The position numbers were made by a program, and so were the translations under genes. 64,000 nt of DNA from the NCBI GenBank assembly GCA_000004985.1, contig GG738887.1; one strand, written 5' to 3'. Source of the DNA: Naegleria gruberi (lineage: Eukaryota). The notes beneath the pieces are model-generated. The model saw nothing but the letters and a program-made list of their open reading frames with translations, did no database searches and was not told where the DNA came from. Of the stretch, positions 1 to 64,000 are shown one piece after another. Positions within the stretch are counted from its first letter, which is position 1, and the number at the start of each line of letters is the position of its first letter.

Positions 1-3000
1 NNNNNNNNNNNNNNNNNNNNNNNNNNNNNNNNNNNNNNNNNNNNNNNNNNNNNNNNNNNNNNNNNNNNNNNNNNNNNNNNNNNNNNNNNNNNNNNNNNNN
101 NNNNNNNNNNNNNNNNNNNNNNNNNNNNNNNNNNNNNNNNNNNNNNNNNNNNNNNNNNNNNNNNNNNNNNNNNNNNNNNNNNNNNNNNNNNNNNNNNNNN
201 NNNNNNNNNNNNNNNNNNNNNNNNNNNNNNNNNNNNNNNNNNNNNNNNNNNNNNNNNNNNNNNNNNNNNNNNNNNNNNNNNNNNNNNNNNNNNNNNNNNN
301 NNNNNNNNNNNNNNNNNNNNNNNNNNNNNNNNNNNNNNNNNNNNNNNNNNNNNNNNNNNNNNNNNNNNNNNNNNNNNNNNNNNNNNNNNNNNNNNNNNNN
401 NNNNNNNNNNNNNNNNNNNNNNNNNNNNNNNNNNNNNNNNNNNNNNNNNNNNNNNNNNNNNNNNNNNNNNNNNNNNNNNNNNNNNNNNNNNNNNNNNNNN
501 NNNNNNNNNNNNNNNNNNNNNNNNNNNNNNNNNNNNNNNNNNNNNNNNNNNNNNNNNNNNNNNNNNNNNNNNNNNNNNNNNNNNNNNNNNNNNNNNNNNN
601 NNNNNNNNNNNNNNNNNNNNNNNNNNNNNNNNNNNNNNNNNNNNNNNNNNNNNNNNNNNNNNNNNNNNNNNNNNNNNNNNNNNNNNNNNNNNNNNNNNNN
701 NNNNNNNNNNNNNNNNNNNNNNNNNNNNNNNNNNNNNNNNNNNNNNNNNNNNNNNNNNNNNNNNNNNNNNNNNNNNNNNNNNNNNNNNNNNNNNNNNNNN
801 NNNNNNNNNNNNNNNNNNNNNNNNNNNNNNNNNNNNNNNNNNNNNNNNNNNNNNNNNNNNNNNNNNNNNNNNNNNNNNNNNNNNNNNNNNNNNNNNNNNN
901 NNNNNNNNNNNNNNNNNNNNNNNNNNNNNNNNNNNNNNNNNNNNNNNNNNNNNNNNNNNNNNNNNNNNNNNNNNNNNNNNNNNNNNNNNNNNNNNNNNNN
1001 NNNNNNNNNNNNNNNNNNNNNNNNNNNNNNNNNNNNNNNNNNNNNNNNNNNNNNNNNNNNNNNNNNNNNNNNNNNNNNNNNNNNNNNNNNNNNNNNNNNN
1101 NNNNNNNNNNNNNNNNNNNNNNNNNNNNNNNNNNNNNNNNNNNNNNNNNNNNNNNNNNNNNNNNNNNNNNNNNNNNNNNNNNNNNNNNNNNNNNNNNNNN
1201 NNNNNNNNNNNNNNNNNNNNNNNNNNNNNNNNNNNNNNNNNNNNNNNNNNNNNNNNNNNNNNNNNNNNNNNNNNNNNNNNNNNNNNNNNNNNNNNNNNNN
1301 NNNNNNNNNNNNNNNNNNNNNNNNNNNNNNNNNNNNNNNNNNNNNNNNNNNNNNNNNNNNNNNNNNNNNNNNNNNNNNNNNNNNNNNNNNNNNNNNNNNN
1401 NNNNNNNNNNNNNNNNNNNNNNNNNNNNNNNNNNNNNNNNNNNNNNNNNNNNNNNNNNNNNNNNNNNNNNNNNNNNNNNNNNNNNNNNNNNNNNNNNNNN
1501 NNNNNNNNNNNNNNNNNNNNNNNNNNNNNNNNNNNNNNNNNNNNNNNNNNNNNNNNNNNNNNNNNNNNNNNNNNNNNNNNNNNNNNNNNNNNNNNNNNNN
1601 NNNNNNNNNNNNNNNNNNNNNNNNNNNNNNNNNNNNNNNNNNNNNNNNNNNNNNNNNNNNNNNNNNNNNNNNNNNNNNNNNNNNNNNNNNNNNNNNNNNN
1701 NNNNNNNNNNNNNNNNNNNNNNNNNNNNNNNNNNNNNNNNNNNNNNNNNNNNNNNNNNNNNNNNNNNNNNNNNNNNNNNNNNNNNNNNNNNNNNNNNNNN
1801 NNNNNNNNNNNNNNNNNNNNNNNNNNNNNNNNNNNNNNNNNNNNNNNNNNNNNNNNNNNNNNNNNNNNNNNNNNNNNNNNNNNNNNNNNNNNNNNNNNNN
1901 NNNNNNNNNNNNNNNNNNNNNNNNNNNNNNNNNNNNNNNNNNNNNNNNNNNNNNNNNNNNNNNNNNNNNNNNNNNNNNNNNNNNNNNNNNNNNNNNNNNN
2001 NNNNNNNNNNNNNNNNNNNNNNNNNNNNNNNNNNNNNNNNNNNNNNNNNNNNNNNNNNNNNNNNNNNNNNNNNNNNNNNNNNNNNNNNNNNNNNNNNNNN
2101 NNNNNNNNNNNNNNNNNNNNNNNNNNNNNNNNNNNNNNNNNNNNNNNNNNNNNNNNNNNNNNNNNNNNNNNNNNNNNNNNNNNNNNNNNNNNNNNNNNNN
2201 NNNNNNNNNNNNNNNNNNNNNNNNNNNNNNNNNNNNNNNNNNNNNNNNNNNNNNNNNNNNNNNNNNNNNNNNNNNNNNNNNNNNNNNNNNNNNNNNNNNN
2301 NNNNNNNNNNNNNNNNNNNNNNNNNNNNNNNNNNNNNNNNNNNNNNNNNNNNNNNNNNNNNNNNNNNNNNNNNNNNNNNNNNNNNNNNNNNNNNNNNNNN
2401 NNNNNNNNNNNNNNNNNNNNNNNNNNNNNNNNNNNNNNNNNNNNNNNNNNNNNNNNNNNNNNNNNNNNNNNNNNNNNNNNNNNNNNNNNNNNNNNNNNNN
2501 NNNNNNNNNNNNNNNNNNNNNNNNNNNNNNNNNNNNNNNNNNNNNNNNNNNNNNNNNNNNNNNNNNNNNNNNNNNNNNNNNNNNNNNNNNNNNNNNNNNN
2601 NNNNNNNNNNNNNNNNNNNNNNNNNNNNNNNNNNNNNNNNNNNNNNNNNNNNNNNNNNNNNNNNNNNNNNNNNNNNNNNNNNNNNNNNNNNNNNNNNNNN
2701 NNNNNNNNNNNNNNNNNNNNNNNNNNNNNNNNNNNNNNNNNNNNNNNNNNNNNNNNNNNNNNNNNNNNNNNNNNNNNNNNNNNNNNNNNNNNNNNNNNNN
2801 NNNNNNNNNNNNNNNNNNNNNNNNNNNNNNNNNNNNNNNNNNNNNNNNNNNNNNNNNNNNNNNNNNNNNNNNNNNNNNNNNNNNNNNNNNNNNNNNNNNN
2901 NNNNNNNNNNNNNNNNNNNNNNNNNNNNNNNNNNNNNNNNNNNNNNNNNNNNNNNNNNNNNNNNNNNNNNNNNNNNNNNNNNNNNNNNNNNNNNNNNNNN

Positions 3001-6000
3001 NNNNNNNNNNNNNNNNNNNNNNNNNNNNNNNNNNNNNNNNNNNNNNNNNNNNNNNNNNNNNNNNNNNNNNNNNNNNNNNNNNNNNNNNNNNNNNNNNNNN
3101 NNNNNNNNNNNNNNNNNNNNNNNNNNNNNNNNNNNNNNNNNNNNNNNNNNNNNNNNNNNNNNNNNNNNNNNNNNNNNNNNNNNNNNNNNNNNNNNNNNNN
3201 NNNNNNNNNNNNNNNNNNNNNNNNNNNNNNNNNNNNNNNNNNNNNNNNNNNNNNNNNNNNNNNNNNNNNNNNNNNNNNNNNNNNNNNNNNNNNNNNNNNN
3301 NNNNNNNNNNNNNNNNNNNNNNNNNNNNNNNNNNNNNNNNNNNNNNNNNNNNNNNNNNNNNNNNNNNNNNNNNNNNNNNNNNNNNNNNNNNNNNNNNNNN
3401 NNNNNNNNNNNNNNNNNNNNNNNNNNNNNNNNNNNNNNNNNNNNNNNNNNNNNNNNNNNNNNNNNNNNNNNNNNNNNNNNNNNNNNNNNNNNNNNNNNNN
3501 NNNNNNNNNNNNNNNNNNNNNNNNNNNNNNNNNNNNNNNNNNNNNNNNNNNNNNNNNNNNNNNNNNNNNNNNNNNNNNNNNNNNNNNNNNNNNNNNNNNN
3601 NNNNNNNNNNNNNNNNNNNNNNNNNNNNNNNNNNNNNNNNNNNNNNNNNNNNNNNNNNNNNNNNNNNNNNNNNNNNNNNNNNNNNNNNNNNNNNNNNNNN
3701 NNNNNNNNNNNNNNNNNNNNNNNNNNNNNNNNNNNNNNNNNNNNNNNNNNNNNNNNNNNNNNNNNNNNNNNNNNNNNNNNNNNNNNNNNNNNNNNNNNNN
3801 NNNNNNNNNNNNNNNNNNNNNNNNNNNNNNNNNNNNNNNNNNNNNNNNNNNNNNNNNNNNNNNNNNNNNNNNNNNNNNNNNNNNNNNNNNNNNNNNNNNN
3901 NNNNNNNNNNNNNNNNNNNNNNNNNNNNNNNNNNNNNNNNNNNNNNNNNNNNNNNNNNNNNNNNNNNNNNNNNNNNNNNNNNNNNNNNNNNNNNNNNNNN
4001 NNNNNNNNNNNNNNNNNNNNNNNNNNNNNNNNNNNNNNNNNNNNNNNNNNNNNNNNNNNNNNNNNNNNNNNNNNNNNNNNNNNNNNNNNNNNNNNNNNNN
4101 NNNNNNNNNNNNNNNNNNNNNNNNNNNNNNNNNNNNNNNNNNNNNNNNNNNNNNNNNNNNNNNNNNNNNNNNNNNNNNNNNNNNNNNNNNNNNNNNNNNN
4201 NNNNNNNNNNNNNNNNNNNNNNNNNNNNNNNNNNNNNNNNNNNNNNNNNNNNNNNNNNNNNNNNNNNNNNNNNNNNNNNNNNNNNNNNNNNNNNNNNNNN
4301 NNNNNNNNNNNNNNNNNNNNNNNNNNNNNNNNNNNNNNNNNNNNNNNNNNNNNNNNNNNNNNNNNNNNNNNNNNNNNNNNNNNNNNNNNNNNNNNNNNNN
4401 NNNNNNNNNNNNNNNNNNNNNNNNNNNNNNNNNNNNNNNNNNNNNNNNNNNNNNNNNNNNNNNNNNNNNNNNNNNNNNNNNNNNNNNNNNNNNNNNNNNN
4501 NNNNNNNNNNNNNNNNNNNNNNNNNNNNNNNNNNNNNNNNNNNNNNNNNNNNNNNNNNNNNNNNNNNNNNNNNNNNNNNNNNNNNNNNNNNNNNNNNNNN
4601 NNNNNNNNNNNNNNNNNNNNNNNNNNNNNNNNNNNNNNNNNNNNNNNNNNNNNNNNNNNNNNNNNNNNNNNNNNNNNNNNNNNNNNNNNNNNNNNNNNNN
4701 NNNNNNNNNNNNNNNNNNNNNNNNNNNNNNNNNNNNNNNNNNNNNNNNNNNNNNNNNNNNNNNNNNNNNNNNNNNNNNNNNNNNNNNNNNNNNNNNNNNN
4801 NNNNNNNNNNNNNNNNNNNNNNNNNNNNNNNNNNNNNNNNNNNNNNNNNNNNNNNNNNNNNNNNNNNNNNNNNNNNNNNNNNNNNNNNNNNNNNNNNNNN
4901 NNNNNNNNNNNNNNNNNNNNNNNNNNNNNNNNNNNNNNNNNNNNNNNNNNNNNNNNNNNNNNNNNNNNNNNNNNNNNNNNNNNNNNNNNNNNNNNNNNNN
5001 NNNNNNNNNNNNNNNNNNNNNNNNNNNNNNNNNNNNNNNNNNNNNNNNNNNNNNNNNNNNNNNNNNNNNNNNNNNNNNNNNNNNNNNNNNNNNNNNNNNN
5101 NNNNNNNNNNNNNNNNNNNNNNNNNNNNNNNNNNNNNNNNNNNNNNNNNNNNNNNNNNNNNNNNNNNNNNNNNNNNNNNNNNNNNNNNNNNNNNNNNNNN
5201 NNNNNNNNNNNNNNNNNNNNNNNNNNNNNNNNNNNNNNNNNNNNNNNNNNNNNNNNNNNNNNNNNNNNNNNNNNNNNNNNNNNNNNNNNNNNNNNNNNNN
5301 NNNNNNNNNNNNNNNNNNNNNNNNNNNNNNNNNNNNNNNNNNNNNNNNNNNNNNNNNNNNNNNNNNNNNNNNNNNNNNNNNNNNNNNNNNNNNNNNNNNN
5401 NNNNNNNNNNNNNNNNNNNNNNNNNNNNNNNNNNNNNNNNNNNNNNNNNNNNNNNNNNNNNNNNNNNNNNNNNNNNNNNNNNNNNNNNNNNNNNNNNNNN
5501 NNNNNNNNNNNNNNNNNNNNNNNNNNNNNNNNNNNNNNNNNNNNNNNNNNNNNNNNNNNNNNNNNNNNNNNNNNNNNNNNNNNNNNNNNNNNNNNNNNNN
5601 NNNNNNNNNNNNNNNNNNNNNNNNNNNNNNNNNNNNNNNNNNNNNNNNNNNNNNNNNNNNNNNNNNNNNNNNNNNNNNNNNNNNNNNNNNNNNNNNNNNN
5701 NNNNNNNNNNNNNNNNNNNNNNNNNNNNNNNNNNNNNNNNNNNNNNNNNNNNNNNNNNNNNNNNNNNNNNNNNNNNNNNNNNNNNNNNNNNNNNNNNNNN
5801 NNNNNNNNNNNNNNNNNNNNNNNNNNNNNNNNNNNNNNNNNNNNNNNNNNNNNNNNNNNNNNNNNNNNNNNNNNNNNNNNNNNNNNNNNNNNNNNNNNNN
5901 NNNNNNNNNNNNNNNNNNNNNNNNNNNNNNNNNNNNNNNNNNNNNNNNNNNNNNNNNNNNNNNNNNNNNNNNNNNNNNNNNNNNNNNNNNNNNNNNNNNN

Positions 6001-9000
6001 NNNNNNNNNNNNNNNNNNNNNNNNNNNNNNNNNNNNNNNNNNNNNNNNNNNNNNNNNNNNNNNNNNNNNNNNNNNNNNNNNNNNNNNNNNNNNNNNNNNN
6101 NNNNNNNNNNNNNNNNNNNNNNNNNNNNNNNNNNNNNNNNNNNNNNNNNNNNNNNNNNNNNNNNNNNNNNNNNNNNNNNNNNNNNNNNNNNNNNNNNNNN
6201 NNNNNNNNNNNNNNNNNNNNNNNNNNNNNNNNNNNNNNNNNNNNNNNNNNNNNNNNNNNNNNNNNNNNNNNNNNNNNNNNNNNNNNNNNNNNNNNNNNNN
6301 NNNNNNNNNNNNNNNNNNNNNNNNNNNNNNNNNNNNNNNNNNNNNNNNNNNNNNNNNNNNNNNNNNNNNNNNNNNNNNNNNNNNNNNNNNNNNNNNNNNN
6401 NNNNNNNNNNNNNNNNNNNNNNNNNNNNNNNNNNNNNNNNNNNNNNNNNNNNNNNNNNNNNNNNNNNNNNNNNNNNNNNNNNNNNNNNNNNNNNNNNNNN
6501 NNNNNNNNNNNNNNNNNNNNNNNNNNNNNNNNNNNNNNNNNNNNNNNNNNNNNNNNNNNNNNNNNNNNNNNNNNNNNNNNNNNNNNNNNNNNNNNNNNNN
6601 NNNNNNNNNNNNNNNNNNNNNNNNNNNNNNNNNNNNNNNNNNNNNNNNNNNNNNNNNNNNNNNNNNNNNNNNNNNNNNNNNNNNNNNNNNNNNNNNNNNN
6701 NNNNNNNNNNNNNNNNNNNNNNNNNNNNNNNNNNNNNNNNNNNNNNNNNNNNNNNNNNNNNNNNNNNNNNNNNNNNNNNNNNNNNNNNNNNNNNNNNNNN
6801 NNNNNNNNNNNNNNNNNNNNNNNNNNNNNNNNNNNNNNNNNNNNNNNNNNNNNNNNNNNNNNNNNNNNNNNNNNNNNNNNNNNNNNNNNNNNNNNNNNNN
6901 NNNNNNNNNNNNNNNNNNNNNNNNNNNNNNNNNNNNNNNNNNNNNNNNNNNNNNNNNNNNNNNNNNNNNNNNNNNNNNNNNNNNNNNNNNNNNNNNNNNN
7001 NNNNNNNNNNNNNNNNNNNNNNNNNNNNNNNNNNNNNNNNNNNNNNNNNNNNNNNNNNNNNNNNNNNNNNNNNNNNNNNNNNNNNNNNNNNNNNNNNNNN
7101 NNNNNNNNNNNNNNNNNNNNNNNNNNNNNNNNNNNNNNNNNNNNNNNNNNNNNNNNNNNNNNNNNNNNNNNNNNNNNNNNNNNNNNNNNNNNNNNNNNNN
7201 NNNNNNNNNNNNNNNNNNNNNNNNNNNNNNNNNNNNNNNNNNNNNNNNNNNNNNNNNNNNNNNNNNNNNNNNNNNNNNNNNNNNNNNNNNNNNNNNNNNN
7301 NNNNNNNNNNNNNNNNNNNNNNNNNNNNNNNNNNNNNNNNNNNNNNNNNNNNNNNNNNNNNNNNNNNNNNNNNNNNNNNNNNNNNNNNNNNNNNNNNNNN
7401 NNNNNNNNNNNNNNNNNNNNNNNNNNNNNNNNNNNNNNNNNNNNNNNNNNNNNNNNNNNNNNNNNNNNNNNNNNNNNNNNNNNNNNNNNNNNNNNNNNNN
7501 NNNNNNNNNNNNNNNNNNNNNNNNNNNNNNNNNNNNNNNNNNNNNNNNNNNNNNNNNNNNNNNNNNNNNNNNNNNNNNNNNNNNNNNNNNNNNNNNNNNN
7601 NNNNNNNNNNNNNNNNNNNNNNNNNNNNNNNNNNNNNNNNNNNNNNNNNNNNNNNNNNNNNNNNNNNNNNNNNNNNNNNNNNNNNNNNNNNNNNNNNNNN
7701 NNNNNNNNNNNNNNNNNNNNNNNNNNNNNNNNNNNNNNNNNNNNNNNNNNNNNNNNNNNNNNNNNNNNNNNNNNNNNNNNNNNNNNNNNNNNNNNNNNNN
7801 NNNNNNNNNNNNNNNNNNNNNNNNNNNNNNNNNNNNNNNNNNNNNNNNNNNNNNNNNNNNNNNNNNNNNNNNNNNNNNNNNNNNNNNNNNNNNNNNNNNN
7901 NNNNNNNNNNNNNNNNNNNNNNNNNNNNNNNNNNNNNNNNNNNNNNNNNNNNNNNNNNNNNNNNNNNNNNNNNNNNNNNNNNNNNNNNNNNNNNNNNNNN
8001 NNNNNNNNNNNNNNNNNNNNNNNNNNNNNNNNNNNNNNNNNNNNNNNNNNNNNNNNNNNNNNNNNNNNNNNNNNNNNNNNNNNNNNNNNNNNNNNNNNNN
8101 NNNNNNNNNNNNNNNNNNNNNNNNNNNNNNNNNNNNNNNNNNNNNNNNNNNNNNNNNNNNNNNNNNNNNNNNNNNNNNNNNNNNNNNNNNNNNNNNNNNN
8201 NNNNNNNNNNNNNNNNNNNNNNNNNNNNNNNNNNNNNNNNNNNNNNNNNNNNNNNNNNNNNNNNNNNNNNNNNNNNNNNNNNNNNNNNNNNNNNNNNNNN
8301 NNNNNNNNNNNNNNNNNNNNNNNNNNNNNNNNNNNNNNNNNNNNNNNNNNNNNNNNNNNNNNNNNNNNNNNNNNNNNNNNNNNNNNNNNNNNNNNNNNNN
8401 NNNNNNNNNNNNNNNNNNNNNNNNNNNNNNNNNNNNNNNNNNNNNNNNNNNNNNNNNNNNNNNNNNNNNNNNNNNNNNNNNNNNNNNNNNNNNNNNNNNN
8501 NNNNNNNNNNNNNNNNNNNNNNNNNNNNNNNNNNNNNNNNNNNNNNNNNNNNNNNNNNNNNNNNNNNNNNNNNNNNNNNNNNNNNNNNNNNNNNNNNNNN
8601 NNNNNNNNNNNNNNNNNNNNNNNNNNNNNNNNNNNNNNNNNNNNNNNNNNNNNNNNNNNNNNNNNNNNNNNNNNNNNNNNNNNNNNNNNNNNNNNNNNNN
8701 NNNNNNNNNNNNNNNNNNNNNNNNNNNNNNNNNNNNNNNNNNNNNNNNNNNNNNNNNNNNNNNNNNNNNNNNNNNNNNNNNNNNNNNNNNNNNNNNNNNN
8801 NNNNNNNNNNNNNNNNNNNNNNNNNNNNNNNNNNNNNNNNNNNNNNNNNNNNNNNNNNNNNNNNNNNNNNNNNNNNNNNNNNNNNNNNNNNNNNNNNNNN
8901 NNNNNNNNNNNNNNNNNNNNNNNNNNNNNNNNNNNNNNNNNNNNNNNNNNNNNNNNNNNNNNNNNNNNNNNNNNNNNNNNNNNNNNNNNNNNNNNNNNNN

Positions 9001-12000
9001 NNNNNNNNNNNNNNNNNNNNNNNNNNNNNNNNNNNNNNNNNNNNNNNNNNNNNNNNNNNNNNNNNNNNNNNNNNNNNNNNNNNNNNNNNNNNNNNNNNNN
9101 NNNNNNNNNNNNNNNNNNNNNNNNNNNNNNNNNNNNNNNNNNNNNNNNNNNNNNNNNNNNNNNNNNNNNNNNNNNNNNNNNNNNNNNNNNNNNNNNNNNN
9201 NNNNNNNNNNNNNNNNNNNNNNNNNNNNNNNNNNNNNNNNNNNNNNNNNNNNNNNNNNNNNNNNNNNNNNNNNNNNNNNNNNNNNNNNNNNNNNNNNNNN
9301 NNNNNNNNNNNNNNNNNNNNNNNNNNNNNNNNNNNNNNNNNNNNNNNNNNNNNNNNNNNNNNNNNNNNNNNNNNNNNNNNNNNNNNNNNNNNNNNNNNNN
9401 NNNNNNNNNNNNNNNNNNNNNNNNNNNNNNNNNNNNNNNNNNNNNNNNNNNNNNNNNNNNNNNNNNNNNNNNNNNNNNNNNNNNNNNNNNNNNNNNNNNN
9501 NNNNNNNNNNNNNNNNNNNNNNNNNNNNNNNNNNNNNNNNNNNNNNNNNNNNNNNNNNNNNNNNNNNNNNNNNNNNNNNNNNNNNNNNNNNNNNNNNNNN
9601 NNNNNNNNNNNNNNNNNNNNNNNNNNNNNNNNNNNNNNNNNNNNNNNNNNNNNNNNNNNNNNNNNNNNNNNNNNNNNNNNNNNNNNNNNNNNNNNNNNNN
9701 NNNNNNNNNNNNNNNNNNNNNNNNNNNNNNNNNNNNNNNNNNNNNNNNNNNNNNNNNNNNNNNNNNNNNNNNNNNNNNNNNNNNNNNNNNNNNNNNNNNN
9801 NNNNNNNNNNNNNNNNNNNNNNNNNNNNNNNNNNNNNNNNNNNNNNNNNNNNNNNNNNNNNNNNNNNNNNNNNNNNNNNNNNNNNNNNNNNNNNNNNNNN
9901 NNNNNNNNNNNNNNNNNNNNNNNNNNNNNNNNNNNNNNNNNNNNNNNNNNNNNNNNNNNNNNNNNNNNNNNNNNNNNNNNNNNNNNNNNNNNNNNNNNNN
10001 NNNNNNNNNNNNNNNNNNNNNNNNNNNNNNNNNNNNNNNNNNNNNNNNNNNNNNNNNNNNNNNNNNNNNNNNNNNNNNNNNNNNNNNNNNNNNNNNNNNN
10101 NNNNNNNNNNNNNNNNNNNNNNNNNNNNNNNNNNNNNNNNNNNNNNNNNNNNNNNNNNNNNNNNNNNNNNNNNNNNNNNNNNNNNNNNNNNNNNNNNNNN
10201 NNNNNNNNNNNNNNNNNNNNNNNNNNNNNNNNNNNNNNNNNNNNNNNNNNNNNNNNNNNNNNNNNNNNNNNNNNNNNNNNNNNNNNNNNNNNNNNNNNNN
10301 NNNNNNNNNNNNNNNNNNNNNNNNNNNNNNNNNNNNNNNNNNNNNNNNNNNNNNNNNNNNNNNNNNNNNNNNNNNNNNNNNNNNNNNNNNNNNNNNNNNN
10401 NNNNNNNNNNNNNNNNNNNNNNNNNNNNNNNNNNNNNNNNNNNNNNNNNNNNNNNNNNNNNNNNNNNNNNNNNNNNNNNNNNNNNNNNNNNNNNNNNNNN
10501 NNNNNNNNNNNNNNNNNNNNNNNNNNNNNNNNNNNNNNNNNNNNNNNNNNNNNNNNNNNNNNNNNNNNNNNNNNNNNNNNNNNNNNNNNNNNNNNNNNNN
10601 NNNNNNNNNNNNNNNNNNNNNNNNNNNNNNNNNNNNNNNNNNNNNNNNNNNNNNNNNNNNNNNNNNNNNNNNNNNNNNNNNNNNNNNNNNNNNNNNNNNN
10701 NNNNNNNNNNNNNNNNNNNNNNNNNNNNNNNNNNNNNNNNNNNNNNNNNNNNNNNNNNNNNNNNNNNNNNNNNNNNNNNNNNNNNNNNNNNNNNNNNNNN
10801 NNNNNNNNNNNNNNNNNNNNNNNNNNNNNNNNNNNNNNNNNNNNNNNNNNNNNNNNNNNNNNNNNNNNNNNNNNNNNNNNNNNNNNNNNNNNNNNNNNNN
10901 NNNNNNNNNNNNNNNNNNNNNNNNNNNNNNNNNNNNNNNNNNNNNNNNNNNNNNNNNNNNNNNNNNNNNNNNNNNNNNNNNNNNNNNNNNNNNNNNNNNN
11001 NNNNNNNNNNNNNNNNNNNNNNNNNNNNNNNNNNNNNNNNNNNNNNNNNNNNNNNNNNNNNNNNNNNNNNNNNNNNNNNNNNNNNNNNNNNNNNNNNNNN
11101 NNNNNNNNNNNNNNNNNNNNNNNNNNNNNNNNNNNNNNNNNNNNNNNNNNNNNNNNNNNNNNNNNNNNNNNNNNNNNNNNNNNNNNNNNNNNNNNNNNNN
11201 NNNNNNNNNNNNNNNNNNNNNNNNNNNNNNNNNNNNNNNNNNNNNNNNNNNNNNNNNNNNNNNNNNNNNNNNNNNNNNNNNNNNNNNNNNNNNNNNNNNN
11301 NNNNNNNNNNNNNNNNNNNNNNNNNNNNNNNNNNNNNNNNNNNNNNNNNNNNNNNNNNNNNNNNNNNNNNNNNNNNNNNNNNNNNNNNNNNNNNNNNNNN
11401 NNNNNNNNNNNNNNNNNNNNNNNNNNNNNNNNNNNNNNNNNNNNNNNNNNNNNNNNNNNNNNNNNNNNNNNNNNNNNNNNNNNNNNNNNNNNNNNNNNNN
11501 NNNNNNNNNNNNNNNNNNNNNNNNNNNNNNNNNNNNNNNNNNNNNNNNNNNNNNNNNNNNNNNNNNNNNNNNNNNNNNNNNNNNNNNNNNNNNNNNNNNN
11601 NNNNNNNNNNNNNNNNNNNNNNNNNNNNNNNNNNNNNNNNNNNNNNNNNNNNNNNNNNNNNNNNNNNNNNNNNNNNNNNNNNNNNNNNNNNNNNNNNNNN
11701 NNNNNNNNNNNNNNNNNNNNNNNNNNNNNNNNNNNNNNNNNNNNNNNNNNNNNNNNNNNNNNNNNNNNNNNNNNNNNNNNNNNNNNNNNNNNNNNNNNNN
11801 NNNNNNNNNNNNNNNNNNNNNNNNNNNNNNNNNNNNNNNNNNNNNNNNNNNNNNNNNNNNNNNNNNNNNNNNNNNNNNNNNNNNNNNNNNNNNNNNNNNN
11901 NNNNNNNNNNNNNNNNNNNNNNNNNNNNNNNNNNNNNNNNNNNNNNNNNNNNNNNNNNNNNNNNNNNNNNNNNNNNNNNNNNNNNNNNNNNNNNNNNNNN

Positions 12001-15000
12001 NNNNNNNNNNNNNNNNNNNNNNNNNNNNNNNNNNNNNNNNNNNNNNNNNNNNNNNNNNNNNNNNNNNNNNNNNNNNNNNNNNNNNNNNNNNNNNNNNNNN
12101 NNNNNNNNNNNNNNNNNNNNNNNNNNNNNNNNNNNNNNNNNNNNNNNNNNNNNNNNNNNNNNNNNNNNNNNNNNNNNNNNNNNNNNNNNNNNNNNNNNNN
12201 NNNNNNNNNNNNNNNNNNNNNNNNNNNNNNNNNNNNNNNNNNNNNNNNNNNNNNNNNNNNNNNNNNNNNNNNNNNNNNNNNNNNNNNNNNNNNNNNNNNN
12301 NNNNNNNNNNNNNNNNNNNNNNNNNNNNNNNNNNNNNNNNNNNNNNNNNNNNNNNNNNNNNNNNNNNNNNNNNNNNNNNNNNNNNNNNNNNNNNNNNNNN
12401 NNNNNNNNNNNNNNNNNNNNNNNNNNNNNNNNNNNNNNNNNNNNNNNNNNNNNNNNNNNNNNNNNNNNNNNNNNNNNNNNNNNNNNNNNNNNNNNNNNNN
12501 NNNNNNNNNNNNNNNNNNNNNNNNNNNNNNNNNNNNNNNNNNNNNNNNNNNNNNNNNNNNNNNNNNNNNNNNNNNNNNNNNNNNNNNNNNNNNNNNNNNN
12601 NNNNNNNNNNNNNNNNNNNNNNNNNNNNNNNNNNNNNNNNNNNNNNNNNNNNNNNNNNNNNNNNNNNNNNNNNNNNNNNNNNNNNNNNNNNNNNNNNNNN
12701 NNNNNNNNNNNNNNNNNNNNNNNNNNNNNNNNNNNNNNNNNNNNNNNNNNNNNNNNNNNNNNNNNNNNNNNNNNNNNNNNNNNNNNNNNNNNNNNNNNNN
12801 NNNNNNNNNNNNNNNNNNNNNNNNNNNNNNNNNNNNNNNNNNNNNNNNNNNNNNNNNNNNNNNNNNNNNNNNNNNNNNNNNNNNNNNNNNNNNNNNNNNN
12901 NNNNNNNNNNNNNNNNNNNNNNNNNNNNNNNNNNNNNNNNNNNNNNNNNNNNNNNNNNNNNNNNNNNNNNNNNNNNNNNNNNNNNNNNNNNNNNNNNNNN
13001 NNNNNNNNNNNNNNNNNNNNNNNNNNNNNNNNNNNNNNNNNNNNNNNNNNNNNNNNNNNNNNNNNNNNNNNNNNNNNNNNNNNNNNNNNNNNNNNNNNNN
13101 NNNNNNNNNNNNNNNNNNNNNNNNNNNNNNNNNNNNNNNNNNNNNNNNNNNNNNNNNNNNNNNNNNNNNNNNNNNNNNNNNNNNNNNNNNNNNNNNNNNN
13201 NNNNNNNNNNNNNNNNNNNNNNNNNNNNNNNNNNNNNNNNNNNNNNNNNNNNNNNNNNNNNNNNNNNNNNNNNNNNNNNNNNNNNNNNNNNNNNNNNNNN
13301 NNNNNNNNNNNNNNNNNNNNNNNNNNNNNNNNNNNNNNNNNNNNNNNNNNNNNNNNNNNNNNNNNNNNNNNNNNNNNNNNNNNNNNNNNNNNNNNNNNNN
13401 NNNNNNNNNNNNNNNNNNNNNNNNNNNNNNNNNNNNNNNNNNNNNNNNNNNNNNNNNNNNNNNNNNNNNNNNNNNNNNNNNNNNNNNNNNNNNNNNNNNN
13501 NNNNNNNNNNNNNNNNNNNNNNNNNNNNNNNNNNNNNNNNNNNNNNNNNNNNNNNNNNNNNNNNNNNNNNNNNNNNNNNNNNNNNNNNNNNNNNNNNNNN
13601 NNNNNNNNNNNNNNNNNNNNNNNNNNNNNNNNNNNNNNNNNNNNNNNNNNNNNNNNNNNNNNNNNNNNNNNNNNNNNNNNNNNNNNNNNNNNNNNNNNNN
13701 NNNNNNNNNNNNNNNNNNNNNNNNNNNNNNNNNNNNNNNNNNNNNNNNNNNNNNNNNNNNNNNNNNNNNNNNNNNNNNNNNNNNNNNNNNNNNNNNNNNN
13801 NNNNNNNNNNNNNNNNNNNNNNNNNNNNNNNNNNNNNNNNNNNNNNNNNNNNNNNNNNNNNNNNNNNNNNNNNNNNNNNNNNNNNNNNNNNNNNNNNNNN
13901 NNNNNNNNNNNNNNNNNNNNNNNNNNNNNNNNNNNNNNNNNNNNNNNNNNNNNNNNNNNNNNNNNNNNNNNNNNNNNNNNNNNNNNNNNNNNNNNNNNNN
14001 NNNNNNNNNNNNNNNNNNNNNNNNNNNNNNNNNNNNNNNNNNNNNNNNNNNNNNNNNNNNNNNNNNNNNNNNNNNNNNNNNNNNNNNNNNNNNNNNNNNN
14101 NNNNNNNNNNNNNNNNNNNNNNNNNNNNNNNNNNNNNNNNNNNNNNNNNNNNNNNNNNNNNNNNNNNNNNNNNNNNNNNNNNNNNNNNNNNNNNNNNNNN
14201 NNNNNNNNNNNNNNNNNNNNNNNNNNNNNNNNNNNNNNNNNNNNNNNNNNNNNNNNNNNNNNNNNNNNNNNNNNNNNNNNNNNNNNNNNNNNNNNNNNNN
14301 NNNNNNNNNNNNNNNNNNNNNNNNNNNNNNNNNNNNNNNNNNNNNNNNNNNNNNNNNNNNNNNNNNNNNNNNNNNNNNNNNNNNNNNNNNNNNNNNNNNN
14401 NNNNNNNNNNNNNNNNNNNNNNNNNNNNNNNNNNNNNNNNNNNNNNNNNNNNNNNNNNNNNNNNNNNNNNNNNNNNNNNNNNNNNNNNNNNNNNNNNNNN
14501 NNNNNNNNNNNNNNNNNNNNNNNNNNNNNNNNNNNNNNNNNNNNNNNNNNNNNNNNNNNNNNNNNNNNNNNNNNNNNNNNNNNNNNNNNNNNNNNNNNNN
14601 NNNNNNNNNNNNNNNNNNNNNNNNNNNNNNNNNNNNNNNNNNNNNNNNNNNNNNNNNNNNNNNNNNNNNNNNNNNNNNNNNNNNNNNNNNNNNNNNNNNN
14701 NNNNNNNNNNNNNNNNNNNNNNNNNNNNNNNNNNNNNNNNNNNNNNNNNNNNNNNNNNNNNNNNNNNNNNNNNNNNNNNNNNNNNNNNNNNNNNNNNNNN
14801 NNNNNNNNNNNNNNNNNNNNNNNNNNNNNNNNNNNNNNNNNNNNNNNNNNNNNNNNNNNNNNNNNNNNNNNNNNNNNNNNNNNNNNNNNNNNNNNNNNNN
14901 NNNNNNNNNNNNNNNNNNNNNNNNNNNNNNNNNNNNNNNNNNNNNNNNNNNNNNNNNNNNNNNNNNNNNNNNNNNNNNNNNNNNNNNNNNNNNNNNNNNN

Positions 15001-18000
15001 NNNNNNNNNNNNNNNNNNNNNNNNNNNNNNNNNNNNNNNNNNNNNNNNNNNNNNNNNNNNNNNNNNNNNNNNNNNNNNNNNNNNNNNNNNNNNNNNNNNN
15101 NNNNNNNNNNNNNNNNNNNNNNNNNNNNNNNNNNNNNNNNNNNNNNNNNNNNNNNNNNNNNNNNNNNNNNNNNNNNNNNNNNNNNNNNNNNNNNNNNNNN
15201 NNNNNNNNNNNNNNNNNNNNNNNNNNNNNNNNNNNNNNNNNNNNNNNNNNNNNNNNNNNNNNNNNNNNNNNNNNNNNNNNNNNNNNNNNNNNNNNNNNNN
15301 NNNNNNNNNNNNNNNNNNNNNNNNNNNNNNNNNNNNNNNNNNNNNNNNNNNNNNNNNNNNNNNNNNNNNNNNNNNNNNNNNNNNNNNNNNNNNNNNNNNN
15401 NNNNNNNNNNNNNNNNNNNNNNNNNNNNNNNNNNNNNNNNNNNNNNNNNNNNNNNNNNNNNNNNNNNNNNNNNNNNNNNNNNNNNNNNNNNNNNNNNNNN
15501 NNNNNNNNNNNNNNNNNNNNNNNNNNNNNNNNNNNNNNNNNNNNNNNNNNNNNNNNNNNNNNNNNNNNNNNNNNNNNNNNNNNNNNNNNNNNNNNNNNNN
15601 NNNNNNNNNNNNNNNNNNNNNNNNNNNNNNNNNNNNNNNNNNNNNNNNNNNNNNNNNNNNNNNNNNNNNNNNNNNNNNNNNNNNNNNNNNNNNNNNNNNN
15701 NNNNNNNNNNNNNNNNNNNNNNNNNNNNNNNNNNNNNNNNNNNNNNNNNNNNNNNNNNNNNNNNNNNNNNNNNNNNNNNNNNNNNNNNNNNNNNNNNNNN
15801 NNNNNNNNNNNNNNNNNNNNNNNNNNNNNNNNNNNNNNNNNNNNNNNNNNNNNNNNNNNNNNNNNNNNNNNNNNNNNNNNNNNNNNNNNNNNNNNNNNNN
15901 NNNNNNNNNNNNNNNNNNNNNNNNNNNNNNNNNNNNNNNNNNNNNNNNNNNNNNNNNNNNNNNNNNNNNNNNNNNNNNNNNNNNNNNNNNNNNNNNNNNN
16001 NNNNNNNNNNNNNNNNNNNNNNNNNNNNNNNNNNNNNNNNNNNNNNNNNNNNNNNNNNNNNNNNNNNNNNNNNNNNNNNNNNNNNNNNNNNNNNNNNNNN
16101 NNNNNNNNNNNNNNNNNNNNNNNNNNNNNNNNNNNNNNNNNNNNNNNNNNNNNNNNNNNNNNNNNNNNNNNNNNNNNNNNNNNNNNNNNNNNNNNNNNNN
16201 NNNNNNNNNNNNNNNNNNNNNNNNNNNNNNNNNNNNNNNNNNNNNNNNNNNNNNNNNNNNNNNNNNNNNNNNNNNNNNNNNNNNNNNNNNNNNNNNNNNN
16301 NNNNNNNNNNNNNNNNNNNNNNNNNNNNNNNNNNNNNNNNNNNNNNNNNNNNNNNNNNNNNNNNNNNNNNNNNNNNNNNNNNNNNNNNNNNNNNNNNNNN
16401 NNNNNNNNNNNNNNNNNNNNNNNNNNNNNNNNNNNNNNNNNNNNNNNNNNNNNNNNNNNNNNNNNNNNNNNNNNNNNNNNNNNNNNNNNNNNNNNNNNNN
16501 NNNNNNNNNNNNNNNNNNNNNNNNNNNNNNNNNNNNNNNNNNNNNNNNNNNNNNNNNNNNNNNNNNNNNNNNNNNNNNNNNNNNNNNNNNNNNNNNNNNN
16601 NNNNNNNNNNNNNNNNNNNNNNNNNNNNNNNNNNNNNNNNNNNNNNNNNNNNNNNNNNNNNNNNNNNNNNNNNNNNNNNNNNNNNNNNNNNNNNNNNNNN
16701 NNNNNNNNNNNNNNNNNNNNNNNNNNNNNNNNNNNNNNNNNNNNNNNNNNNNNNNNNNNNNNNNNNNNNNNNNNNNNNNNNNNNNNNNNNNNNNNNNNNN
16801 NNNNNNNNNNNNNNNNNNNNNNNNNNNNNNNNNNNNNNNNNNNNNNNNNNNNNNNNNNNNNNNNNNNNNNNNNNNNNNNNNNNNNNNNNNNNNNNNNNNN
16901 NNNNNNNNNNNNNNNNNNNNNNNNNNNNNNNNNNNNNNNNNNNNNNNNNNNNNNNNNNNNNNNNNNNNNNNNNNNNNNNNNNNNNNNNNNNNNNNNNNNN
17001 NNNNNNNNNNNNNNNNNNNNNNNNNNNNNNNNNNNNNNNNNNNNNNNNNNNNNNNNNNNNNNNNNNNNNNNNNNNNNNNNNNNNNNNNNNNNNNNNNNNN
17101 NNNNNNNNNNNNNNNNNNNNNNNNNNNNNNNNNNNNNNNNNNNNNNNNNNNNNNNNNNNNNNNNNNNNNNNNNNNNNNNNNNNNNNNNNNNNNNNNNNNN
17201 NNNNNNNNNNNNNNNNNNNNNNNNNNNNNNNNNNNNNNNNNNNNNNNNNNNNNNNNNNNNNNNNNNNNNNNNNNNNNNNNNNNNNNNNNNNNNNNNNNNN
17301 NNNNNNNNNNNNNNNNNNNNNNNNNNNNNNNNNNNNNNNNNNNNNNNNNNNNNNNNNNNNNNNNNNNNNNNNNNNNNNNNNNNNNNNNNNNNNNNNNNNN
17401 NNNNNNNNNNNNNNNNNNNNNNNNNNNNNNNNNNNNNNNNNNNNNNNNNNNNNNNNNNNNNNNNNNNNNNNNNNNNNNNNNNNNNNNNNNNNNNNNNNNN
17501 NNNNNNNNNNNNNNNNNNNNNNNNNNNNNNNNNNNNNNNNNNNNNNNNNNNNNNNNNNNNNNNNNNNNNNNNNNNNNNNNNNNNNNNNNNNNNNNNNNNN
17601 NNNNNNNNNNNNNNNNNNNNNNNNNNNNNNNNNNNNNNNNNNNNNNNNNNNNNNNNNNNNNNNNNNNNNNNNNNNNNNNNNNNNNNNNNNNNNNNNNNNN
17701 NNNNNNNNNNNNNNNNNNNNNNNNNNNNNNNNNNNNNNNNNNNNNNNNNNNNNNNNNNNNNNNNNNNNNNNNNNNNNNNNNNNNNNNNNNNNNNNNNNNN
17801 NNNNNNNNNNNNNNNNNNNNNNNNNNNNNNNNNNNNNNNNNNNNNNNNNNNNNNNNNNNNNNNNNNNNNNNNNNNNNNNNNNNNNNNNNNNNNNNNNNNN
17901 NNNNNNNNNNNNNNNNNNNNNNNNNNNNNNNNNNNNNNNNNNNNNNNNNNNNNNNNNNNNNNNNNNNNNNNNNNNNNNNNNNNNNNNNNNNNNNNNNNNN

Positions 18001-21000
18001 NNNNNNNNNNNNNNNNNNNNNNNNNNNNNNNNNNNNNNNNNNNNNNNNNNNNNNNNNNNNNNNNNNNNNNNNNNNNNNNNNNNNNNNNNNNNNNNNNNNN
18101 NNNNNNNNNNNNNNNNNNNNNNNNNNNNNNNNNNNNNNNNNNNNNNNNNNNNNNNNNNNNNNNNNNNNNNNNNNNNNNNNNNNNNNNNNNNNNNNNNNNN
18201 NNNNNNNNNNNNNNNNNNNNNNNNNNNNNNNNNNNNNNNNNNNNNNNNNNNNNNNNNNNNNNNNNNNNNNNNNNNNNNNNNNNNNNNNNNNNNNNNNNNN
18301 NNNNNNNNNNNNNNNNNNNNNNNNNNNNNNNNNNNNNNNNNNNNNNNNNNNNNNNNNNNNNNNNNNNNNNNNNNNNNNNNNNNNNNNNNNNNNNNNNNNN
18401 NNNNNNNNNNNNNNNNNNNNNNNNNNNNNNNNNNNNNNNNNNNNNNNNNNNNNNNNNNNNNNNNNNNNNNNNNNNNNNNNNNNNNNNNNNNNNNNNNNNN
18501 NNNNNNNNNNNNNNNNNNNNNNNNNNNNNNNNNNNNNNNNNNNNNNNNNNNNNNNNNNNNNNNNNNNNNNNNNNNNNNNNNNNNNNNNNNNNNNNNNNNN
18601 NNNNNNNNNNNNNNNNNNNNNNNNNNNNNNNNNNNNNNNNNNNNNNNNNNNNNNNNNNNNNNNNNNNNNNNNNNNNNNNNNNNNNNNNNNNNNNNNNNNN
18701 NNNNNNNNNNNNNNNNNNNNNNNNNNNNNNNNNNNNNNNNNNNNNNNNNNNNNNNNNNNNNNNNNNNNNNNNNNNNNNNNNNNNNNNNNNNNNNNNNNNN
18801 NNNNNNNNNNNNNNNNNNNNNNNNNNNNNNNNNNNNNNNNNNNNNNNNNNNNNNNNNNNNNNNNNNNNNNNNNNNNNNNNNNNNNNNNNNNNNNNNNNNN
18901 NNNNNNNNNNNNNNNNNNNNNNNNNNNNNNNNNNNNNNNNNNNNNNNNNNNNNNNNNNNNNNNNNNNNNNNNNNNNNNNNNNNNNNNNNNNNNNNNNNNN
19001 NNNNNNNNNNNNNNNNNNNNNNNNNNNNNNNNNNNNNNNNNNNNNNNNNNNNNNNNNNNNNNNNNNNNNNNNNNNNNNNNNNNNNNNNNNNNNNNNNNNN
19101 NNNNNNNNNNNNNNNNNNNNNNNNNNNNNNNNNNNNNNNNNNNNNNNNNNNNNNNNNNNNNNNNNNNNNNNNNNNNNNNNNNNNNNNNNNNNNNNNNNNN
19201 NNNNNNNNNNNNNNNNNNNNNNNNNNNNNNNNNNNNNNNNNNNNNNNNNNNNNNNNNNNNNNNNNNNNNNNNNNNNNNNNNNNNNNNNNNNNNNNNNNNN
19301 NNNNNNNNNNNNNNNNNNNNNNNNNNNNNNNNNNNNNNNNNNNNNNNNNNNNNNNNNNNNNNNNNNNNNNNNNNNNNNNNNNNNNNNNNNNNNNNNNNNN
19401 NNNNNNNNNNNNNNNNNNNNNNNNNNNNNNNNNNNNNNNNNNNNNNNNNNNNNNNNNNNNNNNNNNNNNNNNNNNNNNNNNNNNNNNNNNNNNNNNNNNN
19501 NNNNNNNNNNNNNNNNNNNNNNNNNNNNNNNNNNNNNNNNNNNNNNNNNNNNNNNNNNNNNNNNNNNNNNNNNNNNNNNNNNNNNNNNNNNNNNNNNNNN
19601 NNNNNNNNNNNNNNNNNNNNNNNNNNNNNNNNNNNNNNNNNNNNNNNNNNNNNNNNNNNNNNNNNNNNNNNNNNNNNNNNNNNNNNNNNNNNNNNNNNNN
19701 NNNNNNNNNNNNNNNNNNNNNNNNNNNNNNNNNNNNNNNNNNNNNNNNNNNNNNNNNNNNNNNNNNNNNNNNNNNNNNNNNNNNNNNNNNNNNNNNNNNN
19801 NNNNNNNNNNNNNNNNNNNNNNNNNNNNNNNNNNNNNNNNNNNNNNNNNNNNNNNNNNNNNNNNNNNNNNNNNNNNNNNNNNNNNNNNNNNNNNNNNNNN
19901 NNNNNNNNNNNNNNNNNNNNNNNNNNNNNNNNNNNNNNNNNNNNNNNNNNNNNNNNNNNNNNNNNNNNNNNNNNNNNNNNNNNNNNNNNNNNNNNNNNNN
20001 NNNNNNNNNNNNNNNNNNNNNNNNNNNNNNNNNNNNNNNNNNNNNNNNNNNNNNNNNNNNNNNNNNNNNNNNNNNNNNNNNNNNNNNNNNNNNNNNNNNN
20101 NNNNNNNNNNNNNNNNNNNNNNNNNNNNNNNNNNNNNNNNNNNNNNNNNNNNNNNNNNNNNNNNNNNNNNNNNNNNNNNNNNNNNNNNNNNNNNNNNNNN
20201 NNNNNNNNNNNNNNNNNNNNNNNNNNNNNNNNNNNNNNNNNNNNNNNNNNNNNNNNNNNNNNNNNNNNNNNNNNNNNNNNNNNNNNNNNNNNNNNNNNNN
20301 NNNNNNNNNNNNNNNNNNNNNNNNNNNNNNNNNNNNNNNNNNNNNNNNNNNNNNNNNNNNNNNNNNNNNNNNNNNNNNNNNNNNNNNNNNNNNNNNNNNN
20401 NNNNNNNNNNNNNNNNNNNNNNNNNNNNNNNNNNNNNNNNNNNNNNNNNNNNNNNNNNNNNNNNNNNNNNNNNNNNNNNNNNNNNNNNNNNNNNNNNNNN
20501 NNNNNNNNNNNNNNNNNNNNNNNNNNNNNNNNNNNNNNNNNNNNNNNNNNNNNNNNNNNNNNNNNNNNNNNNNNNNNNNNNNNNNNNNNNNNNNNNNNNN
20601 NNNNNNNNNNNNNNNNNNNNNNNNNNNNNNNNNNNNNNNNNNNNNNNNNNNNNNNNNNNNNNNNNNNNNNNNNNNNNNNNNNNNNNNNNNNNNNNNNNNN
20701 NNNNNNNNNNNNNNNNNNNNNNNNNNNNNNNNNNNNNNNNNNNNNNNNNNNNNNNNNNNNNNNNNNNNNNNNNNNNNNNNNNNNNNNNNNNNNNNNNNNN
20801 NNNNNNNNNNNNNNNNNNNNNNNNNNNNNNNNNNNNNNNNNNNNNNNNNNNNNNNNNNNNNNNNNNNNNNNNNNNNNNNNNNNNNNNNNNNNNNNNNNNN
20901 NNNNNNNNNNNNNNNNNNNNNNNNNNNNNNNNNNNNNNNNNNNNNNNNNNNNNNNNNNNNNNNNNNNNNNNNNNNNNNNNNNNNNNNNNNNNNNNNNNNN

Positions 21001-23940
21001 NNNNNNNNNNNNNNNNNNNNNNNNNNNNNNNNNNNNNNNNNNNNNNNNNNNNNNNNNNNNNNNNNNNNNNNNNNNNNNNNNNNNNNNNNNNNNNNNNNNN
21101 NNNNNNNNNNNNNNNNNNNNNNNNNNNNNNNNNNNNNNNNNNNNNNNNNNNNNNNNNNNNNNNNNNNNNNNNNNNNNNNNNNNNNNNNNNNNNNNNNNNN
21201 NNNNNNNNNNNNNNNNNNNNNNNNNNNNNNNNNNNNNNNNNNNNNNNNNNNNNNNNNNNNNNNNNNNNNNNNNNNNNNNNNNNNNNNNNNNNNNNNNNNN
21301 NNNNNNNNNNNNNNNNNNNNNNNNNNNNNNNNNNNNNNNNNNNNNNNNNNNNNNNNNNNNNNNNNNNNNNNNNNNNNNNNNNNNNNNNNNNNNNNNNNNN
21401 NNNNNNNNNNNNNNNNNNNNNNNNNNNNNNNNNNNNNNNNNNNNNNNNNNNNNNNNNNNNNNNNNNNNNNNNNNNNNNNNNNNNNNNNNNNNNNNNNNNN
21501 NNNNNNNNNNNNNNNNNNNNNNNNNNNNNNNNNNNNNNNNNNNNNNNNNNNNNNNNNNNNNNNNNNNNNNNNNNNNNNNNNNNNNNNNNNNNNNNNNNNN
21601 NNNNNNNNNNNNNNNNNNNNNNNNNNNNNNNNNNNNNNNNNNNNNNNNNNNNNNNNNNNNNNNNNNNNNNNNNNNNNNNNNNNNNNNNNNNNNNNNNNNN
21701 NNNNNNNNNNNNNNNNNNNNNNNNNNNNNNNNNNNNNNNNNNNNNNNNNNNNNNNNNNNNNNNNNNNNNNNNNNNNNNNNNNNNNNNNNNNNNNNNNNNN
21801 NNNNNNNNNNNNNNNNNNNNNNNNNNNNNNNNNNNNNNNNNNNNNNNNNNNNNNNNNNNNNNNNNNNNNNNNNNNNNNNNNNNNNNNNNNNNNNNNNNNN
21901 NNNNNNNNNNNNNNNNNNNNNNNNNNNNNNNNNNNNNNNNNNNNNNNNNNNNNNNNNNNNNNNNNNNNNNNNNNNNNNNNNNNNNNNNNNNNNNNNNNNN
22001 NNNNNNNNNNNNNNNNNNNNNNNNNNNNNNNNNNNNNNNNNNNNNNNNNNNNNNNNNNNNNNNNNNNNNNNNNNNNNNNNNNNNNNNNNNNNNNNNNNNN
22101 NNNNNNNNNNNNNNNNNNNNNNNNNNNNNNNNNNNNNNNNNNNNNNNNNNNNNNNNNNNNNNNNNNNNNNNNNNNNNNNNNNNNNNNNNNNNNNNNNNNN
22201 NNNNNNNNNNNNNNNNNNNNNNNNNNNNNNNNNNNNNNNNNNNNNNNNNNNNNNNNNNNNNNNNNNNNNNNNNNNNNNNNNNNNNNNNNNNNNNNNNNNN
22301 NNNNNNNNNNNNNNNNNNNNNNNNNNNNNNNNNNNNNNNNNNNNNNNNNNNNNNNNNNNNNNNNNNNNNNNNNNNNNNNNNNNNNNNNNNNNNNNNNNNN
22401 NNNNNNNNNNNNNNNNNNNNNNNNNNNNNNNNNNNNNNNNNNNNNNNNNNNNNNNNNNNNNNNNNNNNNNNNNNNNNNNNNNNNNNNNNNNNNNNNNNNN
22501 NNNNNNNNNNNNNNNNNNNNNNNNNNNNNNNNNNNNNNNNNNNNNNNNNNNNNNNNNNNNNNNNNNNNNNNNNNNNNNNNNNNNNNNNNNNNNNNNNNNN
22601 NNNNNNNNNNNNNNNNNNNNNNNNNNNNNNNNNNNNNNNNNNNNNNNNNNNNNNNNNNNNNNNNNNNNNNNNNNNNNNNNNNNNNNNNNNNNNNNNNNNN
22701 NNNNNNNNNNNNNNNNNNNNNNNNNNNNNNNNNNNNNNNNNNNNNNNNNNNNNNNNNNNNNNNNNNNNNNNNNNNNNNNNNNNNNNNNNNNNNNNNNNNN
22801 NNNNNNNNNNNNNNNNNNNNNNNNNNNNNNNNNNNNNNNNNNNNNNNNNNNNNNNNNNNNNNNNNNNNNNNNNNNNNNNNNNNNNNNNNNNNNNNNNNNN
22901 NNNNNNNNNNNNNNNNNNNNNNNNNNNNNNNNNNNNNNNNNNNNNNNNNNNNNNNNNNNNNNNNNNNNNNNNNNNNNNNNNNNNNNNNNNNNNNNNNNNN
23001 NNNNNNNNNNNNNNNNNNNNNNNNNNNNNNNNNNNNNNNNNNNNNNNNNNNNNNNNNNNNNNNNNNNNNNNNNNNNNNNNNNNNNNNNNNNNNNNNNNNN
23101 NNNNNNNNNNNNNNNNNNNNNNNNNNNNNNNNNNNNNNNNNNNNNNNNNNNNNNNNNNNNNNNNNNNNNNNNNNNNNNNNNNNNNNNNNNNNNNNNNNNN
23201 NNNNNNNNNNNNNNNNNNNNNNNNNNNNNNNNNNNNNNNNNNNNNNNNNNNNNNNNNNNNNNNNNNNNNNNNNNNNNNNNNNNNNNNNNNNNNNNNNNNN
23301 NNNNNNNNNNNNNNNNNNNNNNNNNNNNNNNNNNNNNNNNNNNNNNNNNNNNNNNNNNNNNNNNNNNNNNNNNNNNNNNNNNNNNNNNNNNNNNNNNNNN
23401 NNNNNNNNNNNNNNNNNNNNNNNNNNNNNNNNNNNNNNNNNNNNNNNNNNNNNNNNNNNNNNNNNNNNNNNNNNNNNNNNNNNNNNNNNNNNNNNNNNNN
23501 NNNNNNNNNNNNNNNNNNNNNNNNNNNNNNNNNNNNNNNNNNNNNNNNNNNNNNNNNNNNNNNNNNNNNNNNNNNNNNNNNNNNNNNNNNNNNNNNNNNN
23601 NNNNNNNNNNNNNNNNNNNNNNNNNNNNNNNNNNNNNNNNNNNNNNNNNNNNNNNNNNNNNNNNNNNNNNNNNNNNNNNNNNNNNNNNNNNNNNNNNNNN
23701 NNNNNNNNNNNNNNNNNNNNNNNNNNNNNNNNNNNNNNNNNNNNNNNNNNNNNNNNNNNNNNNNNNNNNNNNNNNNNNNNNNNNNNNNNNNNNNNNNNNN
23801 NNNNNNNNNNNNNNNNNNNNNNNNNNNNNNNNNNNNNNNNNNNNNNNNNNNNNNNNNNNNNNNNNNNNNNNNNNNNNNNNNNNNNNNNNNNNNNNNNNNN
23901 NNNNNNNNNNNNNNNNNNNNNNNNNNNNNNNNNNNNNNNN
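1..23940. other. Assembly gap (run of N), no sequence information
   Basis: Uninterrupted n characters from 1 to 23940. Real sequence begins at 23941. Confidence 0.97.
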
Positions 23941-23963
23941 NCTCTGTTGTTTTAATAGTAACT

Positions 23964-26900
23964 TTATTGATTATTAGAATGAGGTGTAACTTGTTCATCG
24001 GAAAAAGATATGTGTTGAGAAACTGTTGAGGGATGAATAGAAGGACGACGCTCTTGTTGCTGTTGTTGTAATTGTTGTAATTCAATAATTTCCTCCTCTG
24101 TCACCACTGTCTGGGCATGATGTTTATCTTTCAATAAATAGGTTTCACAAACACCCTTTCCTTTCACTTCAACACTTCTCTGTTCAAATTCAAATCCAAT
24201 ATCATACACTCTCTGATAGGTCGATCTGGAAATTTGAATTCTTCCTGCCATTGAAGTTGATTCCATTCGAGAAGCAGTATTGATAGTATCACCCCATAAA
24301 TCATAGGCAAACTTCTTCTTTCCAATCACACCAGCAACAACTGATCCTGTATTGATTCCAACTCGAATATTCAATTGATTTTGAGGATGTTCAATATTAT
24401 AATTTCTAATTACTTGAAATGTATCAATTGCAAATCTCAATGTTCTTTCAGGATGATCAGATTGTGGATTATTATGTAAACCTCCAACACAGAAATAGGC
24501 ATCACCAATTGTCTTGATCTTTTCCAATGAATAAACATCTGTCAAATCATCAAATCCATTCACAATGGATGACAACATCAAAACCAATTCGCTTGGATTC
24601 ATTCCACTTGACATTTTCGTAAAACCAACCATATCACTAAAGAAACAAGTAATATCACTAAATCTCTCAGCAATAAATGTCTCACCTGATTTCAACTTGC
24701 TTGCAACAGCATCTGGCAAGATATTTCTCAATAAATTTTCAGAATTTTTCTTCTCCTCCGCTAGAAGTGAATTTTGCTTCTTCTCTGGAGTGATATCTCT
24801 CATAAAGCATGAAACAACCATTGAGTTACTCTTTCCCTTGTCAGAGCTGCCAGAAATTCTCGAAACAAAGATGGTGACCATGGCTGGAAACTTTGTGGAA
24901 TTCTTTCTAACACATTCCAATTCAATAACATCTCCATGTTTGACATTTTCATCAATTTCACTCTTGATTGTTTTCAAAATGTTGGACAACTTTTCACCAG
25001 AGTGCTCATCAAATAAATGCATAAAGTTTGTTCCCAGAACATCAGAAATTGACTTTCCGAACATGTTCTGAGCTGGTCCATTGAATAGAATGATATCTCC
25101 ATTTTCGTTTGCTAATAGTGCACCATCTACCATTGAACTCATTAATTTCTTCAAAGAATCTTGATCTGTAGCTGAGGATTGTTTTAGCTTTCGTCCAGTC
25201 AAATAGTTCGTTCCAATAGAGTTGTACAAGGCAAAACTCTTGAGTCCATCATTTGATTCTATGAATTCTGTGGACAGATAATTCAGGAATGCTTTCATAT
25301 TGGTTATTTCGTGATCATAGGTTTGGAAACTGATGAAAATCATGTATTGTAATATGAGCATTGAAGTTATACCGAAAATCAAGAATACAATTGAAATTGT
25401 AGTGGAAGGAAGAGATGTCAAACTGACCAATGTTGTGAGAAAATCTCTAAACTTGTCATAAACCATATCACACATATTAAATAGTGTTAGCAATTCTGCG
25501 AATGCTTCTTCAGATTGTGTTGAAGCATAGGAAGGATTGAAGAACTTCTCGCTCACTTGTCCTGCCAGTATTGTGAATGTAGACATGTACTTTTGAAGGC
25601 CATAACAATCTTTTAACAATTCATTACTTTGTCCAATAATTTTGTTTCCATTAGATTTCCAATTATAGTCAATGGAGGAATTGGTGCAAGTCGATAGACC
25701 AGTAATAATCTTATCTAATTTGGAGTATTTCCCAACGAGTGGTGTTGTTATTCCATCTTGGCCATAAATAACCTGATCATAAATGGTTGCCGACAAATCA
25801 ATGAATTGTCTGATTTCTGTTTTCATTGTTTGCAATTGTGAATTATTCGAAACCAAAAATGGGCTGTTAATGAATTTTCCAGATGGCAATGACAAGTAAA
25901 TAAACAATTCATTCAGTCTAATAGTAACTCTATGAACTGTTCTCAAAAATACACTCAGCAAATCAACATTGTAAATGGCAGATGAAGCAGTTGAAATATT
26001 CATTGAAATTTCATAATAAATCAAACCAGAAGACAACATGAAAACTGTCACAATTAGAAGTGCCAATATCAGAGAGAAGGCCTTTGGTTGCAAGAGAGGA
26101 TTTTTCTTCAAGTGCTTGGCATCATCTTTTGTCTTTTCTTCTAATTTGTGATAAATTATTCCAACAAAATCTTTTGGAATTTTCTTGTACAGAGATGTGA
26201 TCTTACTGAACCATGTCATCTCACTCCTTGAAATCAAAATGAAAATAACGTAAATCATCGTCATTACTGAGGAGGATGTGAAAATATAGGCCAATAAAAT
26301 AATATTCAACTGGTGAGTGTTTGCTCTTTCGCTTTCCTGGAATGACTTGCAGAATTGGAGATAATTATCGGCTAAATATCTTCTATTTAAATAAATGTAC
26401 ATGAAACTGTAACTCTTTGTTGTTTCATTGTATTGCTTTTCTCCAAAGTTCAAAAATTGCTCAACATGATGCAAGAATTCTTGAGAAACTTCACTCATTG
26501 AAACATTTTTTGAGAAGGTGTTTACAAATTCAATTGATTTAGGATCTGTTGTTGAAATTGGAATTAAAATTGGACTTGCTCTCTCTGTAAAGTCATTATA
26601 CATGTTACTTGTAAATTTACCAGATTGTGAATTGGAAATTAATGTTTCCAAATACCCCTTATGCTCCAAATATCGATTTCTGAAGGTTGATGTGAAATAA
26701 TTCAATTCATACATTCGACTCGAGTTCTTTAACCATGATTGTCCTTCATTTGCGTAAACCTCTGTCAAGATTTGATTCATTCTTGCAACTCTTAGTAATG
26801 CACCTGGTGTTGAACCAGGAATGCAACTCTGCAATACAAGAGGAGTAGAAACAACTCTCTCATTATAAACAATACTCAGAATGAAAATGACAATTAACAA

Positions 26901-29279
26901 GACATGCATCAAAACTGACAAGAATAGAAAGACTGAGATTCTCAGTTTGGATTGGAATGGAGCATTGATGGCAGTTCTGAAGAAGGTTTCCTTCTTGTCA
27001 ATTCCTTGATTTTCGACACCTTCGAAATCCATCTCATTCCCATTGAATTGACTTTTTCCATTTAGGGCTGAACCACTTTCATCTCTTTCAGTACTAATAT
27101 CTTCATTATTGGTGGACATTTCCACATTGGATGAGGGCACAATCTTATTCTTGAATTTCTTTGCTTCGTAATATGATTGTGGATTGTGATGATTGACATT
27201 CTTTGATCTCGATTCTTCTTCTTCCATTGCAGCTGCTTCTTCAAACAATGAAGTAGATAGTTCCTTATCGAATTTGAATTCCTCAAGGTAGGACGCATAA
27301 AAACGAATCACTGTCTTATCGTGACTGTGAGCTTTGGTAAGATTGAGGAAATTCTGGTCACAGAATAGTGTTAGGACAGAAGCTCTGCTATTAATTTGTG
27401 AAAGTTTGGTTTCGTTTGGAATATCGTTCAACATTTCCTTCCAGAATGATTTATGAACAATTCGAAGCTCAGCAAGGGTTATTTCTAATTCTGTAATTGT
27501 GTTTCTTACTTCCATATTTGTCTTGGTTAGCTCGTTGAGTGTAATTTCAATTTCTTTTTGTTTTTCAGTGATAAGAACTCTCTTTAAAGTTTGATGACAA
27601 TGTTTAAGAGCCTTTGCCAGTAGATAATTTGCAAATTGAGATCTGTGATCATCTTGCCAAATGTAGTTGACCAAAACACTTGAAATGAGCAACATTTCAG
27701 TATTAAGGAAGGATTTCTGCTGAGAAATGGATTTCACAAAAGCAATAGCCATTAATGGATCACTGACAATAGTCACACCGTAATGATCGGGGGAGTGATG
27801 TTTCACATTTTGCCCAATTGAAAATTGTAAAAACAACATCAAGTGTCTTAGAGATAATTGTTCACAAACAATGAAAATGGGAACTGCCTCTCTTTCAATA
27901 ATGTTGTAAAGTGATAAATCTGCTCTGCTCTCAGTTATTTCACAGACACTAATCTTGGTTTTGAAAATATTTCTTATTTGTCTGCAAACAACAAGTGTGT
28001 AAATTTCCAAAGCAGTAAAAGCAAGAATGAAAAATAGAATTCCCAATCCAATACTCAATCCCATCATTCCAAGACCCAAATCACTCAACAGATTTACATT
28101 GACCAATGAGCTAATCAATACTCCAATACTAACTCCAAATCTTGCACAAACAATTCCAAAATAGAGTGAATTCATCATTCGATGATAGAATGGTAAACTG
28201 TAAATGACGAGAGGAATGTTGATAAAGCTCAAAATGAGATGAACAATCGCTCTCCCCATCATGTAATTCGGTGGAATGAAGAACATGATTAACAATTCCA
28301 ATCCTATCGTGCAAATGGTTGGTGCCAATATAAAGTTATCCTTCGTCACAAAAGGAATTCCAACATTGGGTGTATTGATTGGCAATAAAAACACAGAGAA
28401 ACTCCAACTCACAAATGTAATCATCATTCCAATCAAACTCATGACAATTAAAATAGTATTTGTTTTAGAATAACATTGAACTGATGGAAATCTTGACAAT
28501 CCAGAAACACTTGCTGTCTGATCTTCGACATTGATTTGAATATTTGGATTACAATCAACAAAACTGCTCATAATAAATAAGGCAACTGGTCCAATAAACG
28601 ATACTACTAATGAACAATACATCCCAACCTTGTCAAATATTTTGTAAATTCCTTCACATCTCTTCTTCATTCCAATAATCATCAAGATAATATTCACCAA
28701 TGAAATCAATGTAAATAGGACAGAAAGTGCAATTATTCCCTCATAAGGAATGGCATCTGTTGATAAAGTGAGTGGATAATTCAATACTCTAAATACCCAT
28801 CCTCCTTCAAATCCAAACGGTGAAGTATTATATTCATTATTTATGGTACTATTAGATGAAAGTATACTAGAATACTCCTGATGAGAAGTCAATGCAGGTA
28901 ACCACATTCCAATCCACAACATGTATAAAAACCATAACGATATAGCCAATCTAGCCAGTCGTATCTTCCACGGGACTGTTACAGGCAAACCTTCTACATA
29001 GCTGCCTTTGCTGTTGCTAAACCTTGTGAGGGTGTTCATCCTCATCTTGCTACATAAATACATCATTGATAGATATTCATTAAAGGTTTTGAATAAGGAG
29101 CTGGCAAAAGAGGCAGAAGTTATTGAAGAACCACCATCTGATGAAGAGGTGGAAATAGATGATCTTCTGCCTAATGTTGATTCCATTCTTTTCTTGTTGT
29201 TGAATAAATTATATTCATGCCAACAGCATTGGCATTGTAGTTTTTGATAGGTTTTGCCAGGAGAAGATGTGAACCACAT
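23964..29279 (-). CDS. Polytopic membrane PAS-domain class III adenylyl cyclase (single catalytic domain, homodimer type); apparently intronless
   Basis: Continuous 1786-codon minus-strand ORF. The ORF-track start at 29324 is TTG; the first in-frame ATGs are at 29279 (MWFTSS) and 29186 (MESTLGRRSS, A-rich context). There are two hydrophobic blocks (about 8 and about 5 predicted TM helices) separated by a roughly 400 aa cytosolic coiled-coil region. A PAS-like segment (GALLANENGDIILFNGPAQNMFGKSISDVLG...) follows. The cyclase homology domain carries all canonical residues: FFSDMVGFT and KTIGDAY (two metal Asp), K immediately before TIG and YDLWG (Lys/Asp, ATP specificity), and NTASRME (Asn/Arg). 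The C-terminal poly-Q tail ends SNNQ-TAA at 23964. Confidence 0.85.
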   Translation of the reverse strand: MWFTSSPGKTYQKLQCQCCWHEYNLFNNKKRMESTLGRRSSISTSSSDGGSSITSASFASSLFKTFNEYLSMMYLCSKMRMNTLTRFSNSKGSYVEGLPVTVPWKIRLARLAISLWFLYMLWIGMWLPALTSHQEYSSILSSNSTINNEYNTSPFGFEGGWVFRVLNYPLTLSTDAIPYEGIIALSVLFTLISLVNIILMIIGMKKRCEGIYKIFDKVGMYCSLVVSFIGPVALFIMSSFVDCNPNIQINVEDQTASVSGLSRFPSVQCYSKTNTILIVMSLIGMMITFVSWSFSVFLLPINTPNVGIPFVTKDNFILAPTICTIGLELLIMFFIPPNYMMGRAIVHLILSFINIPLVIYSLPFYHRMMNSLYFGIVCARFGVSIGVLISSLVNVNLLSDLGLGMMGLSIGLGILFFILAFTALEIYTLVVCRQIRNIFKTKISVCEITESRADLSLYNIIEREAVPIFIVCEQLSLRHLMLFLQFSIGQNVKHHSPDHYGVTIVSDPLMAIAFVKSISQQKSFLNTEMLLISSVLVNYIWQDDHRSQFANYLLAKALKHCHQTLKRVLITEKQKEIEITLNELTKTNMEVRNTITELEITLAELRIVHKSFWKEMLNDIPNETKLSQINSRASVLTLFCDQNFLNLTKAHSHDKTVIRFYASYLEEFKFDKELSTSLFEEAAAMEEEESRSKNVNHHNPQSYYEAKKFKNKIVPSSNVEMSTNNEDISTERDESGSALNGKSQFNGNEMDFEGVENQGIDKKETFFRTAINAPFQSKLRISVFLFLSVLMHVLLIVIFILSIVYNERVVSTPLVLQSCIPGSTPGALLRVARMNQILTEVYANEGQSWLKNSSRMYELNYFTSTFRNRYLEHKGYLETLISNSQSGKFTSNMYNDFTERASPILIPISTTDPKSIEFVNTFSKNVSMSEVSQEFLHHVEQFLNFGEKQYNETTKSYSFMYIYLNRRYLADNYLQFCKSFQESERANTHQLNIILLAYIFTSSSVMTMIYVIFILISRSEMTWFSKITSLYKKIPKDFVGIIYHKLEEKTKDDAKHLKKNPLLQPKAFSLILALLIVTVFMLSSGLIYYEISMNISTASSAIYNVDLLSVFLRTVHRVTIRLNELFIYLSLPSGKFINSPFLVSNNSQLQTMKTEIRQFIDLSATIYDQVIYGQDGITTPLVGKYSKLDKIITGLSTCTNSSIDYNWKSNGNKIIGQSNELLKDCYGLQKYMSTFTILAGQVSEKFFNPSYASTQSEEAFAELLTLFNMCDMVYDKFRDFLTTLVSLTSLPSTTISIVFLIFGITSMLILQYMIFISFQTYDHEITNMKAFLNYLSTEFIESNDGLKSFALYNSIGTNYLTGRKLKQSSATDQDSLKKLMSSMVDGALLANENGDIILFNGPAQNMFGKSISDVLGTNFMHLFDEHSGEKLSNILKTIKSEIDENVKHGDVIELECVRKNSTKFPAMVTIFVSRISGSSDKGKSNSMVVSCFMRDITPEKKQNSLLAEEKKNSENLLRNILPDAVASKLKSGETFIAERFSDITCFFSDMVGFTKMSSGMNPSELVLMLSSIVNGFDDLTDVYSLEKIKTIGDAYFCVGGLHNNPQSDHPERTLRFAIDTFQVIRNYNIEHPQNQLNIRVGINTGSVVAGVIGKKKFAYDLWGDTINTASRMESTSMAGRIQISRSTYQRVYDIGFEFEQRSVEVKGKGVCETYLLKDKHHAQTVVTEEEIIELQQLQQQQQERRPSIHPSTVSQHISFSDEQVTPHSNNQ

Positions 29280-29885
29280 GTGTTGTATGAAACATGTAAT
29301 ATTTCCAAACTTCGGCCAATCCAAGTAGATATGAGAAGTGATGATGTTTTTGGTTTTAGTACTTTAAAGACATTCCAGTAAGATTGAAATACTAAAGCGA
29401 TGATTCCTTAATGTAATAAATACAAAAGTAATTCGAATCACGATGAAGATTGTTGATCGAATCTATCCAAATGTTCTTGGCACGCCTAATATTTATCAAA
29501 ATGTCTACTTTGATAAACATCATAGTTTGATTGCTTTTAAAACAAATCATGCACATTACTAAATTATTACTGCACTTGTTAATAGGAAATTAGAGCCTTC
29601 CGTCGTTCATATGAACTATTTTTGTTACATTTGATTATGAATAATACTAATATTGCTCATGTCTCTACACTTGCCTCCTTCATTGTGATATTTTTTAAAT
29701 AATTAATATTAATAAATATTGAAACTTTAAAATTTTTTAACAAAAGATAAATTGTGGAAAGTAACGATTTTGATCAATCCCAACAAATTTGTTGCTGTCT
29801 CCGAAGCAAAAGAACAAATCATCACACAATATTGAAAGAACAGTAAATTTCAAGAGCGCCAAAATACAAAAGATTTTTAAAAAAT

Positions 29886-30486
29886 TTATTGGAGCATCCA
29901 ACCAGCCATAGCTTCCTTGAATTCTGTTTGATGTTGTTCAAAAGAGATGAAAGTTGTTATTTCATGTGAATGTTGGTTAGGGTAGATAGGAACAATGTGT
30001 TAATTTTAAGTGGTGTTAGCAAAGATATTGTACTAGAGCGTGTAAACTTACCATCAAATGTTATCAATCCATTTTGATCGTCATCAATTTCCTTCATCAA
30101 TTCCTTGGCTTGAGTTTCGGTACCTTCTTCACCCAAAGCCTTCAAAATTTCTTTCAGTTCGACAACATCAATGACGTTGTTACCATCCTTGTCGCATTGT
30201 TTGAAAGCTGTTGTTGTTATTTAATGTATGGACCAGTAGTTAGTCATTAGTCATTATTGGTATCATCAAGATTTTACAAATTGTTGATTAAATTTTATGT
30301 TAGAACGTGATGATTGTTGTTAATAAGATTATAATCAACAGTTAAAGATATTTTGTTATTGAGAACCAAATTGTTCAATTGTGTGGAAACGCCAGAATAG
30401 AGTTATTAGAAATTTCTGTGTCGAAGAAACATACCAATACGAATTTGTTCTTGTTGTTGTTCAGAGAGTTTTTCAAATTTGCCCAT
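29886..30486 (-). CDS. Small two-EF-hand calcium-binding protein (calmodulin-like), 81 aa, 3 exons
   Basis: Hand-built model, minus strand. Exon 1 is 30435-30486 (ATGGGCAAATTTGAAAAACTC, context GCAAATTTGAAAAAC...CAT; MGKFEKLSEQQQEQIRI). Intron 1 is 30208-30434 (GTATGT...AACAG, 227 bp). Exon 2 is 30052-30207 (AFKQCDKDGNNVIDVVELKEILKALGEEGTETQAKELMKEIDDDQNGLITFD). Intron 2 is 29924-30051 (GTAAGT...AAACAG, 128 bp). Exon 3 is 29886-29923 (EFKEAMAGWMLQ, stop TAA). Splice phases are consistent (1,1). The EF loops are DKDGNNVIDVVE and DDDQNGLITFDE, the second completed only after splicing. The ORF track shows only a 62 aa fragment. Confidence 0.7.
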
Positions 30487-31053
30487 TTTTTTATGATTGG
30501 TTTTTGCTTGTCAAGTTTTGACAGTGACGTCTTTTAGCCCATCAACTTCAAGAGGTGTGAAATGGCAGTTACCACTATTGATCACTGAGGCAACTGTTGT
30601 TTGAATTACCTCATTACCTGACGTTTAATTAAGAACTTTATCAATAAATCAATAATATTTCATTTATTATCATTGATTAGTTTGTGATATGTTTTCAAAG
30701 ATGACAACTTAAAAGAGTGATTCTCTTTACTGTTTCAAATTCCAAATTGAAACACTTTCAAAGTAAAAGCTCTTCACATTGATTAACTCTCTTTCATTTC
30801 AATCCACCTCTCATCGTAACACCATTGAGGAAAATGATTTCAATATATCATCTGACAAAATTGTTCGAATTGAAATTAGTGATATTCATCCTGTATTACT
30901 GTTTTCTTAACAGCTCAAATTATTGATATAAATTCATCCAAACAAACAAATAATTATAACATGTTCTATTGGGGTTCAACCCATGCTCGAGTCGTAAACA
31001 ATAAATTGGAATACAATTAAAGTAGTGTTACATTTCATTGATATAATACAAAG

Positions 31054-32553
31054 TTAATCCATTTCTGTAGTATTGATTTGAACATCTGATAAAGTTCCAT
31101 TATGTAAGGATCTAAGCAATTTAGTCTTAATAAGTTTTACATTTTTGGAAAGAAGAGGATATCTAAATACTTGCAATCTTTGGTTATTCCATTCAACTAC
31201 TAATAATTCCTGTCGTTTTTCATCAAGGGCGCAACCAGTTGGTTTGGTTAACTCGCTCTTTTCAATACCTGCCTCTCCAAATGAAGTAATAAATTGAAGT
31301 TTTGAATTAAAAATCTGAATTCTATCATTCATCGAATCACAAACGATAATATTGCCATTCGTTCTATCGATACAAAATCCTTCTTGACAAGCGAATTGTC
31401 CTGGTTGATTTCCATGACCATTTTCAATTTTTCTTATCAGAGAGCCATTCAACTTGGACAAGACAAGAATTCTGTGATTTTCACGGTCGGAAACTACCAA
31501 ATTTCCATCAAGATCAAAATCAATATCCTTTGGTCCATCGAACTGGGTGTCTCCACTTCCTTTTGATCCAAAATCTCTAAGAAAATCACCATTCTTTGAA
31601 AGGACTACAATTCTATGGTTATCAAAATCACATATATAAATATCTTCATTGGTTGTATCAATAACCAGACCTCTTGCCCAATTTAGATTTGGATAACTTT
31701 TCCAAATCAATTTAGATCCATCATATGAATACTTGTAAACATAATTGTCGTCACAAGTGAAAATAATACTATCATCAACCTCACTCACAACCAGACATCT
31801 AGGATAAGATGATAAACTAATATGAAATTTAAATTGCCTAGTGCCCAATTCAAACACTGCAATTCTTCTATTGTACGTGTCTGTGACATAGAAGATATTC
31901 CTTTCGTGATACAGAGTCACATCCAAAGGATATGCAAAGGATGAATCTTTCGAAGTCTCACTCGTACAATACAGCGTGTCAAATCCAAGCATTGGTTTTC
32001 TCTTTACTCCACAATTAATATTCATAGGAAAGCCGTTAACAAATTTCTTATTCTCTCCAATCACAACTTGACAACAAACTGCAACATTACAGTCATCAGC
32101 AAGTAAATCCTTAATTTTATCTGGAATAGTAATCATTATTGGTATTTCCTTTGATGCTACACTCCTAGTCACTCCATCAATTTCCAATTCACTAACATCA
32201 ACTTGTTGAAAGTATGATGAATATCGTTTTTCTGCAATTATGTTATTTCCACCATATTCTTCATCACCGGAAAGTCTTTCCAATGTTACAGAAATTACAA
32301 TTTCATCTTCTGGAAAGCTACTCGCCAATTGATCAAATTCATCATCAGATCGAGTTGTTCCATCTTGTTGCTGCTGTTCATTAATAAAATCCAATTCTAC
32401 AGTAAATTCAATATTACTTCCGCTCTTGTACTTTCGGTCCGAGGTTAGATTTTGCCATTCGATCACTCTTGGATAAATAAAAGATGATGCTGAAGAACTT
32501 TCGGAAGAAGAGATTGGGATGGCGTGGGAAATAATTTCCTCCCTTGATGACAT
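31054..32553 (-). CDS. NHL-repeat (six-bladed beta-propeller) protein, 499 aa, single exon
   Basis: Real ATG at 32553 in an AAAAATG context. The C-terminal two thirds contain repeated NHL signatures (YVTDTYNRRIAVFE, YICDFDNHRIVVLSKNGDFLRDFGSKGSGDTQFDGPKDIDFDLDGNLVVSDRENHRILVL, IIVCDSMNDRIQIFN, LLVVEWNNQRLQVF). The N-terminus is Ser-rich with a Q-rich stretch. Confidence 0.8.
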   Translation of the reverse strand: MSSREEIISHAIPISSSESSSASSFIYPRVIEWQNLTSDRKYKSGSNIEFTVELDFINEQQQQDGTTRSDDEFDQLASSFPEDEIVISVTLERLSGDEEYGGNNIIAEKRYSSYFQQVDVSELEIDGVTRSVASKEIPIMITIPDKIKDLLADDCNVAVCCQVVIGENKKFVNGFPMNINCGVKRKPMLGFDTLYCTSETSKDSSFAYPLDVTLYHERNIFYVTDTYNRRIAVFELGTRQFKFHISLSSYPRCLVVSEVDDSIIFTCDDNYVYKYSYDGSKLIWKSYPNLNWARGLVIDTTNEDIYICDFDNHRIVVLSKNGDFLRDFGSKGSGDTQFDGPKDIDFDLDGNLVVSDRENHRILVLSKLNGSLIRKIENGHGNQPGQFACQEGFCIDRTNGNIIVCDSMNDRIQIFNSKLQFITSFGEAGIEKSELTKPTGCALDEKRQELLVVEWNNQRLQVFRYPLLSKNVKLIKTKLLRSLHNGTLSDVQINTTEMD

Positions 32554-32842
32554 TTTTTTTAAAATTATTAAATTTTACGCGTTATTTACTTGTTCCAAGT
32601 TCCGAACAAGACTTTATAATTTATTGTAAAGTAAATTCAACCTTTTGTGCATGGGTGGAGTTTCATTGAATGAATATCAACACCAGTATTTTGGTTTTGT
32701 AAACGAGCATTTTCAAACCAATGGTGAACATGATTGACTTTGTAGCTTAAAACCGCGGAAATATTTGATATTTTAAAAACAAAAAAAAAATCATTTTAAT
32801 TAATCAGAGTTTCAAATATCAAACCCTCTTAACCCTCTCGCG

Positions 32843-33862
32843 ATGACCAAGAACAATAACGTTGATAAACCAATCTTTGAACAAACTATTTACGATCCAA
32901 TTACCCATCGTCCTGTTTTTAAAATTGTTATTAGAAAGAAGGGATTGGCCCATGTTTCATTGGAATTGTTCGATGGCATCAAGATCAGAGTGGTTGTGGT
33001 TGATGCATTGCAAAACAGATCAGGCTGGTACATGATGAAGAACAACTTTAGCGATAACAAGATGCGTGCTGAAATGACAATTTCCAAGATACTTGGTGCT
33101 TGTCAAGTTAAGTGCCCAACAAAGGCAGTGGGTGATATTATTATTGTGCTCCTTGGTCATGTTATCAAGTTGAAGACAAGGCTGGTTGTGGTTAAGAATA
33201 ATTCTAATTTATCAGTGGTTCAAGCCATCTATTTGAATGGTGAAGATGAACCTCTATGGATTCCTGATGATGATGAAATGTCAGAAGAAAAAGAAGAAGA
33301 AATTAATGTTGATGGTGGATTGGAACCTGTAACAACAAACAGAAAGAAAAGAAAGCCTAGAAAGAGAGCTTCTGCTTCTGCTTCCTCTAGTTCCTCTGCT
33401 GAAACAATGATTGAAGATCAAGAGTCAAAATCTGGAACTAAAAGAAAGACCAGTGAGAAGACTAAACCAAGAAAGAAGAAGTTAGTTGCAGCTTCCTCTT
33501 CTGGTGATGATACAGGTAGTATTCAAACTTATTATTCTCAAACACTTTCTGGAAACTCTTTGTCACCACCGGTTCCTAATATTATTACACCACCAAGTGT
33601 CAATCCAATGCAAAACTTTGTTCCAATGACATCATCTGCACCACTAACTTTCAATACGGTGCAAAATTTCATCCCAACAACTCCATTAATGGATCCAAGA
33701 ATCCCGAATTCTACGTATCCAACTGCCATGTCTCAAATGGCTGCCAGCAGTGCACCACCAAGTCCAAATTCCTTCCCAAATTCCCTTAATTCAGACTTTG
33801 ATTTTTTGTTTGAACAAGATGATTCTTACTCAAACAGTAGAGAACAAAATGATTATTTTTAG
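32843..33862 (+). CDS. Hypothetical protein, 339 aa, with basic KRK-rich NLS-like segment, Ser tract and Pro-rich C-terminus
   Basis: ATG at 32843. Long ORF with coding-like composition. Contains NRKKRKPRKRASASASSSSS and a proline-rich tail. No recognisable catalytic motif. Confidence 0.5.
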   Translation: MTKNNNVDKPIFEQTIYDPITHRPVFKIVIRKKGLAHVSLELFDGIKIRVVVVDALQNRSGWYMMKNNFSDNKMRAEMTISKILGACQVKCPTKAVGDIIIVLLGHVIKLKTRLVVVKNNSNLSVVQAIYLNGEDEPLWIPDDDEMSEEKEEEINVDGGLEPVTTNRKKRKPRKRASASASSSSSAETMIEDQESKSGTKRKTSEKTKPRKKKLVAASSSGDDTGSIQTYYSQTLSGNSLSPPVPNIITPPSVNPMQNFVPMTSSAPLTFNTVQNFIPTTPLMDPRIPNSTYPTAMSQMAASSAPPSPNSFPNSLNSDFDFLFEQDDSYSNSREQNDYF

Positions 33863-33989
33863 GCATTTTCTTTGAAGTATTGTCACAAGACAATACCAAA
33901 GACAGCTGCGCTAAATAAATCACTTATATATATTTACATTATTTCTAATATTTTATTATATCAGTATTAAATTACAATTTATTAAATAA

Positions 33990-35368
33990 TTATGGTTGAA
34001 CATTCCAATCATTCTTTTCATCCCATTCTCTTACTCGAATTCTCTTTTCTTTTGTCAAGTTGGCTCCTTTCAATAGAACTGTATTAACCAAATTAGATTC
34101 CTGACTAAAGTCACGAGGTCCATAATTGCAGGTAATTGTGTATTGTGGCAATAAACCCATTCTAAGATAACATTCAGCCACAAATTCAGAACAGAATACA
34201 TTAGCATCATTGGATTGAGTATTTCTCTTAATGACACATTTCAATAATTCAGATTTTGAAGTTTCGTATTTCTTATCAATGGAAATCTTCAAATAATCAA
34301 CAAGTGTTGGGAATTGATCCACAATATTCTCATCCTTTGGTCTATTATCCATTGAAGGAATGTTCAATCTTCTCAAACAACACAAATCAGTTGGATCTCT
34401 TTCCAAATAATCCATAAACCACTTTCTCAATTCTACTAATTGAATTCCACCACCTTCCTTATTGTCCACAGTATCAGTTTCAGATTCTGCAACAAAAACA
34501 GTTGAAAATCTTGATGAAGCATCAACTTGAACCTTATACAATTCCAATAATTCTTTCGGTGGATTTCTAATAATAATCGACAAGTGAGACCAAGTTGATG
34601 AAAATCCCAATTGAATAGCTTTTGAGAAAGTTCCCTTTCCAGAATGCAACAAGACATCACCAGTTCTCAATTCATCATAAATATCCTCCAAATACTCTAC
34701 ACCAAACAAGTTATCCAATCGTTGAGATTCCTTTTCTGAAATATTTCCACTCAAAATTGATTTTAAACTTCTTCCTCTACTGGCGAAACCTCTTCCCTTC
34801 TCATTCTTGTATTCATTTAAAAAGTTGGTCAAGTCAATTTGTGGAATATTCTCAGAGAGTGAATCAACGAAACCATCATTAATTTGAAAGTTGAGAGGTT
34901 CAATTCGAATATGTAAACTTCCTTTTGGAACTCCTTGCAAGTTTAGCCACATTTCGAATGGTTTCTTCTCTTCCAATTTGAGAGTAGAAAGTGAAACTGC
35001 TATGAATCCCAATGAATCATCTCCTGTGAATTTGTCCTTATCATATAATTGACAAATTAGGACATATTGTTCTGGATTGTGATCGAGTGGAATTTCAAAA
35101 GTTTCATTCCAGACAGGATTTAATGAGTTGGAAATTACATGAGTCTTGAACTGTTCCTTCTTTTTACCTCCGAGCCAGGCAACACAGTATGGATCAGAAA
35201 CGTCACCTTTTTAGTGATTGTTAATTTTGACACCTGTCAAAACTTACCATTTTTACCAGAATCAGTGTTGATCAAATTTTTAGCTTCCAAGATGGTGAGT
35301 TTCATGTGGAAGGTTTTGAAAGAGCTGAAAGTCTTGTCAACTCCAAAGTGTTTTGGTGTGATTGGCAT
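33990..35368 (-). CDS. C2-domain protein with C-terminal LRAT/NlpC-P60-superfamily (His...Cys) domain, about 445 aa, 2 exons
   Basis: The ORF-track start (35012) is a TTG artefact; the frame continues upstream. Exon 1 is 35248-35368 (ATG at 35368 after an A8 run; MPITPKHFGVDKTFSSFKTFHMKLTILEAKNLINTDSGKN). Intron is 35207-35247 (GTAAGT...CACTAAAAAG, 41 bp, phase 1). Exon 2 is 33990-35206. The spliced N-terminus gives a textbook C2 domain (GDVSDPYCVAWLGGKKKEQFKTHVISNSLNPVWNETFEIPLDHNPEQYVLICQLYDKDKFTGDDSLG). The C-terminal region has TWSHLSIII (His) and NVFCSEFVAECY (Cys), resembling the H-box and NCEHF box of LRAT/PPPDE-like papain-fold domains. Confidence 0.72.
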
Positions 35369-35791
35369 TTTTTTTGATTGTGAATTTGATTACTGACAGC
35401 GCTCCATCTTGTTACCCAAAACGACATTTATGGCAAGGTGGTTGTTGCATGATTTTTCATTGTAATTCATTGATGATCCAAGTTTCTTCTAGAATAGTGC
35501 TCTTTCGATTTGCAATTTTATTCGAAAGGTCAGTTCTAATAAATTTCCAAAAAGGTTTCGATTAAGGTTTTTTGAGGAACTTTAACTTTCTGTAGTTGTG
35601 TCCAATATTGTAAATAAATATATATTGAAAAAAAATATTGTAAATTATAAGAAGTGATTCAACTGTTTTTCATATTTCTAAAAAGGTTTCGAATAACATT
35701 CATGATTGCCATTTTTTAAAAATCTACTTGCCAGATGTGATCATCAATTCTCCAACAGTCAAATCCAATCATTTACCGAACCAGTAATATC

Positions 35792-38042
35792 ATGTCAAAA
35801 AAAATGTCATCAATTAAATTGATTACTGTCATTTGCTTTTTGTGCATGTTAAATGTTGTTTTTGCACAAATTCCAAACAACAAGGCTGTTATGGGAGGTA
35901 ACTTGGGAGGTATGTAGAATAAGCCAAATATTTAATTTACTTTCGAATAATAGGCTTAGGTAAGTTTCGTATTATTTTACATCGAGTTTCGAATATTTTC
36001 ACACAGCCGACTATTCTAATAATTTGGTTTTCATCGATGCCATGAGAACTGCTCGTTATGTAAGTGCTTTTATATATTTTTTTTAACATTCAAAGTGGGG
36101 TCAAGCAGATGCTCCATGGAACACTTTACCAGTTGACCAATACAATCAAGATTCGTATCCAGTTGGATATTCTGCTGGTACAGTTGTTTTCATTCAACCT
36201 GCAGGTACTGTCAATGGAACTTATTATTTTCAAGGTGATGGACAGTTGACAGTCGATTTGGTTGCTAGCTCAGATTGTGAATTGGTCAATTTCACATATT
36301 CAAATGGAAAGACAACTGGTTATATTGTAGTTGGTGATCAAGCTACTCAACTCATGTTAGGATTCACTCAACCAACAAACACATCTTTCCAAAACATTCG
36401 TCTAATTCGTCCAGGTTTCACCATTCAAGATGCTGACACTCTCATCTTTCTTCCAAGCTTTATTCAAGATATTAAGGATTTGAAATTGATTAGAATGATG
36501 GATTGGTGCTCTACGAATGCAAATCCAATTACAAAATGGAGTGAAAGAGCTAGATCAACAATTTCAACATTCTCAACAAGCAAAGGAATTTCATACGAAA
36601 CTATAATTGCTTTGGCAAATATGCATGATAAGGAAGTTTGGGTAAATATTCCAGCAATGGTCGATGAAGATTACATTTTACAAATGGCAAAGCTTTTTAA
36701 GGAAAAATTGAGTCCAAATCGAGTTTTTTATTTGGAATATTCGAATGAAATTTGGAATTCAGGTTTCGAACAAACAGATTGGAATTTTAATTATGCAGAA
36801 TATTTGGTAACTGTTGGGAATATGACTATTTTCAATTATGATCAGGTGAATAACAAGTATACTTGGGGATTTAGAAGAACTGGTTATGTGGCCTATCGTA
36901 TTTCTGAAATATTTGCATCTGTTTTTGGAGAAAGCAAACGAAACACTCAATTTAGAGTTGTTTTGGCTGGTCAAGGTGCCAATTCATATATTGTTAGTCA
37001 AGGTTTACAAATGATTGAGAAATTTGGAGCTCCTTCCAAATATCTCTATGCCATCGCCTCAGCTCCATATTTCCAAATTGACAATAATTATTCTGGAACC
37101 ATGTCCAAAGATGCTGTTCTAAATGAATTGGAATATCAAATGAATAGATCACCAGCTGTCTATGATTATGGTAATTACATTTGCATGGCCAAATTCTATG
37201 GCCTCAAACATATGGCTTACGAAGGTGGACCAGATACTTTCGGACCTTACAATATTCAATCTAAGAGATTGGCATCATTCGAACCAAGAATGAAACAGAT
37301 TACCATTGATTTTTTGAGAAATTGGTTCAGTTATGGATTTGATGCCTTCGTGTGGTATACTGTTAGCTATGGAGGTTATGATTCACAATATGGAACTTGG
37401 GGATGGGCTGAATATATTTCAGATTCGTATAAGCCAAAGAGAGAGGGAATTCTCTATATGGTCAATAATCCAAACGTTCCTTACAATACTACTGTATTTA
37501 AACTATTTGCAGGACCAGTCAATTCAATTTTAAGCACTCCTGCTGTCAAGCATCAATTGGCTGACTCTTCTTCAAGTGCTACTGTTCTTGCCTCAGCTCA
37601 ATTGGACTCTGTTTATTATTATCCAATGATTAATACTAGACGTGGTATTTATTCAGTCAGAATTGAAGCTGCCAATGTCTTGAATGGTGGAGGATATCTT
37701 GGAATTTATATGAATAATGTTAAATTAGGATCTGTTCTTTCGAATTCTGCTGTATATAATTTTACAATTCCAATTAATTCTGGAATTATTGAAAAGGGAC
37801 TCAATGTTGTTACAATGGTCATTGAAACAGACAGAGCTCTCAATATTAGAACTGTCAATGTCACTCTAATTCAAGAAGTTGCTGAGCCAGTTCCAACACC
37901 AACACCAATTCCAGCACTCATTTCCACAGTTAGCAATAATGATAATAGAACAATTACAATTTCCACCTCTTCAACTCTCACCATGAACGTAATGATTGCC
38001 TTATCTGCATTATTATTCATCACTTTATTCATCCAATTGTAA
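35792..38042 (+). CDS. Secreted glycoside-hydrolase-like protein (TIM-barrel clan GH-A-like, NE motif) with Ser/Thr/Pro linker and C-terminal hydrophobic (GPI-anchor-like) tail; 3 or 4 exons
   Basis: ATG at 35792 (a second ATG at 35804). The signal peptide is MSKKMSSIKLITVICFLCMLNVVFA. Exon 1 is 35792-35909 (phase 1). Intron is 35910-36006 (GTATGT...CACACAG); alternatively two introns (35910-35953 and 35960-36006) flank a 6-nt micro-exon GCTTAG. Exon 2 is 36007-36059. Intron is 36060-36095 (GTAAGT...CAAAG, 36 bp). Exon 3 is 36096-38042, in frame with the ORF-track ORF. LEYSNEIWN resembles the catalytic acid/base NE(P) motif of clan GH-A. The C-terminus is EPVPTPTPIPA...TISTSSTLT followed by MIALSALLFITLFIQL. 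Confidence 0.65.
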
Positions 38043-38300
38043 ATGATAATGTAATATATTTATATTTCTTACATATTTACAAATAAATAAATCACATATA
38101 TTATCATGTGAACTTTGATACAACAAGTTCATTAGCGCGAGAGTGAGGACCCTTAAATCCTTCTATCTTCTTTTTGCGTTACCGTAAATTTTCTACTGTA
38201 AACAACAAATTAGAAGGGTCGCAATCAATAATCGCAAAAACTTTCACACAAAAAAAAACCTTAATAGTGTCATTAAGCACACTGAGAGAGATTGAGAGAA

Positions 38301-38822
38301 ATGGTGCGCGTAGAACCTTCGCCTAGTCCGTTAGCTGGTGGATATTCTTCATCACCTTCCTACTCGCCGAATATGGTTGAGCCAGTAAGAAGTCATCATG
38401 ATCATGGCTCGCCTTATTATACGACTGGTAATGGAGTTGGTCATGGGAATGGAAATGCTGTTTTTACTCAGCATCAGAGGTAAGTTGTGGATGGATTAAA
38501 AGTGTTGAAAAGTGTTAAGAGTTGTGGTTTCCACTAGTAATGAAGAAATAATTCGAAAGAATGATGAAATTGCATTGATAATGTTTATGTTTGGATTGGG
38601 ATTTCCTCTGATATGGTTGTTATTAGCAATTCTGACAGCAAGGAATAGAGAAAAGTATGGACCTAAAGCAAGAAAGGTAAGTTTCAGATAGAAAAGTATT
38701 CGAATTGTTAAATCTTCTAGTTGGGAAAAGTTGCAATCTTTCTATTTATCATTGCTGTGATCGGTAGCGTAACAATTTCTATTTTAAGTGTTGTTTTGAG
38801 AATAGTTTTGAGACCTGTATGA
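38301..38822 (+). CDS. Small two-TM membrane protein with Pro/Ser/Tyr-rich N-terminus, about 141 aa, 3 exons
   Basis: ATG at 38301 (ORF-track start 38292 is TTG). Exon 1 is 38301-38479. Intron is 38480-38537 (GTAAGT...CCACTAG, 58 bp). Exon 2 is 38538-38676. Intron is 38677-38720 (GTAAGT...TTCTAG, 44 bp). Exon 3 is 38721-38822 (stop TGA). Phases are consistent (2,0). The protein is MVRVEPSPSPLAGGYSSSPSYSPNMVEP...QHQRSNEEIIRKNDEIALIMFMFGLGFPLIWLLLAILTARNREKYGPKARKLGKVAIFLFIIAVIGSVTISILSVVLRIVLRPV, with two hydrophobic helices. Confidence 0.55.
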
Positions 38823-38967
38823 AATATTCAATTTTTCCAGTTGAGTGAAAGATTACAATTAGTCCAAATTTGGAAAGTTAAAATCTTTGCAAATATCAAA
38901 AGATTTTTTCCACAAATTAGTTAATTAGCTAGTAAACAGTATATTATTGAGAATAATTGAAAAGAAA

Positions 38968-39426
38968 ATGCATGAATGTGTTTGTTATTTGGATTGGAAC
39001 ATTGCCTCCCGAGAATTGCAAGATAACTTTCGTCTAGTTTCAGCAAAGATTGTTATTAAATCTGCTCTACTGGCAAACATTCAATACTATCCACAAATGG
39101 TGAGTCAATTATTCGAATGTTATCCACATGATGAAGAAGAACAAGACTTTCGAATAACCCAGACGAAACAATTACTAAAATCTGATTTGGACATTATCAA
39201 ACAAGCTCTCAAGCATCACGAAACAACACTTAAACTCATCGACCTCGAACTTGCCTCTAATTTGGAAATAGTTTCACTCTCAGTTCATTACCACATCCAC
39301 TCAATCAAACATGCACCAAGAATTGTTCGTTCTAATGAGAAATTTATGAAAGAATTGATTGCTAAATATCCTCAACATGGCGAACTTCTTCAATTTGAAA
39401 TAAATCAAGAAACGAAAATTAAATGA
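38968..39426 (+). CDS. Hypothetical protein, about 153 aa
   Basis: ORF 38947-39426 with a TTG track start; the first ATG is at 38968 (AAAGAAAATG context). No recognised domain. Upstream exons are possible. Confidence 0.4.
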   Translation: MHECVCYLDWNIASRELQDNFRLVSAKIVIKSALLANIQYYPQMVSQLFECYPHDEEEQDFRITQTKQLLKSDLDIIKQALKHHETTLKLIDLELASNLEIVSLSVHYHIHSIKHAPRIVRSNEKFMKELIAKYPQHGELLQFEINQETKIK

Positions 39427-39492
39427 CATTGAATTATTTTGGAAGTTACCAAATTTGAAATTGAAAATTAAATTTTTTCTGCAATTTTTCTG

Positions 39493-41051
39493 TTAGATAT
39501 TGCACTGATTTTTAAATTCATCTCCCATGAATTGGCAAGACAATGATAAAAACCATGCAGAAAATAATGACAGTGTCAATGGACATAATAAATAATGCCA
39601 CAACAAGAGCTCACAAACTTGTTCCTGTCCAAAATCATTGTTTAAACTGGAGAGTGATGTGAGTGACATGGCCATTGGCATTGAAAATTGGATGAGAATA
39701 ACGAGAATTAATAGAGGATCGTTGGCAGGCAAGATTTTCAAGTAAATTCCAACATAAACTAAACTAACTCCTATTAAAGGAAATATGATTAATTTGGTAA
39801 TTAGTGAAATTACAATTGCTAATGGATGAATTTTCTTAATTTTGAATATTTTCAAAATTCCAATCAGTGTCTGTTTGAATTTTTGCAATATTGCCTGAAT
39901 TCGGTTTTGATTAATTTGCCCGTTCATATTGGAAACTTCAACCGAATCGTTTTCTTCTTCATTCATCAAGGTAATTCCCAAATTTCCTCCCAAAATGATA
40001 AGAGCAGCAGGAGACACAGCTTGTGAAAACACTTTACAAATATTCTTCAATGAGGAAACAAACATTGGTGGATTCTCAATTAGAAATTCCTTAGCTGGTT
40101 TGATTAGTGCTATTACAATGGCAACAAAAATGGAAATCAAGGGAGGAGATAATAAGTTCGACAATAATTCTTTGAAATTTTCCCAATTGTTTTGAAAAAA
40201 AGTTTCAATCGTTCAATGATGGTTTGGTTGCGTTGAATTTGGTGATTTTCAGGTTGCATTTCAATGGCCAAATTTAGCTGAGAAATAGTTTCAGATTCCT
40301 CTATATGTTCTTTGATTTCAGGTATTTCTTCAAATATTTCATGTTCCAACTCATTAGAAAGTGAAATTTCATTCGAATCTTCTCTATTCTCCTCCATAAT
40401 TGACTGATTTACCAATAATTCTCTTTTCAATCGAGCAGCTCCATATCTAAATGCATTAAATCCAATCGTACAAAACACAAACTCTGTAGGAATGATAAAA
40501 ACCGAAAGTGTGGTCAATGCACTTTTGTGAGCTTCATCAAATGTCATTTTGTAAACTGGATTTGAAGATAAAGTTGAAACATTACACAATGCAACAATGT
40601 ACACCAATGGTAAGGACACAGAAGTATGACAAACCAATGTCAAAGTCAAAACAGTTCTAGAAATATCATCCAATCGATCCTTCCAAAACCATTTCAAAAA
40701 CAACAACTTTCCCAACACAATTCCCAACACTTCCAGAATGACACTGTAAAGAAAGACCATATAAATCTTTTGGAATACTTGCAAGGAAAAGCTTGTGGTT
40801 AAATTAATGAAAAACATGCAAGGAATAAAGAGATTGAACCACAACTTGGAAAGGAATCGAATTCTGTCACTATTCAAAATTTTCACTGGTTTGAATTTGG
40901 CCAAAATGAATCCGATGGAACATTCCAGAATGACTTCAATGGTAGAGCTCAAGCTGGTGAGAAATAGCACGATCAATACAGACATGGACATATTCGATCC
41001 TTCTCCTGATGATTGATTTGTGGAGTAAAGTTGTGGAAGGTTTAGGGACAT
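39493..41051 (-). CDS. Auxin-efflux-carrier (AEC/Mem_trans) family membrane transporter; reading frame interrupted by a 1-nt frameshift (or sequencing error) at an A7 run 40195-40201
   Basis: Two abutting same-strand ORFs, 40137-41051 and 39493-40164. The ATG at 41051 has a poly-A context. The N-terminal half has 5 TM helices (ILECSIGFILAKF...), then a hydrophilic Glu-rich loop. The C-terminal half has about 5 TM helices with a PAALIILGGNLG-type motif. Adding or removing one A/T in the homopolymer at 40195-40201 fuses the frames as ...IIERLKLFFQNNWENFKELLSNLLSPPLISIF.... No GTAAGT donor is available to explain the break by splicing. Confidence 0.7.
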
Positions 41052-41397
41052 TTTTTTCGAATGGTTGTGGCACTGATTATTGATTCACCCACATACCCAC
41101 AAATCAGATTATTGAATATCAGTAACCTATTACACCTGTGTAATTGGTAATATAAATGGGCGATCATTGAATATTTCCAAAACCTCCACCGACAACTTCC
41201 AACTGGTCAATTACTAATTGAATGATCTTGATAGTGGATGGATTGAGAGCTGTAAAGAGTGGAATCCCTTGTGGTTATTGTTTTACAGGGGAATAGTTCC
41301 TATTTTTTACAAATATAAAAAGTACCATTAGTTTGAAATTATTGTAAAATTTTAATTTCCAAAATTAATTTGAAATTGTTTCAAAATTGAAAACTTT

Positions 41398-42387
41398 TCA
41401 AGCAGTGGAGGCAGAAATTGCCAAAATTACAGAAACAAATACAATAACTCCAATATTGAGTAGAATGATATAAGCCAAATACAAGTAATGTCCATAAATG
41501 GAATAACAAATTGCTGCTATTAAAAAGATGAAAGCTGTCATGAGTAGGATGAGTTGAAGAATAGTAACCTTAAGTAGAGCTCTTCTTGATGTATCTGTTT
41601 TACCCATTTCTCTAATAACCATAATGACTTTCACAGTATTGACCTGTCAAATTTCAATAATTATTACAAAACATCTGATTGGTCAACTTACTATTGAAAA
41701 TATACTTTGAATAAATATTTGAGATATAAATATTGCTGCCATCACAATAAACACTACATTTCCAGAATCTCTTTCCAAAATCTTCAACCAAAACAGCGGA
41801 CTAATGACACTCAAAACCACAACCATTACAAAAAAGGAAATTCCAAAGAAACAAGACAATCCATTGAAAATATACAATAAAACCTTACTGCCCTTCGATT
41901 GATGTTGTCCCTTTGTATGAATCACAGTTTTAAGAAAGATATTTCCAATAAAACACATTGCAATTAAAAGAATGGTGACAGTATTGGTAGAAAAGAAGAT
42001 TTCCAATGAATAGAAACCTTGATCTAGCTCTCTCCAGTAAGATTCAATACCCACTTGTTGTCCAGTGATTGTGCTATTTTCATAAACGAACACATCTCTA
42101 TATTCTTGACTAGTGACATCAAAATTAATTTTGACATGTGTTTCCATCCTATTTCTGATATTCACAACGAATGATTTGGACACAATGCAGAATATCATTC
42201 CCAGAGTCCTAAACACCAACATGATCAATGATAATCCAATCATTACCCATCTATTTCTATTAAACAATCCAAATGAGCGAGATGTCACTCGAGGGCTGTC
42301 ACCAATCGAAGAATTGATTTTACTGTTTGATTTCCCCTTCTTTATGAGATATAGTGAGTAAATAACAATACCGCCTATTAAAATCAT
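41398..42387 (-). CDS. Multi-pass (7TM-like) membrane protein, about 314 aa, 2 exons
   Basis: ATG at 42387 (MILIGGIVIY). The upstream exon is 41692-42387. Intron is 41644-41691 (GTAAGT...TTTGACAG, 48 bp, phase 0). The downstream exon is 41398-41643 and joins ...QSIFSI | VNTVKVIMVIREMGK.... There are about 7 hydrophobic helices and an N-glycosylation-type loop (YENSTITG). The ORF track splits it into 41683-42387 and 41398-41634. Confidence 0.6.
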
Positions 42388-42747
42388 GAAAAAAACAATT
42401 GAAAATGCTAAAACTCCGAATTGACTTGCGAGATATGGATAGAACCCAAGTCAATCGTGAATAAAAGAATGGGTTGGGAAGTTGAGTTGGATAGTTGTAG
42501 AGATGTGGTAGTAGAGAGTGGGGAAGATAATTGTTGCATTTTTTTTAGAGATCTATTAGTTGTGAGTTGACATTTGGCAGTTTACTAATATGGAGACGGG
42601 AAATATTTTGATAACATGGTTAGGTTTGGAGGGTAAGAAAAGATGTATTGATCCCAACATATTTATGAATTATTGGAATGGTTTCGAATACAGTTGAAAT
42701 TACAATTTCTTTTTGGTTTTTGTTTGTAACAGTTAAAGAGATATACT

Positions 42748-43231
42748 TTAATTTAATAATTCTCTAATAGATATCGAAGTTCTATATCGCTTTGTTTGTG
42801 AGTTAGAAAGATTAGTATTCGAAAGAGAGCTAATATTGGAAGAAGAATCACTCGTGATTGAAGGACTTGATGGAGAAGTACAAACAAGACTTGGAATGCT
42901 CTCATTAGGTAAAGGATTAATCGTAGAAGCATGACATTGTCTCATCTTACTTGGTTTCTCAATCAGTTTCTTAGAAGAAAGTGGACGATTCCTCTTATGT
43001 TAGTTTGGGAGGTGTAAACGAAACTGTTGAGACATCTGACTTGAATTTGTGATTACTAGACCTCACTACATAATCAAATTGTTGATGGAATGTAAAGAAA
43101 GGTCCATTACTCATTGGAGTTTTCGAGTATACATCTTTAGACTTGACTTTCATCTTGGGAGTGCTGTTTGTATTCGAAGAGTTATTGGAATCTTCTTGTG
43201 AAAACTCGAGAATTGTTATTTTGAGAGACAT
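42748..43231 (-). other. Pair of Ser/Asn/Thr-rich minus-strand ORFs (78 and 65 aa) of uncertain coding status
   Basis: ORFs 42995-43231 and 42748-42945 are separated by stops in both frames. The low-complexity S/N/T composition resembles protist coding sequence, but no splice-compatible join was found. Confidence 0.2.
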
Positions 43232-43895
43232 TTCGTGTTTTGATGTTGTTGTATTCTTTTCACTTTCGATTTACCAAAAGTTTCGTCTGCTTTCTAATAG
43301 AGCTTCCACACATCACAATAGGGATGTTACTAATCCTATAAAGGAAGGCGATATTTCAACTCTTCATCTTCAGAATTACTTAATAACCGGTCACTCAACA
43401 TCATTAGAAACTTACTTCCCTTCCAATAACATCTCGTCACATGTAAATACTATTCGAAATGGAAAGTCAAAACGAAACTGATCTCAATCATCTAATAATG
43501 TTGCGAAACATTCAGAATTACTTAATTTGACAATTCCAATTCTGCATTTTTGCCACTGACTAATGCACTATTATGTTTCGGTCGATTTAGCCGAAAGAGT
43601 TTCATGTCGTGTAAAGAAATGATAAAATTATCAATTACCTTGTAAGAGAAACTGTGTTAGTGATTGTTCAAGGTAACACTGTTTGTTTGCAATTAACATT
43701 TATCACGAGATGAAGACATTTTGTGTGAATTAGTTCAGTTTCGTTTAGTTTCCATGTTTCAAATAAGACAACAAAATTAAAATTCTAAATAAATAATAAA
43801 TTTATAATAATAATAAATTGTAAATACATGTAATAATAATAATTTTTAAAAATTATCATTCTTCATATAAATATATGTGTGAAAATTCTTCCACA

Positions 43896-44591
43896 TTAAC
43901 TTCTATTATAGGAAATAACAGAAACCAAATAAATAATTGTTCTCCAATCAAAATCTGGAAGTTCAGCCTTCACATTTACTTCCCAAGTTTCCAAAATACT
44001 AGTGAATGGTTTAGTAACAAGTTTTGCATAGACAAGACTTCCATCTGGGGACTTGATATCGATATCTACTGAACCAATTTTAAAGTTCTCTTCAGCATAG
44101 GCAATTTGGACGTTGTTCAATCCATAAATCTTGTATTTACGAAGAATAAATGTCCATTCTTGATCAATCTTGCCAAATGTCTGGAATGGAATTTCAGTAT
44201 CATTTTGACAGACTGTTAAATCAACTTTTTGACCCAAACTGAAAGATGTTCCTCTTCCTTCACAGCTTCCCTTCTCATCAGCAGTCATTAAATCAATACG
44301 ATATGGAATAGCCCATGATCTATACTTCATTCTTCCACTTCTATTCGAAACAGTTGTATCAGTACCATTATAAATATTAAATCTAGCCAATCCGAGATCC
44401 TTTTGCATGGTAATGATAGAACCTAATGGGAAATATTTCAAGTGGTTGGTGCTAGAACAATATTCTGGTGGAATTGAGTTGACTACACCAATAGGAATGA
44501 CAATTGCCAAGACAATAATGACAACACAACAGGAAACGAGACAACCACCAATGTAAATGGCCATTCTGACCCAAGAATCACTTGCACCCAT
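43896..44591 (-). CDS. Type II (N-terminal signal-anchor) membrane protein, 231 aa, unknown function
   Basis: ATG at 44591 (AACAAAATGGGT). A short cytosolic MGASDSWVRM is followed by one TM helice (AIYIGGCLVSCCVVIIVLAIVIPIGVV) and a roughly 190 aa extracytoplasmic beta-rich domain with N-glyc sites. Confidence 0.55.
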   Translation of the reverse strand: MGASDSWVRMAIYIGGCLVSCCVVIIVLAIVIPIGVVNSIPPEYCSSTNHLKYFPLGSIITMQKDLGLARFNIYNGTDTTVSNRSGRMKYRSWAIPYRIDLMTADEKGSCEGRGTSFSLGQKVDLTVCQNDTEIPFQTFGKIDQEWTFILRKYKIYGLNNVQIAYAEENFKIGSVDIDIKSPDGSLVYAKLVTKPFTSILETWEVNVKAELPDFDWRTIIYLVSVISYNRS

Positions 44592-45094
44592 TTTGTTAAC
44601 GCTGATGAATTTGTTTTTTTTTGATGTTGAAATGGATGACTTTTGGCGTTGATGTTTTTATAACGGTCATCAGTTCCTTTGTGGTCTTTTCGTATCAACA
44701 AATATGAAGGGCGAAAGGTCGGTACATGCTTGGAACAATAACGTGTGTGAACTTGTATGAAACCTATTGGAAAGAGCTGTAAGACGAAAGGAATAGAATA
44801 GATAACGATCTTGGATATTATTTGGATAGTGTGTGTCGTGGTATGTTATGGAGCAGAGTTGATTTTCAATGTTTAAAAATGTTTTGATTTTTAAATAATT
44901 ATTGTGAAATTAAACTTGTCGAATATTCGGGTGACATGTGGCATGGACAAAGATTCATTTAGATTCATTTTCTGTAGTTCATGATTATAATTTGGTGAGT
45001 CTTTACAAAAAGTGTGAATAAGTTCAAATTTATTAATTTGGTGGCATTACCTAATGAATATGTTTCTATTCGAAACATTTCCAACAGGCATTTT

Positions 45095-46093
45095 CTAATG
45101 AGTTTCTTCAATTTTAATAACTCTTGGCATTTCAATACCATCCTGTTGCACAGATTGTTGTTGAGTAGGACAATTGCAACTTCCTGGATTTGTTGGATTA
45201 GTCGGATTAGTTGGATTTGTATTCGAATTCATGTACACAACTTGCAAATCAGGAACATAATTCTTCACATAATTAATCCAATAAGTAGTATTTGTATAAA
45301 CACCAAAAGCTCCTTGTCTTCCACATCCTTGAGGTCCATACGAAACGAGGCCAATTAAACCCATCGTATAAGAGTTGCCACTTTGACGAATCCAGTGGAG
45401 AGGGCCACCACTATCTCCTTGACAACTATTGATTCTATTTCCTTCACCTACACATAATTGATATGGAGATTCCATTCCCAATCCTTGTTGATTACAGACA
45501 GATGACTGTTGAAGTGGCATGTAAGCTTTTTGAGCTTTTGAAGGTAAATCATTGGAAGAATCTGAAGTTCTACCCCATCCAGTGAGTGTTACGAGTGTTT
45601 TGAATGGGATTTGACCACCTTCAATGCCAATTCTTTGAACTCTGTTTTGGGAAGCAGTGCCGAGTGGTAAGTCACTTGTCAATTCGAGCATGGCAATGTC
45701 ATTTCTGATGTATTGAGAATTGTAGTTTGGATGGACGATCTTTCTAGCTACTTTGCTAATGACACACTTTGAGGAAGGATTGGAACAATCGATATCTTGA
45801 TTGGCGACACCTGCCAAAACTCTAACCTTTGACACATCCATTCCATCAACTGAAAGACAGTGAGCAGCAGTGAGAATCCATCTTGAAGCAATAACACTAC
45901 CTCCACAGAAGTGTTGATACTTGACTCCATCTCTGGAATATTGTAAAGAAACTAAATGAGGAAATTGATTGTCATAATCAATGTCAGTACCACCTGCCAC
46001 ACTGATTCCTCTCTTGTTTAGTTCGGTTTCCTTGGAAATGACGATACATGCTAGGAGAGCACAGAAAATGATTGAGAAAATTAGTTTGTTCAT
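45095..46093 (-). CDS. Secreted S1-family (chymotrypsin-fold) serine protease, 332 aa
   Basis: ATG at 46093. The signal peptide is MNKLIFSIIFCALLACIVIS. The catalytic triad motifs are TAAHC (His), NDIAMLEL (Asp) and GDSGGPL (Ser), with conserved disulfide Cys. The residue six before the catalytic Ser is Asn (NSCQGDSGGP), not the Asp of trypsin. The C-terminus has (TNP)4 repeats and a tail. Confidence 0.85.
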   Translation of the reverse strand: MNKLIFSIIFCALLACIVISKETELNKRGISVAGGTDIDYDNQFPHLVSLQYSRDGVKYQHFCGGSVIASRWILTAAHCLSVDGMDVSKVRVLAGVANQDIDCSNPSSKCVISKVARKIVHPNYNSQYIRNDIAMLELTSDLPLGTASQNRVQRIGIEGGQIPFKTLVTLTGWGRTSDSSNDLPSKAQKAYMPLQQSSVCNQQGLGMESPYQLCVGEGNRINSCQGDSGGPLHWIRQSGNSYTMGLIGLVSYGPQGCGRQGAFGVYTNTTYWINYVKNYVPDLQVVYMNSNTNPTNPTNPTNPGSCNCPTQQQSVQQDGIEMPRVIKIEETH

Positions 46094-46600
46094 TGAATTG
46101 TTTTTTTTGAGTTTCGAATGTTTTCTCTCTTTAATCGAAAGGTCGCTATTTATAGTAATTTGAAATTATCCAGTAAGAAGGATATTGTAATCCAATAATA
46201 ATATCTGCACAACTTTTAAACTAATTATTAACATCCACATGGATGATCATCTGTTGTGACACAATCTAATTGAACAGTACTTGTAAATGTTTCGTATAGA
46301 GAAAGCCAAGCAAATCTCCCTTAATAAGAAAATGTGCCGTAGTGTATTAAGCGAGTATTCGTACTTTTTTGCACCTGTTAAGGTAGTAGTTAGTGTATTA
46401 GTAATGGATGATATTTAATGATATGTGAATTTCAGAATTGAAAATAAATTCCAATCTCATAATAATCGACTAACAAAAATTACTAATTATTTCTACCATG
46501 TGGATGATGTTGGAATGATCATCTTAAATTCTTGGAGTTTCATCAAGTGAAACCACTCCAAGAATCAGCACTTCCATGACAGTATTCAATTAGAAAAAAA

Positions 46601-47092
46601 ATGAAACAAACACAAACATGTAATTTCCATTTTGAAATTAAAAGTGAGTATATTTTCCTTTTGCTCCGTAGATCAATTCTCATCCATTCTTGCCATCAAT
46701 TCGGAATGTGGCAAGAAATAATAATTTGTTATGGAAGAAACAATATCAAATTTATTTGGAAAAGCTTTGAAGATCATTGGGATTTCATTCTCAAGTTGCA
46801 GTTCTTAAAAATTCAAGACTTGATCGATTGGGAAAACAATGGAAGAAATATTTCGGAAATAATTATTTCTCGTGAGAGGAAGGAGTTTAGTGATATGGTA
46901 AAACAGAGTTTGAAATATTTCGGAAATGAAGAAATTACCAAAGACCTCCAACAATATTTTGATGATGATTCATCGATACCAGAATCTATTCGAATGTATG
47001 TTGGAAAGAGAAGAAGAAATTATTTAGGAAATATGGCAAATACCCTCATGTCAAATTATATTGCCAATCTTGAATTCACTCTTTTGAGCTAG
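46601..47092 (+). CDS. Hypothetical protein, 163 aa
   Basis: ATG at 46601 after an A8 run. No recognised domain. It abuts the next ORF in a different frame. Confidence 0.35.
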   Translation: MKQTQTCNFHFEIKSEYIFLLLRRSILIHSCHQFGMWQEIIICYGRNNIKFIWKSFEDHWDFILKLQFLKIQDLIDWENNGRNISEIIISRERKEFSDMVKQSLKYFGNEEITKDLQQYFDDDSSIPESIRMYVGKRRRNYLGNMANTLMSNYIANLEFTLLS

Positions 47093-47099
47093 TTGTGGA

Positions 47100-47366
47100 A
47101 TGTTTCGAATCAATACTTTGGCATCCTCTGAAAATAGAGATTATCTACTTGAGGATCCTAAAATTCGAATAATTGGCTATACTCTACTGACAAGAAATCA
47201 AGCAAACAATTATTCCAAGCAATTATTCTATTTAAATGAGTACAGAATTTACAACAAGAATTTGGTTTATGGAGTAGATCCAAAATATCTTGACCAGTTT
47301 GGTGATTCGTTCAACTCACTTCTCTCAAATGAGTCATTCCCTAAAGAATGCCACGTTTTGAGATAG
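47100..47366 (+). CDS. Hypothetical ORF, 88 aa; possibly the 3' part of the preceding gene (frameshift or unrecognised intron between 47085 and 47102)
   Basis: ATG at 47100. Stops in the two frames are only 3 nt apart (TGA 47085-47087 and TAG 47090-47092). No GTAAGT donor is nearby. Confidence 0.3.
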   Translation: MFRINTLASSENRDYLLEDPKIRIIGYTLLTRNQANNYSKQLFYLNEYRIYNKNLVYGVDPKYLDQFGDSFNSLLSNESFPKECHVLR

Positions 47367-47515
47367 GCTAATCTCTTAAACTTAAGCTTTTTGGTTAAAA
47401 ATCCCAGCCCATCAAGTCACAAGAAATCAATTTATTTTGTATTTTAAAATCCAAATCCAATAAATAGCAACAGAAATCAAACAATGAATACTCAACAATT
47501 AACAATTATTAAAAA

Positions 47516-48241
47516 ATGAATCAAAGTAAGATTAGTAAGCAACATAAAATGAAATGCAATAAGGGAACATTTCACATTATTAATCTCAATCAGTGGTCAA
47601 TCACTGAAGACAGAGCTATGAAAGATTCCATTATTAAGGTCCACACTAATTCCACAATGTTTGGTAAGCATTATCAGAAGAGGGTTAAGGGCTTGACTGC
47701 TTGGGCACTTCCATATGCACATCTTAAGGATGTGTCATTTCCAAACAAGTTGGATGCACTTGATGTGAAAGATGTTGATTCGTTCCAACAACAGTTGTTG
47801 AAATACACCATTGAGAGGATTGAAAGAAAATTGGTTTTCAGAATTCAAGATGGAATCTCCAAAGTAGTTGATGGAAGACAGCATAATTTTGTTGGTGACA
47901 TGTCGTTTACCCAATTCCAATTGTTTTTGAAGTATTTGGTTTCGAATTGTATGGGTGATTATTCAACTGAAGGTGATTATGTTAAAGATCATGGTGACAT
48001 TACTTCATTTCTCATTCATAGCGTCGAATTCAAAACCATTCCTGGAAGAACAATGCCTCCACTTTCCACTTCTGATTGGAGTTTTCTTAAAGGGATAGAT
48101 AAGCAAACGGGAGAATGTAAGCGAGGATTTGTGAGCCAGTTGAAGTTTGTATATTCCGAATATACAGGTCTAGTTCGAGCTGATATGATATACTGGACTC
48201 AAAGATACTGTGATAAATCAAATTCATGGATTTTTTGCTAA
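47516..48241 (+). CDS. Hypothetical protein, 241 aa
   Basis: ATG at 47516 after an A-rich leader; stop TAA at 48239-48241. Its 3' end overlaps the convergent minus-strand gene by 18 nt. No recognised domain. Confidence 0.45.
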   Translation: MNQSKISKQHKMKCNKGTFHIINLNQWSITEDRAMKDSIIKVHTNSTMFGKHYQKRVKGLTAWALPYAHLKDVSFPNKLDALDVKDVDSFQQQLLKYTIERIERKLVFRIQDGISKVVDGRQHNFVGDMSFTQFQLFLKYLVSNCMGDYSTEGDYVKDHGDITSFLIHSVEFKTIPGRTMPPLSTSDWSFLKGIDKQTGECKRGFVSQLKFVYSEYTGLVRADMIYWTQRYCDKSNSWIFC

Positions 48242-50767
48242 TAAACTTTCAGATTGTTGCAATTCTTCATCAAAGATTGATTTTGATTCTTGAAAATTAT
48301 GTCTAGCCTTCATAACTTGTTTAAGATTAATCCACAACTTTGGATTTTTGAATAAAAACCCCTCAGTAATATGTTGTACAATAAGATCCCATCTCGAATC
48401 AGAGCCCAACCCTCCATTCCTTCCCCTTACTAAATTATCCGTTGCATGATACTTTCCTAATCCTTCATTAATAAAATTCATTGCATTCTTGAGAGAATCA
48501 ATTTGTCGCCAAACATCCATCAAATGATATTTCATTTGATGAAGATAATGAGGACTTTTTTCAAAAACTTCCACATAAAAAGAGCAAAATATTGATACAC
48601 CTCTTTGAATTTGGATTCCCTTTGATGGATTTTTCAATACTTGTTTCACTTGTTCATCATTATAATGCAGAAAGCCTTGAACTTCTTGAAAGTTTCCCCA
48701 GAGTTTGAATATGTTACCATCCTTTGTAAATGGGTTGAGTTCATTGCCAATACCTAGCCTTTCATGAATTAATTGAATTATCTCTCTATCATTAACATTT
48801 TTACCATTAATATCAAAAAGTGGATCCTCTTGTTCATCATTGTCCTCATTTAGAAAATCATTTTCTAAGAACTCATCATCTTGAGATGAACAATGATGTT
48901 GAGAATCTATATTCATATCATTTTCATTACTTGAACAATTTTCATCATCTTGCATGACATTTTCATTATTCGAGAAAGTGGTGTTATTTTCACCACTTTG
49001 CAAATTATTGAAGAAGGAGTTGAATGGTGATTCATTACTTGGTGTATAGGTAACATTATTAGGTGTTTGATTTAGAGAATCAATAGTATTATTCACGAAT
49101 GTTAGAACTCTCTCCCTGTTAATTGTGTTGGCTGATTGTTCAAATAATATCTCATCAAATTTGTCTTTTAAAGCCTCCAGGAAATATGGATAAACTTGTG
49201 TAATAGGTTGCACATATGAGGCATCAATAAAGCTAAAAGTTTTTTTACTCTTAGTGGAATCACCAGTATTGTTATTACCATTCTCTTTTGATGTTGATAG
49301 TTTCAAATAAATTGTTTGTCCACAATGCTTTTTGACTAATTTGGGTAATATTTCAACCAAAAATTCCAAAAGTCTATCATCATTAAGGCAGGTATTGTTT
49401 AACATATGTTCTAGTGTTCTCTCATCACAATGTAACAGATCAAAAATATGTTGATAATATCTCAACTTGAAATGGTTATATAATTCAATATCATAATTAG
49501 GGAAAAATGGTGTCAAACTTATTTTGTCAATAAGTGATACCTTATTAAGCTTCGTAGTACAATTACATCTCCAACATATGGGTAATTGATCGTAAAATGT
49601 TCTGTCATTTCCTAATAAATATGCATATCTGGTGGATATGTTATGTTGTTCACATAATTCTTGTTCTGCAAGAGATAATATATTAGATTCACTTGTAGTA
49701 GTGGTATTGTTAATGGTATCAATTAATTTACTTCTCATCTTTCTAGGAATCATGTTGATGATGTATTTTGTTTTCAATTTAGTATCAAGTGAAGTATCAT
49801 TAATAATGGAATTCATGATAATGAGTGTGCTCACTAAATTAGAACTTTGATTTTTTGATTTAAAGGATGGATCAAGTATTTCCTTCATTGCTAATAAATC
49901 AGAAGAGCAATAATTAGCAGGATTATTGTGCATAATATGTTGAATTTCAGGAATAAATTTTGCCAACACCTCCTTATCTTGATCATCTTGGGATTTAAAT
50001 AATTCCTTTAATTTAATAGGAGAAAGTAGCATCACTAGGATATCCCTTTTCAAGGAACATCCGTTTCTAGATAGTGTGATGATTCCTTTAGAATTTTCCA
50101 CACGTCGATCATCCCACCATAATTTGAAGAAATCTTTGTTGTATAAATCTTGTCCAGGTTCAACACATATTTGAAGAAGTTTTAAAGCAAGACAAGGAGA
50201 AATTGCTGTAATGTTTGTTGAACAAAATGGTGTTATTTTCAAGGAATATTTGATGAATGGAATTATTGTAGCATGATATTGATTGAACTTGTAGGTTGAT
50301 GGTAATTTTTCTGCAATGGATTTTGTATTATTTATTTTGTCTTTGAATCGACCATATCCATTCACTGACAAACTTGATTCCCTCCAAGCTCTAACAACTT
50401 CTGCTGCAACATCATTCTCTTCCGACACTGGTTGTTCTAACCCAACTTCTCCCATACAATACTCCAAAAATGTTTTTCCTATTCGTGATTGAGTTAAATA
50501 AACAAACATGATTTCAAACAAATCCATATTTAAAGTCTTCAAATAATTTCCAGCAAGAACAGTAAGAAACCTTTCGGATTGTAGTGGTGAATAGCTGTTG
50601 TGTTGATGAATACGATCCGTACATGTAAACTTCATATTGCTCTCAACATGTGCTGCTCGCGTCCACAGTTTTGAATGTAACTCTGGGGGAAAGTATTTAA
50701 TTGGAGGGTGTATGACAGGCCTTTCACCTCCCTTGATGGCTTCTACAGTTACAACCTCAAACAACAT
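48224..50767 (-). CDS. Large hypothetical protein, 847 aa, single exon
   Basis: Real ATG at 50767; stop TGA at 48224-48226. The continuous 2.5 kb ORF has an Asn/Asp/Glu-rich low-complexity region in the C-terminal third. No motif could be assigned by eye. Confidence 0.65.
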   Translation of the reverse strand: MLFEVVTVEAIKGGERPVIHPPIKYFPPELHSKLWTRAAHVESNMKFTCTDRIHQHNSYSPLQSERFLTVLAGNYLKTLNMDLFEIMFVYLTQSRIGKTFLEYCMGEVGLEQPVSEENDVAAEVVRAWRESSLSVNGYGRFKDKINNTKSIAEKLPSTYKFNQYHATIIPFIKYSLKITPFCSTNITAISPCLALKLLQICVEPGQDLYNKDFFKLWWDDRRVENSKGIITLSRNGCSLKRDILVMLLSPIKLKELFKSQDDQDKEVLAKFIPEIQHIMHNNPANYCSSDLLAMKEILDPSFKSKNQSSNLVSTLIIMNSIINDTSLDTKLKTKYIINMIPRKMRSKLIDTINNTTTTSESNILSLAEQELCEQHNISTRYAYLLGNDRTFYDQLPICWRCNCTTKLNKVSLIDKISLTPFFPNYDIELYNHFKLRYYQHIFDLLHCDERTLEHMLNNTCLNDDRLLEFLVEILPKLVKKHCGQTIYLKLSTSKENGNNNTGDSTKSKKTFSFIDASYVQPITQVYPYFLEALKDKFDEILFEQSANTINRERVLTFVNNTIDSLNQTPNNVTYTPSNESPFNSFFNNLQSGENNTTFSNNENVMQDDENCSSNENDMNIDSQHHCSSQDDEFLENDFLNEDNDEQEDPLFDINGKNVNDREIIQLIHERLGIGNELNPFTKDGNIFKLWGNFQEVQGFLHYNDEQVKQVLKNPSKGIQIQRGVSIFCSFYVEVFEKSPHYLHQMKYHLMDVWRQIDSLKNAMNFINEGLGKYHATDNLVRGRNGGLGSDSRWDLIVQHITEGFLFKNPKLWINLKQVMKARHNFQESKSIFDEELQQSESLLAKNP

Positions 50768-51256
50768 TAGTCTTAATTCGTATTTTTTTTTAGATGTTGT
50801 ATGATGAATTACTAAATCCCTAATACACCTTCCTTTTTGCTTAAAATTTTTATCTCAAAACGCGGCATTGAGGAAATTGATAGTGAAGGAGCTGGCAGAC
50901 AAGTAATGAGATTCGAAATGTTGTTGGAATGGTTGTTATTTGTTTGAGGTTTTGTGAGGTGTAATCAATTTCCTAATCATTGAAAAATACGAAACTAGAT
51001 GCAAGATTATTAATTACTGGTGATGCAATCTTTGAAGTCAAGTGATGTTTCGCCAATTTTACCTCCTTTATTCTTGAAATCTCCTCTCAAGACATTAAGA
51101 AAGTCATCTCGATGGCCACTTTCGTGTTTATCTCTAAAGTTTCGTACAAATTGAACACACTTTCAAAACACATCATGTCAAGTACAACAACTCAATTTTT
51201 ATAATTAAGACATCTCTTTGAATCTCTTATTGGAGAAACTACAACACCAAAAAAAA

Positions 51257-53735
51257 ATGAAAGTAAAACCAATTACCACATCAGACGAATCAGACGAAAT
51301 ACATTCGAATATCTCAGAGCAACTCTTACAAGCCACCAAAAAAAAAAGACCCTACGAAGGATTACTTCCTCTCAATCTATTCATTGTATCAACAATTTCC
51401 CTACTCATCCTCGCAGGTTGTCTATTCGTTTGGATTGCTTCCTTCTCAGTGACCAGCAATTCCATTCAAAATTTGAATGCCAAATTTATTGATGAATCAG
51501 GTCAGAAAATTAAGAATAGTTTACATGGATATATTGATCCAATTGCAAAACTTACAAAAATGATGGCTAGAGATTGGAATTCACAAGCTGTCAATTTAAC
51601 TCAATTAAGAGAATACTTGTTTCCTAAATTTGTGGAATTTGGTGCCAATGGGTGTGGATATTTCTTTAATGATACGTATTCGTATAGATATACCTATACG
51701 GTGAGTGGTACTGCAAGTAATCCAATAACTGGTAAGTTTGTTCTACTTTCGAATAGTTTCATACTAAACACTTTTGATAGTTTATGCACAACAACCGTAT
51801 GGATATGTTGGAACCATAAGAGATTTAGTCAATAACAATACTGGAGAAGTAACCAAGTACAATTATCAAGTCGATACAAAACCAATTATCATGACCACTC
51901 AAGATTTTTGGATCTATCTCAATAATTCATATGTCAATTATGGATTGGATGGAGTGGTTGGTGAACCGTACAGATCTATCGGTTCTACAATGGCCATTTA
52001 TTATGCAAAATGGATTTACGATCAACAATTGTACAAGGCAACCAAAACTAAACGTATTATTGGACTAGCTAAAGTCAACCTAGCTCTGGATGCAATTGTT
52101 ACCTTTTTATCTCAAATTGAATTATTAGGAAAAGGATATGTTCTAGTGACACTCAATTCTGGAACTGTCATTGGTGGTTCCATAAACACAACTGTCAATG
52201 ATGGGTTGACCAGTGTACATGTATTTGATTTGGAAACAAGAGGAGCAGGAAAACTAATCAAGAGGTTCTATGAGGTGAATGGCAACACTTTCAGTACATT
52301 TAAAAGTACCAATACGAAACTGAGTAGTGAAGGAGCATCATACATTGTCACTCCAATGAAATTCTCATATGAAAATTTGGAGTGGAATATTTTCTTTGTT
52401 TTATACGATTCTGATGTGAATGAACCAATGATTTTGAGTTCTTCCATAAGTATTGGTGTAACGGTGGTGATTGTCATTGTTGGTATTTGTTCTAGTTTGA
52501 TAACTGGTATGATTGTTTCAAAACCAATGAAATTTTTAGAGAAACAATTCGAAAGTATTAGAATTATGGATTTGGAAGCTGTAGTTCTATCAAACAAGTC
52601 AGTGTTCAAGGAAGTTGACTCAATATTTGGAAATTTGTACGACACTGTCATGTGGCTGAAAGAAATTAAGGCCTTTATCCCAGAATATGTCTTTGAACAA
52701 ATCAAACAAAACGAAACTATTAGTATCAAGAGTGAAACTGCACAAAATGCATCAGCAGCAACCAAAAAGAAACCAGAAAAGGAAGCTGATAACTTTTCTC
52801 ATTCATCTTCCTCTCTTGCCAACAAGTCAAATTCTCCAACTGAGAGTTCAGGAAATAATTCCTCAGTTAAGAGCTCATTTAAAACAGCGCAGAATTTATT
52901 TAAAATGGGCTATAGTAAGAGGAATTGTGTAGTTGTCCATGTCAAATTGGAAGGATTGATTGGTGGAGGTCATGAATTCATTTCTACATTTTTCAAAGAT
53001 TTCATTTCAGCAATTGCACCTGTCATTAAGGTCAATCAGGCCACTCTGCAAGTAATGAACTGTGATGAATTCCAGCTATCAATGGCTTCCAACAAGATTG
53101 AGGCTAAAGTTCTGGATAAGGCCATTGATTGTGCATTAAAGATTATTAAGGCCTCTGGAAAGGATGTATGTCCAAGAATTGGAATCTGTTACGGACCTTG
53201 TCATATTGGAAATATTGGAACAAACACATCAAGATACTATTCAGTTGTTGGAAGAGTTCCAGAGACTGCTAAATTATATGCAGAATTGGCTGGAAAGTAC
53301 AATGTTAAAATAATTACTGACACAACTCAATTGCCACTAGATTCGTATATCAATAGACCATTGGATAGAGTAGAAGTGAAATCTGACATTGTAACCATTT
53401 ACCAAATCATTGACAAGAAGAATACTGAAAACGATGAGTGGCTCTATGAATTAGAAAATTCAAAGAAGAATAACAAGTACCAAGATTTTAATGAAATCTT
53501 TCAATTATTCCAACCTTCCTATTGGAATGATTTCAAACAGGATCCTTTCCCTGTCATTGATAAATGCAGAGGAATATTGGAGAAATTCAAGAAGGAAGAA
53601 TTCAATGAGCATAGTGATTTGTCTTGTGATGAATTGTTGGCTCTTTTCAGTAACTTGCCAAACAGTGTTCAGGTGAATGAATTGAGTACTCGACTTACAA
53701 GTTATTCGAAAAAACTCTATGTAGAACTGAAATAA
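51257..53735 (+). CDS. Receptor-type membrane protein with degenerate class III cyclase-homology domain (pseudo-cyclase); 2 exons
   Basis: The first ATG is at 51257 (A9 context; the ORF-track 51218 start is TTG). Exon 1 is 51257-51731. Intron is 51732-51780 (GTAAGT...TTTTGATAG, 49 bp, contains ATACTAAAC, phase 1). Exon 2 is 51781-53735. The topology is a short N-terminus, TM1 (LLPLNLFIVSTISLLILAGCLFVWIASF), an extracytoplasmic domain of about 320 aa, TM2 (ILSSSISIGVTVVIVIVGICSSLITGMIV), a linker, a Ser-rich region, then a cyclase-like domain. There, FADIVGFT is replaced by HVKLEGL (first metal Asp lost) and KTIGDAYM by VMNCDEFQL. RIGICYGPCHIGNIG is kept. VNTASRME is replaced by VPETAKLYAE (Asn and Arg lost). 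Confidence 0.72.
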
Positions 53736-54061
53736 ATAAACATACGGTTCATTGTATGATCAATTCTATCCTGAAAAAATCAAATACAAGAGATTATAAT
53801 TCAATCACAACAAATGTTAAATTTTATTAAAATAAATGCACTACCAAAGGAAATAAGCATCGTAACGCAAGTCCAACTAAAACCTCAGGGTGTGAATGCT
53901 GTAGTCTTATTAGTTGAGTATTCCATTATTTCGTGCTCAATTCTACTCCAAAGGGAATAAATAACTAATAAAACTACAGAAAGCACATCCTCTTAAGAAC
54001 TTCTTCTAGGATAGCAAAACAAATTCTCCTTTCCCTATCTCATTCAAGACAATGTCTGTTC

Positions 54062-55039
54062 TCAACAGACCAAGTCATTGAAACATGCAATTTCTTTCTT
54101 GTGATATTCAACAGATGTTGGTGTAATACTTTCATTCGAGTAACTAGTCAAATTGCCAACATCCTTCAGCTCTACTGTAGATGTTGCATAATTAAAAACA
54201 ATAAGGTTGTGAATGCTCTGCTCTGTCTTATTCTTTTGACAATAAACATTCAATTGTTCTGTGCAATTATCAATTTGAATCCACAATTCTAGTTCTCTAC
54301 CAATATTGAACTCTTCTCTGAGCACGGAAAGTACACACTTCTTTTTCTTTTTGATATCTTTCAAATTAATGTAATGAGACTCCTTATCATCAGAGAGTAT
54401 ACAATTAACACACACCGTTCCAACCAAACTAAACGTAGTATCAAACTTTGTTCCTCTTCCATCTGATGACTTGGTCAAAACATTGAATTTGAAAGTGAAA
54501 GACTTGGTGGTTGTCCCACTCACCTTTAGATACGTATTTCGTCCATTCAATCTCTTGAAACTGTTTCCATCTTGAGCAAGGGTGGTGGATGACCCAATGG
54601 AGGAAGTTCTGTTCGAGTCTACTACTGTCAACGTACCTCTGGAAGAAGGTGAGATAGGATCATCCATAAAGTCATTATTTGTTTCCAAACCAGAACTGGA
54701 ACTGGAAACAAACGCACCATATTGTTCTTCTTCTACTCTCAAAAGCTCTTCAGCACCCTGGGCTGTAAAATCAGCAGTAATATTATCCATCATGCCAGGT
54801 GGTAATTCATTGAGGAAAGTATTACAAATTCCACCTTTAAATATTTCTTGTTGGTAGGCAGAGAATGATGGTGAAATGTCTTCTTCTACTTCTTCCTCGA
54901 CAATGGAGCATCTCGGAAATAGTAGTGGTGGAGAATGAGTTGTTTCATTCTTGTTCGTGCAAAGTAAATTCGCGACACTTTCATCATCATCATGATGGAT
55001 AGTATTATTAGTACTACATTCACTTGTTGAATTATTCAT
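54062..55039 (-). CDS. Hypothetical protein, about 325 aa (Ser/Thr-rich, acidic N-terminal half)
   Basis: The ORF-track start at 55090 is TTG with an in-frame TAG just upstream; the first ATG is at 55039 (MNNSTSE). No domain recognised. Confidence 0.5.
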   Translation of the reverse strand: MNNSTSECSTNNTIHHDDDESVANLLCTNKNETTHSPPLLFPRCSIVEEEVEEDISPSFSAYQQEIFKGGICNTFLNELPPGMMDNITADFTAQGAEELLRVEEEQYGAFVSSSSSGLETNNDFMDDPISPSSRGTLTVVDSNRTSSIGSSTTLAQDGNSFKRLNGRNTYLKVSGTTTKSFTFKFNVLTKSSDGRGTKFDTTFSLVGTVCVNCILSDDKESHYINLKDIKKKKKCVLSVLREEFNIGRELELWIQIDNCTEQLNVYCQKNKTEQSIHNLIVFNYATSTVELKDVGNLTSYSNESITPTSVEYHKKEIACFNDLVC

Positions 55040-55998
55040 CTTGTTGTCTATTAAATGTAGTAACTGTAGGGAGAGTTGCTGATAATACAAAGGTAGAACA
55101 AAGGAAGCCAGAGTACCGAAAGAGCTCTATGGAGGAATGAACGGTGCAAAGTAAAGACTTTTTTTTTGATGAATTTTTCCGTGATTTACAACGAGGATTA
55201 TCAGCAGGTAATTTCCAGTGAAATATAGCCTGAGAGATTGCGTTCTTTTTCAGTGATTTCAAAAGGAATTGATATGATAATTTGTGGGGAGTTAGATAAT
55301 GTTGTTTGGAATATGAAGAATAATTATTGATGATTCTCGTGTATCATCTATTGAATGTAATAGTAAAGTTTCATATAAATAAAATTCAAAATAGTCAATG
55401 GTGAAAATCACAAGTAAAGACAATTATTGGATAGAGAACAGATATGGAAGATGCAACTTGTGATGTTTCTGAGGTGGTTGATTTCGTCATCACGAGAATA
55501 ACAAATCAAAAAAAATAACAACAAATCCTCTGTGAATGTGTGATGATTCTCGGAGTGGTTTTACATCATGAAAGCACCAAACTTTCACAGTATCATCCCA
55601 ACATTATCTAAATAGTAGTAATAGTAGTAATTTTTGTTGGTGGATTATCATCATGAAATTGGAATTTATTTTTCATTATTATGGAAAATCACAAGTTGGT
55701 GTTTAATAATACGATCATTCACCAACCATCACCAATGTTGTTTTCCATTGAATATAATAATAATATTTGTGAAAATTAATTTTTAGTTTCGGAAGAATTT
55801 GAATTTGTTTAATTGGGATACTTTTTACAACAAATTAACGACAGAGGACAACCAATTACCTAGAGGACAAAGTTTTAAATTGTTAAGGGTACAATTTATC
55901 AGTTTTTCAGCATGTAGAAATTCTAAATAATAATATGAATGATAATAATAATTGGATTTTGTGAGCAAATATTGTGTAATGACTCAATTTACTTATTA

Positions 55999-56406
55999 CT
56001 ACTGAATTAAATCATCTTCACTACAAGCCACCACATCAAGCTCTTGTGCATCCAAATGTCTTCTCATTCTCAACATTAAAACTGCTGGCAAACTTCTTTC
56101 ACTCCAATCTTCAAGTGAATCCAAAGAAACAACTAACAAATTTGGATTATGACCTGTCACTACACAACCAGGTTCTGGAGTGTCTATTTCAATAACATTA
56201 AAGTCACCATGTGGAGTTCCTGGAATGACTATTCCATCTCGTTGCATAATTTCTTTGGCATCTTGGATGAGTGAATTGTTAAGAGTTTCGTCTCTATCAA
56301 TGAAAATGACAACAGAACCATTATTGAACATGACCCATTTCTTTCTTTCAGATGTTTGCAGAATGGATTTCCAATATTTAACCAGACTATTGATTCTTCT
56401 TGTCAT
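55999..56406 (-). CDS. Hypothetical small protein, 135 aa
   Basis: ATG at 56406; the ORF has a balanced composition. No domain recognised. It shares a 280 bp divergent promoter region with the 56687 gene. Confidence 0.45.
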   Translation of the reverse strand: MTRRINSLVKYWKSILQTSERKKWVMFNNGSVVIFIDRDETLNNSLIQDAKEIMQRDGIVIPGTPHGDFNVIEIDTPEPGCVVTGHNPNLLVVSLDSLEDWSERSLPAVLMLRMRRHLDAQELDVVACSEDDLIQ

Positions 56407-56686
56407 TTTCTATGAATTGCTGATTCAGATGAGTTTCGTCCAAGCAATTTGAAAGTTTACATGAGAAGTTTCTTGACACCAATTTTGATTGGAGGAACAA
56501 AGATTTCACTGGATTCAATCGTTGCACAGAATATTTAATTAACCGTGTAGCCATTTTTTTGTAATATAAACTGTTACAAGCGAACCTATATTTTCAATCA
56601 TTTTCAGTTCAAGATATTATCAGAATAGAATGATTTCTCATTTGGCGCCACTTTTGTCTGTTTAAAAAATATTTCTCACAAAAAAA

Positions 56687-58243
56687 ATGCAAACACCGCT
56701 CACACACAAACTTTCACTAACCTCTTTCAACACGGAACGAAGAGAACTTCCCACTCTCGAAAATTCCAATCTCATCAATGAAAGTTCCTTTCAAATATTA
56801 TCAAATTTTATTGCAAATTGTCCTCCGCAAACTGAGGAGAAAATGGATGGATACGGAGAAGCTCTTCCGGGTGAAGGACATGATGCTCTCAATTATGGAT
56901 TGAATGGTTGCTTGATGAGAGTGAATGGAGCATTGAGAAATTATCAAATTTTGAATAATGTTCCACTGCAAACATTCTTTTCGTATTACATGTATGAAGA
57001 TGGAAAGGATTCGAATGATGAAATTTTGAGAAATGATAAAGAAATGATTGACTTGTTCAAGGGTGGAATTGTGGAATATGTGGATTGGTTTTGTTGCTCT
57101 ACCGAAACTTCACAAAGTTCAAGAAGTGAGATTAGAATAAGCAAGTTGAGTGGAGATTATTTTCATTTCGTACAATCAAATGCTTTTGGCATTGGAACTA
57201 GAACTTTTGAAACAGATCAGTATTTTGCCTTGCATTTGGTGGACTCAAAGGAAACATGTAGTACTATTCCACTAATTGAATTCAAGTCATTTTGTGGAAT
57301 ACAAGAAGGTTTCGTTCATCAAGCCAAAATTGAAGATATTAGAAAGTCATCAAAGATTCCTTCTGAATGGAGTATGGAAAAGTTTGTGAGATTTTTAATG
57401 CTATGCTCCAATAGTTTACATCACAACATTAAAGAATGGGAACAAGTCGATACATTTCAAACAATTTTGACTGGACGAAACGTTTCGATTATTACTGATC
57501 TACAAATTGAACAGGAAACGATCATGATTTATAGAGAGGAAGATGATTATTATGAACAATTTAGTGAGGAAGAAAGAAATCTAGTAGGATATAATTTGAA
57601 TCATGGAAATCTCTTTAAGGAACAACTCTCTGGTCAATCAGTAATCGAGAAAGTATTAGAAACTTTTAGAAAGAATGAAAATTCTAACGAGTTGACCTTC
57701 TTACTGAACCTTCAACAGACCATTCATAATCTCTGTGTTAAAGCCACATTCATTGAAAAGCCAGATAATTCTCCAGTATTACAAAGAATTTCAGGTCAAC
57801 TTTACAACTTTAAAAATTGTAATTCGTTTGTAATTGAAATTGGTGAATATGTCAATAATTACAGAGCTCATGCAGAGGCAATTTGTAATGTAAATGGTAA
57901 AGAGATTCCTCTCCAATTAGATAGTTCCACTGTGAATGGTTACACATTCGAAAGATTTAATTTACGAATCAAGAATTCTCAACAAGTTTTGATTGAAATT
58001 ATTCGAACTCCAGAAGTTTCGAATATTGAAATAATAGATCCACAATTTAAACAAGATTTATTGGGAGAATTGAGTCAAGATGTTACAGATATGGAATTTG
58101 CTGGTTTACTCTATCATTGCCTCAAGAAAACTAATCTTTACATTACATACAGTTCATCTTTTCATACAAGTGGAAACAAACATGGATATCACGATGTTTT
58201 TGAAGAGAATACAATATTTCAAAATCGAAAAATGTTCTGGTAA
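56687..58243 (+). CDS. Hypothetical protein, 518 aa, single exon
   Basis: ATG at 56687 after an A8 run with a TTTAAAAAATA TATA-like element about 25 bp upstream. Long ORF with normal composition. No assignable motif. Confidence 0.6.
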   Translation: MQTPLTHKLSLTSFNTERRELPTLENSNLINESSFQILSNFIANCPPQTEEKMDGYGEALPGEGHDALNYGLNGCLMRVNGALRNYQILNNVPLQTFFSYYMYEDGKDSNDEILRNDKEMIDLFKGGIVEYVDWFCCSTETSQSSRSEIRISKLSGDYFHFVQSNAFGIGTRTFETDQYFALHLVDSKETCSTIPLIEFKSFCGIQEGFVHQAKIEDIRKSSKIPSEWSMEKFVRFLMLCSNSLHHNIKEWEQVDTFQTILTGRNVSIITDLQIEQETIMIYREEDDYYEQFSEEERNLVGYNLNHGNLFKEQLSGQSVIEKVLETFRKNENSNELTFLLNLQQTIHNLCVKATFIEKPDNSPVLQRISGQLYNFKNCNSFVIEIGEYVNNYRAHAEAICNVNGKEIPLQLDSSTVNGYTFERFNLRIKNSQQVLIEIIRTPEVSNIEIIDPQFKQDLLGELSQDVTDMEFAGLLYHCLKKTNLYITYSSSFHTSGNKHGYHDVFEENTIFQNRKMFW

Positions 58244-58375
58244 GGAAGTTCAATTTGATTAACCATCATTATAATGTGTTATCGTAATCATCCGCTTTCG
58301 AATAAAGTTAACAATCTCGTCCATCAATAAATCCTTTCATCATCAAAAAAAAACAATCAACAACTGCTCAGCATC

Positions 58376-59614
58376 ATGAAGGTTTCCACTACCGTGATGA
58401 TGGCCATTCTCTTGGCCTTGGCATTGTCAACTTTCGTAGTTGCCTCAAGTCCATTTGATTCTTTGGCAGATGCCATTGTCGAAGCTATCTATGTCAGAAG
58501 ATTGCCAAGATCAAACTCATACGGAAGATCCAGATCTACCAGAAGCAGTGGCAGATCTACCAGAGGAGGAAGATCCACCAGATCCACTTCTAGAAGCAGT
58601 GGAAGATCAACTCGTGGTGGTAAGTCAACTAGAGGAGGAAAATCCAACAGAGGTGGTAAATCTGGTAAATCAGGCAAATCTGGTAAATCTGGAAAATCTG
58701 GAAAATCTGGAAAATCAGGTAAATCAGGTAAATCTGGTAAGGGTAAGAAGGGTAAATCTGGAAAATCTGGAAAATCAGGTAAGGGTGGTAAATCTGGAAA
58801 ATCAGGAAAGGGAAAGAAGGATAAGAAGAATGGAAAAGGAAAGAAGGATAAGAAGAATAAGAAAGATAAGAAAGACAAGAAGGATAAAAAGAATAAGAAG
58901 GACAAGAAGGACAAGAAGAATCAACAAGGTCAACAAAATGGTGAAAATCCACAACAAGAAAATGGTCAACCTCAAAATTCTGAAAATCCACAACAAGAAG
59001 CTCCACCACAACAAGAAAATGGTCAACAAAATGGAGAAAATCAACAACCAGAACAACCAGAACAATCTCAACAAGAACAACAACCACAAAATGAAGCTCA
59101 AACCATGAATAATAATGAAGGAAGTTGTGGACAACAGTAAGTATCAATGTTAATATTGTAAATTTCTAATTTTGGAAATAGATATCCATCATTCAAACAA
59201 TGTGGTCAATCATGGAGTTCTCAATTAATTAGCTCCAAGTCAATCTGTAATTCTGGATGTTTAATCACTTCTTTGTGTATGGCTTTGAATGGACGTGGTA
59301 AGACAAGCATGAATCCAGGTCAATTCACACAATGGTTGAAATCAAATAGAGGATTGAGTGGTAATTATCTTGTTTGGGGTGCTGCATCCAAGTTTGGTAT
59401 TTCCTATCATGGTAAGGTTAAGGGAACTTCAACTATTTCTCAAAAGCTCTGTGCTGGAAACATTGTCATTCTCAATGTCAAGAATGGTGGACACTGGGTT
59501 TTGGCCACAGGTTACGATCCAAGTACTCAAACTTTCTCAGTCAATGATCCTGGAAGTTCTACCAAGTCCAGTTATCCTGCCAGAGAAGTTGTTCAAGCTG
59601 CTATTTACAATTAA
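58376..59614 (+). CDS. Secreted highly cationic repeat protein (RS/G repeats, (SGK)n, (KKDKK)n, Q/N/E/P-rich) with C-terminal CHAP/C39-like papain-fold (Cys...His) domain; 2 exons
   Basis: ATG at 58376. The signal peptide is MKVSTTVMMAILLALALSTFVVASS. Exon 1 is 58376-59136 (phase 2; the ORF-track stop TAA lies inside the GTAAGT donor). Intron is 59137-59181 (GTAAGT...GAAATAG, 45 bp). Exon 2 is 59182-59614, in frame with ORF 59273-59614. The exon-2 domain is QYPSFKQCGQSWSSQLISSKSICNSGCLITSLCMALNGRG...NGGHWVLATGYDPSTQTF, with the Cys in a QCGQ context and the His in a GHWV context, as in CHAP / C39-like amidases. Confidence 0.7.
58560..59100 (+). repeat. Coding tandem repeats inside the preceding gene: 9-bp (TCTGGWAAA)n encoding (SGK)n, (AAGRAYAAG)n encoding K/D runs, and CAACAAGAAAATGGT-type units
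   Basis: Directly visible periodicity at 58640-58800 (tctggtaaa / tctggaaaa / tcaggtaaa units), 58800-58920 (aagaaggataag...) and 58920-59100 (caacaagaaaatggtcaac...). It generates three spurious minus-strand ORFs (58489-58914, 58629-59147, 58802-59134). Confidence 0.85.
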
Positions 59615-60662
59615 ATATTTTTCATTTGGTGGCATTGCATTTTGCTAATATTTCCTTGTCATCTCAATTCGAATGGTTTATTTCAAAACTTCGAATGTTA
59701 CCATTCACTTTGTAAAATTGCTCCTAATTTCATATTACAAAGACATGATTTTGATCATGATGAGTAAGGAACCTTGTTCCACTGTTCCAGGCAATTATTC
59801 GAATAAAATACTACCATAAATATAGAATATGTTGAGAAAGGTGTTTGAGGTGAACAACAAGAGCAAAACCAGAGCCAAAAGTCATATTTTGTGTGGTGGT
59901 TAAAGATTTAACTCTTTCTTCCTTATTTCAATTCAGATAGTGTGCAAAATTTGTACAACACTTCCAAATAGTCATGATATCAATCCCTCCTCATATCATG
60001 AAGTGAGGAATCATATTTATATGAAGAATAAGCTCCTTTCTTTTGTCATTTCTTTTCTCTCTATCCTCTTTAGTTGTGGATAGGATTTCCAAATCTTGAA
60101 TCCTTGATTCAAACTATCAACACCATTGAAATAAAACTGTCTCATATATGTTGTCATTAAATCTGAGACTTCCTTTCGAATAGTTGAGTTTTCATCTAGA
60201 AAATAAACTTGTCCATTATACGAACAACTCCAAATGCAAAATAAGTTTTTAATCTGATTGCAGAAACTTGTTCAGCATTTCAAGCAACATACCTCATCCT
60301 TTGGATGAAGAATATGTTGAGTGAGCTTCTACCTATTGGTTTCTTTATTGTTTTATTTGGAGAAATACCATTAAAGCAGGTACCAAGGCTGAATCACCTC
60401 AAAGATGAAACAGTCCCTGAGCTTTAATACCCATTAGTATAATTACATGCTCTCAATCTTGTTTTTATTAATTTGCAATATAACATTTTGTTAATTGTTT
60501 TTTGGTGGGAACTCATTCTAGAATTCAAGTCCATTACCGTGTTGCACCTCTGTTCTTCTTCTTTCCAGTTCAACCCAAAGTAACAAAAGAACCTTGGAGT
60601 TCATTTAACCGTGATTTCTGATTCCATTTTGCCAACTGTACCATGTTATCATGATAAACTCT

Positions 60663-60670
60663 ATAAATAC
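60663..60670 (+). promoter_or_regulatory. TATA box (TATAAATA) about 60 bp upstream of the 60729 start codon
   Basis: ctcTATAAATAcgag at 60661-60674. The ATG at 60729 is in an A-rich leader. Confidence 0.35.
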
Positions 60671-60728
60671 GAGTCCAATAACATGACACAACCCAAAACC
60701 AACTTCAAAAAAACAAGTCAACCAACAA

Positions 60729-61325
60729 ATGCCTCCACCACCTCCACCAAGCCATAATAGCATTATTAGTACTTCTCAAGGATTTACTCCACCACCTCCT
60801 GGAATAAACAGTTCTTTCAAAGTAGGAGGAGGCACTCCACCACCTCCTGGATCATTCTCTCCAATGATTCAAGATCCAGTTTCCATTCCAGTGATTGGAG
60901 GAAAGGTCAATAAGGTTCACACAAAAAAGTCAACAAAACAGTACATTAATGTGAGAGAAATTATTGGACCAAAAGATGTTTTCCAAGCATTGAGAATTGC
61001 TCCATCAGTTTTTAAGGAATTATTTGGAGTTTCTTATCCAAATAATTCAGAATATTTGGAAGGTCAACAAATTGCTCAAGTTGTCTTTGAAGATTTCGAA
61101 TTAAATTTGATTTGGGCGAGGGATATGAGTCAAACTGATGATTCGTATGCAGTTCCATATGCCATGACTGATAGTACTCATGCCTTGTGGGAATTGTTGG
61201 GAAATAATGGTTTCGAATTGAGAGATTCGAGAAATTATCTCACCTATCAAACTAATAGAGTGAGCAGATTTAATGGAAGAATGTTGTGCGAAAGAGTATT
61301 CGAAAGAGACCTTTCCAAAATGTAG
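60729..61325 (+). CDS. Proline-rich N-terminus protein, 198 aa, unknown function
   Basis: ATG at 60729 (MPPPPPPSHN..., three poly-Pro tracts of profilin/SH3-ligand type), followed by a globular about 140 aa region with no recognised motif. Confidence 0.5.
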   Translation: MPPPPPPSHNSIISTSQGFTPPPPGINSSFKVGGGTPPPPGSFSPMIQDPVSIPVIGGKVNKVHTKKSTKQYINVREIIGPKDVFQALRIAPSVFKELFGVSYPNNSEYLEGQQIAQVVFEDFELNLIWARDMSQTDDSYAVPYAMTDSTHALWELLGNNGFELRDSRNYLTYQTNRVSRFNGRMLCERVFERDLSKM

Positions 61326-61724
61326 TTTATTCTTGATTCCACTTTTAACATATAAACTAAACATTTCGAATAATTATTTGCGAAGTTTATGAAATAAACG
61401 TAGTTTTACTCTCTCGGAACCTTAATGTTCTTTCGGAATTAATTTGAGACTTCAAATATTCCGAAAGGTATAAATGGGAAGTAGAATCAACAAGTGTTAA
61501 AACCATCTTTTATTACACAAAACAAAAGAAATATCCAAATGTCACAATTGTATTTTAAATCAAGAAATGAATTATCAGAGTGCTCTATTGATCAATACAC
61601 CCTCCCTTTACCCTCCCTTAAAATAATGTGAAAGAACATGTTGTGAATACATAGCACGGCTATGTAATTGAGGATAACTAAATTTTTGAATAGGAATTGT
61701 ATCCCTCCCTTACGATTGGCATAG

Positions 61725-62971
61725 NNNNNNNNNNNNNNNNNNNNNNNNNNNNNNNNNNNNNNNNNNNNNNNNNNNNNNNNNNNNNNNNNNNNNNNNNNNN
61801 NNNNNNNNNNNNNNNNNNNNNNNNNNNNNNNNNNNNNNNNNNNNNNNNNNNNNNNNNNNNNNNNNNNNNNNNNNNNNNNNNNNNNNNNNNNNNNNNNNNN
61901 NNNNNNNNNNNNNNNNNNNNNNNNNNNNNNNNNNNNNNNNNNNNNNNNNNNNNNNNNNNNNNNNNNNNNNNNNNNNNNNNNNNNNNNNNNNNNNNNNNNN
62001 NNNNNNNNNNNNNNNNNNNNNNNNNNNNNNNNNNNNNNNNNNNNNNNNNNNNNNNNNNNNNNNNNNNNNNNNNNNNNNNNNNNNNNNNNNNNNNNNNNNN
62101 NNNNNNNNNNNNNNNNNNNNNNNNNNNNNNNNNNNNNNNNNNNNNNNNNNNNNNNNNNNNNNNNNNNNNNNNNNNNNNNNNNNNNNNNNNNNNNNNNNNN
62201 NNNNNNNNNNNNNNNNNNNNNNNNNNNNNNNNNNNNNNNNNNNNNNNNNNNNNNNNNNNNNNNNNNNNNNNNNNNNNNNNNNNNNNNNNNNNNNNNNNNN
62301 NNNNNNNNNNNNNNNNNNNNNNNNNNNNNNNNNNNNNNNNNNNNNNNNNNNNNNNNNNNNNNNNNNNNNNNNNNNNNNNNNNNNNNNNNNNNNNNNNNNN
62401 NNNNNNNNNNNNNNNNNNNNNNNNNNNNNNNNNNNNNNNNNNNNNNNNNNNNNNNNNNNNNNNNNNNNNNNNNNNNNNNNNNNNNNNNNNNNNNNNNNNN
62501 NNNNNNNNNNNNNNNNNNNNNNNNNNNNNNNNNNNNNNNNNNNNNNNNNNNNNNNNNNNNNNNNNNNNNNNNNNNNNNNNNNNNNNNNNNNNNNNNNNNN
62601 NNNNNNNNNNNNNNNNNNNNNNNNNNNNNNNNNNNNNNNNNNNNNNNNNNNNNNNNNNNNNNNNNNNNNNNNNNNNNNNNNNNNNNNNNNNNNNNNNNNN
62701 NNNNNNNNNNNNNNNNNNNNNNNNNNNNNNNNNNNNNNNNNNNNNNNNNNNNNNNNNNNNNNNNNNNNNNNNNNNNNNNNNNNNNNNNNNNNNNNNNNNN
62801 NNNNNNNNNNNNNNNNNNNNNNNNNNNNNNNNNNNNNNNNNNNNNNNNNNNNNNNNNNNNNNNNNNNNNNNNNNNNNNNNNNNNNNNNNNNNNNNNNNNN
62901 NNNNNNNNNNNNNNNNNNNNNNNNNNNNNNNNNNNNNNNNNNNNNNNNNNNNNNNNNNNNNNNNNNNNNNN
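61725..62971. other. Assembly gap (run of N)
   Basis: n characters from 61725 to 62971. The ORFs of X residues in the ORF track are artefacts of this gap. Confidence 0.97.
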
Positions 62972-63562
62972 GGAGATATTTCAAAACATAAAATAAATTA
63001 TATTTTCGAGATGTACTATTGATTTACAACCGATTGATATGTATTTTGTAGATTGACGATGTGGTTCTCTATATATATTCAAGATTTCCTCCTGATCTTC
63101 CAAGACAACCTTGAAATTTCACCCTTTACCTTACTGAAAGATAGAATATTCACCAAAATGTCTTAAAATTGAACCATATACATTATTTGAGATGTTGAAC
63201 ATGGTGGTAGAGTTGCATAGAGTGGTCATTTTCCAGATTTTCATCCATGTACACAGTTGACTAGTTGGTATGTTAGAGTTGAAATCATGAATATGAAAGT
63301 GAAAATAAACTTAATATTCTATCTCTACTCATCGAATGGAGCATTTTCATATATATATTGTTGATTGAAGTGATGTATTTGATAGAGTTGGTCTGACTTG
63401 TCTTTCTCTAAAGTCAACCATAAAATATCAACATTTACCTTTCCATGGTACCATTTCTGATTTTTATGATATGAAATTGAATTCTATATCATTATATATC
63501 ATCTACATCATTTTGGTAAAGTTTCAATAGGTGGTCCTTTTCCAGATTTCCACCTTTTCAGG

Positions 63563-64000
63563 TTGGGTTTTTAGGTTTGGGTTTGGGTTTGGGTATGGCG
63601 AAAGGGTTTGGGTTTGGGTTTGGGTTTGGGTTTGGGTTTGGGTTTGGGTTTGGGTTTGGGTTTGGGTTTGGGTTTGGGTTTGGGTTTGGGTTTGGGTTTG
63701 GGTTTGGGTTTGGGTTTGGGTTTGGGTTTGGGTTTGGGTTTGGGTTTGGGTTTGGGTTTGGGTTTGGGTTTGGGTTTGGGTTTGGGTTTGGGTTTGGGTT
63801 TGGGTTTGGGTTTGGGTTTGGGTTTGGGTTTGGGTTTGGGTTTGGGTTTGGGTTTGGGTTTGGGTTTGGGTTTGGGTTTGGGTTTGGGTTTGGGTTGGGT
63901 TTGGGTTTGGGTTGGGTTTGGGTTTGGGTTGGGTTTGGGTTTGGGTTTGGGTTTGGGTTTGGGTTTGGGTTTGGGTTTGGGTTTGGGTTTGGGTTTGGGT
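63563..64000 (+). repeat. (GGGTTT)n = (TTTGGG)n hexamer array of about 70 copies running to the end of the window; telomere-like
   Basis: A degenerate start (ggtttttaggtttgggtttgggtatggcgaaagggttt) becomes a near-perfect GGGTTT array from about 63601. A few GGGTT variants occur near 63890-63940. The G-rich strand runs 5'->3' toward the scaffold end, as expected for a right-hand telomere. Confidence 0.8.

What the first reader, a model, noticed from the sequence alone, without database searches (positions are those of the whole stretch)
23964..29279. Unusual polytopic PAS-adenylyl cyclase: two membrane blocks but only one (C2-positioned) catalytic domain, all catalytic residues intact, no introns
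The 5.3 kb ORF encodes about 8 TM helices, a 400 aa cytosolic coiled-coil region, about 5 more TM helices, a PAS domain and a single class III cyclase domain. The layout mimics the 6TM-C1-6TM-C2 plan of metazoan and dictyostelid 12-TM adenylyl cyclases, but the C1 position holds a non-cyclase region and a PAS sensor precedes the catalytic domain. The catalytic domain keeps both metal-binding Asp (FFSDMVGFT, IGDAY), the Lys before TIG and the Asp of YDLWG (ATP rather than GTP specificity), plus Asn/Arg (NTASRME). It should therefore act as a symmetric homodimer, like ACG-type or bacterial PAS-cyclases. It is also the only multi-kb intronless gene in an otherwise intron-rich locus. This is the best candidate for an undescribed signalling protein in the window.
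Basis: partly seen in the sequence, partly recalled or inferred. Interest (0 to 1): 0.7.

Follow-up and report, generated by a model that had tools for sequence, protein, structure and literature searches.

The report
TmcB-like membrane PAS adenylyl cyclase, Naegleria
This is a real, intact Naegleria gruberi gene for a 12-helix membrane protein that ends in a PAS sensor and one fully equipped cAMP-making domain; it belongs to a large, uncharacterised family found across heterolobosean amoebae, and its membrane part is related to the Dictyostelium TmcB protein, not to animal-type adenylyl cyclases.

Summary
The ORF is real: 23964-29324 (-), 1786 codons. It is 100% identical to an existing N. 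gruberi "predicted protein" model of 1740 aa that starts at the ATG at 29186. Pfam gives Guanylate_cyc (1.3e-56), PAS_9 (5e-15) and TPR_TmcB (3.6e-13). All six class III catalytic residues are present, with Lys/Asp (ATP-type) specificity. One chain therefore carries everything needed for a symmetric homodimeric adenylyl cyclase.

The "6TM-C1-6TM-C2 mimic" reading does not hold.
- The membrane layout is 8 + 4 helices.
- The middle cytosolic region is a TmcB-type TPR domain with no profile similarity to a cyclase domain (hhalign 0.2%).
- The two membrane blocks are unrelated to each other and to solved tmAC membrane domains.

The gene is not unique. The same TMN-TPR-TMC-PAS-CTE-CHD architecture occurs in at least 8 N. 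gruberi paralogues and in N. fowleri, N. lovaniensis, Willaertia, Acrasis and Pharyngomonas.

Verdict: a new architectural variant of a known enzyme class, uncharacterised and of moderate interest. The main point is the fusion of a TmcB-like module, linked to cAMP signalling in Dictyostelium, to a cyclase.

The parts
23964..29186 (-). Coding sequence as in the public N. gruberi model: 1740 aa plus stop, single exon. An in-frame upstream ATG at 29279 would add 31 aa.
   Evidence: P0001 is 100% identical over 98% of the 29279-start translation.
28950..29186 (-). Ser-rich N-terminal tail (res 1-79), predicted cytosolic and poorly conserved.
   Evidence: Family alignment; low pLDDT.
27981..28949 (-). 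Membrane block 1 (res 80-402): 8 hydrophobic helices, of which TM1 is the weakest. An invariant DCN...C cysteine pair (C212/C238) sits in the predicted outside loop between TM3 and TM4.
   Evidence: Hydropathy of single sequences and of 67 aligned family members; invariant columns; positive-inside pattern.
26952..27980 (-). Cytosolic all-helical region (res 403-745) containing the TPR_TmcB domain, followed by an acidic, disordered linker. The Pfam hit covers res 559-660, which is 27207-27512.
   Evidence: Pfam 50 bits against a cut-off of 27, matched in 7/7 family members. Helices and pLDDT below 30 for the linker. No similarity to the CHD.
26844..26951 (-). TM9 (res 746-781).
26310..26843 (-). 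Predicted extracellular loop 1 (res 782-959): helical bundle with a beta-hairpin. It carries a conserved Cys pair (C788/C946) and a conserved N-x-S sequon.
26229..26309 (-). TM10 (res 960-986).
26100..26228 (-). Short basic cytosolic loop (res 987-1029) with the conserved K..IGKIYH motif, modelled as an amphipathic helix.
   Evidence: 21% K+R.
26004..26099 (-). TM11 (res 1030-1061).
25413..26003 (-). Predicted extracellular loop 2 (res 1062-1258): second helical bundle, with a conserved Cys pair (C1167/C1194).
   Evidence: It shows weak colinear profile similarity to the TM9-loop1-TM10 unit.
25323..25412 (-). TM12 (res 1259-1288), the helix that leads into the cytosolic output part.
24789..25169 (-). 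PAS domain (res ~1340-1466).
   Evidence: Pfam PAS_9 5.4e-15 and PAS 9.5e-8. Only weak PDB matches, to heme-PAS proteins.
24681..24788 (-). Conserved helix linking PAS to the catalytic domain (res 1467-1502, ...EEKKNSENLLRNILPDAVASKLKSGE). It occupies the position of the cyclase transducer element.
   Evidence: Aligns to the helix preceding C2 of AC9 (residues 1027-1050) and to the N-terminal extension of Rv1625c-type Cya. Nearly invariant in the family. CTE concept from PMC5995499.
24117..24680 (-). Class III cyclase homology domain (res 1503-1690) with the complete D-D-K-D-N-R set.
   Evidence: Pfam 1.3e-56; alignment to AC9 C1 and C2; family conservation.
23967..24116 (-). Low-complexity Gln/Ser-rich C-terminal tail (res 1691-1740), not conserved.

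Best explanation
The gene encodes a receptor-type, membrane-bound adenylyl cyclase of a family that, among named organisms, was found only in Heterolobosea. The chain runs as follows (P0001 numbering):
1. A cytosolic N-terminus.
2. An 8-helix membrane block.
3. A cytosolic TmcB-type TPR domain.
4. Four more helices, arranged as two hairpins. Each hairpin displays a ~180-aa disulfide-bonded, glycosylated helical bundle on the outside of the membrane.
5. After TM12, in the cytosol: a PAS domain, a conserved transducer helix, and one class IIIa-like catalytic domain.

Shown here:
- The domain content.
- The intact ATP-type catalytic residues.
- A topology that agrees with hydropathy, the positive-inside rule, and the placement of cysteines and sequons.
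- Conservation of the whole architecture across Heterolobosea.

Inferred:
- Two chains dimerise, so that each of two symmetric active sites is built from the metal-binding Asp pair of one chain and the Lys/Asp/Asn/Arg of the other. This is as in Rv1625c-type and other homodimeric class III cyclases.
- A signal sensed by the extracellular bundles, and/or by the PAS domain, shifts TM12 and the PAS-to-transducer coiled coil. This changes the register of the catalytic dimer and so the rate of cAMP synthesis.
- The cytosolic TPR domain is a docking or regulatory surface.

The ligand is unknown.
For: - Real gene, identical to a public N. gruberi model.
- Guanylate_cyc, PAS_9 and TPR_TmcB all score above the Pfam cut-offs.
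- The six catalytic residues were verified against AC9 C1 and C2. The CHD's best PDB relatives are AC9, AC8, AC5 and the mycobacterial Cya/Rv1625c type.
- 29 of 36 family CHDs keep all six residues. Lys is kept in 35/36 and Asp in 36/36.
- There are 8 + 4 hydropathy peaks in the family average.
- K+R makes up 21-33% of the predicted inside loops and 3-10% of the outside loops. Sequons are enriched in the two long loops. Three conserved Cys pairs all fall in predicted outside loops.
- AF2 model of residues 740-1300: pLDDT 84.2, pTM 0.77.
- The full architecture is found in about 40 cluster representatives at 50% identity. These come from Naegleria spp., Willaertia, Acrasis and Pharyngomonas.
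Against: - There is no experimental datum for this protein or any family member: no activity, substrate, dimerisation, localisation or transcript.
- The PAS domain has no recognisable cofactor residues. There is no conserved His and no LOV Cys motif.
- TM1 is weakly hydrophobic. If it is not a membrane helix, the N-terminus would lie outside.
- The 8-helix block was modelled poorly (pLDDT 65). It could have a function of its own, for example as a transporter or channel.
Confidence: 0.65

Rival explanations
1. Relic 12-TM adenylyl cyclase. In this view the protein descends from a 6TM-C1-6TM-C2 enzyme whose C1 domain decayed into the present cytosolic region.
For: The total of 12 predicted helices falls in two blocks separated by a long cytosolic region. 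The CHD's best sequence matches are mammalian tmACs.
Against: - The middle region is a TPR_TmcB domain above the Pfam cut-off in 7/7 members.
- It is all-helical in the model.
- It has 0.2% hhalign probability against the family CHD profile.
- The blocks are 8 + 4 helices, not 6 + 6, and are unrelated to each other (0.6%).
- A profile of the membrane part finds no PDB sequence, including tmACs.
Confidence: 0.03
2. Bifunctional fusion. The TmcB-like 8-helix block plus TPR would be an autonomous transporter, channel or scaffold. The cyclase is attached to it, as in alveolate P4-ATPase-guanylyl cyclases or the K+-channel adenylyl cyclase. The membrane module's own activity or conformational cycle would then regulate cAMP synthesis, rather than an extracellular ligand.
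For: - Polytopic non-cyclase modules fused to CHDs exist. P0008 and P0028 are flippase-cyclases (see also PMC13466520).
- The TMN + TPR part also occurs with a single following helix and no cyclase on a metagenome contig (P0111).
- Dictyostelium tmcB is reported to regulate the cAMP pathway (PMC12750705, citing Muramoto 2005).
Against: - No transporter or channel family is detectable by Pfam or by PDB profile or fold search.
- Most cyclase-less ~800-aa hits turned out to be split gene models of full-length cyclases.
- The 8-helix block is poorly modelled.
Confidence: 0.2
3. Obligate heterodimer. The protein would work mainly paired with a paralogue whose catalytic set is incomplete, which recreates an asymmetric C1/C2-like dimer with one active and one regulatory site.
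For: Seven of 36 family CHDs lack one or more catalytic residues in partly complementary patterns. Examples are DDKDIK in a Willaertia member and TEKDNR in Pharyngomonas.
Against: This particular gene, and 29 of 36 family members, keep all six residues. That is the signature of homodimeric class III cyclases. Nothing here bears on pairing.
Confidence: 0.1

Closest known systems
Mycobacterial Rv1625c/Cya-type membrane adenylyl cyclases (PDB 7yz9, 5o5k, 4p2f)
   Same: - One class IIIa-like CHD per chain, carrying all six catalytic residues.
- A helical transducer element directly N-terminal to the CHD.
- A membrane anchor proposed to act as a receptor, and a symmetric homodimer.
- Sequence match E ~6e-48 over the CTE and CHD.
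   Different: Rv1625c has only 6 membrane helices. It has no PAS, no TPR domain and no large extracellular loops, and it is bacterial.
Mammalian membrane adenylyl cyclases AC9, AC8 and AC5 (PDB 6r3q, 8buz, 8sl3)
   Same: - Best overall sequence matches for the CHD. Both C1 (4e-29) and C2 (4e-33) align, including the helix before C2.
- 12 membrane helices in total.
   Different: - tmACs have two CHDs that split the catalytic residues between them, forming a pseudo-heterodimer. Here there is one complete CHD.
- Their membrane cassettes are 6 + 6. Here the layout is 8 + 4, with no sequence relation.
- tmACs have no PAS and no TPR.
Dictyostelium TmcB/TmcC (tiny macrocysts proteins; Pfam PF25474 TPR_TmcB)
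   Same: - The cytosolic helical-repeat domain matches the TmcB TPR model (50 bits against a cut-off of 27; 7/7 family members).
- The domain is embedded between membrane segments.
- tmcB is described as a regulator of the cAMP pathway (PMC12750705, citing PMID 15817229).
   Different: TmcB is not known to carry PAS or cyclase domains; this rests on my own knowledge and was not checked here. Homology of the membrane helices to Dictyostelium TmcB could not be tested, because no TmcB sequence was retrievable with these tools.
PAS-linked class III cyclases of bacteria (for example cyanobacterial CyaB1-type GAF-PAS-CHD and LOV/PAS photoactivated cyclases) and engineered phytochrome-CTE-cyclases (PDB 6fht)
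   Same: A PAS or PAS-like sensor is coupled to a homodimeric CHD through a coiled-coil and CTE (PMC5995499; 6fht hit).
   Different: Those proteins are soluble or simply anchored, with defined cofactors. Here the PAS has no recognisable cofactor residues and sits behind a 12-helix membrane module.
Bacterial periplasmic four-helix-bundle / NIT sensor domains (NasR 4akk; PcaY, Tar/Tsr, NarX/NarQ, TorS)
   Different: - Sequence identity is only 5-15%.
- No Pfam sensor family matches and there is no Foldseek hit.
- Generic helical bundles score similarly.
- Here the two bundles sit on two successive helical hairpins of a single chain.
Polytopic-module cyclase fusions of protists (alveolate P4-ATPase-guanylyl cyclase; Paramecium/Plasmodium K+-channel adenylyl cyclase; Dictyostelium ACG; trypanosome receptor cyclases)
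   Same: Each is a protist lineage-specific fusion of a non-cyclase membrane or ecto module to class III CHD(s) (one search hits P0008 and P0028; PMC13466520).
   Different: The membrane module here is a different one (TmcB-like). It has a single CHD and an intervening PAS domain.

Membership tests
Class III nucleotidyl cyclase, homodimeric adenylyl-cyclase type | Cyclase homology domain detectable above the curated threshold | tested here: met
   PF00211: 191.6 bits against a cut-off of 21.9, covering profile positions 3-182 of 183.
Class III nucleotidyl cyclase, homodimeric adenylyl-cyclase type | Both metal-binding Asp and the transition-state Asn and Arg on the same chain | tested here: met
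   FFSDMVGFT, IGDAY and NTASRME align to the corresponding residues of AC9 C1 and C2. 29 of 36 family members keep all six residues.
Class III nucleotidyl cyclase, homodimeric adenylyl-cyclase type | Lys/Asp pair specifying ATP, rather than Glu/Cys for GTP | tested here: met
   K in KIKTIG and D in YDLWG. In the family, K is kept in 35/36 and D in 36/36. The guanylyl cyclases in the same alignment show E and C at these positions.
Class III nucleotidyl cyclase, homodimeric adenylyl-cyclase type | Helical transducer element (CTE) immediately N-terminal to the CHD | tested here: met
   NSENLLRNILPDAVASKLK aligns to AC9 1027-1050 (DWLLRNIIPYHVAEQLK). Matches to Cya/Rv1625c start 30-35 residues before the CHD. 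The segment is nearly invariant in the family.
Class III nucleotidyl cyclase, homodimeric adenylyl-cyclase type | cAMP synthesis and dimerisation demonstrated | not testable with these tools
   This needs an enzyme assay.
Metazoan/dictyostelid 12-TM adenylyl cyclase (6TM-C1-6TM-C2) | Two cyclase homology domains forming a pseudo-heterodimer | tested here: not met
   There is a single Guanylate_cyc hit. The middle region against the CHD profile gives hhalign probability 0.2%, and that region is a TPR_TmcB domain.
Metazoan/dictyostelid 12-TM adenylyl cyclase (6TM-C1-6TM-C2) | Two 6-helix membrane cassettes | tested here: not met
   The layout is 8 + 4 helices. The blocks are unrelated to each other (0.6%). 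The profile of the membrane part hits no PDB chain, including AC9, AC8 and AC5.
TmcB/TmcC family (Pfam PF25474) | TmcB-type TPR repeat domain | tested here: met
   50 bits against a cut-off of 27, covering profile positions 23-124 of 125. It is matched in 7/7 family members, best E 2.3e-18.
TmcB/TmcC family (Pfam PF25474) | Homology of the flanking membrane helices to Dictyostelium TmcB | not testable with these tools
   No Dictyostelium TmcB sequence could be retrieved. The word-indexed searches with profiles returned only Naegleria and metagenome proteins, and the AFDB fold library was unavailable.
PAS sensor domains | PAS fold profile match | tested here: met
   PAS_9 at 56 bits against a cut-off of 27; PAS at 32.5 bits against 22.6.
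PAS sensor domains | Recognisable cofactor or ligand residues (heme His of FixL/DosP; LOV Cys motif) | tested here: not met
   Matches to FixL and EcDOS are weak (E 0.01-0.7). There is no His conserved across the family in the corresponding helix, and no NCRFLQ-type motif.
Periplasmic four-helix-bundle / NIT sensor domains | Fold: antiparallel four-helix bundle(s) continuous with the flanking membrane helices | tested here: met
Periplasmic four-helix-bundle / NIT sensor domains | Sequence-family membership (NIT, 4HB_MCP, HBM, CHASE3 and similar) | tested here: not met
   No such Pfam hit in any of 27 family sequences at E <= 1. Foldseek against the PDB finds nothing with E < 0.1.

The most novel reading that the evidence does not exclude
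The fusion acts as a 'Rosetta stone' for the TmcB family. TmcB-like polytopic TPR proteins have no known molecular function, and Dictyostelium tmcB affects the cAMP pathway. On this reading they are membrane receptors or regulators that act directly on adenylyl cyclases. Heterolobosea would have hard-wired this pairing into one chain and added a tandem extracellular helical-bundle ligand sensor. That would make a new class of eukaryotic receptor cyclase, one that senses an environmental small molecule much as bacterial chemoreceptors do.
Probability: 0.3. Interest if true: 0.6.

Novelty: new variant of a known kind. Interest (0 to 1): 0.45.

Why it matters
Naegleria encodes roughly 80-100 cyclases (PMC9928731, quoting the genome paper), and almost none has a known input. 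This family pairs a standard, apparently active adenylyl cyclase output with a large conserved membrane module. That module has two predicted extracellular helical bundles and a TmcB-type TPR domain.

If the module is the sensor, the family gives a defined, testable entry point into how free-living and pathogenic heteroloboseans, including N. fowleri, read their environment through cAMP. It also suggests a molecular role for the otherwise unexplained TmcB proteins, which influence cAMP signalling in Dictyostelium.

It does not bear on the origin of animal-type 12-TM cyclases. The likeness to them is superficial.

Tried and rejected
- **Relic C1 idea.** I compared profiles of the middle region and the family CHD, and of membrane block 1 and block 2. 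Both were negative.
- **Sequence relation of the membrane part to solved tmACs or any PDB chain.** None was found.
- **Fold search of the whole 1197-aa N-terminal model.** The model is mediocre (pLDDT 65) and nothing was significant. The top hits were TPR proteins at E >= 0.14.
- **AFDB fold search.** It might have returned Dictyostelium TmcB, but the library was unavailable.
- **Two word-indexed profile searches** (N-terminal module; TPR region), intended to reach TmcB proper. They returned only P0001, P0030 and P0173 and were uninformative.
- **Genomic locus of the partial paralogue P0030.** It is not on record.
No Pfam hit at E <= 1.
- **Heme- or flavin-binding PAS.** There are no conserved cofactor residues.
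- **Literature.** I found no paper describing this architecture. TmcB itself is barely covered in the searchable library.
- **Another family member in the window.** I searched all window ORFs with my family HMMs and found none.
Full report
**What is in the sequence**

The window holds real bases only from 23942 to 61724 and from 62972 to 64000; the rest is N. On the minus strand there is one uninterrupted frame, 23964-29324, of 1786 codons. It has ATGs at 29279 and 29186. Translated from 29279, it is 100% identical to the public "predicted protein [Naegleria gruberi]" of 1740 aa (P0001). That model starts at 29186 and is a single exon. The window is therefore N. gruberi DNA. Its right end is a (TTTGGG)72 array, the candidate telomere repeat of this species (PMC3622300), so the gene lies about 34 kb from a chromosome end. 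All residue numbers below are P0001 numbers.

**Domain content**

Pfam finds three domains above threshold (the coordinates there are in the 1786-aa frame, offset 46):
- Guanylate_cyc: 1.3e-56, 191.6 bits.
- PAS_9: 5.4e-15, with PAS at 9.5e-8.
- TPR_TmcB (PF25474): 3.6e-13, 50 bits against a cut-off of 27.

A phmmer search of the C-terminal 411 aa against the PDB gives AC9, AC8 and AC5 as best matches, followed by the mycobacterial Cya/Rv1625c type. Both C1 and C2 of the mammalian enzymes align. In those alignments the query carries:
- the two metal-binding Asp of C1 (FFSDMVGFT, IGDAY);
- the Lys, Asp, Asn and Arg of C2 (KIKTIG, YDLWG, NTASRME).

The alignment also runs through the helix that precedes C2 (LLRNILPDAVASKL against LLRNIIPYHVAEQL). 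This is the position of the cyclase transducer element described for class III cyclases (PMC5995499). Since one chain has everything, a symmetric homodimer with two active sites is the expected form, as established for homodimeric class III cyclases.

**Membrane layout**

Kyte-Doolittle scans of single sequences and of the family average (67 and 48 aligned sequences) agree:
- Block 1 has eight peaks: 80-99 (the weakest), 148-175, 186-212, 241-270, 284-306, 309-333, 340-364 and 369-402.
- Block 2 has four clear peaks: 746-781, 960-986, 1030-1061 and 1259-1288.

Block 2 is therefore two helical hairpins, each carrying a loop of about 180 aa. It is not a compact set of five helices.

With the PAS and cyclase in the cytosol, the topology that follows puts the TPR region and the short loop 987-1029 inside, and the two long loops outside. 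Three independent features fit this topology:
- K+R makes up 21-33% of the predicted inside loops and 3-10% of the outside loops.
- N-x-S/T sequons are about twice as dense in the long loops as in the TPR or C-terminal regions.
- The conserved cysteine pairs C212/C238, C788/C946 and C1167/C1194 all fall in predicted outside loops.

**Is it a mimic or relic of 6TM-C1-6TM-C2?**

No, for four reasons.
- The middle region matches TPR_TmcB in all seven full-length relatives first found and is modelled as all-helical.
- hhalign of a family profile of this region against the family CHD profile gives 0.2% probability. The positive control, CHD against CHD, gives 100%.
- Block 1 against block 2 gives 0.6%.
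- A profile of residues 66-1262 finds nothing in the PDB sequence set, which contains full-length AC9, AC8, AC5 and Rv1625c.

The shared total of twelve helices is a coincidence.

**The family**

The first, word-indexed search found only seven full-length relatives, in N. gruberi, N. fowleri and N. lovaniensis (31-35% identity). An exhaustive HMMER search with the N-terminal profile against 1.84 billion cluster representatives gave 480 hits at E <= 1e-3 and 108 at E <= 1e-30.

I built HMMs for six segments (TMN, TPR, TMC, PAS, CTE, CHD) and scanned the 150 listed hits. About 40 representatives carry the complete colinear architecture, and most of the remainder are fragments.

Cluster look-ups name the following sources:
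- N. gruberi, with at least eight paralogues;
- N. fowleri, with many paralogues, several of them split into two gene models;
- N. lovaniensis;
- Willaertia magna;
- Acrasis kona, where members are annotated "adenylate cyclase";
- Pharyngomonas kirbyi;
- unnamed metagenome and transcriptome sequences.

The architecture therefore spans these heterolobosean genera and is expanded in Naegleria. Of 36 family CHDs, 29 keep all six catalytic residues. The ATP-specifying Lys is kept in 35/36 and the Asp in 36/36.

**The second membrane block**

A first AlphaFold run on residues 66-1262, using only seven sequences, was mediocre (pLDDT 64.8, pTM 0.41). Foldseek against the PDB found nothing significant with it.

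A second run covered residues 740-1300 with 27 family sequences and was good (pLDDT 84.2, pTM 0.77). It shows long helices continuous with TM9-TM12 and a small beta-hairpin in loop 1.

- Generic bundles (talin, designed proteins) are interleaved with these.

Identity is 5-15%. Foldseek finds nothing, and no Pfam family matches any of the 27 sequences consistently. I therefore read this as fold-level resemblance, not membership of any of those families.

hhalign of TM9-loop1-TM10 against TM11-loop2-TM12 gives a colinear 197-column alignment at 42% probability, E 2.6e-4. This suggests, but does not prove, an internal duplication of a TM-bundle-TM unit.

**PAS**

The closest solved sequences are heme-PAS proteins (EcDOS, FixL), but only at E 0.01-0.7. 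The family has no conserved His in the corresponding helix and no LOV-type Cys motif. The PAS ligand, if there is one, is unknown.

**Link to TmcB**

[quoted passage not shown] 2005, PMID 15817229). A TmcB-type domain fused in one chain to an adenylyl cyclase is thus a suggestive gene-fusion link. I could not retrieve a TmcB sequence to test whether the homology extends into the membrane helices.

**Mechanism, with status of each step**

- Shown: the domains, the catalytic residues, topology-consistent features, and conservation of the family.
- Inferred from established class III cyclase biology: homodimerisation with shared active sites, and control through the coiled-coil/CTE.
- Inferred from fold resemblance only: that the extracellular bundles are ligand sensors.
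- Unknown: the ligand, the role of the 8-helix block and the TPR domain, and the role of the PAS.

**Rivals**

- A bifunctional fusion in which the TmcB-like module has its own activity (about 0.2).
- Obligate heterodimers with catalytically incomplete paralogues (about 0.1).
- The relic-C1 idea (about 0.03).

**Novelty and score**

The protein is already in public databases with these Pfam domains, and the large cyclase repertoire of Naegleria is well known (PMC9928731). I found no description of this architecture in the searchable literature. It is a new architectural variant of a known enzyme class, not a new kind of system. Interest: 0.45.

Noticed in passing
window 63570-64000: There are 72 tandem copies of TTTGGG running to the end of the window, G-rich strand 5'->3' outward. 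This matches the candidate telomere repeat reported for N. gruberi (PMC3622300). The window is therefore a chromosome end and the cyclase gene is subtelomeric, about 34 kb in.
   Followed up: partly
window 1-23941 and 61725-62971: Both stretches are runs of N, either masked sequence or assembly gaps. The first begins only 22 nt after the cyclase stop codon, so the 3' UTR and whatever lies downstream cannot be seen.
   Followed up: no
window 51774-53735 (+), with 51218-51835 (+) just upstream: A 653-aa ORF has a weak, partial Guanylate_cyc match (E 1.3e-5, 25.4 bits against a cut-off of 21.9, profile positions 74-181 only). It may be a second, degenerate cyclase-like gene in the same subtelomeric stretch. 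My family HMMs do not hit it, so it does not belong to the TmcB-like family.
   Followed up: partly
P0030 (N. gruberi partial protein, 649 aa, on a 21.7-kb contig) compared with window 27312-29100: This is a mosaic near-copy of the gene's 5' half. The first ~120 residues are only about 50% identical and contain extra Ser-rich insertions. Identity then rises, and the copy is essentially identical from residue ~340 to 625, where the contig ends. It looks like a recent segmental (subtelomeric?) duplicate or a divergent haplotype with a conversion boundary. Its locus could not be fetched.
   Followed up: partly
family members P0047, P0157, P0107, P0137, P0059, P0062: A minority of family cyclase domains have lost metal-binding Asp or the Asn/Arg pair, in partly complementary patterns (for example DDKDIK and TEKDNR). 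This raises the possibility of C1/C2-like heterodimers between paralogues.
   Followed up: no
window 39493-40164 (-) and 40137-41051 (-): Two adjacent, overlapping minus-strand ORFs. The second carries a partial Mem_trans (auxin-efflux-carrier-like) match. They are probably one gene interrupted by a short intron or a frameshift.
   Followed up: no
window 45095-46093 (-), 31054-32553 (-), 33990-35012 (-): Neighbouring intact ORFs encode a trypsin-family serine protease (1e-41), an NHL-repeat beta-propeller protein (1.5e-26) and a weak Peptidase_C92-like protein. Several other long ORFs have no Pfam match at all: 48224-50767, 36246-38042 and 56687-58243.
   Followed up: partly
window 24565-25071 (+): A 168-aa ORF lies antisense to the PAS/CTE/cyclase coding region. 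It is most likely a by-product of codon composition and not a gene.
   Followed up: no

What the first reader, a model, noticed from the sequence alone, without database searches (positions are those of the whole stretch)
39493..41051. Auxin-efflux-carrier-family transporter broken by a +/-1 frameshift at an A7 homopolymer (40195-40201)
Both halves of a canonical AEC/PIN-like transporter (5 TM, loop, 5 TM) are present on the same strand but in frames offset by one. One extra or missing A/T in the run reads through as ...LKLFFQNNWENFKELLSNLLSPPLISIF.... No GT-AG intron can be drawn across the break. Either this is an assembly or homopolymer error in a functional gene, or a very young pseudogene, or a programmed frameshift.
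Basis: seen in the sequence. Interest (0 to 1): 0.5.

Follow-up and report, generated by a model that had tools for sequence, protein, structure and literature searches.

The report
Frameshifted membrane transporter gene in Naegleria
A Naegleria gruberi membrane-transporter gene that is intact in every other respect is split into two reading frames because a run of T's is one base short, which is either a very recent inactivating mutation or a sequencing slip, and shows no sign of being programmed.

Summary
On the minus strand, ORF 41051..40137 (304 aa) and the open frame 40212..39493 match the two complementary halves of Pfam Mem_trans (the AEC family). They are offset by -1. The only A/T run of 7 or more in the gene (40195-40201) lies inside the 76-nt stretch where the shift must occur.

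The window is a subtelomeric end of a Naegleria gruberi NEG-M scaffold. The public annotation carries only the truncated 304-aa product (XP_002674022.1).

T8, T5, or A5 in the adjacent A4 run each give one clean 519-aa ORF. Five homologues are uninterrupted through the junction, four of them verified at the DNA level as single intronless ORFs. None has a T-run at this site.

The part downstream of the break keeps family-invariant residues as well as the intact paralogue does (67/73 vs 66/73), and dN/dS is well below 1. The lesion is therefore very young or not real.

Programmed -1 frameshifting is unlikely. There is no downstream RNA structure (z = +2.1), no conservation, and the in-phase U_UUU_UUC arises automatically from T8 to T7. 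No plausible intron exists.

I could not separate a real null allele or young pseudogene (about 0.45) from a consensus error (about 0.40), because no independent copy of the locus was reachable. This is an ordinary finding, useful mainly as an annotation correction.

The parts
40137..41051 (-). N-terminal ORF (frame 0), 304 aa, ATG at 41051..41049, ending at a premature TGA (40139..40137). It is identical to the annotated N. gruberi protein XP_002674022.1 / NAEGRDRAFT_71014. It carries TM1-5 and the acidic loop.
   Evidence: Pfam Mem_trans profile positions 5-183, 43.7 bits
39493..40212 (-). C-terminal open frame (-1 relative to the first), carrying TM6-10 and ending at TAA 39495..39493. The ...CNI C-terminus is shared with the paralogue P0006. 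It is not annotated as a protein in the collections searched.
   Evidence: Pfam Mem_trans profile positions 195-342 of 343, 46.1 bits
40195..40201 (-). T7 run on the coding strand (A7 on +), reading CTT TTT TTC in frame 0. This is the most likely site of the one-base shortfall. T8 gives ...LKLFFQNNWENFKELLSNLLSPPL..., the same length as the paralogue's LKLYFYNNLENIKELL.
40137..40212 (-). Stretch in which both frames are open, so the frame change must occur here. It also contains the A4 run (40190-40193), whose extension to A5 would equally restore the frame.

Best explanation
This is a single-exon Naegleria gruberi gene for a 519-aa, 10-TM AEC/Mem_trans-family transporter. Its coding T-run is one base short of the length that keeps the frame (T7 instead of T8). 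As written, translation ends 18 codons later at TGA and gives a 304-aa half-protein that lacks TM6-10, which I infer to be non-functional. I take the lesion to be a real and very recent replication-slippage deletion in a coding homopolymer. That would make it a null allele or newborn pseudogene of a redundant, subtelomeric family member in the heterozygous laboratory strain NEG-M. Shown here: the break, its position, the intactness of everything else, and the contiguity of the homologues. Inferred: that the missing base is real in the DNA and not a consensus error, and that the truncated product is inactive.
For: Repairing one base gives a single 519-aa ORF with no other defect. The alignment with the paralogue-like locus L001 shows exactly one missing nucleotide, in the codon after CTT TTT. 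Five homologues are contiguous through the junction; four of them (N. lovaniensis, one Logan assembly, two metagenome contigs) were verified at the DNA level as uninterrupted intronless ORFs. The half downstream of the break keeps 67/73 family-invariant residues against 66/73 for the intact paralogue, and there is no significant rate acceleration. dN/dS against L001 is about 0.18 for the N half and 0.31 for the C half. The disruption is therefore very recent. Several points favour a real variant. The assembly is Sanger-based (PMC9928731 Table 1), a chemistry not especially prone to 7-versus-8 homopolymer miscounts. The site is mid-contig, more than 16 kb from either gap. The locus lies about 23 kb from a (TTTGGG)72 telomere array. 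The gene has paralogues in the same genome, P0006 at 70% and P0007 at 43% identity in the alignment. Heterozygosity is reported for N. gruberi (PMC9928731).
Against: Nothing in the sequence distinguishes a real T7 from a miscalled T8. The complete absence of any further decay is exactly what a consensus error would also produce. The assembly is a draft with gaps in this very window. A second family member, P0006, also has a truncated public model, which could point to assembly or annotation problems and not biology. No independent read, contig or transcript of this locus could be found.
Confidence: 0.45

Rival explanations
1. Consensus or base-calling error in the 2010 draft assembly. On this reading the real genome has T8 (or A5) and encodes a normal, functional 519-aa transporter, and the 304-aa public protein is an annotation artefact.
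For: A single-base repair yields a flawless ORF. Conservation of the downstream half cannot be told apart from that of the intact paralogue. dN/dS is below 1 in both halves. The break coincides with one of the very few homopolymers of 7 or more in coding sequence. The scaffold is draft quality, with N gaps of 23.9 kb and 1.2 kb in the window. Another family member also has a truncated model.
Against: Sanger chemistry resolves 7 versus 8 bases well at normal coverage. The site is mid-contig. The other 18 or so long ORFs in about 38 kb show no comparable break; the only other split ORF pair is explained by a genuine intron.
Confidence: 0.4
2. Recoding. Either programmed -1 ribosomal frameshifting on U_UUU_UUC, or transcriptional slippage on the T7/A7 run, produces some full-length transporter from the T7 template.
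For: In frame 0 the run reads C-UU UUU UUC, a canonical in-phase X_XXY_YYZ heptamer. A -1 slip gives exactly LKLFFQNNWEN..., which aligns without a gap to the homologues.
Against: There is no stimulatory structure. The 70 nt downstream fold at only -3 kcal/mol and all 200 shuffles fold at least as well (z = +2.08); the 120-nt stretch gives z = +0.92. Homologues have no T-run and need no frameshift, so nothing is conserved. The in-phase heptamer arises automatically when an in-frame CTT TTT TTT loses one T. There are 19 such in-phase heptamers in 8,280 codons of unbroken ORFs in this window. A full-text search found no paper that mentions both Naegleria and programmed ribosomal frameshifting. 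From general knowledge, seven bases is below the run length at which RNA polymerase slippage becomes appreciable.
Confidence: 0.04
3. An unrecognised intron or a functional split gene. On this reading the frame is restored by splicing, or the two halves are expressed as separate polypeptides that assemble.
For: Frame-compatible GT..AG pairs exist (278 within the 15-1200 nt range scanned). Naegleria genes do contain short introns; the window has one at 51732-51780.
Against: The shortest candidates (53 and 68 nt, from GTCGAA at 40162) would delete the invariant LSPPL motif and TM6. All others remove hundreds of bases of conserved TM sequence. None has GTAAGT or a CTAAC-like branch site, as the genuine intron does. 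Four homologues checked at the DNA level are intronless and colinear across the site. The first ATG in the downstream frame lies after TM6, so a separately translated C half would be incomplete.
Confidence: 0.02

Closest known systems
AEC family / Pfam Mem_trans PF03547 (TC 2.A.69): plant PIN and PILS, fungal and bacterial 'auxin efflux carrier' homologues
   Same: Both halves score above the Pfam gathering threshold and cover complementary parts of the profile. The layout is 5 TM, a hydrophilic loop, then 5 TM. One source names the N. lovaniensis homologue P0003 'Auxin efflux carrier'.
   Different: The frame is broken between the loop and TM6. No substrate is known for any heterolobosean member. 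There is no significant sequence match to any solved structure, even with a profile, and no NCBIfam match. The gene is therefore only a distant relative of the characterised PINs.
Naegleria paralogues and homologues: N. gruberi XP_002669201.1 (P0006) and P0007, N. lovaniensis C9374_013128 (P0003)
   Same: Identity in the alignment is 70%, 43% and 55% respectively, with the same architecture. P0003 and the P0006-like contig L001 are single-exon genes, and the P0006 C-terminus ends ...CNI as here.
   Different: These are contiguous through the junction and have no T-run at the homologous site. No synteny was detected with the fetched loci.
Homopolymer-slippage frameshift alleles and unitary young pseudogenes
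   Same: There is a single one-base length change in a mononucleotide run, and the gene lies in a subtelomeric region of multigene families.
   Different: None of the secondary decay expected of an established pseudogene is present, and the lesion itself is not verified by independent reads.
Canonical -1 programmed ribosomal frameshift sites (for example retroviral gag-pol U_UUU_UUA)
   Same: There is an in-phase X_XXY_YYZ heptamer, and the downstream frame is -1.
   Different: There is no downstream stem-loop or pseudoknot and no conservation in relatives.

Membership tests
AEC / Mem_trans (PF03547) | Significant match to the family profile over its whole length | tested here: met
   The N ORF scores 43.7 bits on profile positions 5-183. 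The C frame scores 46.1 bits on positions 195-342 of 343. The cutoff is 25.7.
AEC / Mem_trans (PF03547) | Ten TM helices arranged as 5 + 5 around a central hydrophilic loop | tested here: met
   A Kyte-Doolittle scan of the repaired protein gives about 5 hydrophobic segments at residues 18-201, a polar acidic loop at 202-295, and about 5 segments at 296-505. This is approximate, as no dedicated TM predictor was available.
AEC / Mem_trans (PF03547) | PIN-like three-dimensional fold | tested here: inconclusive
   The AlphaFold2 model of the intact homologue P0002, built from an 8-row alignment, has mean pLDDT 49.8 and is too poor for a fold search. A profile search against PDB sequences found nothing at E <= 0.01.
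AEC / Mem_trans (PF03547) | Transport activity | not testable with these tools
   This needs heterologous expression and transport assays.
Programmed -1 ribosomal frameshift site | In-phase slippery heptamer X_XXY_YYZ | tested here: met
   U_UUU_UUC is in phase at 40201-40194. However, it arises automatically from T8 to T7, and 19 such heptamers occur in 8,280 codons of unbroken ORFs.
Programmed -1 ribosomal frameshift site | Stable stimulatory RNA structure a few nucleotides downstream | tested here: not met
   The MFE is -3 kcal/mol for 70 nt (z = +2.08; all 200 shuffles fold at least as well) and -12.8 kcal/mol for 120 nt (z = +0.92). Pseudoknots were not explicitly modelled.
Programmed -1 ribosomal frameshift site | Frameshift requirement and site conserved in orthologues or paralogues | tested here: not met
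   All homologues are in one frame, and none has a run of 6 or more T at the site.
Spliceosomal intron | GT..AG of the right phase whose removal keeps the conserved protein colinear with homologues | tested here: not met
   Every frame-restoring pair deletes conserved sequence. The genuine intron at 51732-51780 served as a positive control.
Pseudogene | Disabling lesion relative to functional relatives | tested here: met
   There is a one-base shortfall, followed by a premature TGA 18 codons later. This holds for the assembly as written.
Pseudogene | Signs of relaxed constraint (further lesions, dN/dS near 1, loss of invariant residues) | tested here: not met
   There is no second lesion. Invariant residues are kept at 62/70 and 67/73. 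dN/dS is about 0.2-0.3. If this is a pseudogene, it is newborn.
Pseudogene | Lesion verified in independent reads or isolates | not testable with these tools
   No other copy of the locus exists in the protein or contig collections.

The most novel reading that the evidence does not exclude
The T7 is real on all haplotypes, and Naegleria makes full-length transporter from it by -1 ribosomal slippage on U_UUU_UUC, or by polymerase stuttering on the run. This would be structure-independent recoding of a cellular membrane-protein gene in a heterolobosean, possibly setting the ratio of truncated to full-length product.
Probability: 0.03. Interest if true: 0.6.

Novelty: new member of a known kind. 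Interest (0 to 1): 0.12.

Why it matters
The main value is as an annotation correction. The public N. gruberi protein XP_002674022.1 / NAEGRDRAFT_71014 (304 aa) is the front half of a 519-aa AEC-family transporter, and the back half (39493-40212) is not annotated as a protein in the collections searched. Comparative counts of transporter families or gene presence in Naegleria would miscount this locus.

If the T7 is real, the locus is a small example of homopolymer-driven gene loss in a subtelomeric paralogue of a long-cultured laboratory strain. It opens no larger question unless recoding were demonstrated, and the evidence here argues against that.

Tried and rejected
- **Independent copies of the locus.**
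  - Exact look-ups of P0001, two candidate C-terminal ORFs and two repaired 519-aa versions found only the NCBI 304-aa entry.
  - Two metagenome scans, one with the protein and one with the alignment, returned no relatives.
  - The genome-contig collection holds only bacteria and archaea, so it was not used.
- **Intron rescue.** An exhaustive GT..AG scan produced only candidates that delete conserved sequence, so this was rejected.
- **PRF stimulator.** RNA folds of 70 and 120 nt downstream are weaker than shuffled controls, so this was rejected.
- **Alternative genetic code.** I considered this at first because of the TTTGGG telomere and the AT-richness, which suggested a ciliate. I dropped it once the organism was identified as N. 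gruberi, with long standard-code ORFs throughout the window.
- **Structure-based family confirmation.** A homologue model came out at pLDDT about 50, so no fold search was run. PDB sequence and NCBIfam searches were empty.
- **Synteny with homologue loci.** No flanking ORF matched, so positional orthology could not be established.
- **Literature.** There is no paper on this locus tag and none that mentions both Naegleria and programmed ribosomal frameshifting. The 2010 genome paper is not held in the library.

Full report
**What is there**

The window is mostly gap at its left end, with N at 1-23941. A second N run lies at 61725-62971. The window ends in 72 copies of TTTGGG at 63570-64000. The real sequence is about 33% GC.

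The gene in question lies on the minus strand. Frame 0 runs from the ATG at 41051 to a TGA at 40139-40137 and encodes 304 aa. The -1 frame is open from 40212 to the TAA at 39495-39493. Pfam Mem_trans (PF03547, the AEC family) matches the first ORF on profile positions 5-183 (43.7 bits). It matches the second on positions 195-342 of 343 (46.1 bits). Both are above the 25.7-bit cutoff.

Hydropathy of the joined protein gives about five hydrophobic segments, a polar acidic loop of roughly 95 residues, then about five more segments. The break falls about ten residues before TM6. The two frames are simultaneously open only between 40212 and 40137, and the T7 run (A7 on the + strand, 40195-40201) lies inside that 76-nt stretch. 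A/T runs of seven or more are rare in coding sequence here, with four in 25.5 kb of long ORFs. The coincidence of the break with the run is therefore unlikely to be chance.

**Identity of the organism and the locus**

A database search with the joined protein returned a 100% match to the 304-aa N-terminal ORF. That entry is 'predicted protein [Naegleria gruberi]', XP_002674022.1 / EFC41278.1 / NAEGRDRAFT_71014, on a 508,457-nt scaffold. The public annotation therefore carries the truncated product. Neither two candidate C-terminal ORFs nor two repaired full-length proteins exist in the 15-billion-protein collection. The terminal TTTGGG array matches the candidate telomere repeat reported for N. 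gruberi (PMC3622300). The gene thus sits about 23 kb from a chromosome end.

**Comparison with relatives**

Six homologues were found, with these alignment identities to the repaired protein:

- an N. gruberi paralogue, P0006 (70%)
- P0005, a near-identical copy of that paralogue from an ENA metagenome (69%)
- N. lovaniensis P0003 (55%)
- a Logan-assembly protein, P0004 (54%)
- a JGI metagenome protein, P0002 (54%)
- a distant N. gruberi paralogue, P0007 (43%)

Four of them could be fetched as DNA (L001-L004). Each is a single uninterrupted ORF whose length equals three times the number of codons plus the stop, so each is intronless. All homologues that reach the junction align straight through it.

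At the nucleotide level the paralogue-like L001 reads TTG AAA CTC TAT TTC TAT AAT AAT TTG GAA AAT. The window reads TTG AAA CTT TTT TT- CAA AAC AAT TGG GAA AAT, which is exactly one base short. None of the homologues has a T-run at this site. Changing the run to T8 or T5, or the adjacent A4 to A5, gives one 519-aa ORF with no other defect. T6 and T9 do not.

**How old is the lesion?**

I took the alignment columns that are invariant in four full-length homologues. The window copy keeps 62 of 70 such residues upstream of the break and 67 of 73 downstream. The intact paralogue keeps 64 of 70 and 66 of 73. In all eight comparisons the changes unique to the window lineage slightly outnumber those unique to the paralogue, for example 22 against 15 and 10 against 8, but the excess is not significant.

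Nei-Gojobori dN/dS against L001 is about 0.18 for the N half and about 0.31 for the first 115 codons after the break. Against the more distant loci dS is saturated and dN is 0.27-0.33 per site. A 239-codon open frame in 33%-GC DNA would not survive long without selection. The downstream half was therefore under normal constraint until very recently, or it still is.

**Tests of the alternatives**

- **Intron.** The scan found 278 frame-restoring GT..AG pairs within the 15-1200 nt range.
  - The only short ones (53 and 68 nt, donor GTCGAA at 40162) would delete the invariant LSPPL motif and TM6. All others delete conserved TM helices.
  - The same window holds a genuine intron at 51732-51780. 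It is 49 nt long and reads GTAAGT...ACTAAAC...TAG, and removing it fuses two overlapping ORFs into an 822-aa protein. Nothing comparable exists at the break.
- **Programmed -1 frameshifting.** CTT TTT TTC is an in-phase U_UUU_UUC heptamer, but three points count against it.
  - The 70 nt downstream fold at only -3 kcal/mol, and all 200 shuffles fold at least as well (z = +2.08). The 120-nt stretch gives z = +0.92.
  - The site is not conserved in homologues.
  - An in-frame CTT TTT TTT that loses one T gives this heptamer automatically. Nineteen in-phase heptamers of this kind also occur in 8,280 codons of unbroken ORFs in the window.
- **Literature.** No paper in the library mentions both Naegleria and programmed ribosomal frameshifting.

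**Real mutation or sequencing error?**

This could not be settled, because I could reach no independent reads, contigs or transcripts.

In favour of a real variant:

- The NEG-M assembly is Sanger-based (PMC9928731 Table 1).
- The site is mid-contig, more than 16 kb from either gap.
- The locus is subtelomeric and lies among multigene families, including two cyclase-like genes.
- Paralogues exist in the same genome.
- Heterozygosity is reported for the species.
- A T8 coding run is a slippage hotspot (general knowledge).

In favour of an error:

- The gene shows no other blemish at all.
- The assembly is a draft.
- The paralogue P0006 also has a truncated public model (351 aa, starting at about residue 170). 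Its near-identical metagenome copy has an uninterrupted N-terminus.

I put a real young null allele or pseudogene at about 0.45, a consensus error at about 0.40, recoding at about 0.04 and an intron or split gene at about 0.02.

**Comparison with known systems, and verdict**

The protein is a member of the AEC/Mem_trans family by profile match and topology. Fold-level confirmation was inconclusive: the AF2 model of a homologue reached pLDDT of only about 50, and there was no PDB or NCBIfam sequence match. The break is an ordinary single-base homopolymer frameshift.

The finding is confirmed as an observation. The practical result is an annotation correction for NAEGRDRAFT_71014. Interest is low.

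Noticed in passing
window 63570-64000: About 72 tandem TTTGGG units run to the end of the window, with a few degenerate units near 63560-63600 and 63890-63930. This matches the candidate N. gruberi telomere repeat reported in PMC3622300, so the window is a chromosome or scaffold end.
   Followed up: partly
window 1-23941 and 61725-62971: There are two runs of N, 23.9 kb and 1.2 kb. Only about 38 kb of the window is real sequence, and the ORFs listed at 61697-63022 are artefacts of the N run.
   Followed up: yes
window 51218-53735 (+), intron 51732-51780: Two overlapping ORFs are joined by a 49-nt intron (GTAAGT...ACTAAAC...TAG) into an 822-aa protein with a weak adenylate/guanylate cyclase domain. 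I used it as a positive control for intron signals. A9 and A10 runs at 51249-51257 and 51338-51347 lie in its putative 5' part, which has a TTG 'start' and may be UTR.
   Followed up: partly
window 23964-29324 (-): An ORF of more than 1,786 aa carries TPR, PAS and adenylate/guanylate cyclase catalytic domains (1.3e-56). At its low-coordinate end it stops about 20 nt from the 23.9-kb gap.
   Followed up: no
window 58654-58933: Coding tandem repeats of 9, 27 and 69 nt and a K-rich repeat of 27 or 36 nt lie inside ORF 58376-59140. Several overlapping stop-free frames on both strands are a side effect of the low complexity.
   Followed up: no
N. gruberi paralogue P0006 (XP_002669201.1) versus L001:565-1755: The public model of the closest N. 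gruberi paralogue starts only at about residue 170 (351 aa). The near-identical ENA metagenome contig L001 has an uninterrupted N-terminus. This is a second truncated model in a three-member family, and I could not fetch its scaffold to see why.
   Followed up: partly
window 45095-46093 (-), 31054-32553 (-), 33990-35012 (-): The neighbouring genes are a trypsin-like serine protease (1.1e-41), an NHL-repeat beta-propeller protein, and a weak, just sub-threshold match to the C92 permuted-papain amidase family (26.6 bits against a cutoff of 27). All appear as intact single ORFs. Several other long ORFs (36246-38042, 48224-50767, 54062-55090, 56687-58243) have no Pfam match.
   Followed up: no

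What the first reader, a model, noticed from the sequence alone, without database searches (positions are those of the whole stretch)
51257..53735. Receptor-like TM-ectodomain-TM protein with a catalytically degenerate cyclase-homology domain (pseudo-cyclase)
The fold-defining stretches of a class III cyclase are recognisable (RIGICYGPCHIGNIG corresponds to RiGihsGpvvaGviG). The first metal Asp, the transition-state Asn and the Arg are all replaced (HVKLEGL, VPETAKLYAE), so neither half of an active site can be supplied. The architecture matches sensor cyclases (Dictyostelium ACG, trypanosomatid receptor ACs, bacterial CHASE/Cache cyclases): signal-anchor, roughly 320 aa ectodomain, second TM, then the intracellular cyclase fold. 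This suggests a ligand-binding regulator or scaffold rather than an enzyme.
Basis: partly seen in the sequence, partly recalled or inferred. Interest (0 to 1): 0.65.

Follow-up and report, generated by a model that had tools for sequence, protein, structure and literature searches.

The report
Receptor with a dead cyclase domain
This Naegleria-type gene encodes a membrane receptor built like a bacterial Cache-HAMP adenylate cyclase whose cyclase domain still folds but has lost the residues needed for catalysis, and it belongs to a large, so far undescribed family of such "dead-cyclase" receptors in Naegleria and its relatives.

Summary
Window 51257-53735 (+) is an intact two-exon gene with a 49-nt intron at 51732-51780. 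It encodes 809 aa: TM1, a 314-aa ectodomain, TM2, HAMP, a cyclase-transducer-like helix, a 62-aa low-complexity linker, a class III cyclase-homology domain (CHD) and a 104-aa helical tail.

The CHD fold is real. Pfam Guanylate_cyc scores 24.6 bits against a cut-off of 21.9. The AlphaFold model has pLDDT 87.7, and Foldseek matches CyaB, Cya2 and RhGC at E about 1e-10. Four of the six catalytic positions are replaced: metal Asp1 to K547, substrate Lys to V583, Asn to E653, Arg to L657. D587 and S646 are kept. No frame or alternative splice restores the lost residues.

The ectodomain is a dCache fold, modelled on a 51%-identical paralogue. The juxtamembrane profile matches the Af1503 HAMP domain.

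The degeneracy is family-wide. Of 144 CHD-bearing cluster representatives, 139 are degenerate; they come from N. gruberi, N. lovaniensis, N. fowleri and Willaertia, with distant diplonemid and kinetoplastid relatives. Degenerate members carry a 35-135-aa linker where canonical relatives have 13-16 aa. The CHD is still conserved (31% identity against 14% for the linker).

The best reading is a non-catalytic, ligand-sensing receptor or scaffold. Its output mechanism is inferred, not shown. The closest functional precedent is trypanosome RDK1.

The parts
51257..51731 (+). Exon 1 (residues 1-158 plus the first base of codon 159): short basic cytosolic N-terminus, TM1 and the start of the ectodomain.
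   Evidence: gene model. The start M-x-K-V-x-P is shared by homologues.
51732..51780 (+). Intron, 49 nt, GTAAGT...TAG.
   Evidence: The spliced junction aligns without a gap to P0001 and P0002.
51781..53735 (+). Exon 2 (residues 159-809 and the TAA stop).
51374..51445 (+). TM1 / signal anchor (about residues 40-63), preceded by KKKRPYEG (positive-inside).
   Evidence: Hydropathy: best 19-mer 42-60, score 2.52.
51446..52436 (+). Ectodomain, residues 64-377 (spans the intron): double-Cache (dCache) sensor fold with five N-glycosylation sequons.
   Evidence: AlphaFold model of the 51%-identical paralogue P0002 residues 1-461, pLDDT 86.2. Foldseek matches Mlp24, PctA, McpB, TlpC and mmHK1S-Z3 at E 1e-10 to 1e-7, target TM up to 0.79. 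Pfam dCache_1 is below threshold in 9 of 29 family members and undetected in this protein.
52437..52511 (+). TM2 (about residues 378-402).
   Evidence: Hydropathy: best 19-mer 381-399, score 2.65. It is a continuous helix in the paralogue model.
52512..52661 (+). HAMP domain (residues 403-452: PMKFLEKQFESIRIMDLEAV...FKEVDSIFGNLYDTVMWLK).
   Evidence: The segment profile A6 hits the Af1503 HAMP domain in PDB. The top 15 hits are all HAMP, E 1e-4 to 2e-2, gapless over about 50 residues. Mean family identity is 42%. Pfam HAMP is not detected in single sequences.
52662..52706 (+). Cyclase-transducer-like helix (residues 453-467, EIKAFIPEYVFEQIK). It is the most conserved segment of the family.
   Evidence: 51% mean pairwise identity and invariant P459. 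It aligns with YVPKEVVKRL / YVPAEVVRDM of the canonical relatives. The label 'CTE' rests on my own knowledge of class III cyclases.
52707..52892 (+). Low-complexity Ser/Asn/Lys-rich linker (residues 468-529), inserted between the transducer helix and the CHD.
   Evidence: 14% family identity. pLDDT is below 50 for the part that was modelled. Linker length is 35-135 aa in degenerate members against 13-16 aa in canonical relatives.
52893..53420 (+). Class III cyclase-homology domain, catalytically degenerate (residues 530-705).
   Evidence: Pfam PF00211 24.6 bits. Profile against PDB. AlphaFold model pLDDT 87.7. Foldseek matches CyaB, Cya2, RhGC, CyaC and Rv1625c.
52944..52946 (+). Codon K547, at the position of the first metal-binding Asp (F-x-D-I-x-G-F-T in canonical relatives).
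53052..53066 (+). V583 at the position of the substrate-binding Lys, through D587, the retained second metal Asp (VMNCD against K-Y-I-G-D).
53241..53276 (+). S646 at the class IIIb Thr position, E653 in place of the transition-state Asn, and L657 in place of the Arg (SVVGRVPETAKL against TALGDPVNASSR).
   Evidence: Gapless alignment to the canonical relatives. The same pairing appears in the phmmer alignment to CyaB 3r5g.
53421..53732 (+). C-terminal helical domain (residues 706-809). It begins with the near-invariant D-E-W-x-Y-E-L-E motif and is probably TPR-like.
   Evidence: Five helices, pLDDT about 90; the pTM of 0.84 for the two-domain model suggests they pack against the CHD. D710, E711, W712 and Y714 are at least 90% conserved. 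Distant relatives give faint TPR hits at the same place.

Best explanation
The gene encodes a type-II-oriented, presumably dimeric receptor derived from bacterial-type dCache-HAMP-class III adenylate cyclases. Its cyclase-homology domain is kept as a folded module but can no longer make cAMP or cGMP.

Shown:
- The domain order is TM1, dCache, TM2, HAMP, transducer-like helix, disordered linker, CHD, helical tail.
- The CHD fold is present.
- Four of the six catalytic residues are lost, taken from both halves of the site.
- The same degeneracy occurs across a large Naegleria/Willaertia family, and the CHD is still conserved there.

Inferred:
- An unknown extracellular ligand binds the dCache module. 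It is not sensed through the canonical amino-acid motif, because the R-x-W-Y motif is changed.
- The signal passes through TM2 and HAMP.
- The output is non-enzymatic. The CHD dimer plus the conserved DEWxYELE/TPR-like tail would act as a ligand-dependent docking or scaffolding surface for a cytosolic partner.
- The long flexible linker replaces the rigid transducer-to-catalytic-core coupling that active cyclases need.
For: - Gene model and architecture.
- Cyclase fold: Pfam above the gathering score; a family-only profile hits solved cyclases to E 6.7e-9; high-confidence model with Foldseek E 4e-11 and TM 0.72-0.77 to CyaB and RhGC.
- Catalytic positions: K547, V583, D587, S646, E653, L657, against D, K, D, T, N, R in canonical relatives.
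- Family-wide: 139 of 144 CHD-bearing representatives are degenerate. None of the 35 close members in the alignment has Asp1 or the Lys.
- Constraint: CHD identity is 31%, against 14% for the linker and 27% for the ectodomain; HAMP is 42% and the transducer helix 51%.
- dCache fold and HAMP.
- The linker insertion goes with degeneracy.
- On a rough NJ tree of the non-CHD part, the canonical relatives fall outside or at the base of the family.
- Precedent: T. brucei RDK1 has a bacterial-sensor-like domain, a TM segment and a cyclase-like fold (PMC8519429) and showed no adenylate cyclase activity (bioRxiv 10.64898/2026.05.05.722970).
Against: - There is no biochemical or expression data for any family member.
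- D587 and a Ser at the Thr position are retained, and the conserved G-N-x-G...R643 loop is shared with active relatives. Residual nucleotide binding is therefore not excluded.
- The dCache fold was modelled on a paralogue, not on this protein. Pfam detects neither dCache nor HAMP in this sequence.
- No partner for the C-terminal tail is known.
- The scaffold mechanism is pure inference.
- The single-loss scenario rests on an unbootstrapped NJ tree in which one degenerate member (P0047) pairs with the canonical P0073.
Confidence: 0.72

Rival explanations
1. Heterodimerising attenuator. The dead CHD pairs with the CHD of a catalytically competent Cache-HAMP cyclase paralogue (P0073-like). Because it can supply neither half-site, it silences both active sites. 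cAMP output would then depend on the ligand of the pseudo-receptor.
For: Class III cyclases are obligate dimers with sites formed across the interface (established knowledge). The beta4-beta5 'arm' motif G-N-x-G-[ST]...R is shared between the family and its canonical relatives. The protein lacks residues of both halves, so a heterodimer would be fully inactive.
Against: Degenerate paralogues outnumber canonical Cache-type relatives by about 30 to 1 among representatives. One published survey found a Cache domain in only a single Naegleria adenylate cyclase (PMC4822843). The 35-135-aa linker and the distinct conserved tail suggest an independent output. No interaction data exist.
Confidence: 0.15
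2. Non-catalytic nucleotide sensor. The degenerate pocket still binds ATP, GTP or a cyclic nucleotide and uses it as an allosteric input. This would resemble the degenerate second site of mammalian adenylate cyclases and of soluble guanylate cyclase, or degenerate GGDEF domains.
For: D587, S646 and the near-invariant R643 are retained. The position of Asp1 is most often Lys or Arg across the family (53 of 140).
Against: The phosphate-binding beta1-alpha1 loop (x-G-F-T) is not conserved in the family, and the purine-contacting Lys is always lost. The pairing of K/R at Asp1 with D/E at Asp2 is only weak (p = 0.04 in close members, 0.37 overall, uncorrected for phylogeny). It would fit an internal salt bridge as well as ligand binding.
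Confidence: 0.08
3. It is still an active cyclase that uses non-canonical catalytic residues or an unusual metal arrangement.
For: The fold is intact and one metal Asp remains.
Against: A metal ligand is replaced by Lys, and the substrate Lys and the transition-state Asn and Arg are all missing. Mutation of any one of these residues reduces activity by orders of magnitude in studied class III cyclases (established knowledge). The replacements are not conserved among paralogues, so there is no alternative catalytic constellation.
Confidence: 0.03
4. It is a decaying pseudogene or a gene-model artefact.
For: The closest N. gruberi model, P0001, lacks 49 residues of the CHD core.
Against: The 809-codon reading frame is intact, with one canonical intron. 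Structure confidence is high. The CHD is more than twice as conserved as the linker across 29 paralogues and orthologues from four species. There are no alternative-frame motifs.
Confidence: 0.02

Closest known systems
Bacterial dCache_1-HAMP-class IIIb adenylate cyclases (e.g. MCF6764150.1 of a Thiotrichales bacterium = P0146; P0125, P0111) and the canonical metagenomic relative P0073
   Same: The order of modules is the same: TM1, dCache, TM2, HAMP, transducer helix, CHD and a helical, TPR-like tail. The alignment is recognisable along the whole length, including the shared G-N-x-G-[ST]..R..Y-[ST]..G stretch.
   Different: Those proteins have all six catalytic residues, Pfam Guanylate_cyc scores of 72-88 bits, and a 13-16-aa connection from the transducer helix to the CHD. 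This protein has two of the six residues, 24.6 bits and a linker of about 70 aa.
Trypanosoma brucei RDK1 (repressor of differentiation kinase 1)
   Same: It is a Discoba membrane protein with a bacterial-sensor-like (TlpQ/HK-type, i.e. dCache-like) ectodomain, a TM segment and a cyclase-like fold (PMC8519429). Adenylate cyclase activity was not detected, and its depletion did not change cAMP (bioRxiv 10.64898/2026.05.05.722970).
   Different: RDK1 carries an active STE-like protein kinase after the cyclase-like region. This protein ends in a 104-aa helical tail, and none of the top 150 relatives has a kinase signature. Direct sequence homology with RDK1 was not tested because I did not hold its sequence.
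Pseudo-symmetric degenerate site of heterodimeric class III cyclases (mammalian tmAC C1/C2, soluble AC C1/C2, sGC alpha/beta)
   Same: These are CHDs that have lost part of the catalytic set yet remain folded and functional as dimer partners. The family profile scores best against the C2 domain of soluble adenylate cyclase, which also lacks the metal aspartates.
   Different: In those enzymes each degenerate domain still supplies one complete half-site, so one site per dimer is active. Here both halves are defective.
Canonical PAS-cyclase in the same window (23964-29324, minus strand)
   Same: It is also a class III CHD.
   Different: It has a different architecture (multi-TM, TPR_TmcB, PAS), scores 191.6 bits to PF00211 with the full catalytic set, and is only 15% identical to this CHD. 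It is not a tandem paralogue.

Membership tests
Class III nucleotidyl cyclase homology domain (Pfam PF00211 fold) | Sequence match above the curated threshold | tested here: met
   24.6 bits against a gathering score of 21.9, residues 582-701. The family-only profile hits more than 40 PDB cyclases, best E 6.7e-9.
Class III nucleotidyl cyclase homology domain (Pfam PF00211 fold) | Beta-alpha-beta-beta-alpha-beta cyclase fold | tested here: met
   AlphaFold model pLDDT 87.7. Foldseek matches 3r5g, 2w01, 5oyh and 1wc0 at E 4e-11 to 1e-8, target TM 0.65-0.77, rmsd about 3.3 A.
Catalytically active class III cyclase | First metal-binding Asp (beta1, F-x-D-I-x-G-F-T) | tested here: not met
   K547.
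Catalytically active class III cyclase | Second metal-binding Asp (G-D) | tested here: met
   D587 is retained.
Catalytically active class III cyclase | Substrate-binding Lys (K-x-x-G-D) | tested here: not met
   V583.
Catalytically active class III cyclase | Transition-state Asn and Arg (N-x-A-x-R) | tested here: not met
   E653 and L657. The alignment to canonical relatives and to CyaB is gapless here.
Catalytically active class III cyclase | Enzymatic activity | not testable with these tools
   Needs a biochemical assay.
dCache_1 extracellular sensor | Double PAS-like (Cache) fold with a long N-terminal helix between two TM segments | tested here: met
   Tested on the paralogue P0002 (51% identical over the full length): model pLDDT 86.2; Foldseek matches Mlp24, PctA, TlpC, McpB and HK ectodomains. 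This protein itself was not modelled, because the spliced sequence was not accepted by the tool.
dCache_1 extracellular sensor | Pfam PF02743 match | tested here: not met
   No hit at E <= 10 for this protein. Hits are below threshold in 9 of 29 family members. Canonical relatives reach 62-65 bits.
dCache_1AA amino-acid sensors | Conserved R-x-W-Y ligand-contact motif | tested here: not met
   Canonical relatives have R-[PAV]-W-Y. This family has [QK]-D-[YF]-[WY] at the aligned columns. This is alignment-based only.
HAMP domain | About 50-residue two-helix domain directly after TM2, with sequence similarity to solved HAMP domains | tested here: met
   Profile A6 against PDB: the top 15 hits are all Af1503 HAMP constructs, E 1e-4 to 2e-2. 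The helix-loop-helix is present in the paralogue model. The Pfam HAMP model does not detect single sequences.
RDK1-type sensor/cyclase-like/kinase proteins | C-terminal protein kinase domain | tested here: not met
   No Pkinase hit. There is no HRD/DFG signature in this protein's relatives.

The most novel reading that the evidence does not exclude
The Naegleria/Willaertia proteins, the degenerate diplonemid and kinetoplastid relatives and the sensor/cyclase-like cassette of trypanosome RDK1 would be one ancient Discoba-wide family. In it, a bacterial Cache-HAMP cyclase was converted once into a non-enzymatic receptor. The dead cyclase dimer and its TPR-like tail would then serve as a ligand-gated docking platform, recruiting a kinase or another effector in trans in Naegleria and fused in cis in RDK1. 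This would make it a eukaryotic receptor class whose output domain is a pseudo-cyclase.
Probability: 0.25. Interest if true: 0.7.

Novelty: new variant of a known kind. Interest (0 to 1): 0.5.

Why it matters
Naegleria is often cited for its very large repertoire of adenylate/guanylate cyclases; the pangenome paper PMC9928731 gives 'at least 81'. One survey found a Cache domain in only one Naegleria protein (PMC4822843).

The data here show dozens of additional Cache-HAMP-cyclase-like receptors per genome. Most fall below the Pfam thresholds for their domains, and all are catalytically dead. Counts of cyclase-domain proteins may therefore overestimate the capacity to make cAMP, and Pfam-based counts of Cache sensors underestimate them.

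A pseudo-enzyme family that is large, conserved and expanded, and whose dimeric cyclase fold is kept for something other than catalysis, offers a tractable system for asking what a dead cyclase domain does. It may also inform work on trypanosome RDK1 and on environmental sensing in the pathogen N. fowleri, which also carries members.

Tried and rejected
I used the exon-2 translation instead. The ectodomain therefore had to be modelled on paralogue P0002.
- The first MAFFT alignment of the CHD with the neighbouring cyclase misplaced beta1 and shifted the G-D hairpin by two residues. I replaced it with the alignment that includes closer canonical relatives and a profile alignment.
- The look-up of encoding contigs for P0001, meant to check synteny and the 49-residue gap in its CHD, found nothing on record.
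- A second homologous-protein search with the family alignment returned only the same ten proteins.
- The afdb50 fold library was unavailable.
- Pfam did not detect HAMP in any member. This was settled by the profile search against PDB.
- Literature searches for 'pseudocyclase' and similar terms, and for six N. gruberi locus tags, found nothing on this family.
- I considered that alternative splicing or another frame might restore the motifs, and rejected it.
- I considered a tandem-duplicate relation to the cyclase at 23964-29324 and rejected it (15% identity, different architecture).
- I considered a K/R-Asp salt bridge replacing the metal. The statistical support is only weak, and I had no access to model coordinates.
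Full report
**Gene model.** The region 51257-53735 (+) holds two overlapping ORFs. They join into one frame when a 49-nt intron is removed at 51732-51780 (GTAAGT...TAG). This is the only in-frame candidate with a consensus donor, and it gives an 809-aa protein. The junction and the N-terminus (M-x-K-V-x-P) align without gaps to the nearest homologues. The window has about 33% G+C. Positions 1-23941 and 61725-62971 are runs of N.

**Organism.** The best database hits are Naegleria gruberi proteins (57, 51 and 47% identity), followed by N. lovaniensis, N. fowleri and Willaertia magna. The source is therefore a Naegleria-like heterolobosean whose own proteome is not in the databases searched.

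**Architecture.** Hydropathy gives TM1 at about residues 40-63 and TM2 at about 378-402, with a 314-aa segment between them that carries five N-x-S/T sequons. A basic stretch precedes TM1, so the N-terminus and everything after TM2 should be cytosolic. This topology is an inference from the positive-inside rule.

After TM2 come the following segments:
- Residues 403-452, a 50-residue segment. Its family profile hits the Af1503 HAMP domain; the top 15 PDB hits are all HAMP, E 1e-4 to 2e-2, gapless.
- Residues 453-467, a short helix (EIKAFIPEYVFEQIK). It is the most conserved part of the family, at 51% mean identity. It aligns with the Y-V-P-x-E-V-V segment that directly precedes the catalytic domain in canonical relatives.
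- Residues 468-529, a Ser/Asn/Lys-rich linker with 14% family identity and low model confidence.
- Residues 530-705, the cyclase-homology domain (CHD).
- Residues 706-809, a helical tail that starts with a near-invariant D-E-W-x-Y-E-L-E motif.

**Is the C-terminal domain a cyclase fold?** Yes.
- Pfam Guanylate_cyc scores 24.6 bits against a gathering score of 21.9.
- phmmer finds CyaB and rhodopsin-guanylate cyclase domains in PDB.
- A profile built only from degenerate family members hits more than 40 solved class III cyclases. The best is the C2 domain of soluble adenylate cyclase, at E 6.7e-9.
- An AlphaFold model of residues 505-809 has mean pLDDT 87.7 and pTM 0.84.
- Foldseek then returns only class III cyclases at the top: CyaB at E 4e-11 with target TM 0.72, followed by Cya2, RhGC (TM 0.75-0.77), CyaC and Rv1625c.

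**Is it degenerate?** Yes. The exhaustive representative search also recovered a few canonical relatives: P0073, P0125, P0146, P0151 and P0111. These have the same overall architecture, namely dCache_1 and Guanylate_cyc at 72-88 bits. Their sequences align to this protein essentially without gaps around the catalytic motifs.

| Catalytic role | Canonical residue | This protein |
|---|---|---|
| Metal Asp 1 | D | K547 |
| Substrate Lys | K | V583 |
| Metal Asp 2 | D | D587 (kept) |
| Class IIIb Thr | T | S646 |
| Transition-state Asn | N | E653 |
| Transition-state Arg | R | L657 |

A profile alignment gives the same assignment. Residues from both halves of the interfacial site are missing. The domain therefore cannot complete a site as a homodimer or as a partner of an active subunit; this follows from the established mechanism of class III cyclases. 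No reading frame in 51000-54000 encodes the canonical motifs, and the CHD lies in one uninterrupted exon, so splicing cannot restore them.

**Family context.**
- The exon-2 protein finds 455 cluster representatives at E <= 1e-3 and 56 at E <= 1e-30.
- Of the 144 among the best 150 that contain the CHD, only four have the full catalytic set, and a fifth has Arg replaced by His. The other 139 are degenerate.
- In the 35 close members aligned, none has Asp1 or the Lys. A few keep the Asn, and one keeps the Arg.
- Named members come from N. gruberi (at least 11 loci), N. lovaniensis (at least 10), N. fowleri and Willaertia magna. More distant degenerate relatives occur in Diplonema papillatum, Rhynchopus euleeides and Apiculatamorpha spiralis, and in metagenomic contigs. 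Some of these have N-terminal ankyrin repeats, or a solute-binding-protein domain in place of Cache.
- The CHD is not drifting freely. Its mean pairwise identity (31%) exceeds that of the ectodomain (27%) and is twice that of the linker (14%).
- Degeneracy goes with a structural change. The distance from the conserved Pro of the transducer helix to the start of the CHD is 13-16 residues in the four canonical relatives and 35-135 (median about 63) in degenerate members.
- A rough neighbour-joining tree of the ectodomain, TM2 and HAMP region was built without using the CHD. It puts the bacterial canonical proteins outside and the canonical P0073 at the base of the eukaryotic family. This fits one early loss of catalysis followed by expansion. 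The tree has no support values, and one degenerate member pairs with P0073.

**Ectodomain.** The spliced protein could not be submitted, so I modelled residues 1-461 of the 51%-identical paralogue P0002. The model has pLDDT 86.2. It shows a long N-terminal helix, two alpha/beta modules, then TM2 continuing into a helix-loop-helix. Foldseek matches double-Cache ligand-binding domains: Mlp24 (target TM 0.79), PctA, TlpC, TlpQ, mmHK1S-Z3, and the dCache-TM-HAMP region of B. subtilis McpB (E 1e-10 to 1e-7).

Pfam dCache_1 is below threshold in 9 of 29 members and undetected in this protein. The R-x-W-Y motif of the canonical relatives reads [QK]-D-[YF]-[WY] in the family. The ligand is therefore unknown and is probably not sensed in the classical amino-acid mode.

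**How it most likely works.**

Shown: a receptor-like protein with a dCache sensor outside. Inside, it has HAMP, a transducer-like helix, a flexible linker, a folded but catalytically incompetent CHD, and a conserved helical tail.

Inferred:
- It forms dimers, as Cache/HAMP receptors and CHDs do.
- Ligand binding is relayed by TM2 and HAMP.
- The output is not a cyclic nucleotide. It is a change in the availability or arrangement of the CHD/tail module for a cytosolic partner.

The long disordered linker argues against the rigid helix-to-catalytic-core coupling that active cyclases use. The strong conservation of the HAMP and transducer segment argues that transmembrane signalling is still selected for.

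**Rival mechanisms.**
- Silencing heterodimer with an active paralogue. This is possible because the dimer-arm motif is shared. It is made less likely by the roughly 30:1 excess of degenerate over canonical relatives and by the family-specific linker and tail.
- Non-catalytic nucleotide binding. D587, S646 and R643 are kept, but the phosphate loop and the Lys are not.
- Residual catalysis. This is very unlikely.
- Pseudogene. This is excluded by the intact frame, the model confidence and the conservation.
- Lys or Arg at the Asp1 position is the commonest state (53 of 140). It associates only weakly with Asp or Glu at Asp2. A salt bridge filling the former metal site is a possibility, not a result.

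**Comparison with what is known.**
- The closest family by descent is the bacterial dCache-HAMP-class IIIb adenylate cyclases.
- Upadhyay et al. [quoted passage not shown] The family described here was evidently invisible to the profile models.
- The Naegleria pangenome paper counts at least 81 cyclases without commenting on catalytic competence (PMC9928731).
- The closest functional precedent is T. brucei RDK1. It has a bacterial-sensor-like ectodomain, a TM segment and a cyclase-like fold followed by a kinase (PMC8519429). A 2026 preprint reports no adenylate cyclase activity for it and no effect on cAMP. This protein has no kinase domain, and homology with RDK1 was not tested.
- My searches for 'pseudocyclase' and similar terms, and for N. 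gruberi locus tags of family members, found no description of this family. The searchable library is incomplete, so this is absence of evidence only.

**Surroundings.** The neighbouring genes are unrelated: a trypsin-like protease, an NHL-repeat protein, a C92 peptidase-like protein and several ORFs without Pfam hits. The cyclase at 23964-29324 (-) is a fully canonical multi-TM PAS cyclase. It scores 191.6 bits with the complete catalytic set and is only 15% identical in the CHD. It is not a partner by duplication. There is no evidence for or against a functional link.

**Verdict.** They are extended here to a dCache-HAMP receptor architecture, to loss of the substrate Lys as well, and to a large lineage-specific family of receptor pseudo-cyclases. 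I rate it a new variant of a known kind, of moderate interest. The identity is secure; the output mechanism is open.

Noticed in passing
window 1-23941 and 61725-62971: These are long runs of N, 25,188 of the 64,000 bases. Only about 38.8 kb of the window is real sequence.
   Followed up: yes
window 23964-29324 (-): A 1786-codon ORF encodes a canonical multi-TM cyclase with TPR_TmcB, PAS and a 191.6-bit Guanylate_cyc domain (FSDMVGFT, KTIGD, GDTINTASR). The listed ORF starts at a TTG, so the true ATG and any introns were not worked out.
   Followed up: partly
P0001 (N. gruberi, closest homologue, 755 aa): It lacks about 49 residues of the CHD core, from after ALKI to before YSEFASKY, where all other members have the RIG..GNxG..R..VG block. 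This may be a mis-predicted intron in the gene model or a real deletion. Its DNA could not be fetched.
   Followed up: partly
P0006 (N. gruberi NAEGRDRAFT_59796, 890 aa): RCC1 repeats at the N-terminus are fused to the C-terminal two-thirds of a family member that lacks TM1. This looks like a merged gene model.
   Followed up: no
P0050, P0074, P0087, P0124, P0126 (JGI/IMG metagenome contigs of 25-320 kb): These proteins of about 1150 aa carry N-terminal ankyrin repeats followed by dCache, TM and a degenerate CHD. IMG labels them 'ankyrin repeat protein/class 3 adenylate cyclase'. The organism is unknown.
   Followed up: partly
P0086, P0120 (ENA/metagenome, about 1100 aa): These relatives have a bacterial solute-binding-protein domain (SBP_bac_1) in place of Cache, ahead of a degenerate CHD.
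   Followed up: no
Family-wide, position of the first metal Asp (K547 here; window 52944-52946): Lys or Arg is the commonest replacement (53 of 140). In close members it tends to co-occur with Asp or Glu at the second metal position (20 of 25 against 14 of 28; p = 0.04, uncorrected for phylogeny). A salt bridge may be filling the former metal site.
   Followed up: partly
window 45095-46093 (-), 31054-32553 (-), 33990-35012 (-): These are, in order, a trypsin-family serine protease (143 bits), an NHL-repeat beta-propeller protein, and a weak, below-threshold match to the C92 permuted-papain amidase family. None is related to the finding.
   Followed up: no
window 48224-50767 (-), 54062-55090 (-), 56687-58243 (+), 36246-38042 (+): These are large ORFs (847, 342, 518 and 598 aa) flanking the gene, with no Pfam match at E <= 1e-3.
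   Followed up: no

Follow-up and report, generated by a model that had tools for sequence, protein, structure and literature searches.

TTTGGG repeats at a scaffold end of Naegleria gruberi: anatomy of a probable telomeric tract

Introduction

When a genome scaffold stops inside a tandem repeat, the repeat can be the chromosome end itself or the place where the assembler came to a halt. This question is raised by the stretch of DNA of 64,000 nucleotides analysed here (hereafter the window), the last bases of which are occupied by a polar array of the hexamer TTTGGG. An earlier note made from the letters alone had proposed either a lineage-specific telomere motif or an internal hexanucleotide satellite that happens to terminate the scaffold, and had called the unit uncommon, reported as a variant in Paramecium. 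The unit is indeed unusual, but it is not confined to Paramecium, since its report from Naegleria gruberi dates from 2013 (PMC3622300).

In that work, Fulneckova et al. (Genome Biol Evol 2013, PMC3622300) surveyed 143 genome assemblies for possible telomere repeats; for N. gruberi they proposed TTTGGG, after viewing scaffold ends of the very assembly to which the window belongs. Where string searches failed, the 5' and 3' scaffold ends were viewed by eye and the terminal or internal distribution of the repeat was then judged. N. gruberi is included in their summary figure, which is restricted to genomes with a convincing terminal pattern, and the authors state that the terminal position still needs experimental confirmation. 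In the literature searched, this was the only paper found on the subject: no later study dealt with the telomeres, telomerase or TERT of either Naegleria or Heterolobosea, and for Naegleria neither a TERT nor a telomerase RNA nor an activity of the enzyme was on record. The N. gruberi repeat is also absent from the main texts of the TeloBase paper and of a 2025 telomerase-RNA review. Nanopore or PacBio reads of N. gruberi exist (PMC12695648). TTTGGG in N. gruberi has been published since 2013 as an in-silico candidate only, and the feature is not new. What is new here is the fine anatomy of one end, i.e., its junction, its 48-unit core, its TTGGG units, its 0.6-kb non-coding flank and the gap behind it.

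Results

Host identity and neighbouring genes

Five open reading frames (ORFs) in the window match, at every residue, annotated proteins of Naegleria gruberi (NAEGRDRAFT_71009, 51323, 71014, 71015 and 71023), all of them on one scaffold of 508,457 bp, and the organism is therefore N. gruberi and not a ciliate. The ORFs use standard stop codons and reach 1,786 aa (table 11), which argues against a ciliate with reassigned TAA and TAG. The gene content comprises a PAS-domain adenylate/guanylate cyclase with a TmcB-type region, an NHL-repeat protein and a trypsin-like protease, a combination that we take to fit Naegleria.

Some of these genes deserve a remark of their own. The 1,786-aa ORF of the PAS-domain adenylate/guanylate cyclase (23964-29324, minus strand) has its 3' (C-terminal) end cut off by the first run of N. 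A second, weak cyclase domain lies in a 653-aa ORF at 51774-53735, where it matches no more than the C-terminal part of the Guanylate_cyc profile (E=1.3e-5). This ORF, situated with the large PAS-cyclase in one subtelomeric stretch of 40 kb, may represent a paralogous cyclase in degenerate or pseudo-cyclase form. The gene at 58376-59140 starts with a signal-peptide-like segment and has long low-complexity tracts (SGK/KDKK/QQ-rich), which are encoded by nested tandem repeats of 9, 27 and 69 nt (TRF, 58524-58936); an exact match to an annotated protein was not found for it.

The first gene inward from the array, at a distance of about 2.2 kb, is the proline-rich NAEGRDRAFT_71023 (Table 1), and three further scaffolds of N. 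gruberi carry paralogues that are at least 90% identical to it. The duplicated block around it measures just about 0.95 kb (60428-61378), and a metagenome contig from the environmental run ERR1078381 (L001) matches 60523-61378 at 98.4% identity with different flanks. A shared subtelomeric block was considered for this segment and rejected: the block is short and the flanks of the environmental copy are unrelated, so that 60428-61378 is a dispersed repeat and provides no evidence on telomeres. The presence of copies of the repeat in ERR1078381 (contigs L001 and L002) implies that a close relative of N. gruberi lived in that sample.

Window layout and subtelomeric flank

The window opens with 23,941 N, followed by 37,783 bp of sequence (23942-61724, 33.5% GC), a gap of 1,247 N and finally a contig of 1,029 bp (62972-64000) that carries the array. 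The N runs at 1-23941 and 61725-62971 leave more than one third of the window without information, and the terminal contig is tied to the scaffold body solely by scaffolding links across the gap. The coordinates of the features around the end are collected in Table 1.

Table 1. Features around the distal end of the window (window coordinates)
Feature	Coordinates	Strand	Basis
Last annotated gene before the end, NAEGRDRAFT_71023, 198 aa	60729..61325	+	Exact protein match
Assembly gap, 1247 N, between scaffold body and telomeric contig	61725..62971	.	N-run map
Non-coding subtelomeric flank, 591 bp, 30.3% GC	62972..63562	.	GC count, ORF scan, self-comparison
Degenerate telomere-proximal junction, 44 nt: TTGGG TTTTTAGG (TTTGGG)3 TATGGCGAAAGGG	63563..63606	+	Direct reading and unit parse
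Perfect (TTTGGG)48 core, longest perfect run	63607..63894	+	Script search; inside TRF array
Distal part of the array, up to the last base of the window	63895..64000	+	Direct reading and unit parse

The unique flank resembles in its base composition the nearby non-coding DNA (32.1% GC in 61379-61724). It contains no ORF of 50 aa or longer wholly inside it, and it has no match elsewhere in the window. Within the flank itself, three collinear self-matches are offset by 309-312 nt. The longest covers 80 nt with 75% identity (E=1e-8), a short one of 31 nt reaches 81%, and the third, of 68 nt and 68% identity, stands at chance level when taken alone (E=1.8). On the weak evidence of these alignments, the flank appears to be made up of a unit of about 310 bp present in two diverged tandem copies. 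The second of these adjoins the array junction, and both copies terminate in GGTGGTC(A/C)TTTTCCAGATTT. Rfam and tRNA scans of the window gave no match, and there is therefore no candidate for a telomerase RNA inside it.

Anatomy of the array

TRF reported a single array at 63570-64000 (period 6, 72.2 copies, 96% matches, score 797, consensus TTTGGG), and a unit-by-unit parse of 63540-64000 yielded 66 TTTGGG and four TTGGG units. The roughly 70 hexamers placed by the earlier note at 63563-64000, and the occasional TTGGG variants it had seen among them, were thus recovered with the same count and coordinates. No TTGGGG unit occurs in the array. With 218 G, 214 T, 5 A and 1 C on the plus strand of 63563-64000, this short-unit tandem array has the strong G/C strand asymmetry of a telomere tract. 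The telomere orientation described beforehand was likewise borne out, as all G-rich units lie on the plus strand and run to base 64000; the G-rich strand has the 5' to 3' polarity of a telomere relative to the visible end of the contig and of the window, an orientation that by itself has a prior of 50%.

The array, at least 431 nt long, occupies the final base of the window and is preceded on its proximal side by the unique flank. Its degenerate proximal boundary, which had also been noticed before, lies at 63563-63606 and gives way to the 48-unit perfect run, the order seen in telomeres, with three distal TTGGG units as the exception. These start at 63895, 63912 and 63929, and each is followed by two normal units, so that the series TTGGG TTTGGG TTTGGG occurs three times with an exact period of 17 nt near the contig end (63895-63933). 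Eleven perfect TTTGGG units come next, and a single T at base 64000 closes the contig.

The repeat is confined to this end of the window. When (TTTGGG)2 was sought with at most one mismatch, all 65 matches in the window were on the plus strand and within 63570-63999, while shuffled sequences led us to expect 0.32. A repeat search of the window sequence found neither a second TTTGGG array nor any CCCAAA array, and TTAGGG repeats were absent from the window as well. Single TTTGGG hexamers (6 vs 6.3 expected) and CCCAAA hexamers (9 vs 6.8 expected) are at chance level across the 37.8 kb that are unique. The earlier note had named internal arrays as one finding that would speak against a telomere, and none lies in these 37.8 kb.

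TTTGGG arrays in environmental contigs

JGI metagenome contigs were scanned for (TTTGGG)6, which gave at least 120 loci and 125 arrays among the matches listed. Among these 125 arrays, 91 are internal, 26 terminal with the G strand outward and eight terminal in the wrong orientation. The WGS set JAESGV01 stands apart: 13 of its 13 listed contigs with (TTTGGG)6 (L008, L030, L032, L043, L055, L078, L079, L083, L084, L085, L103, L116 and L121) bear a terminal array of 42-133 nt whose G strand points outward, next to a different unique sequence in each. Judged from this placement, the environmental eukaryote or eukaryotes behind JAESGV01 appear to use TTTGGG as a telomere repeat. A test for a ciliate genetic code on these contigs returned AT-rich read-through ORFs only and was uninformative. 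The arrays of JAESGV01 provide supporting context, in that TTTGGG serves as a chromosome-end repeat in nature, and have no direct bearing on N. gruberi. Relatives of Naegleria were also considered as the source of the metagenomic loci and rejected, as none of the 120 loci among the matches listed resembles the N. gruberi window at the DNA or protein level.

One of the JAESGV01 contigs, L085, is of interest for its gene content (229-11497). A Ty3/gypsy-like pol ORF with reverse transcriptase, RNase H and integrase begins 229 nt from the array-bearing contig end and behind it come two DYW-type PPR genes that lack introns (982 and 931 aa). Their best named homologues are plant PPR proteins, at merely 22-25% identity. 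To our knowledge, DYW-type PPR genes are rare outside land plants.

Discussion

The array at 63563-64000 is very probably a telomeric repeat tract at one chromosome end of N. gruberi, made by telomerase. What the present analysis contributes to this reading is the anatomy of the sequence, its polarity, the identity of the species and the lack of internal copies in the window. The notion of a lineage-specific telomere motif is supported in the same way, by the N. gruberi identity, the published candidate (PMC3622300), the polarity, the junction and the restriction of the repeat to the end of the window. The occurrence of the same repeat at several N. gruberi ends is taken from the literature, namely from one in-silico paper (PMC3622300) that most likely had 63563-64000 among the ends it scored.

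By analogy with other eukaryotes, we infer how such an end would be built and protected. The G-rich (TTTGGG)n strand would run 5' to 3' to the chromosome end on the terminal contig of the 508-kb scaffold and would be lengthened by a telomerase with an RNA template for TTTGGG. The template is predicted to be a permutation of CCCAAA in 1.5 copies, e.g., CCCAAACCC. As elsewhere among eukaryotes, the tract would end in a G-rich 3' overhang and could be capped by sequence-specific telomere-binding proteins. The degenerate junction would then represent decayed old telomeric units, no longer renewed, at the border with the AT-rich non-coding subtelomere of about 0.6 kb; such a degenerate proximal junction is typical of telomere-subtelomere boundaries.

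The array might instead be an interstitial telomere-like block or an ordinary hexanucleotide satellite, with the scaffold ending there because the assembler could not pass it. The array touches base 64000 and its distal side is out of view, internal (TTTGGG)n of at least six units is common in environmental contigs (the 91 of 125 arrays among the matches listed), and many genomes have internal blocks of their own telomere repeat (PMC3622300). Against this, the array extends over at least 431 nt with a 48-unit perfect core vs 24-133 nt for the internal metagenome arrays, a comparison limited by their short-read assembly; the polarity is correct and the degeneracy sits on the proximal side, the side that is in view; no further copies occur in 37.8 kb; and the N. 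gruberi pattern was classed as terminal (PMC3622300). We consider an internal satellite improbable on this balance. A different objection concerns the contig and accepts the tract as a real telomere: scaffolding could have misplaced the 1029-nt contig, which would then come from another chromosome end or from a contaminant read. It is about as long as one Sanger read, is linked only across the 1247-N gap, and its unique part is without a match elsewhere in the window, but this part has 30.3% GC, like the 32.1% of the neighbouring N. gruberi non-coding DNA (61379-61724), and TTTGGG is reported for N. gruberi itself (PMC3622300). Contamination by a Paramecium telomere of mixed TTGGGG and TTTGGG is excluded, as the array contains no TTGGGG unit. 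The chance that the contig is misplaced or foreign seems to us very slight.

The manner of upkeep is a further point on which the telomerase reading could fail, for chromosome ends might also keep up a terminal TTTGGG tract through recombination or gene conversion with one another, with no telomerase involved. Templated synthesis usually yields just such a tract, in which a short G-rich unit is highly homogeneous and strictly polar, and telomerase-independent systems typically have long or complex units. The flank, with its diverged tandem duplication of about 310 bp, could offer a substrate for recombination, and no telomerase component or activity of Naegleria was found in the literature searched; missing literature is, however, not evidence of absence, and the homogeneous short unit of the array makes upkeep by recombination unlikely. 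Maintenance of this kind is highly improbable in our judgement, and the telomerase-made tract is the reading that we retain.

Within the telomerase reading, the TTGGG units call for caution. The earlier note had taken them as traces of an error-prone telomerase, which is unproven, and base-calling error could equally explain them. The three distal units sit 924, 941 and 958 nt into the 1029-nt Sanger-era contig, and they are doubtful because Sanger base-calling is least reliable there in a homopolymer-rich repeat, if the read starts at the contig start. They may thus be base-calling errors of a read tail rather than errors of telomerase. It is possible that a telomerase skipping one template position would yield TTGGG, and the 17-nt recurrence is either a real higher-order pattern or a systematic loss of one T in the read tail. 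We regard it as rather unlikely that everything holds together, i.e., that TTTGGG is the true telomere of N. gruberi from a CCCAAA-template telomerase and that the fine structure, both the 17-nt TTGGG recurrence and the degenerate junction, is real and records slippage or skipping on the template. If this were true, the TTGGG pattern and the junction would give the template permutation with which the first heterolobosean telomerase RNA could be sought; we know of no telomerase RNA from any heterolobosean.

The array marks one N. gruberi scaffold end as a probable true chromosome end and offers base-level confirmation of a motif known in the literature only as an in-silico candidate. Beyond this bookkeeping it is of little import, as the sequence supplies just the motif, which was already available.

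Comparison with known telomere repeats places the array among familiar types. TTAGGG is the commonest and probably ancestral telomere repeat of eukaryotes and is also found in trypanosomatids. The N. gruberi unit shares with it the hexamer length, the GGG block and the polarity, and differs by one base, A to T. For Excavata, TTAGGG was inferred to be ancestral and replaced later (PMC3622300). The TTGGGG of the Tetrahymena type and the TTTTGGGG of spirotrichs resemble the present unit in being TnGm repeats that lack A. Units of this kind presumably form G-quadruplexes. They differ from the N. gruberi unit in their T and G counts (T3G3 here), and the Discoba lineage is unrelated to theirs.

The macronuclear telomeres of Paramecium are a random mixture of TTGGGG and TTTGGG, a variation put down to infidelity of telomerase (bioRxiv 10.1101/2025.11.06.686955). 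TTTGGG hexamers at ends with the G-rich strand outward are common to both systems, whereas the N. gruberi array lacks TTGGGG and has the 5-nt TTGGG as its sole variant, and its host is a heterolobosean with standard stop codons and not a ciliate. A mixed telomere of the Paramecium type was rejected for this array on both counts, the units being 66 TTTGGG and four TTGGG with zero TTGGGG, and the host being N. gruberi. The closest counterpart is the N. gruberi candidate of the 2013 survey (PMC3622300), from which the array shows no substantive difference: species, unit, scaffold-end location and assembly generation are the same. The feature is real and ordinary, with nothing unusual beyond the published candidate.
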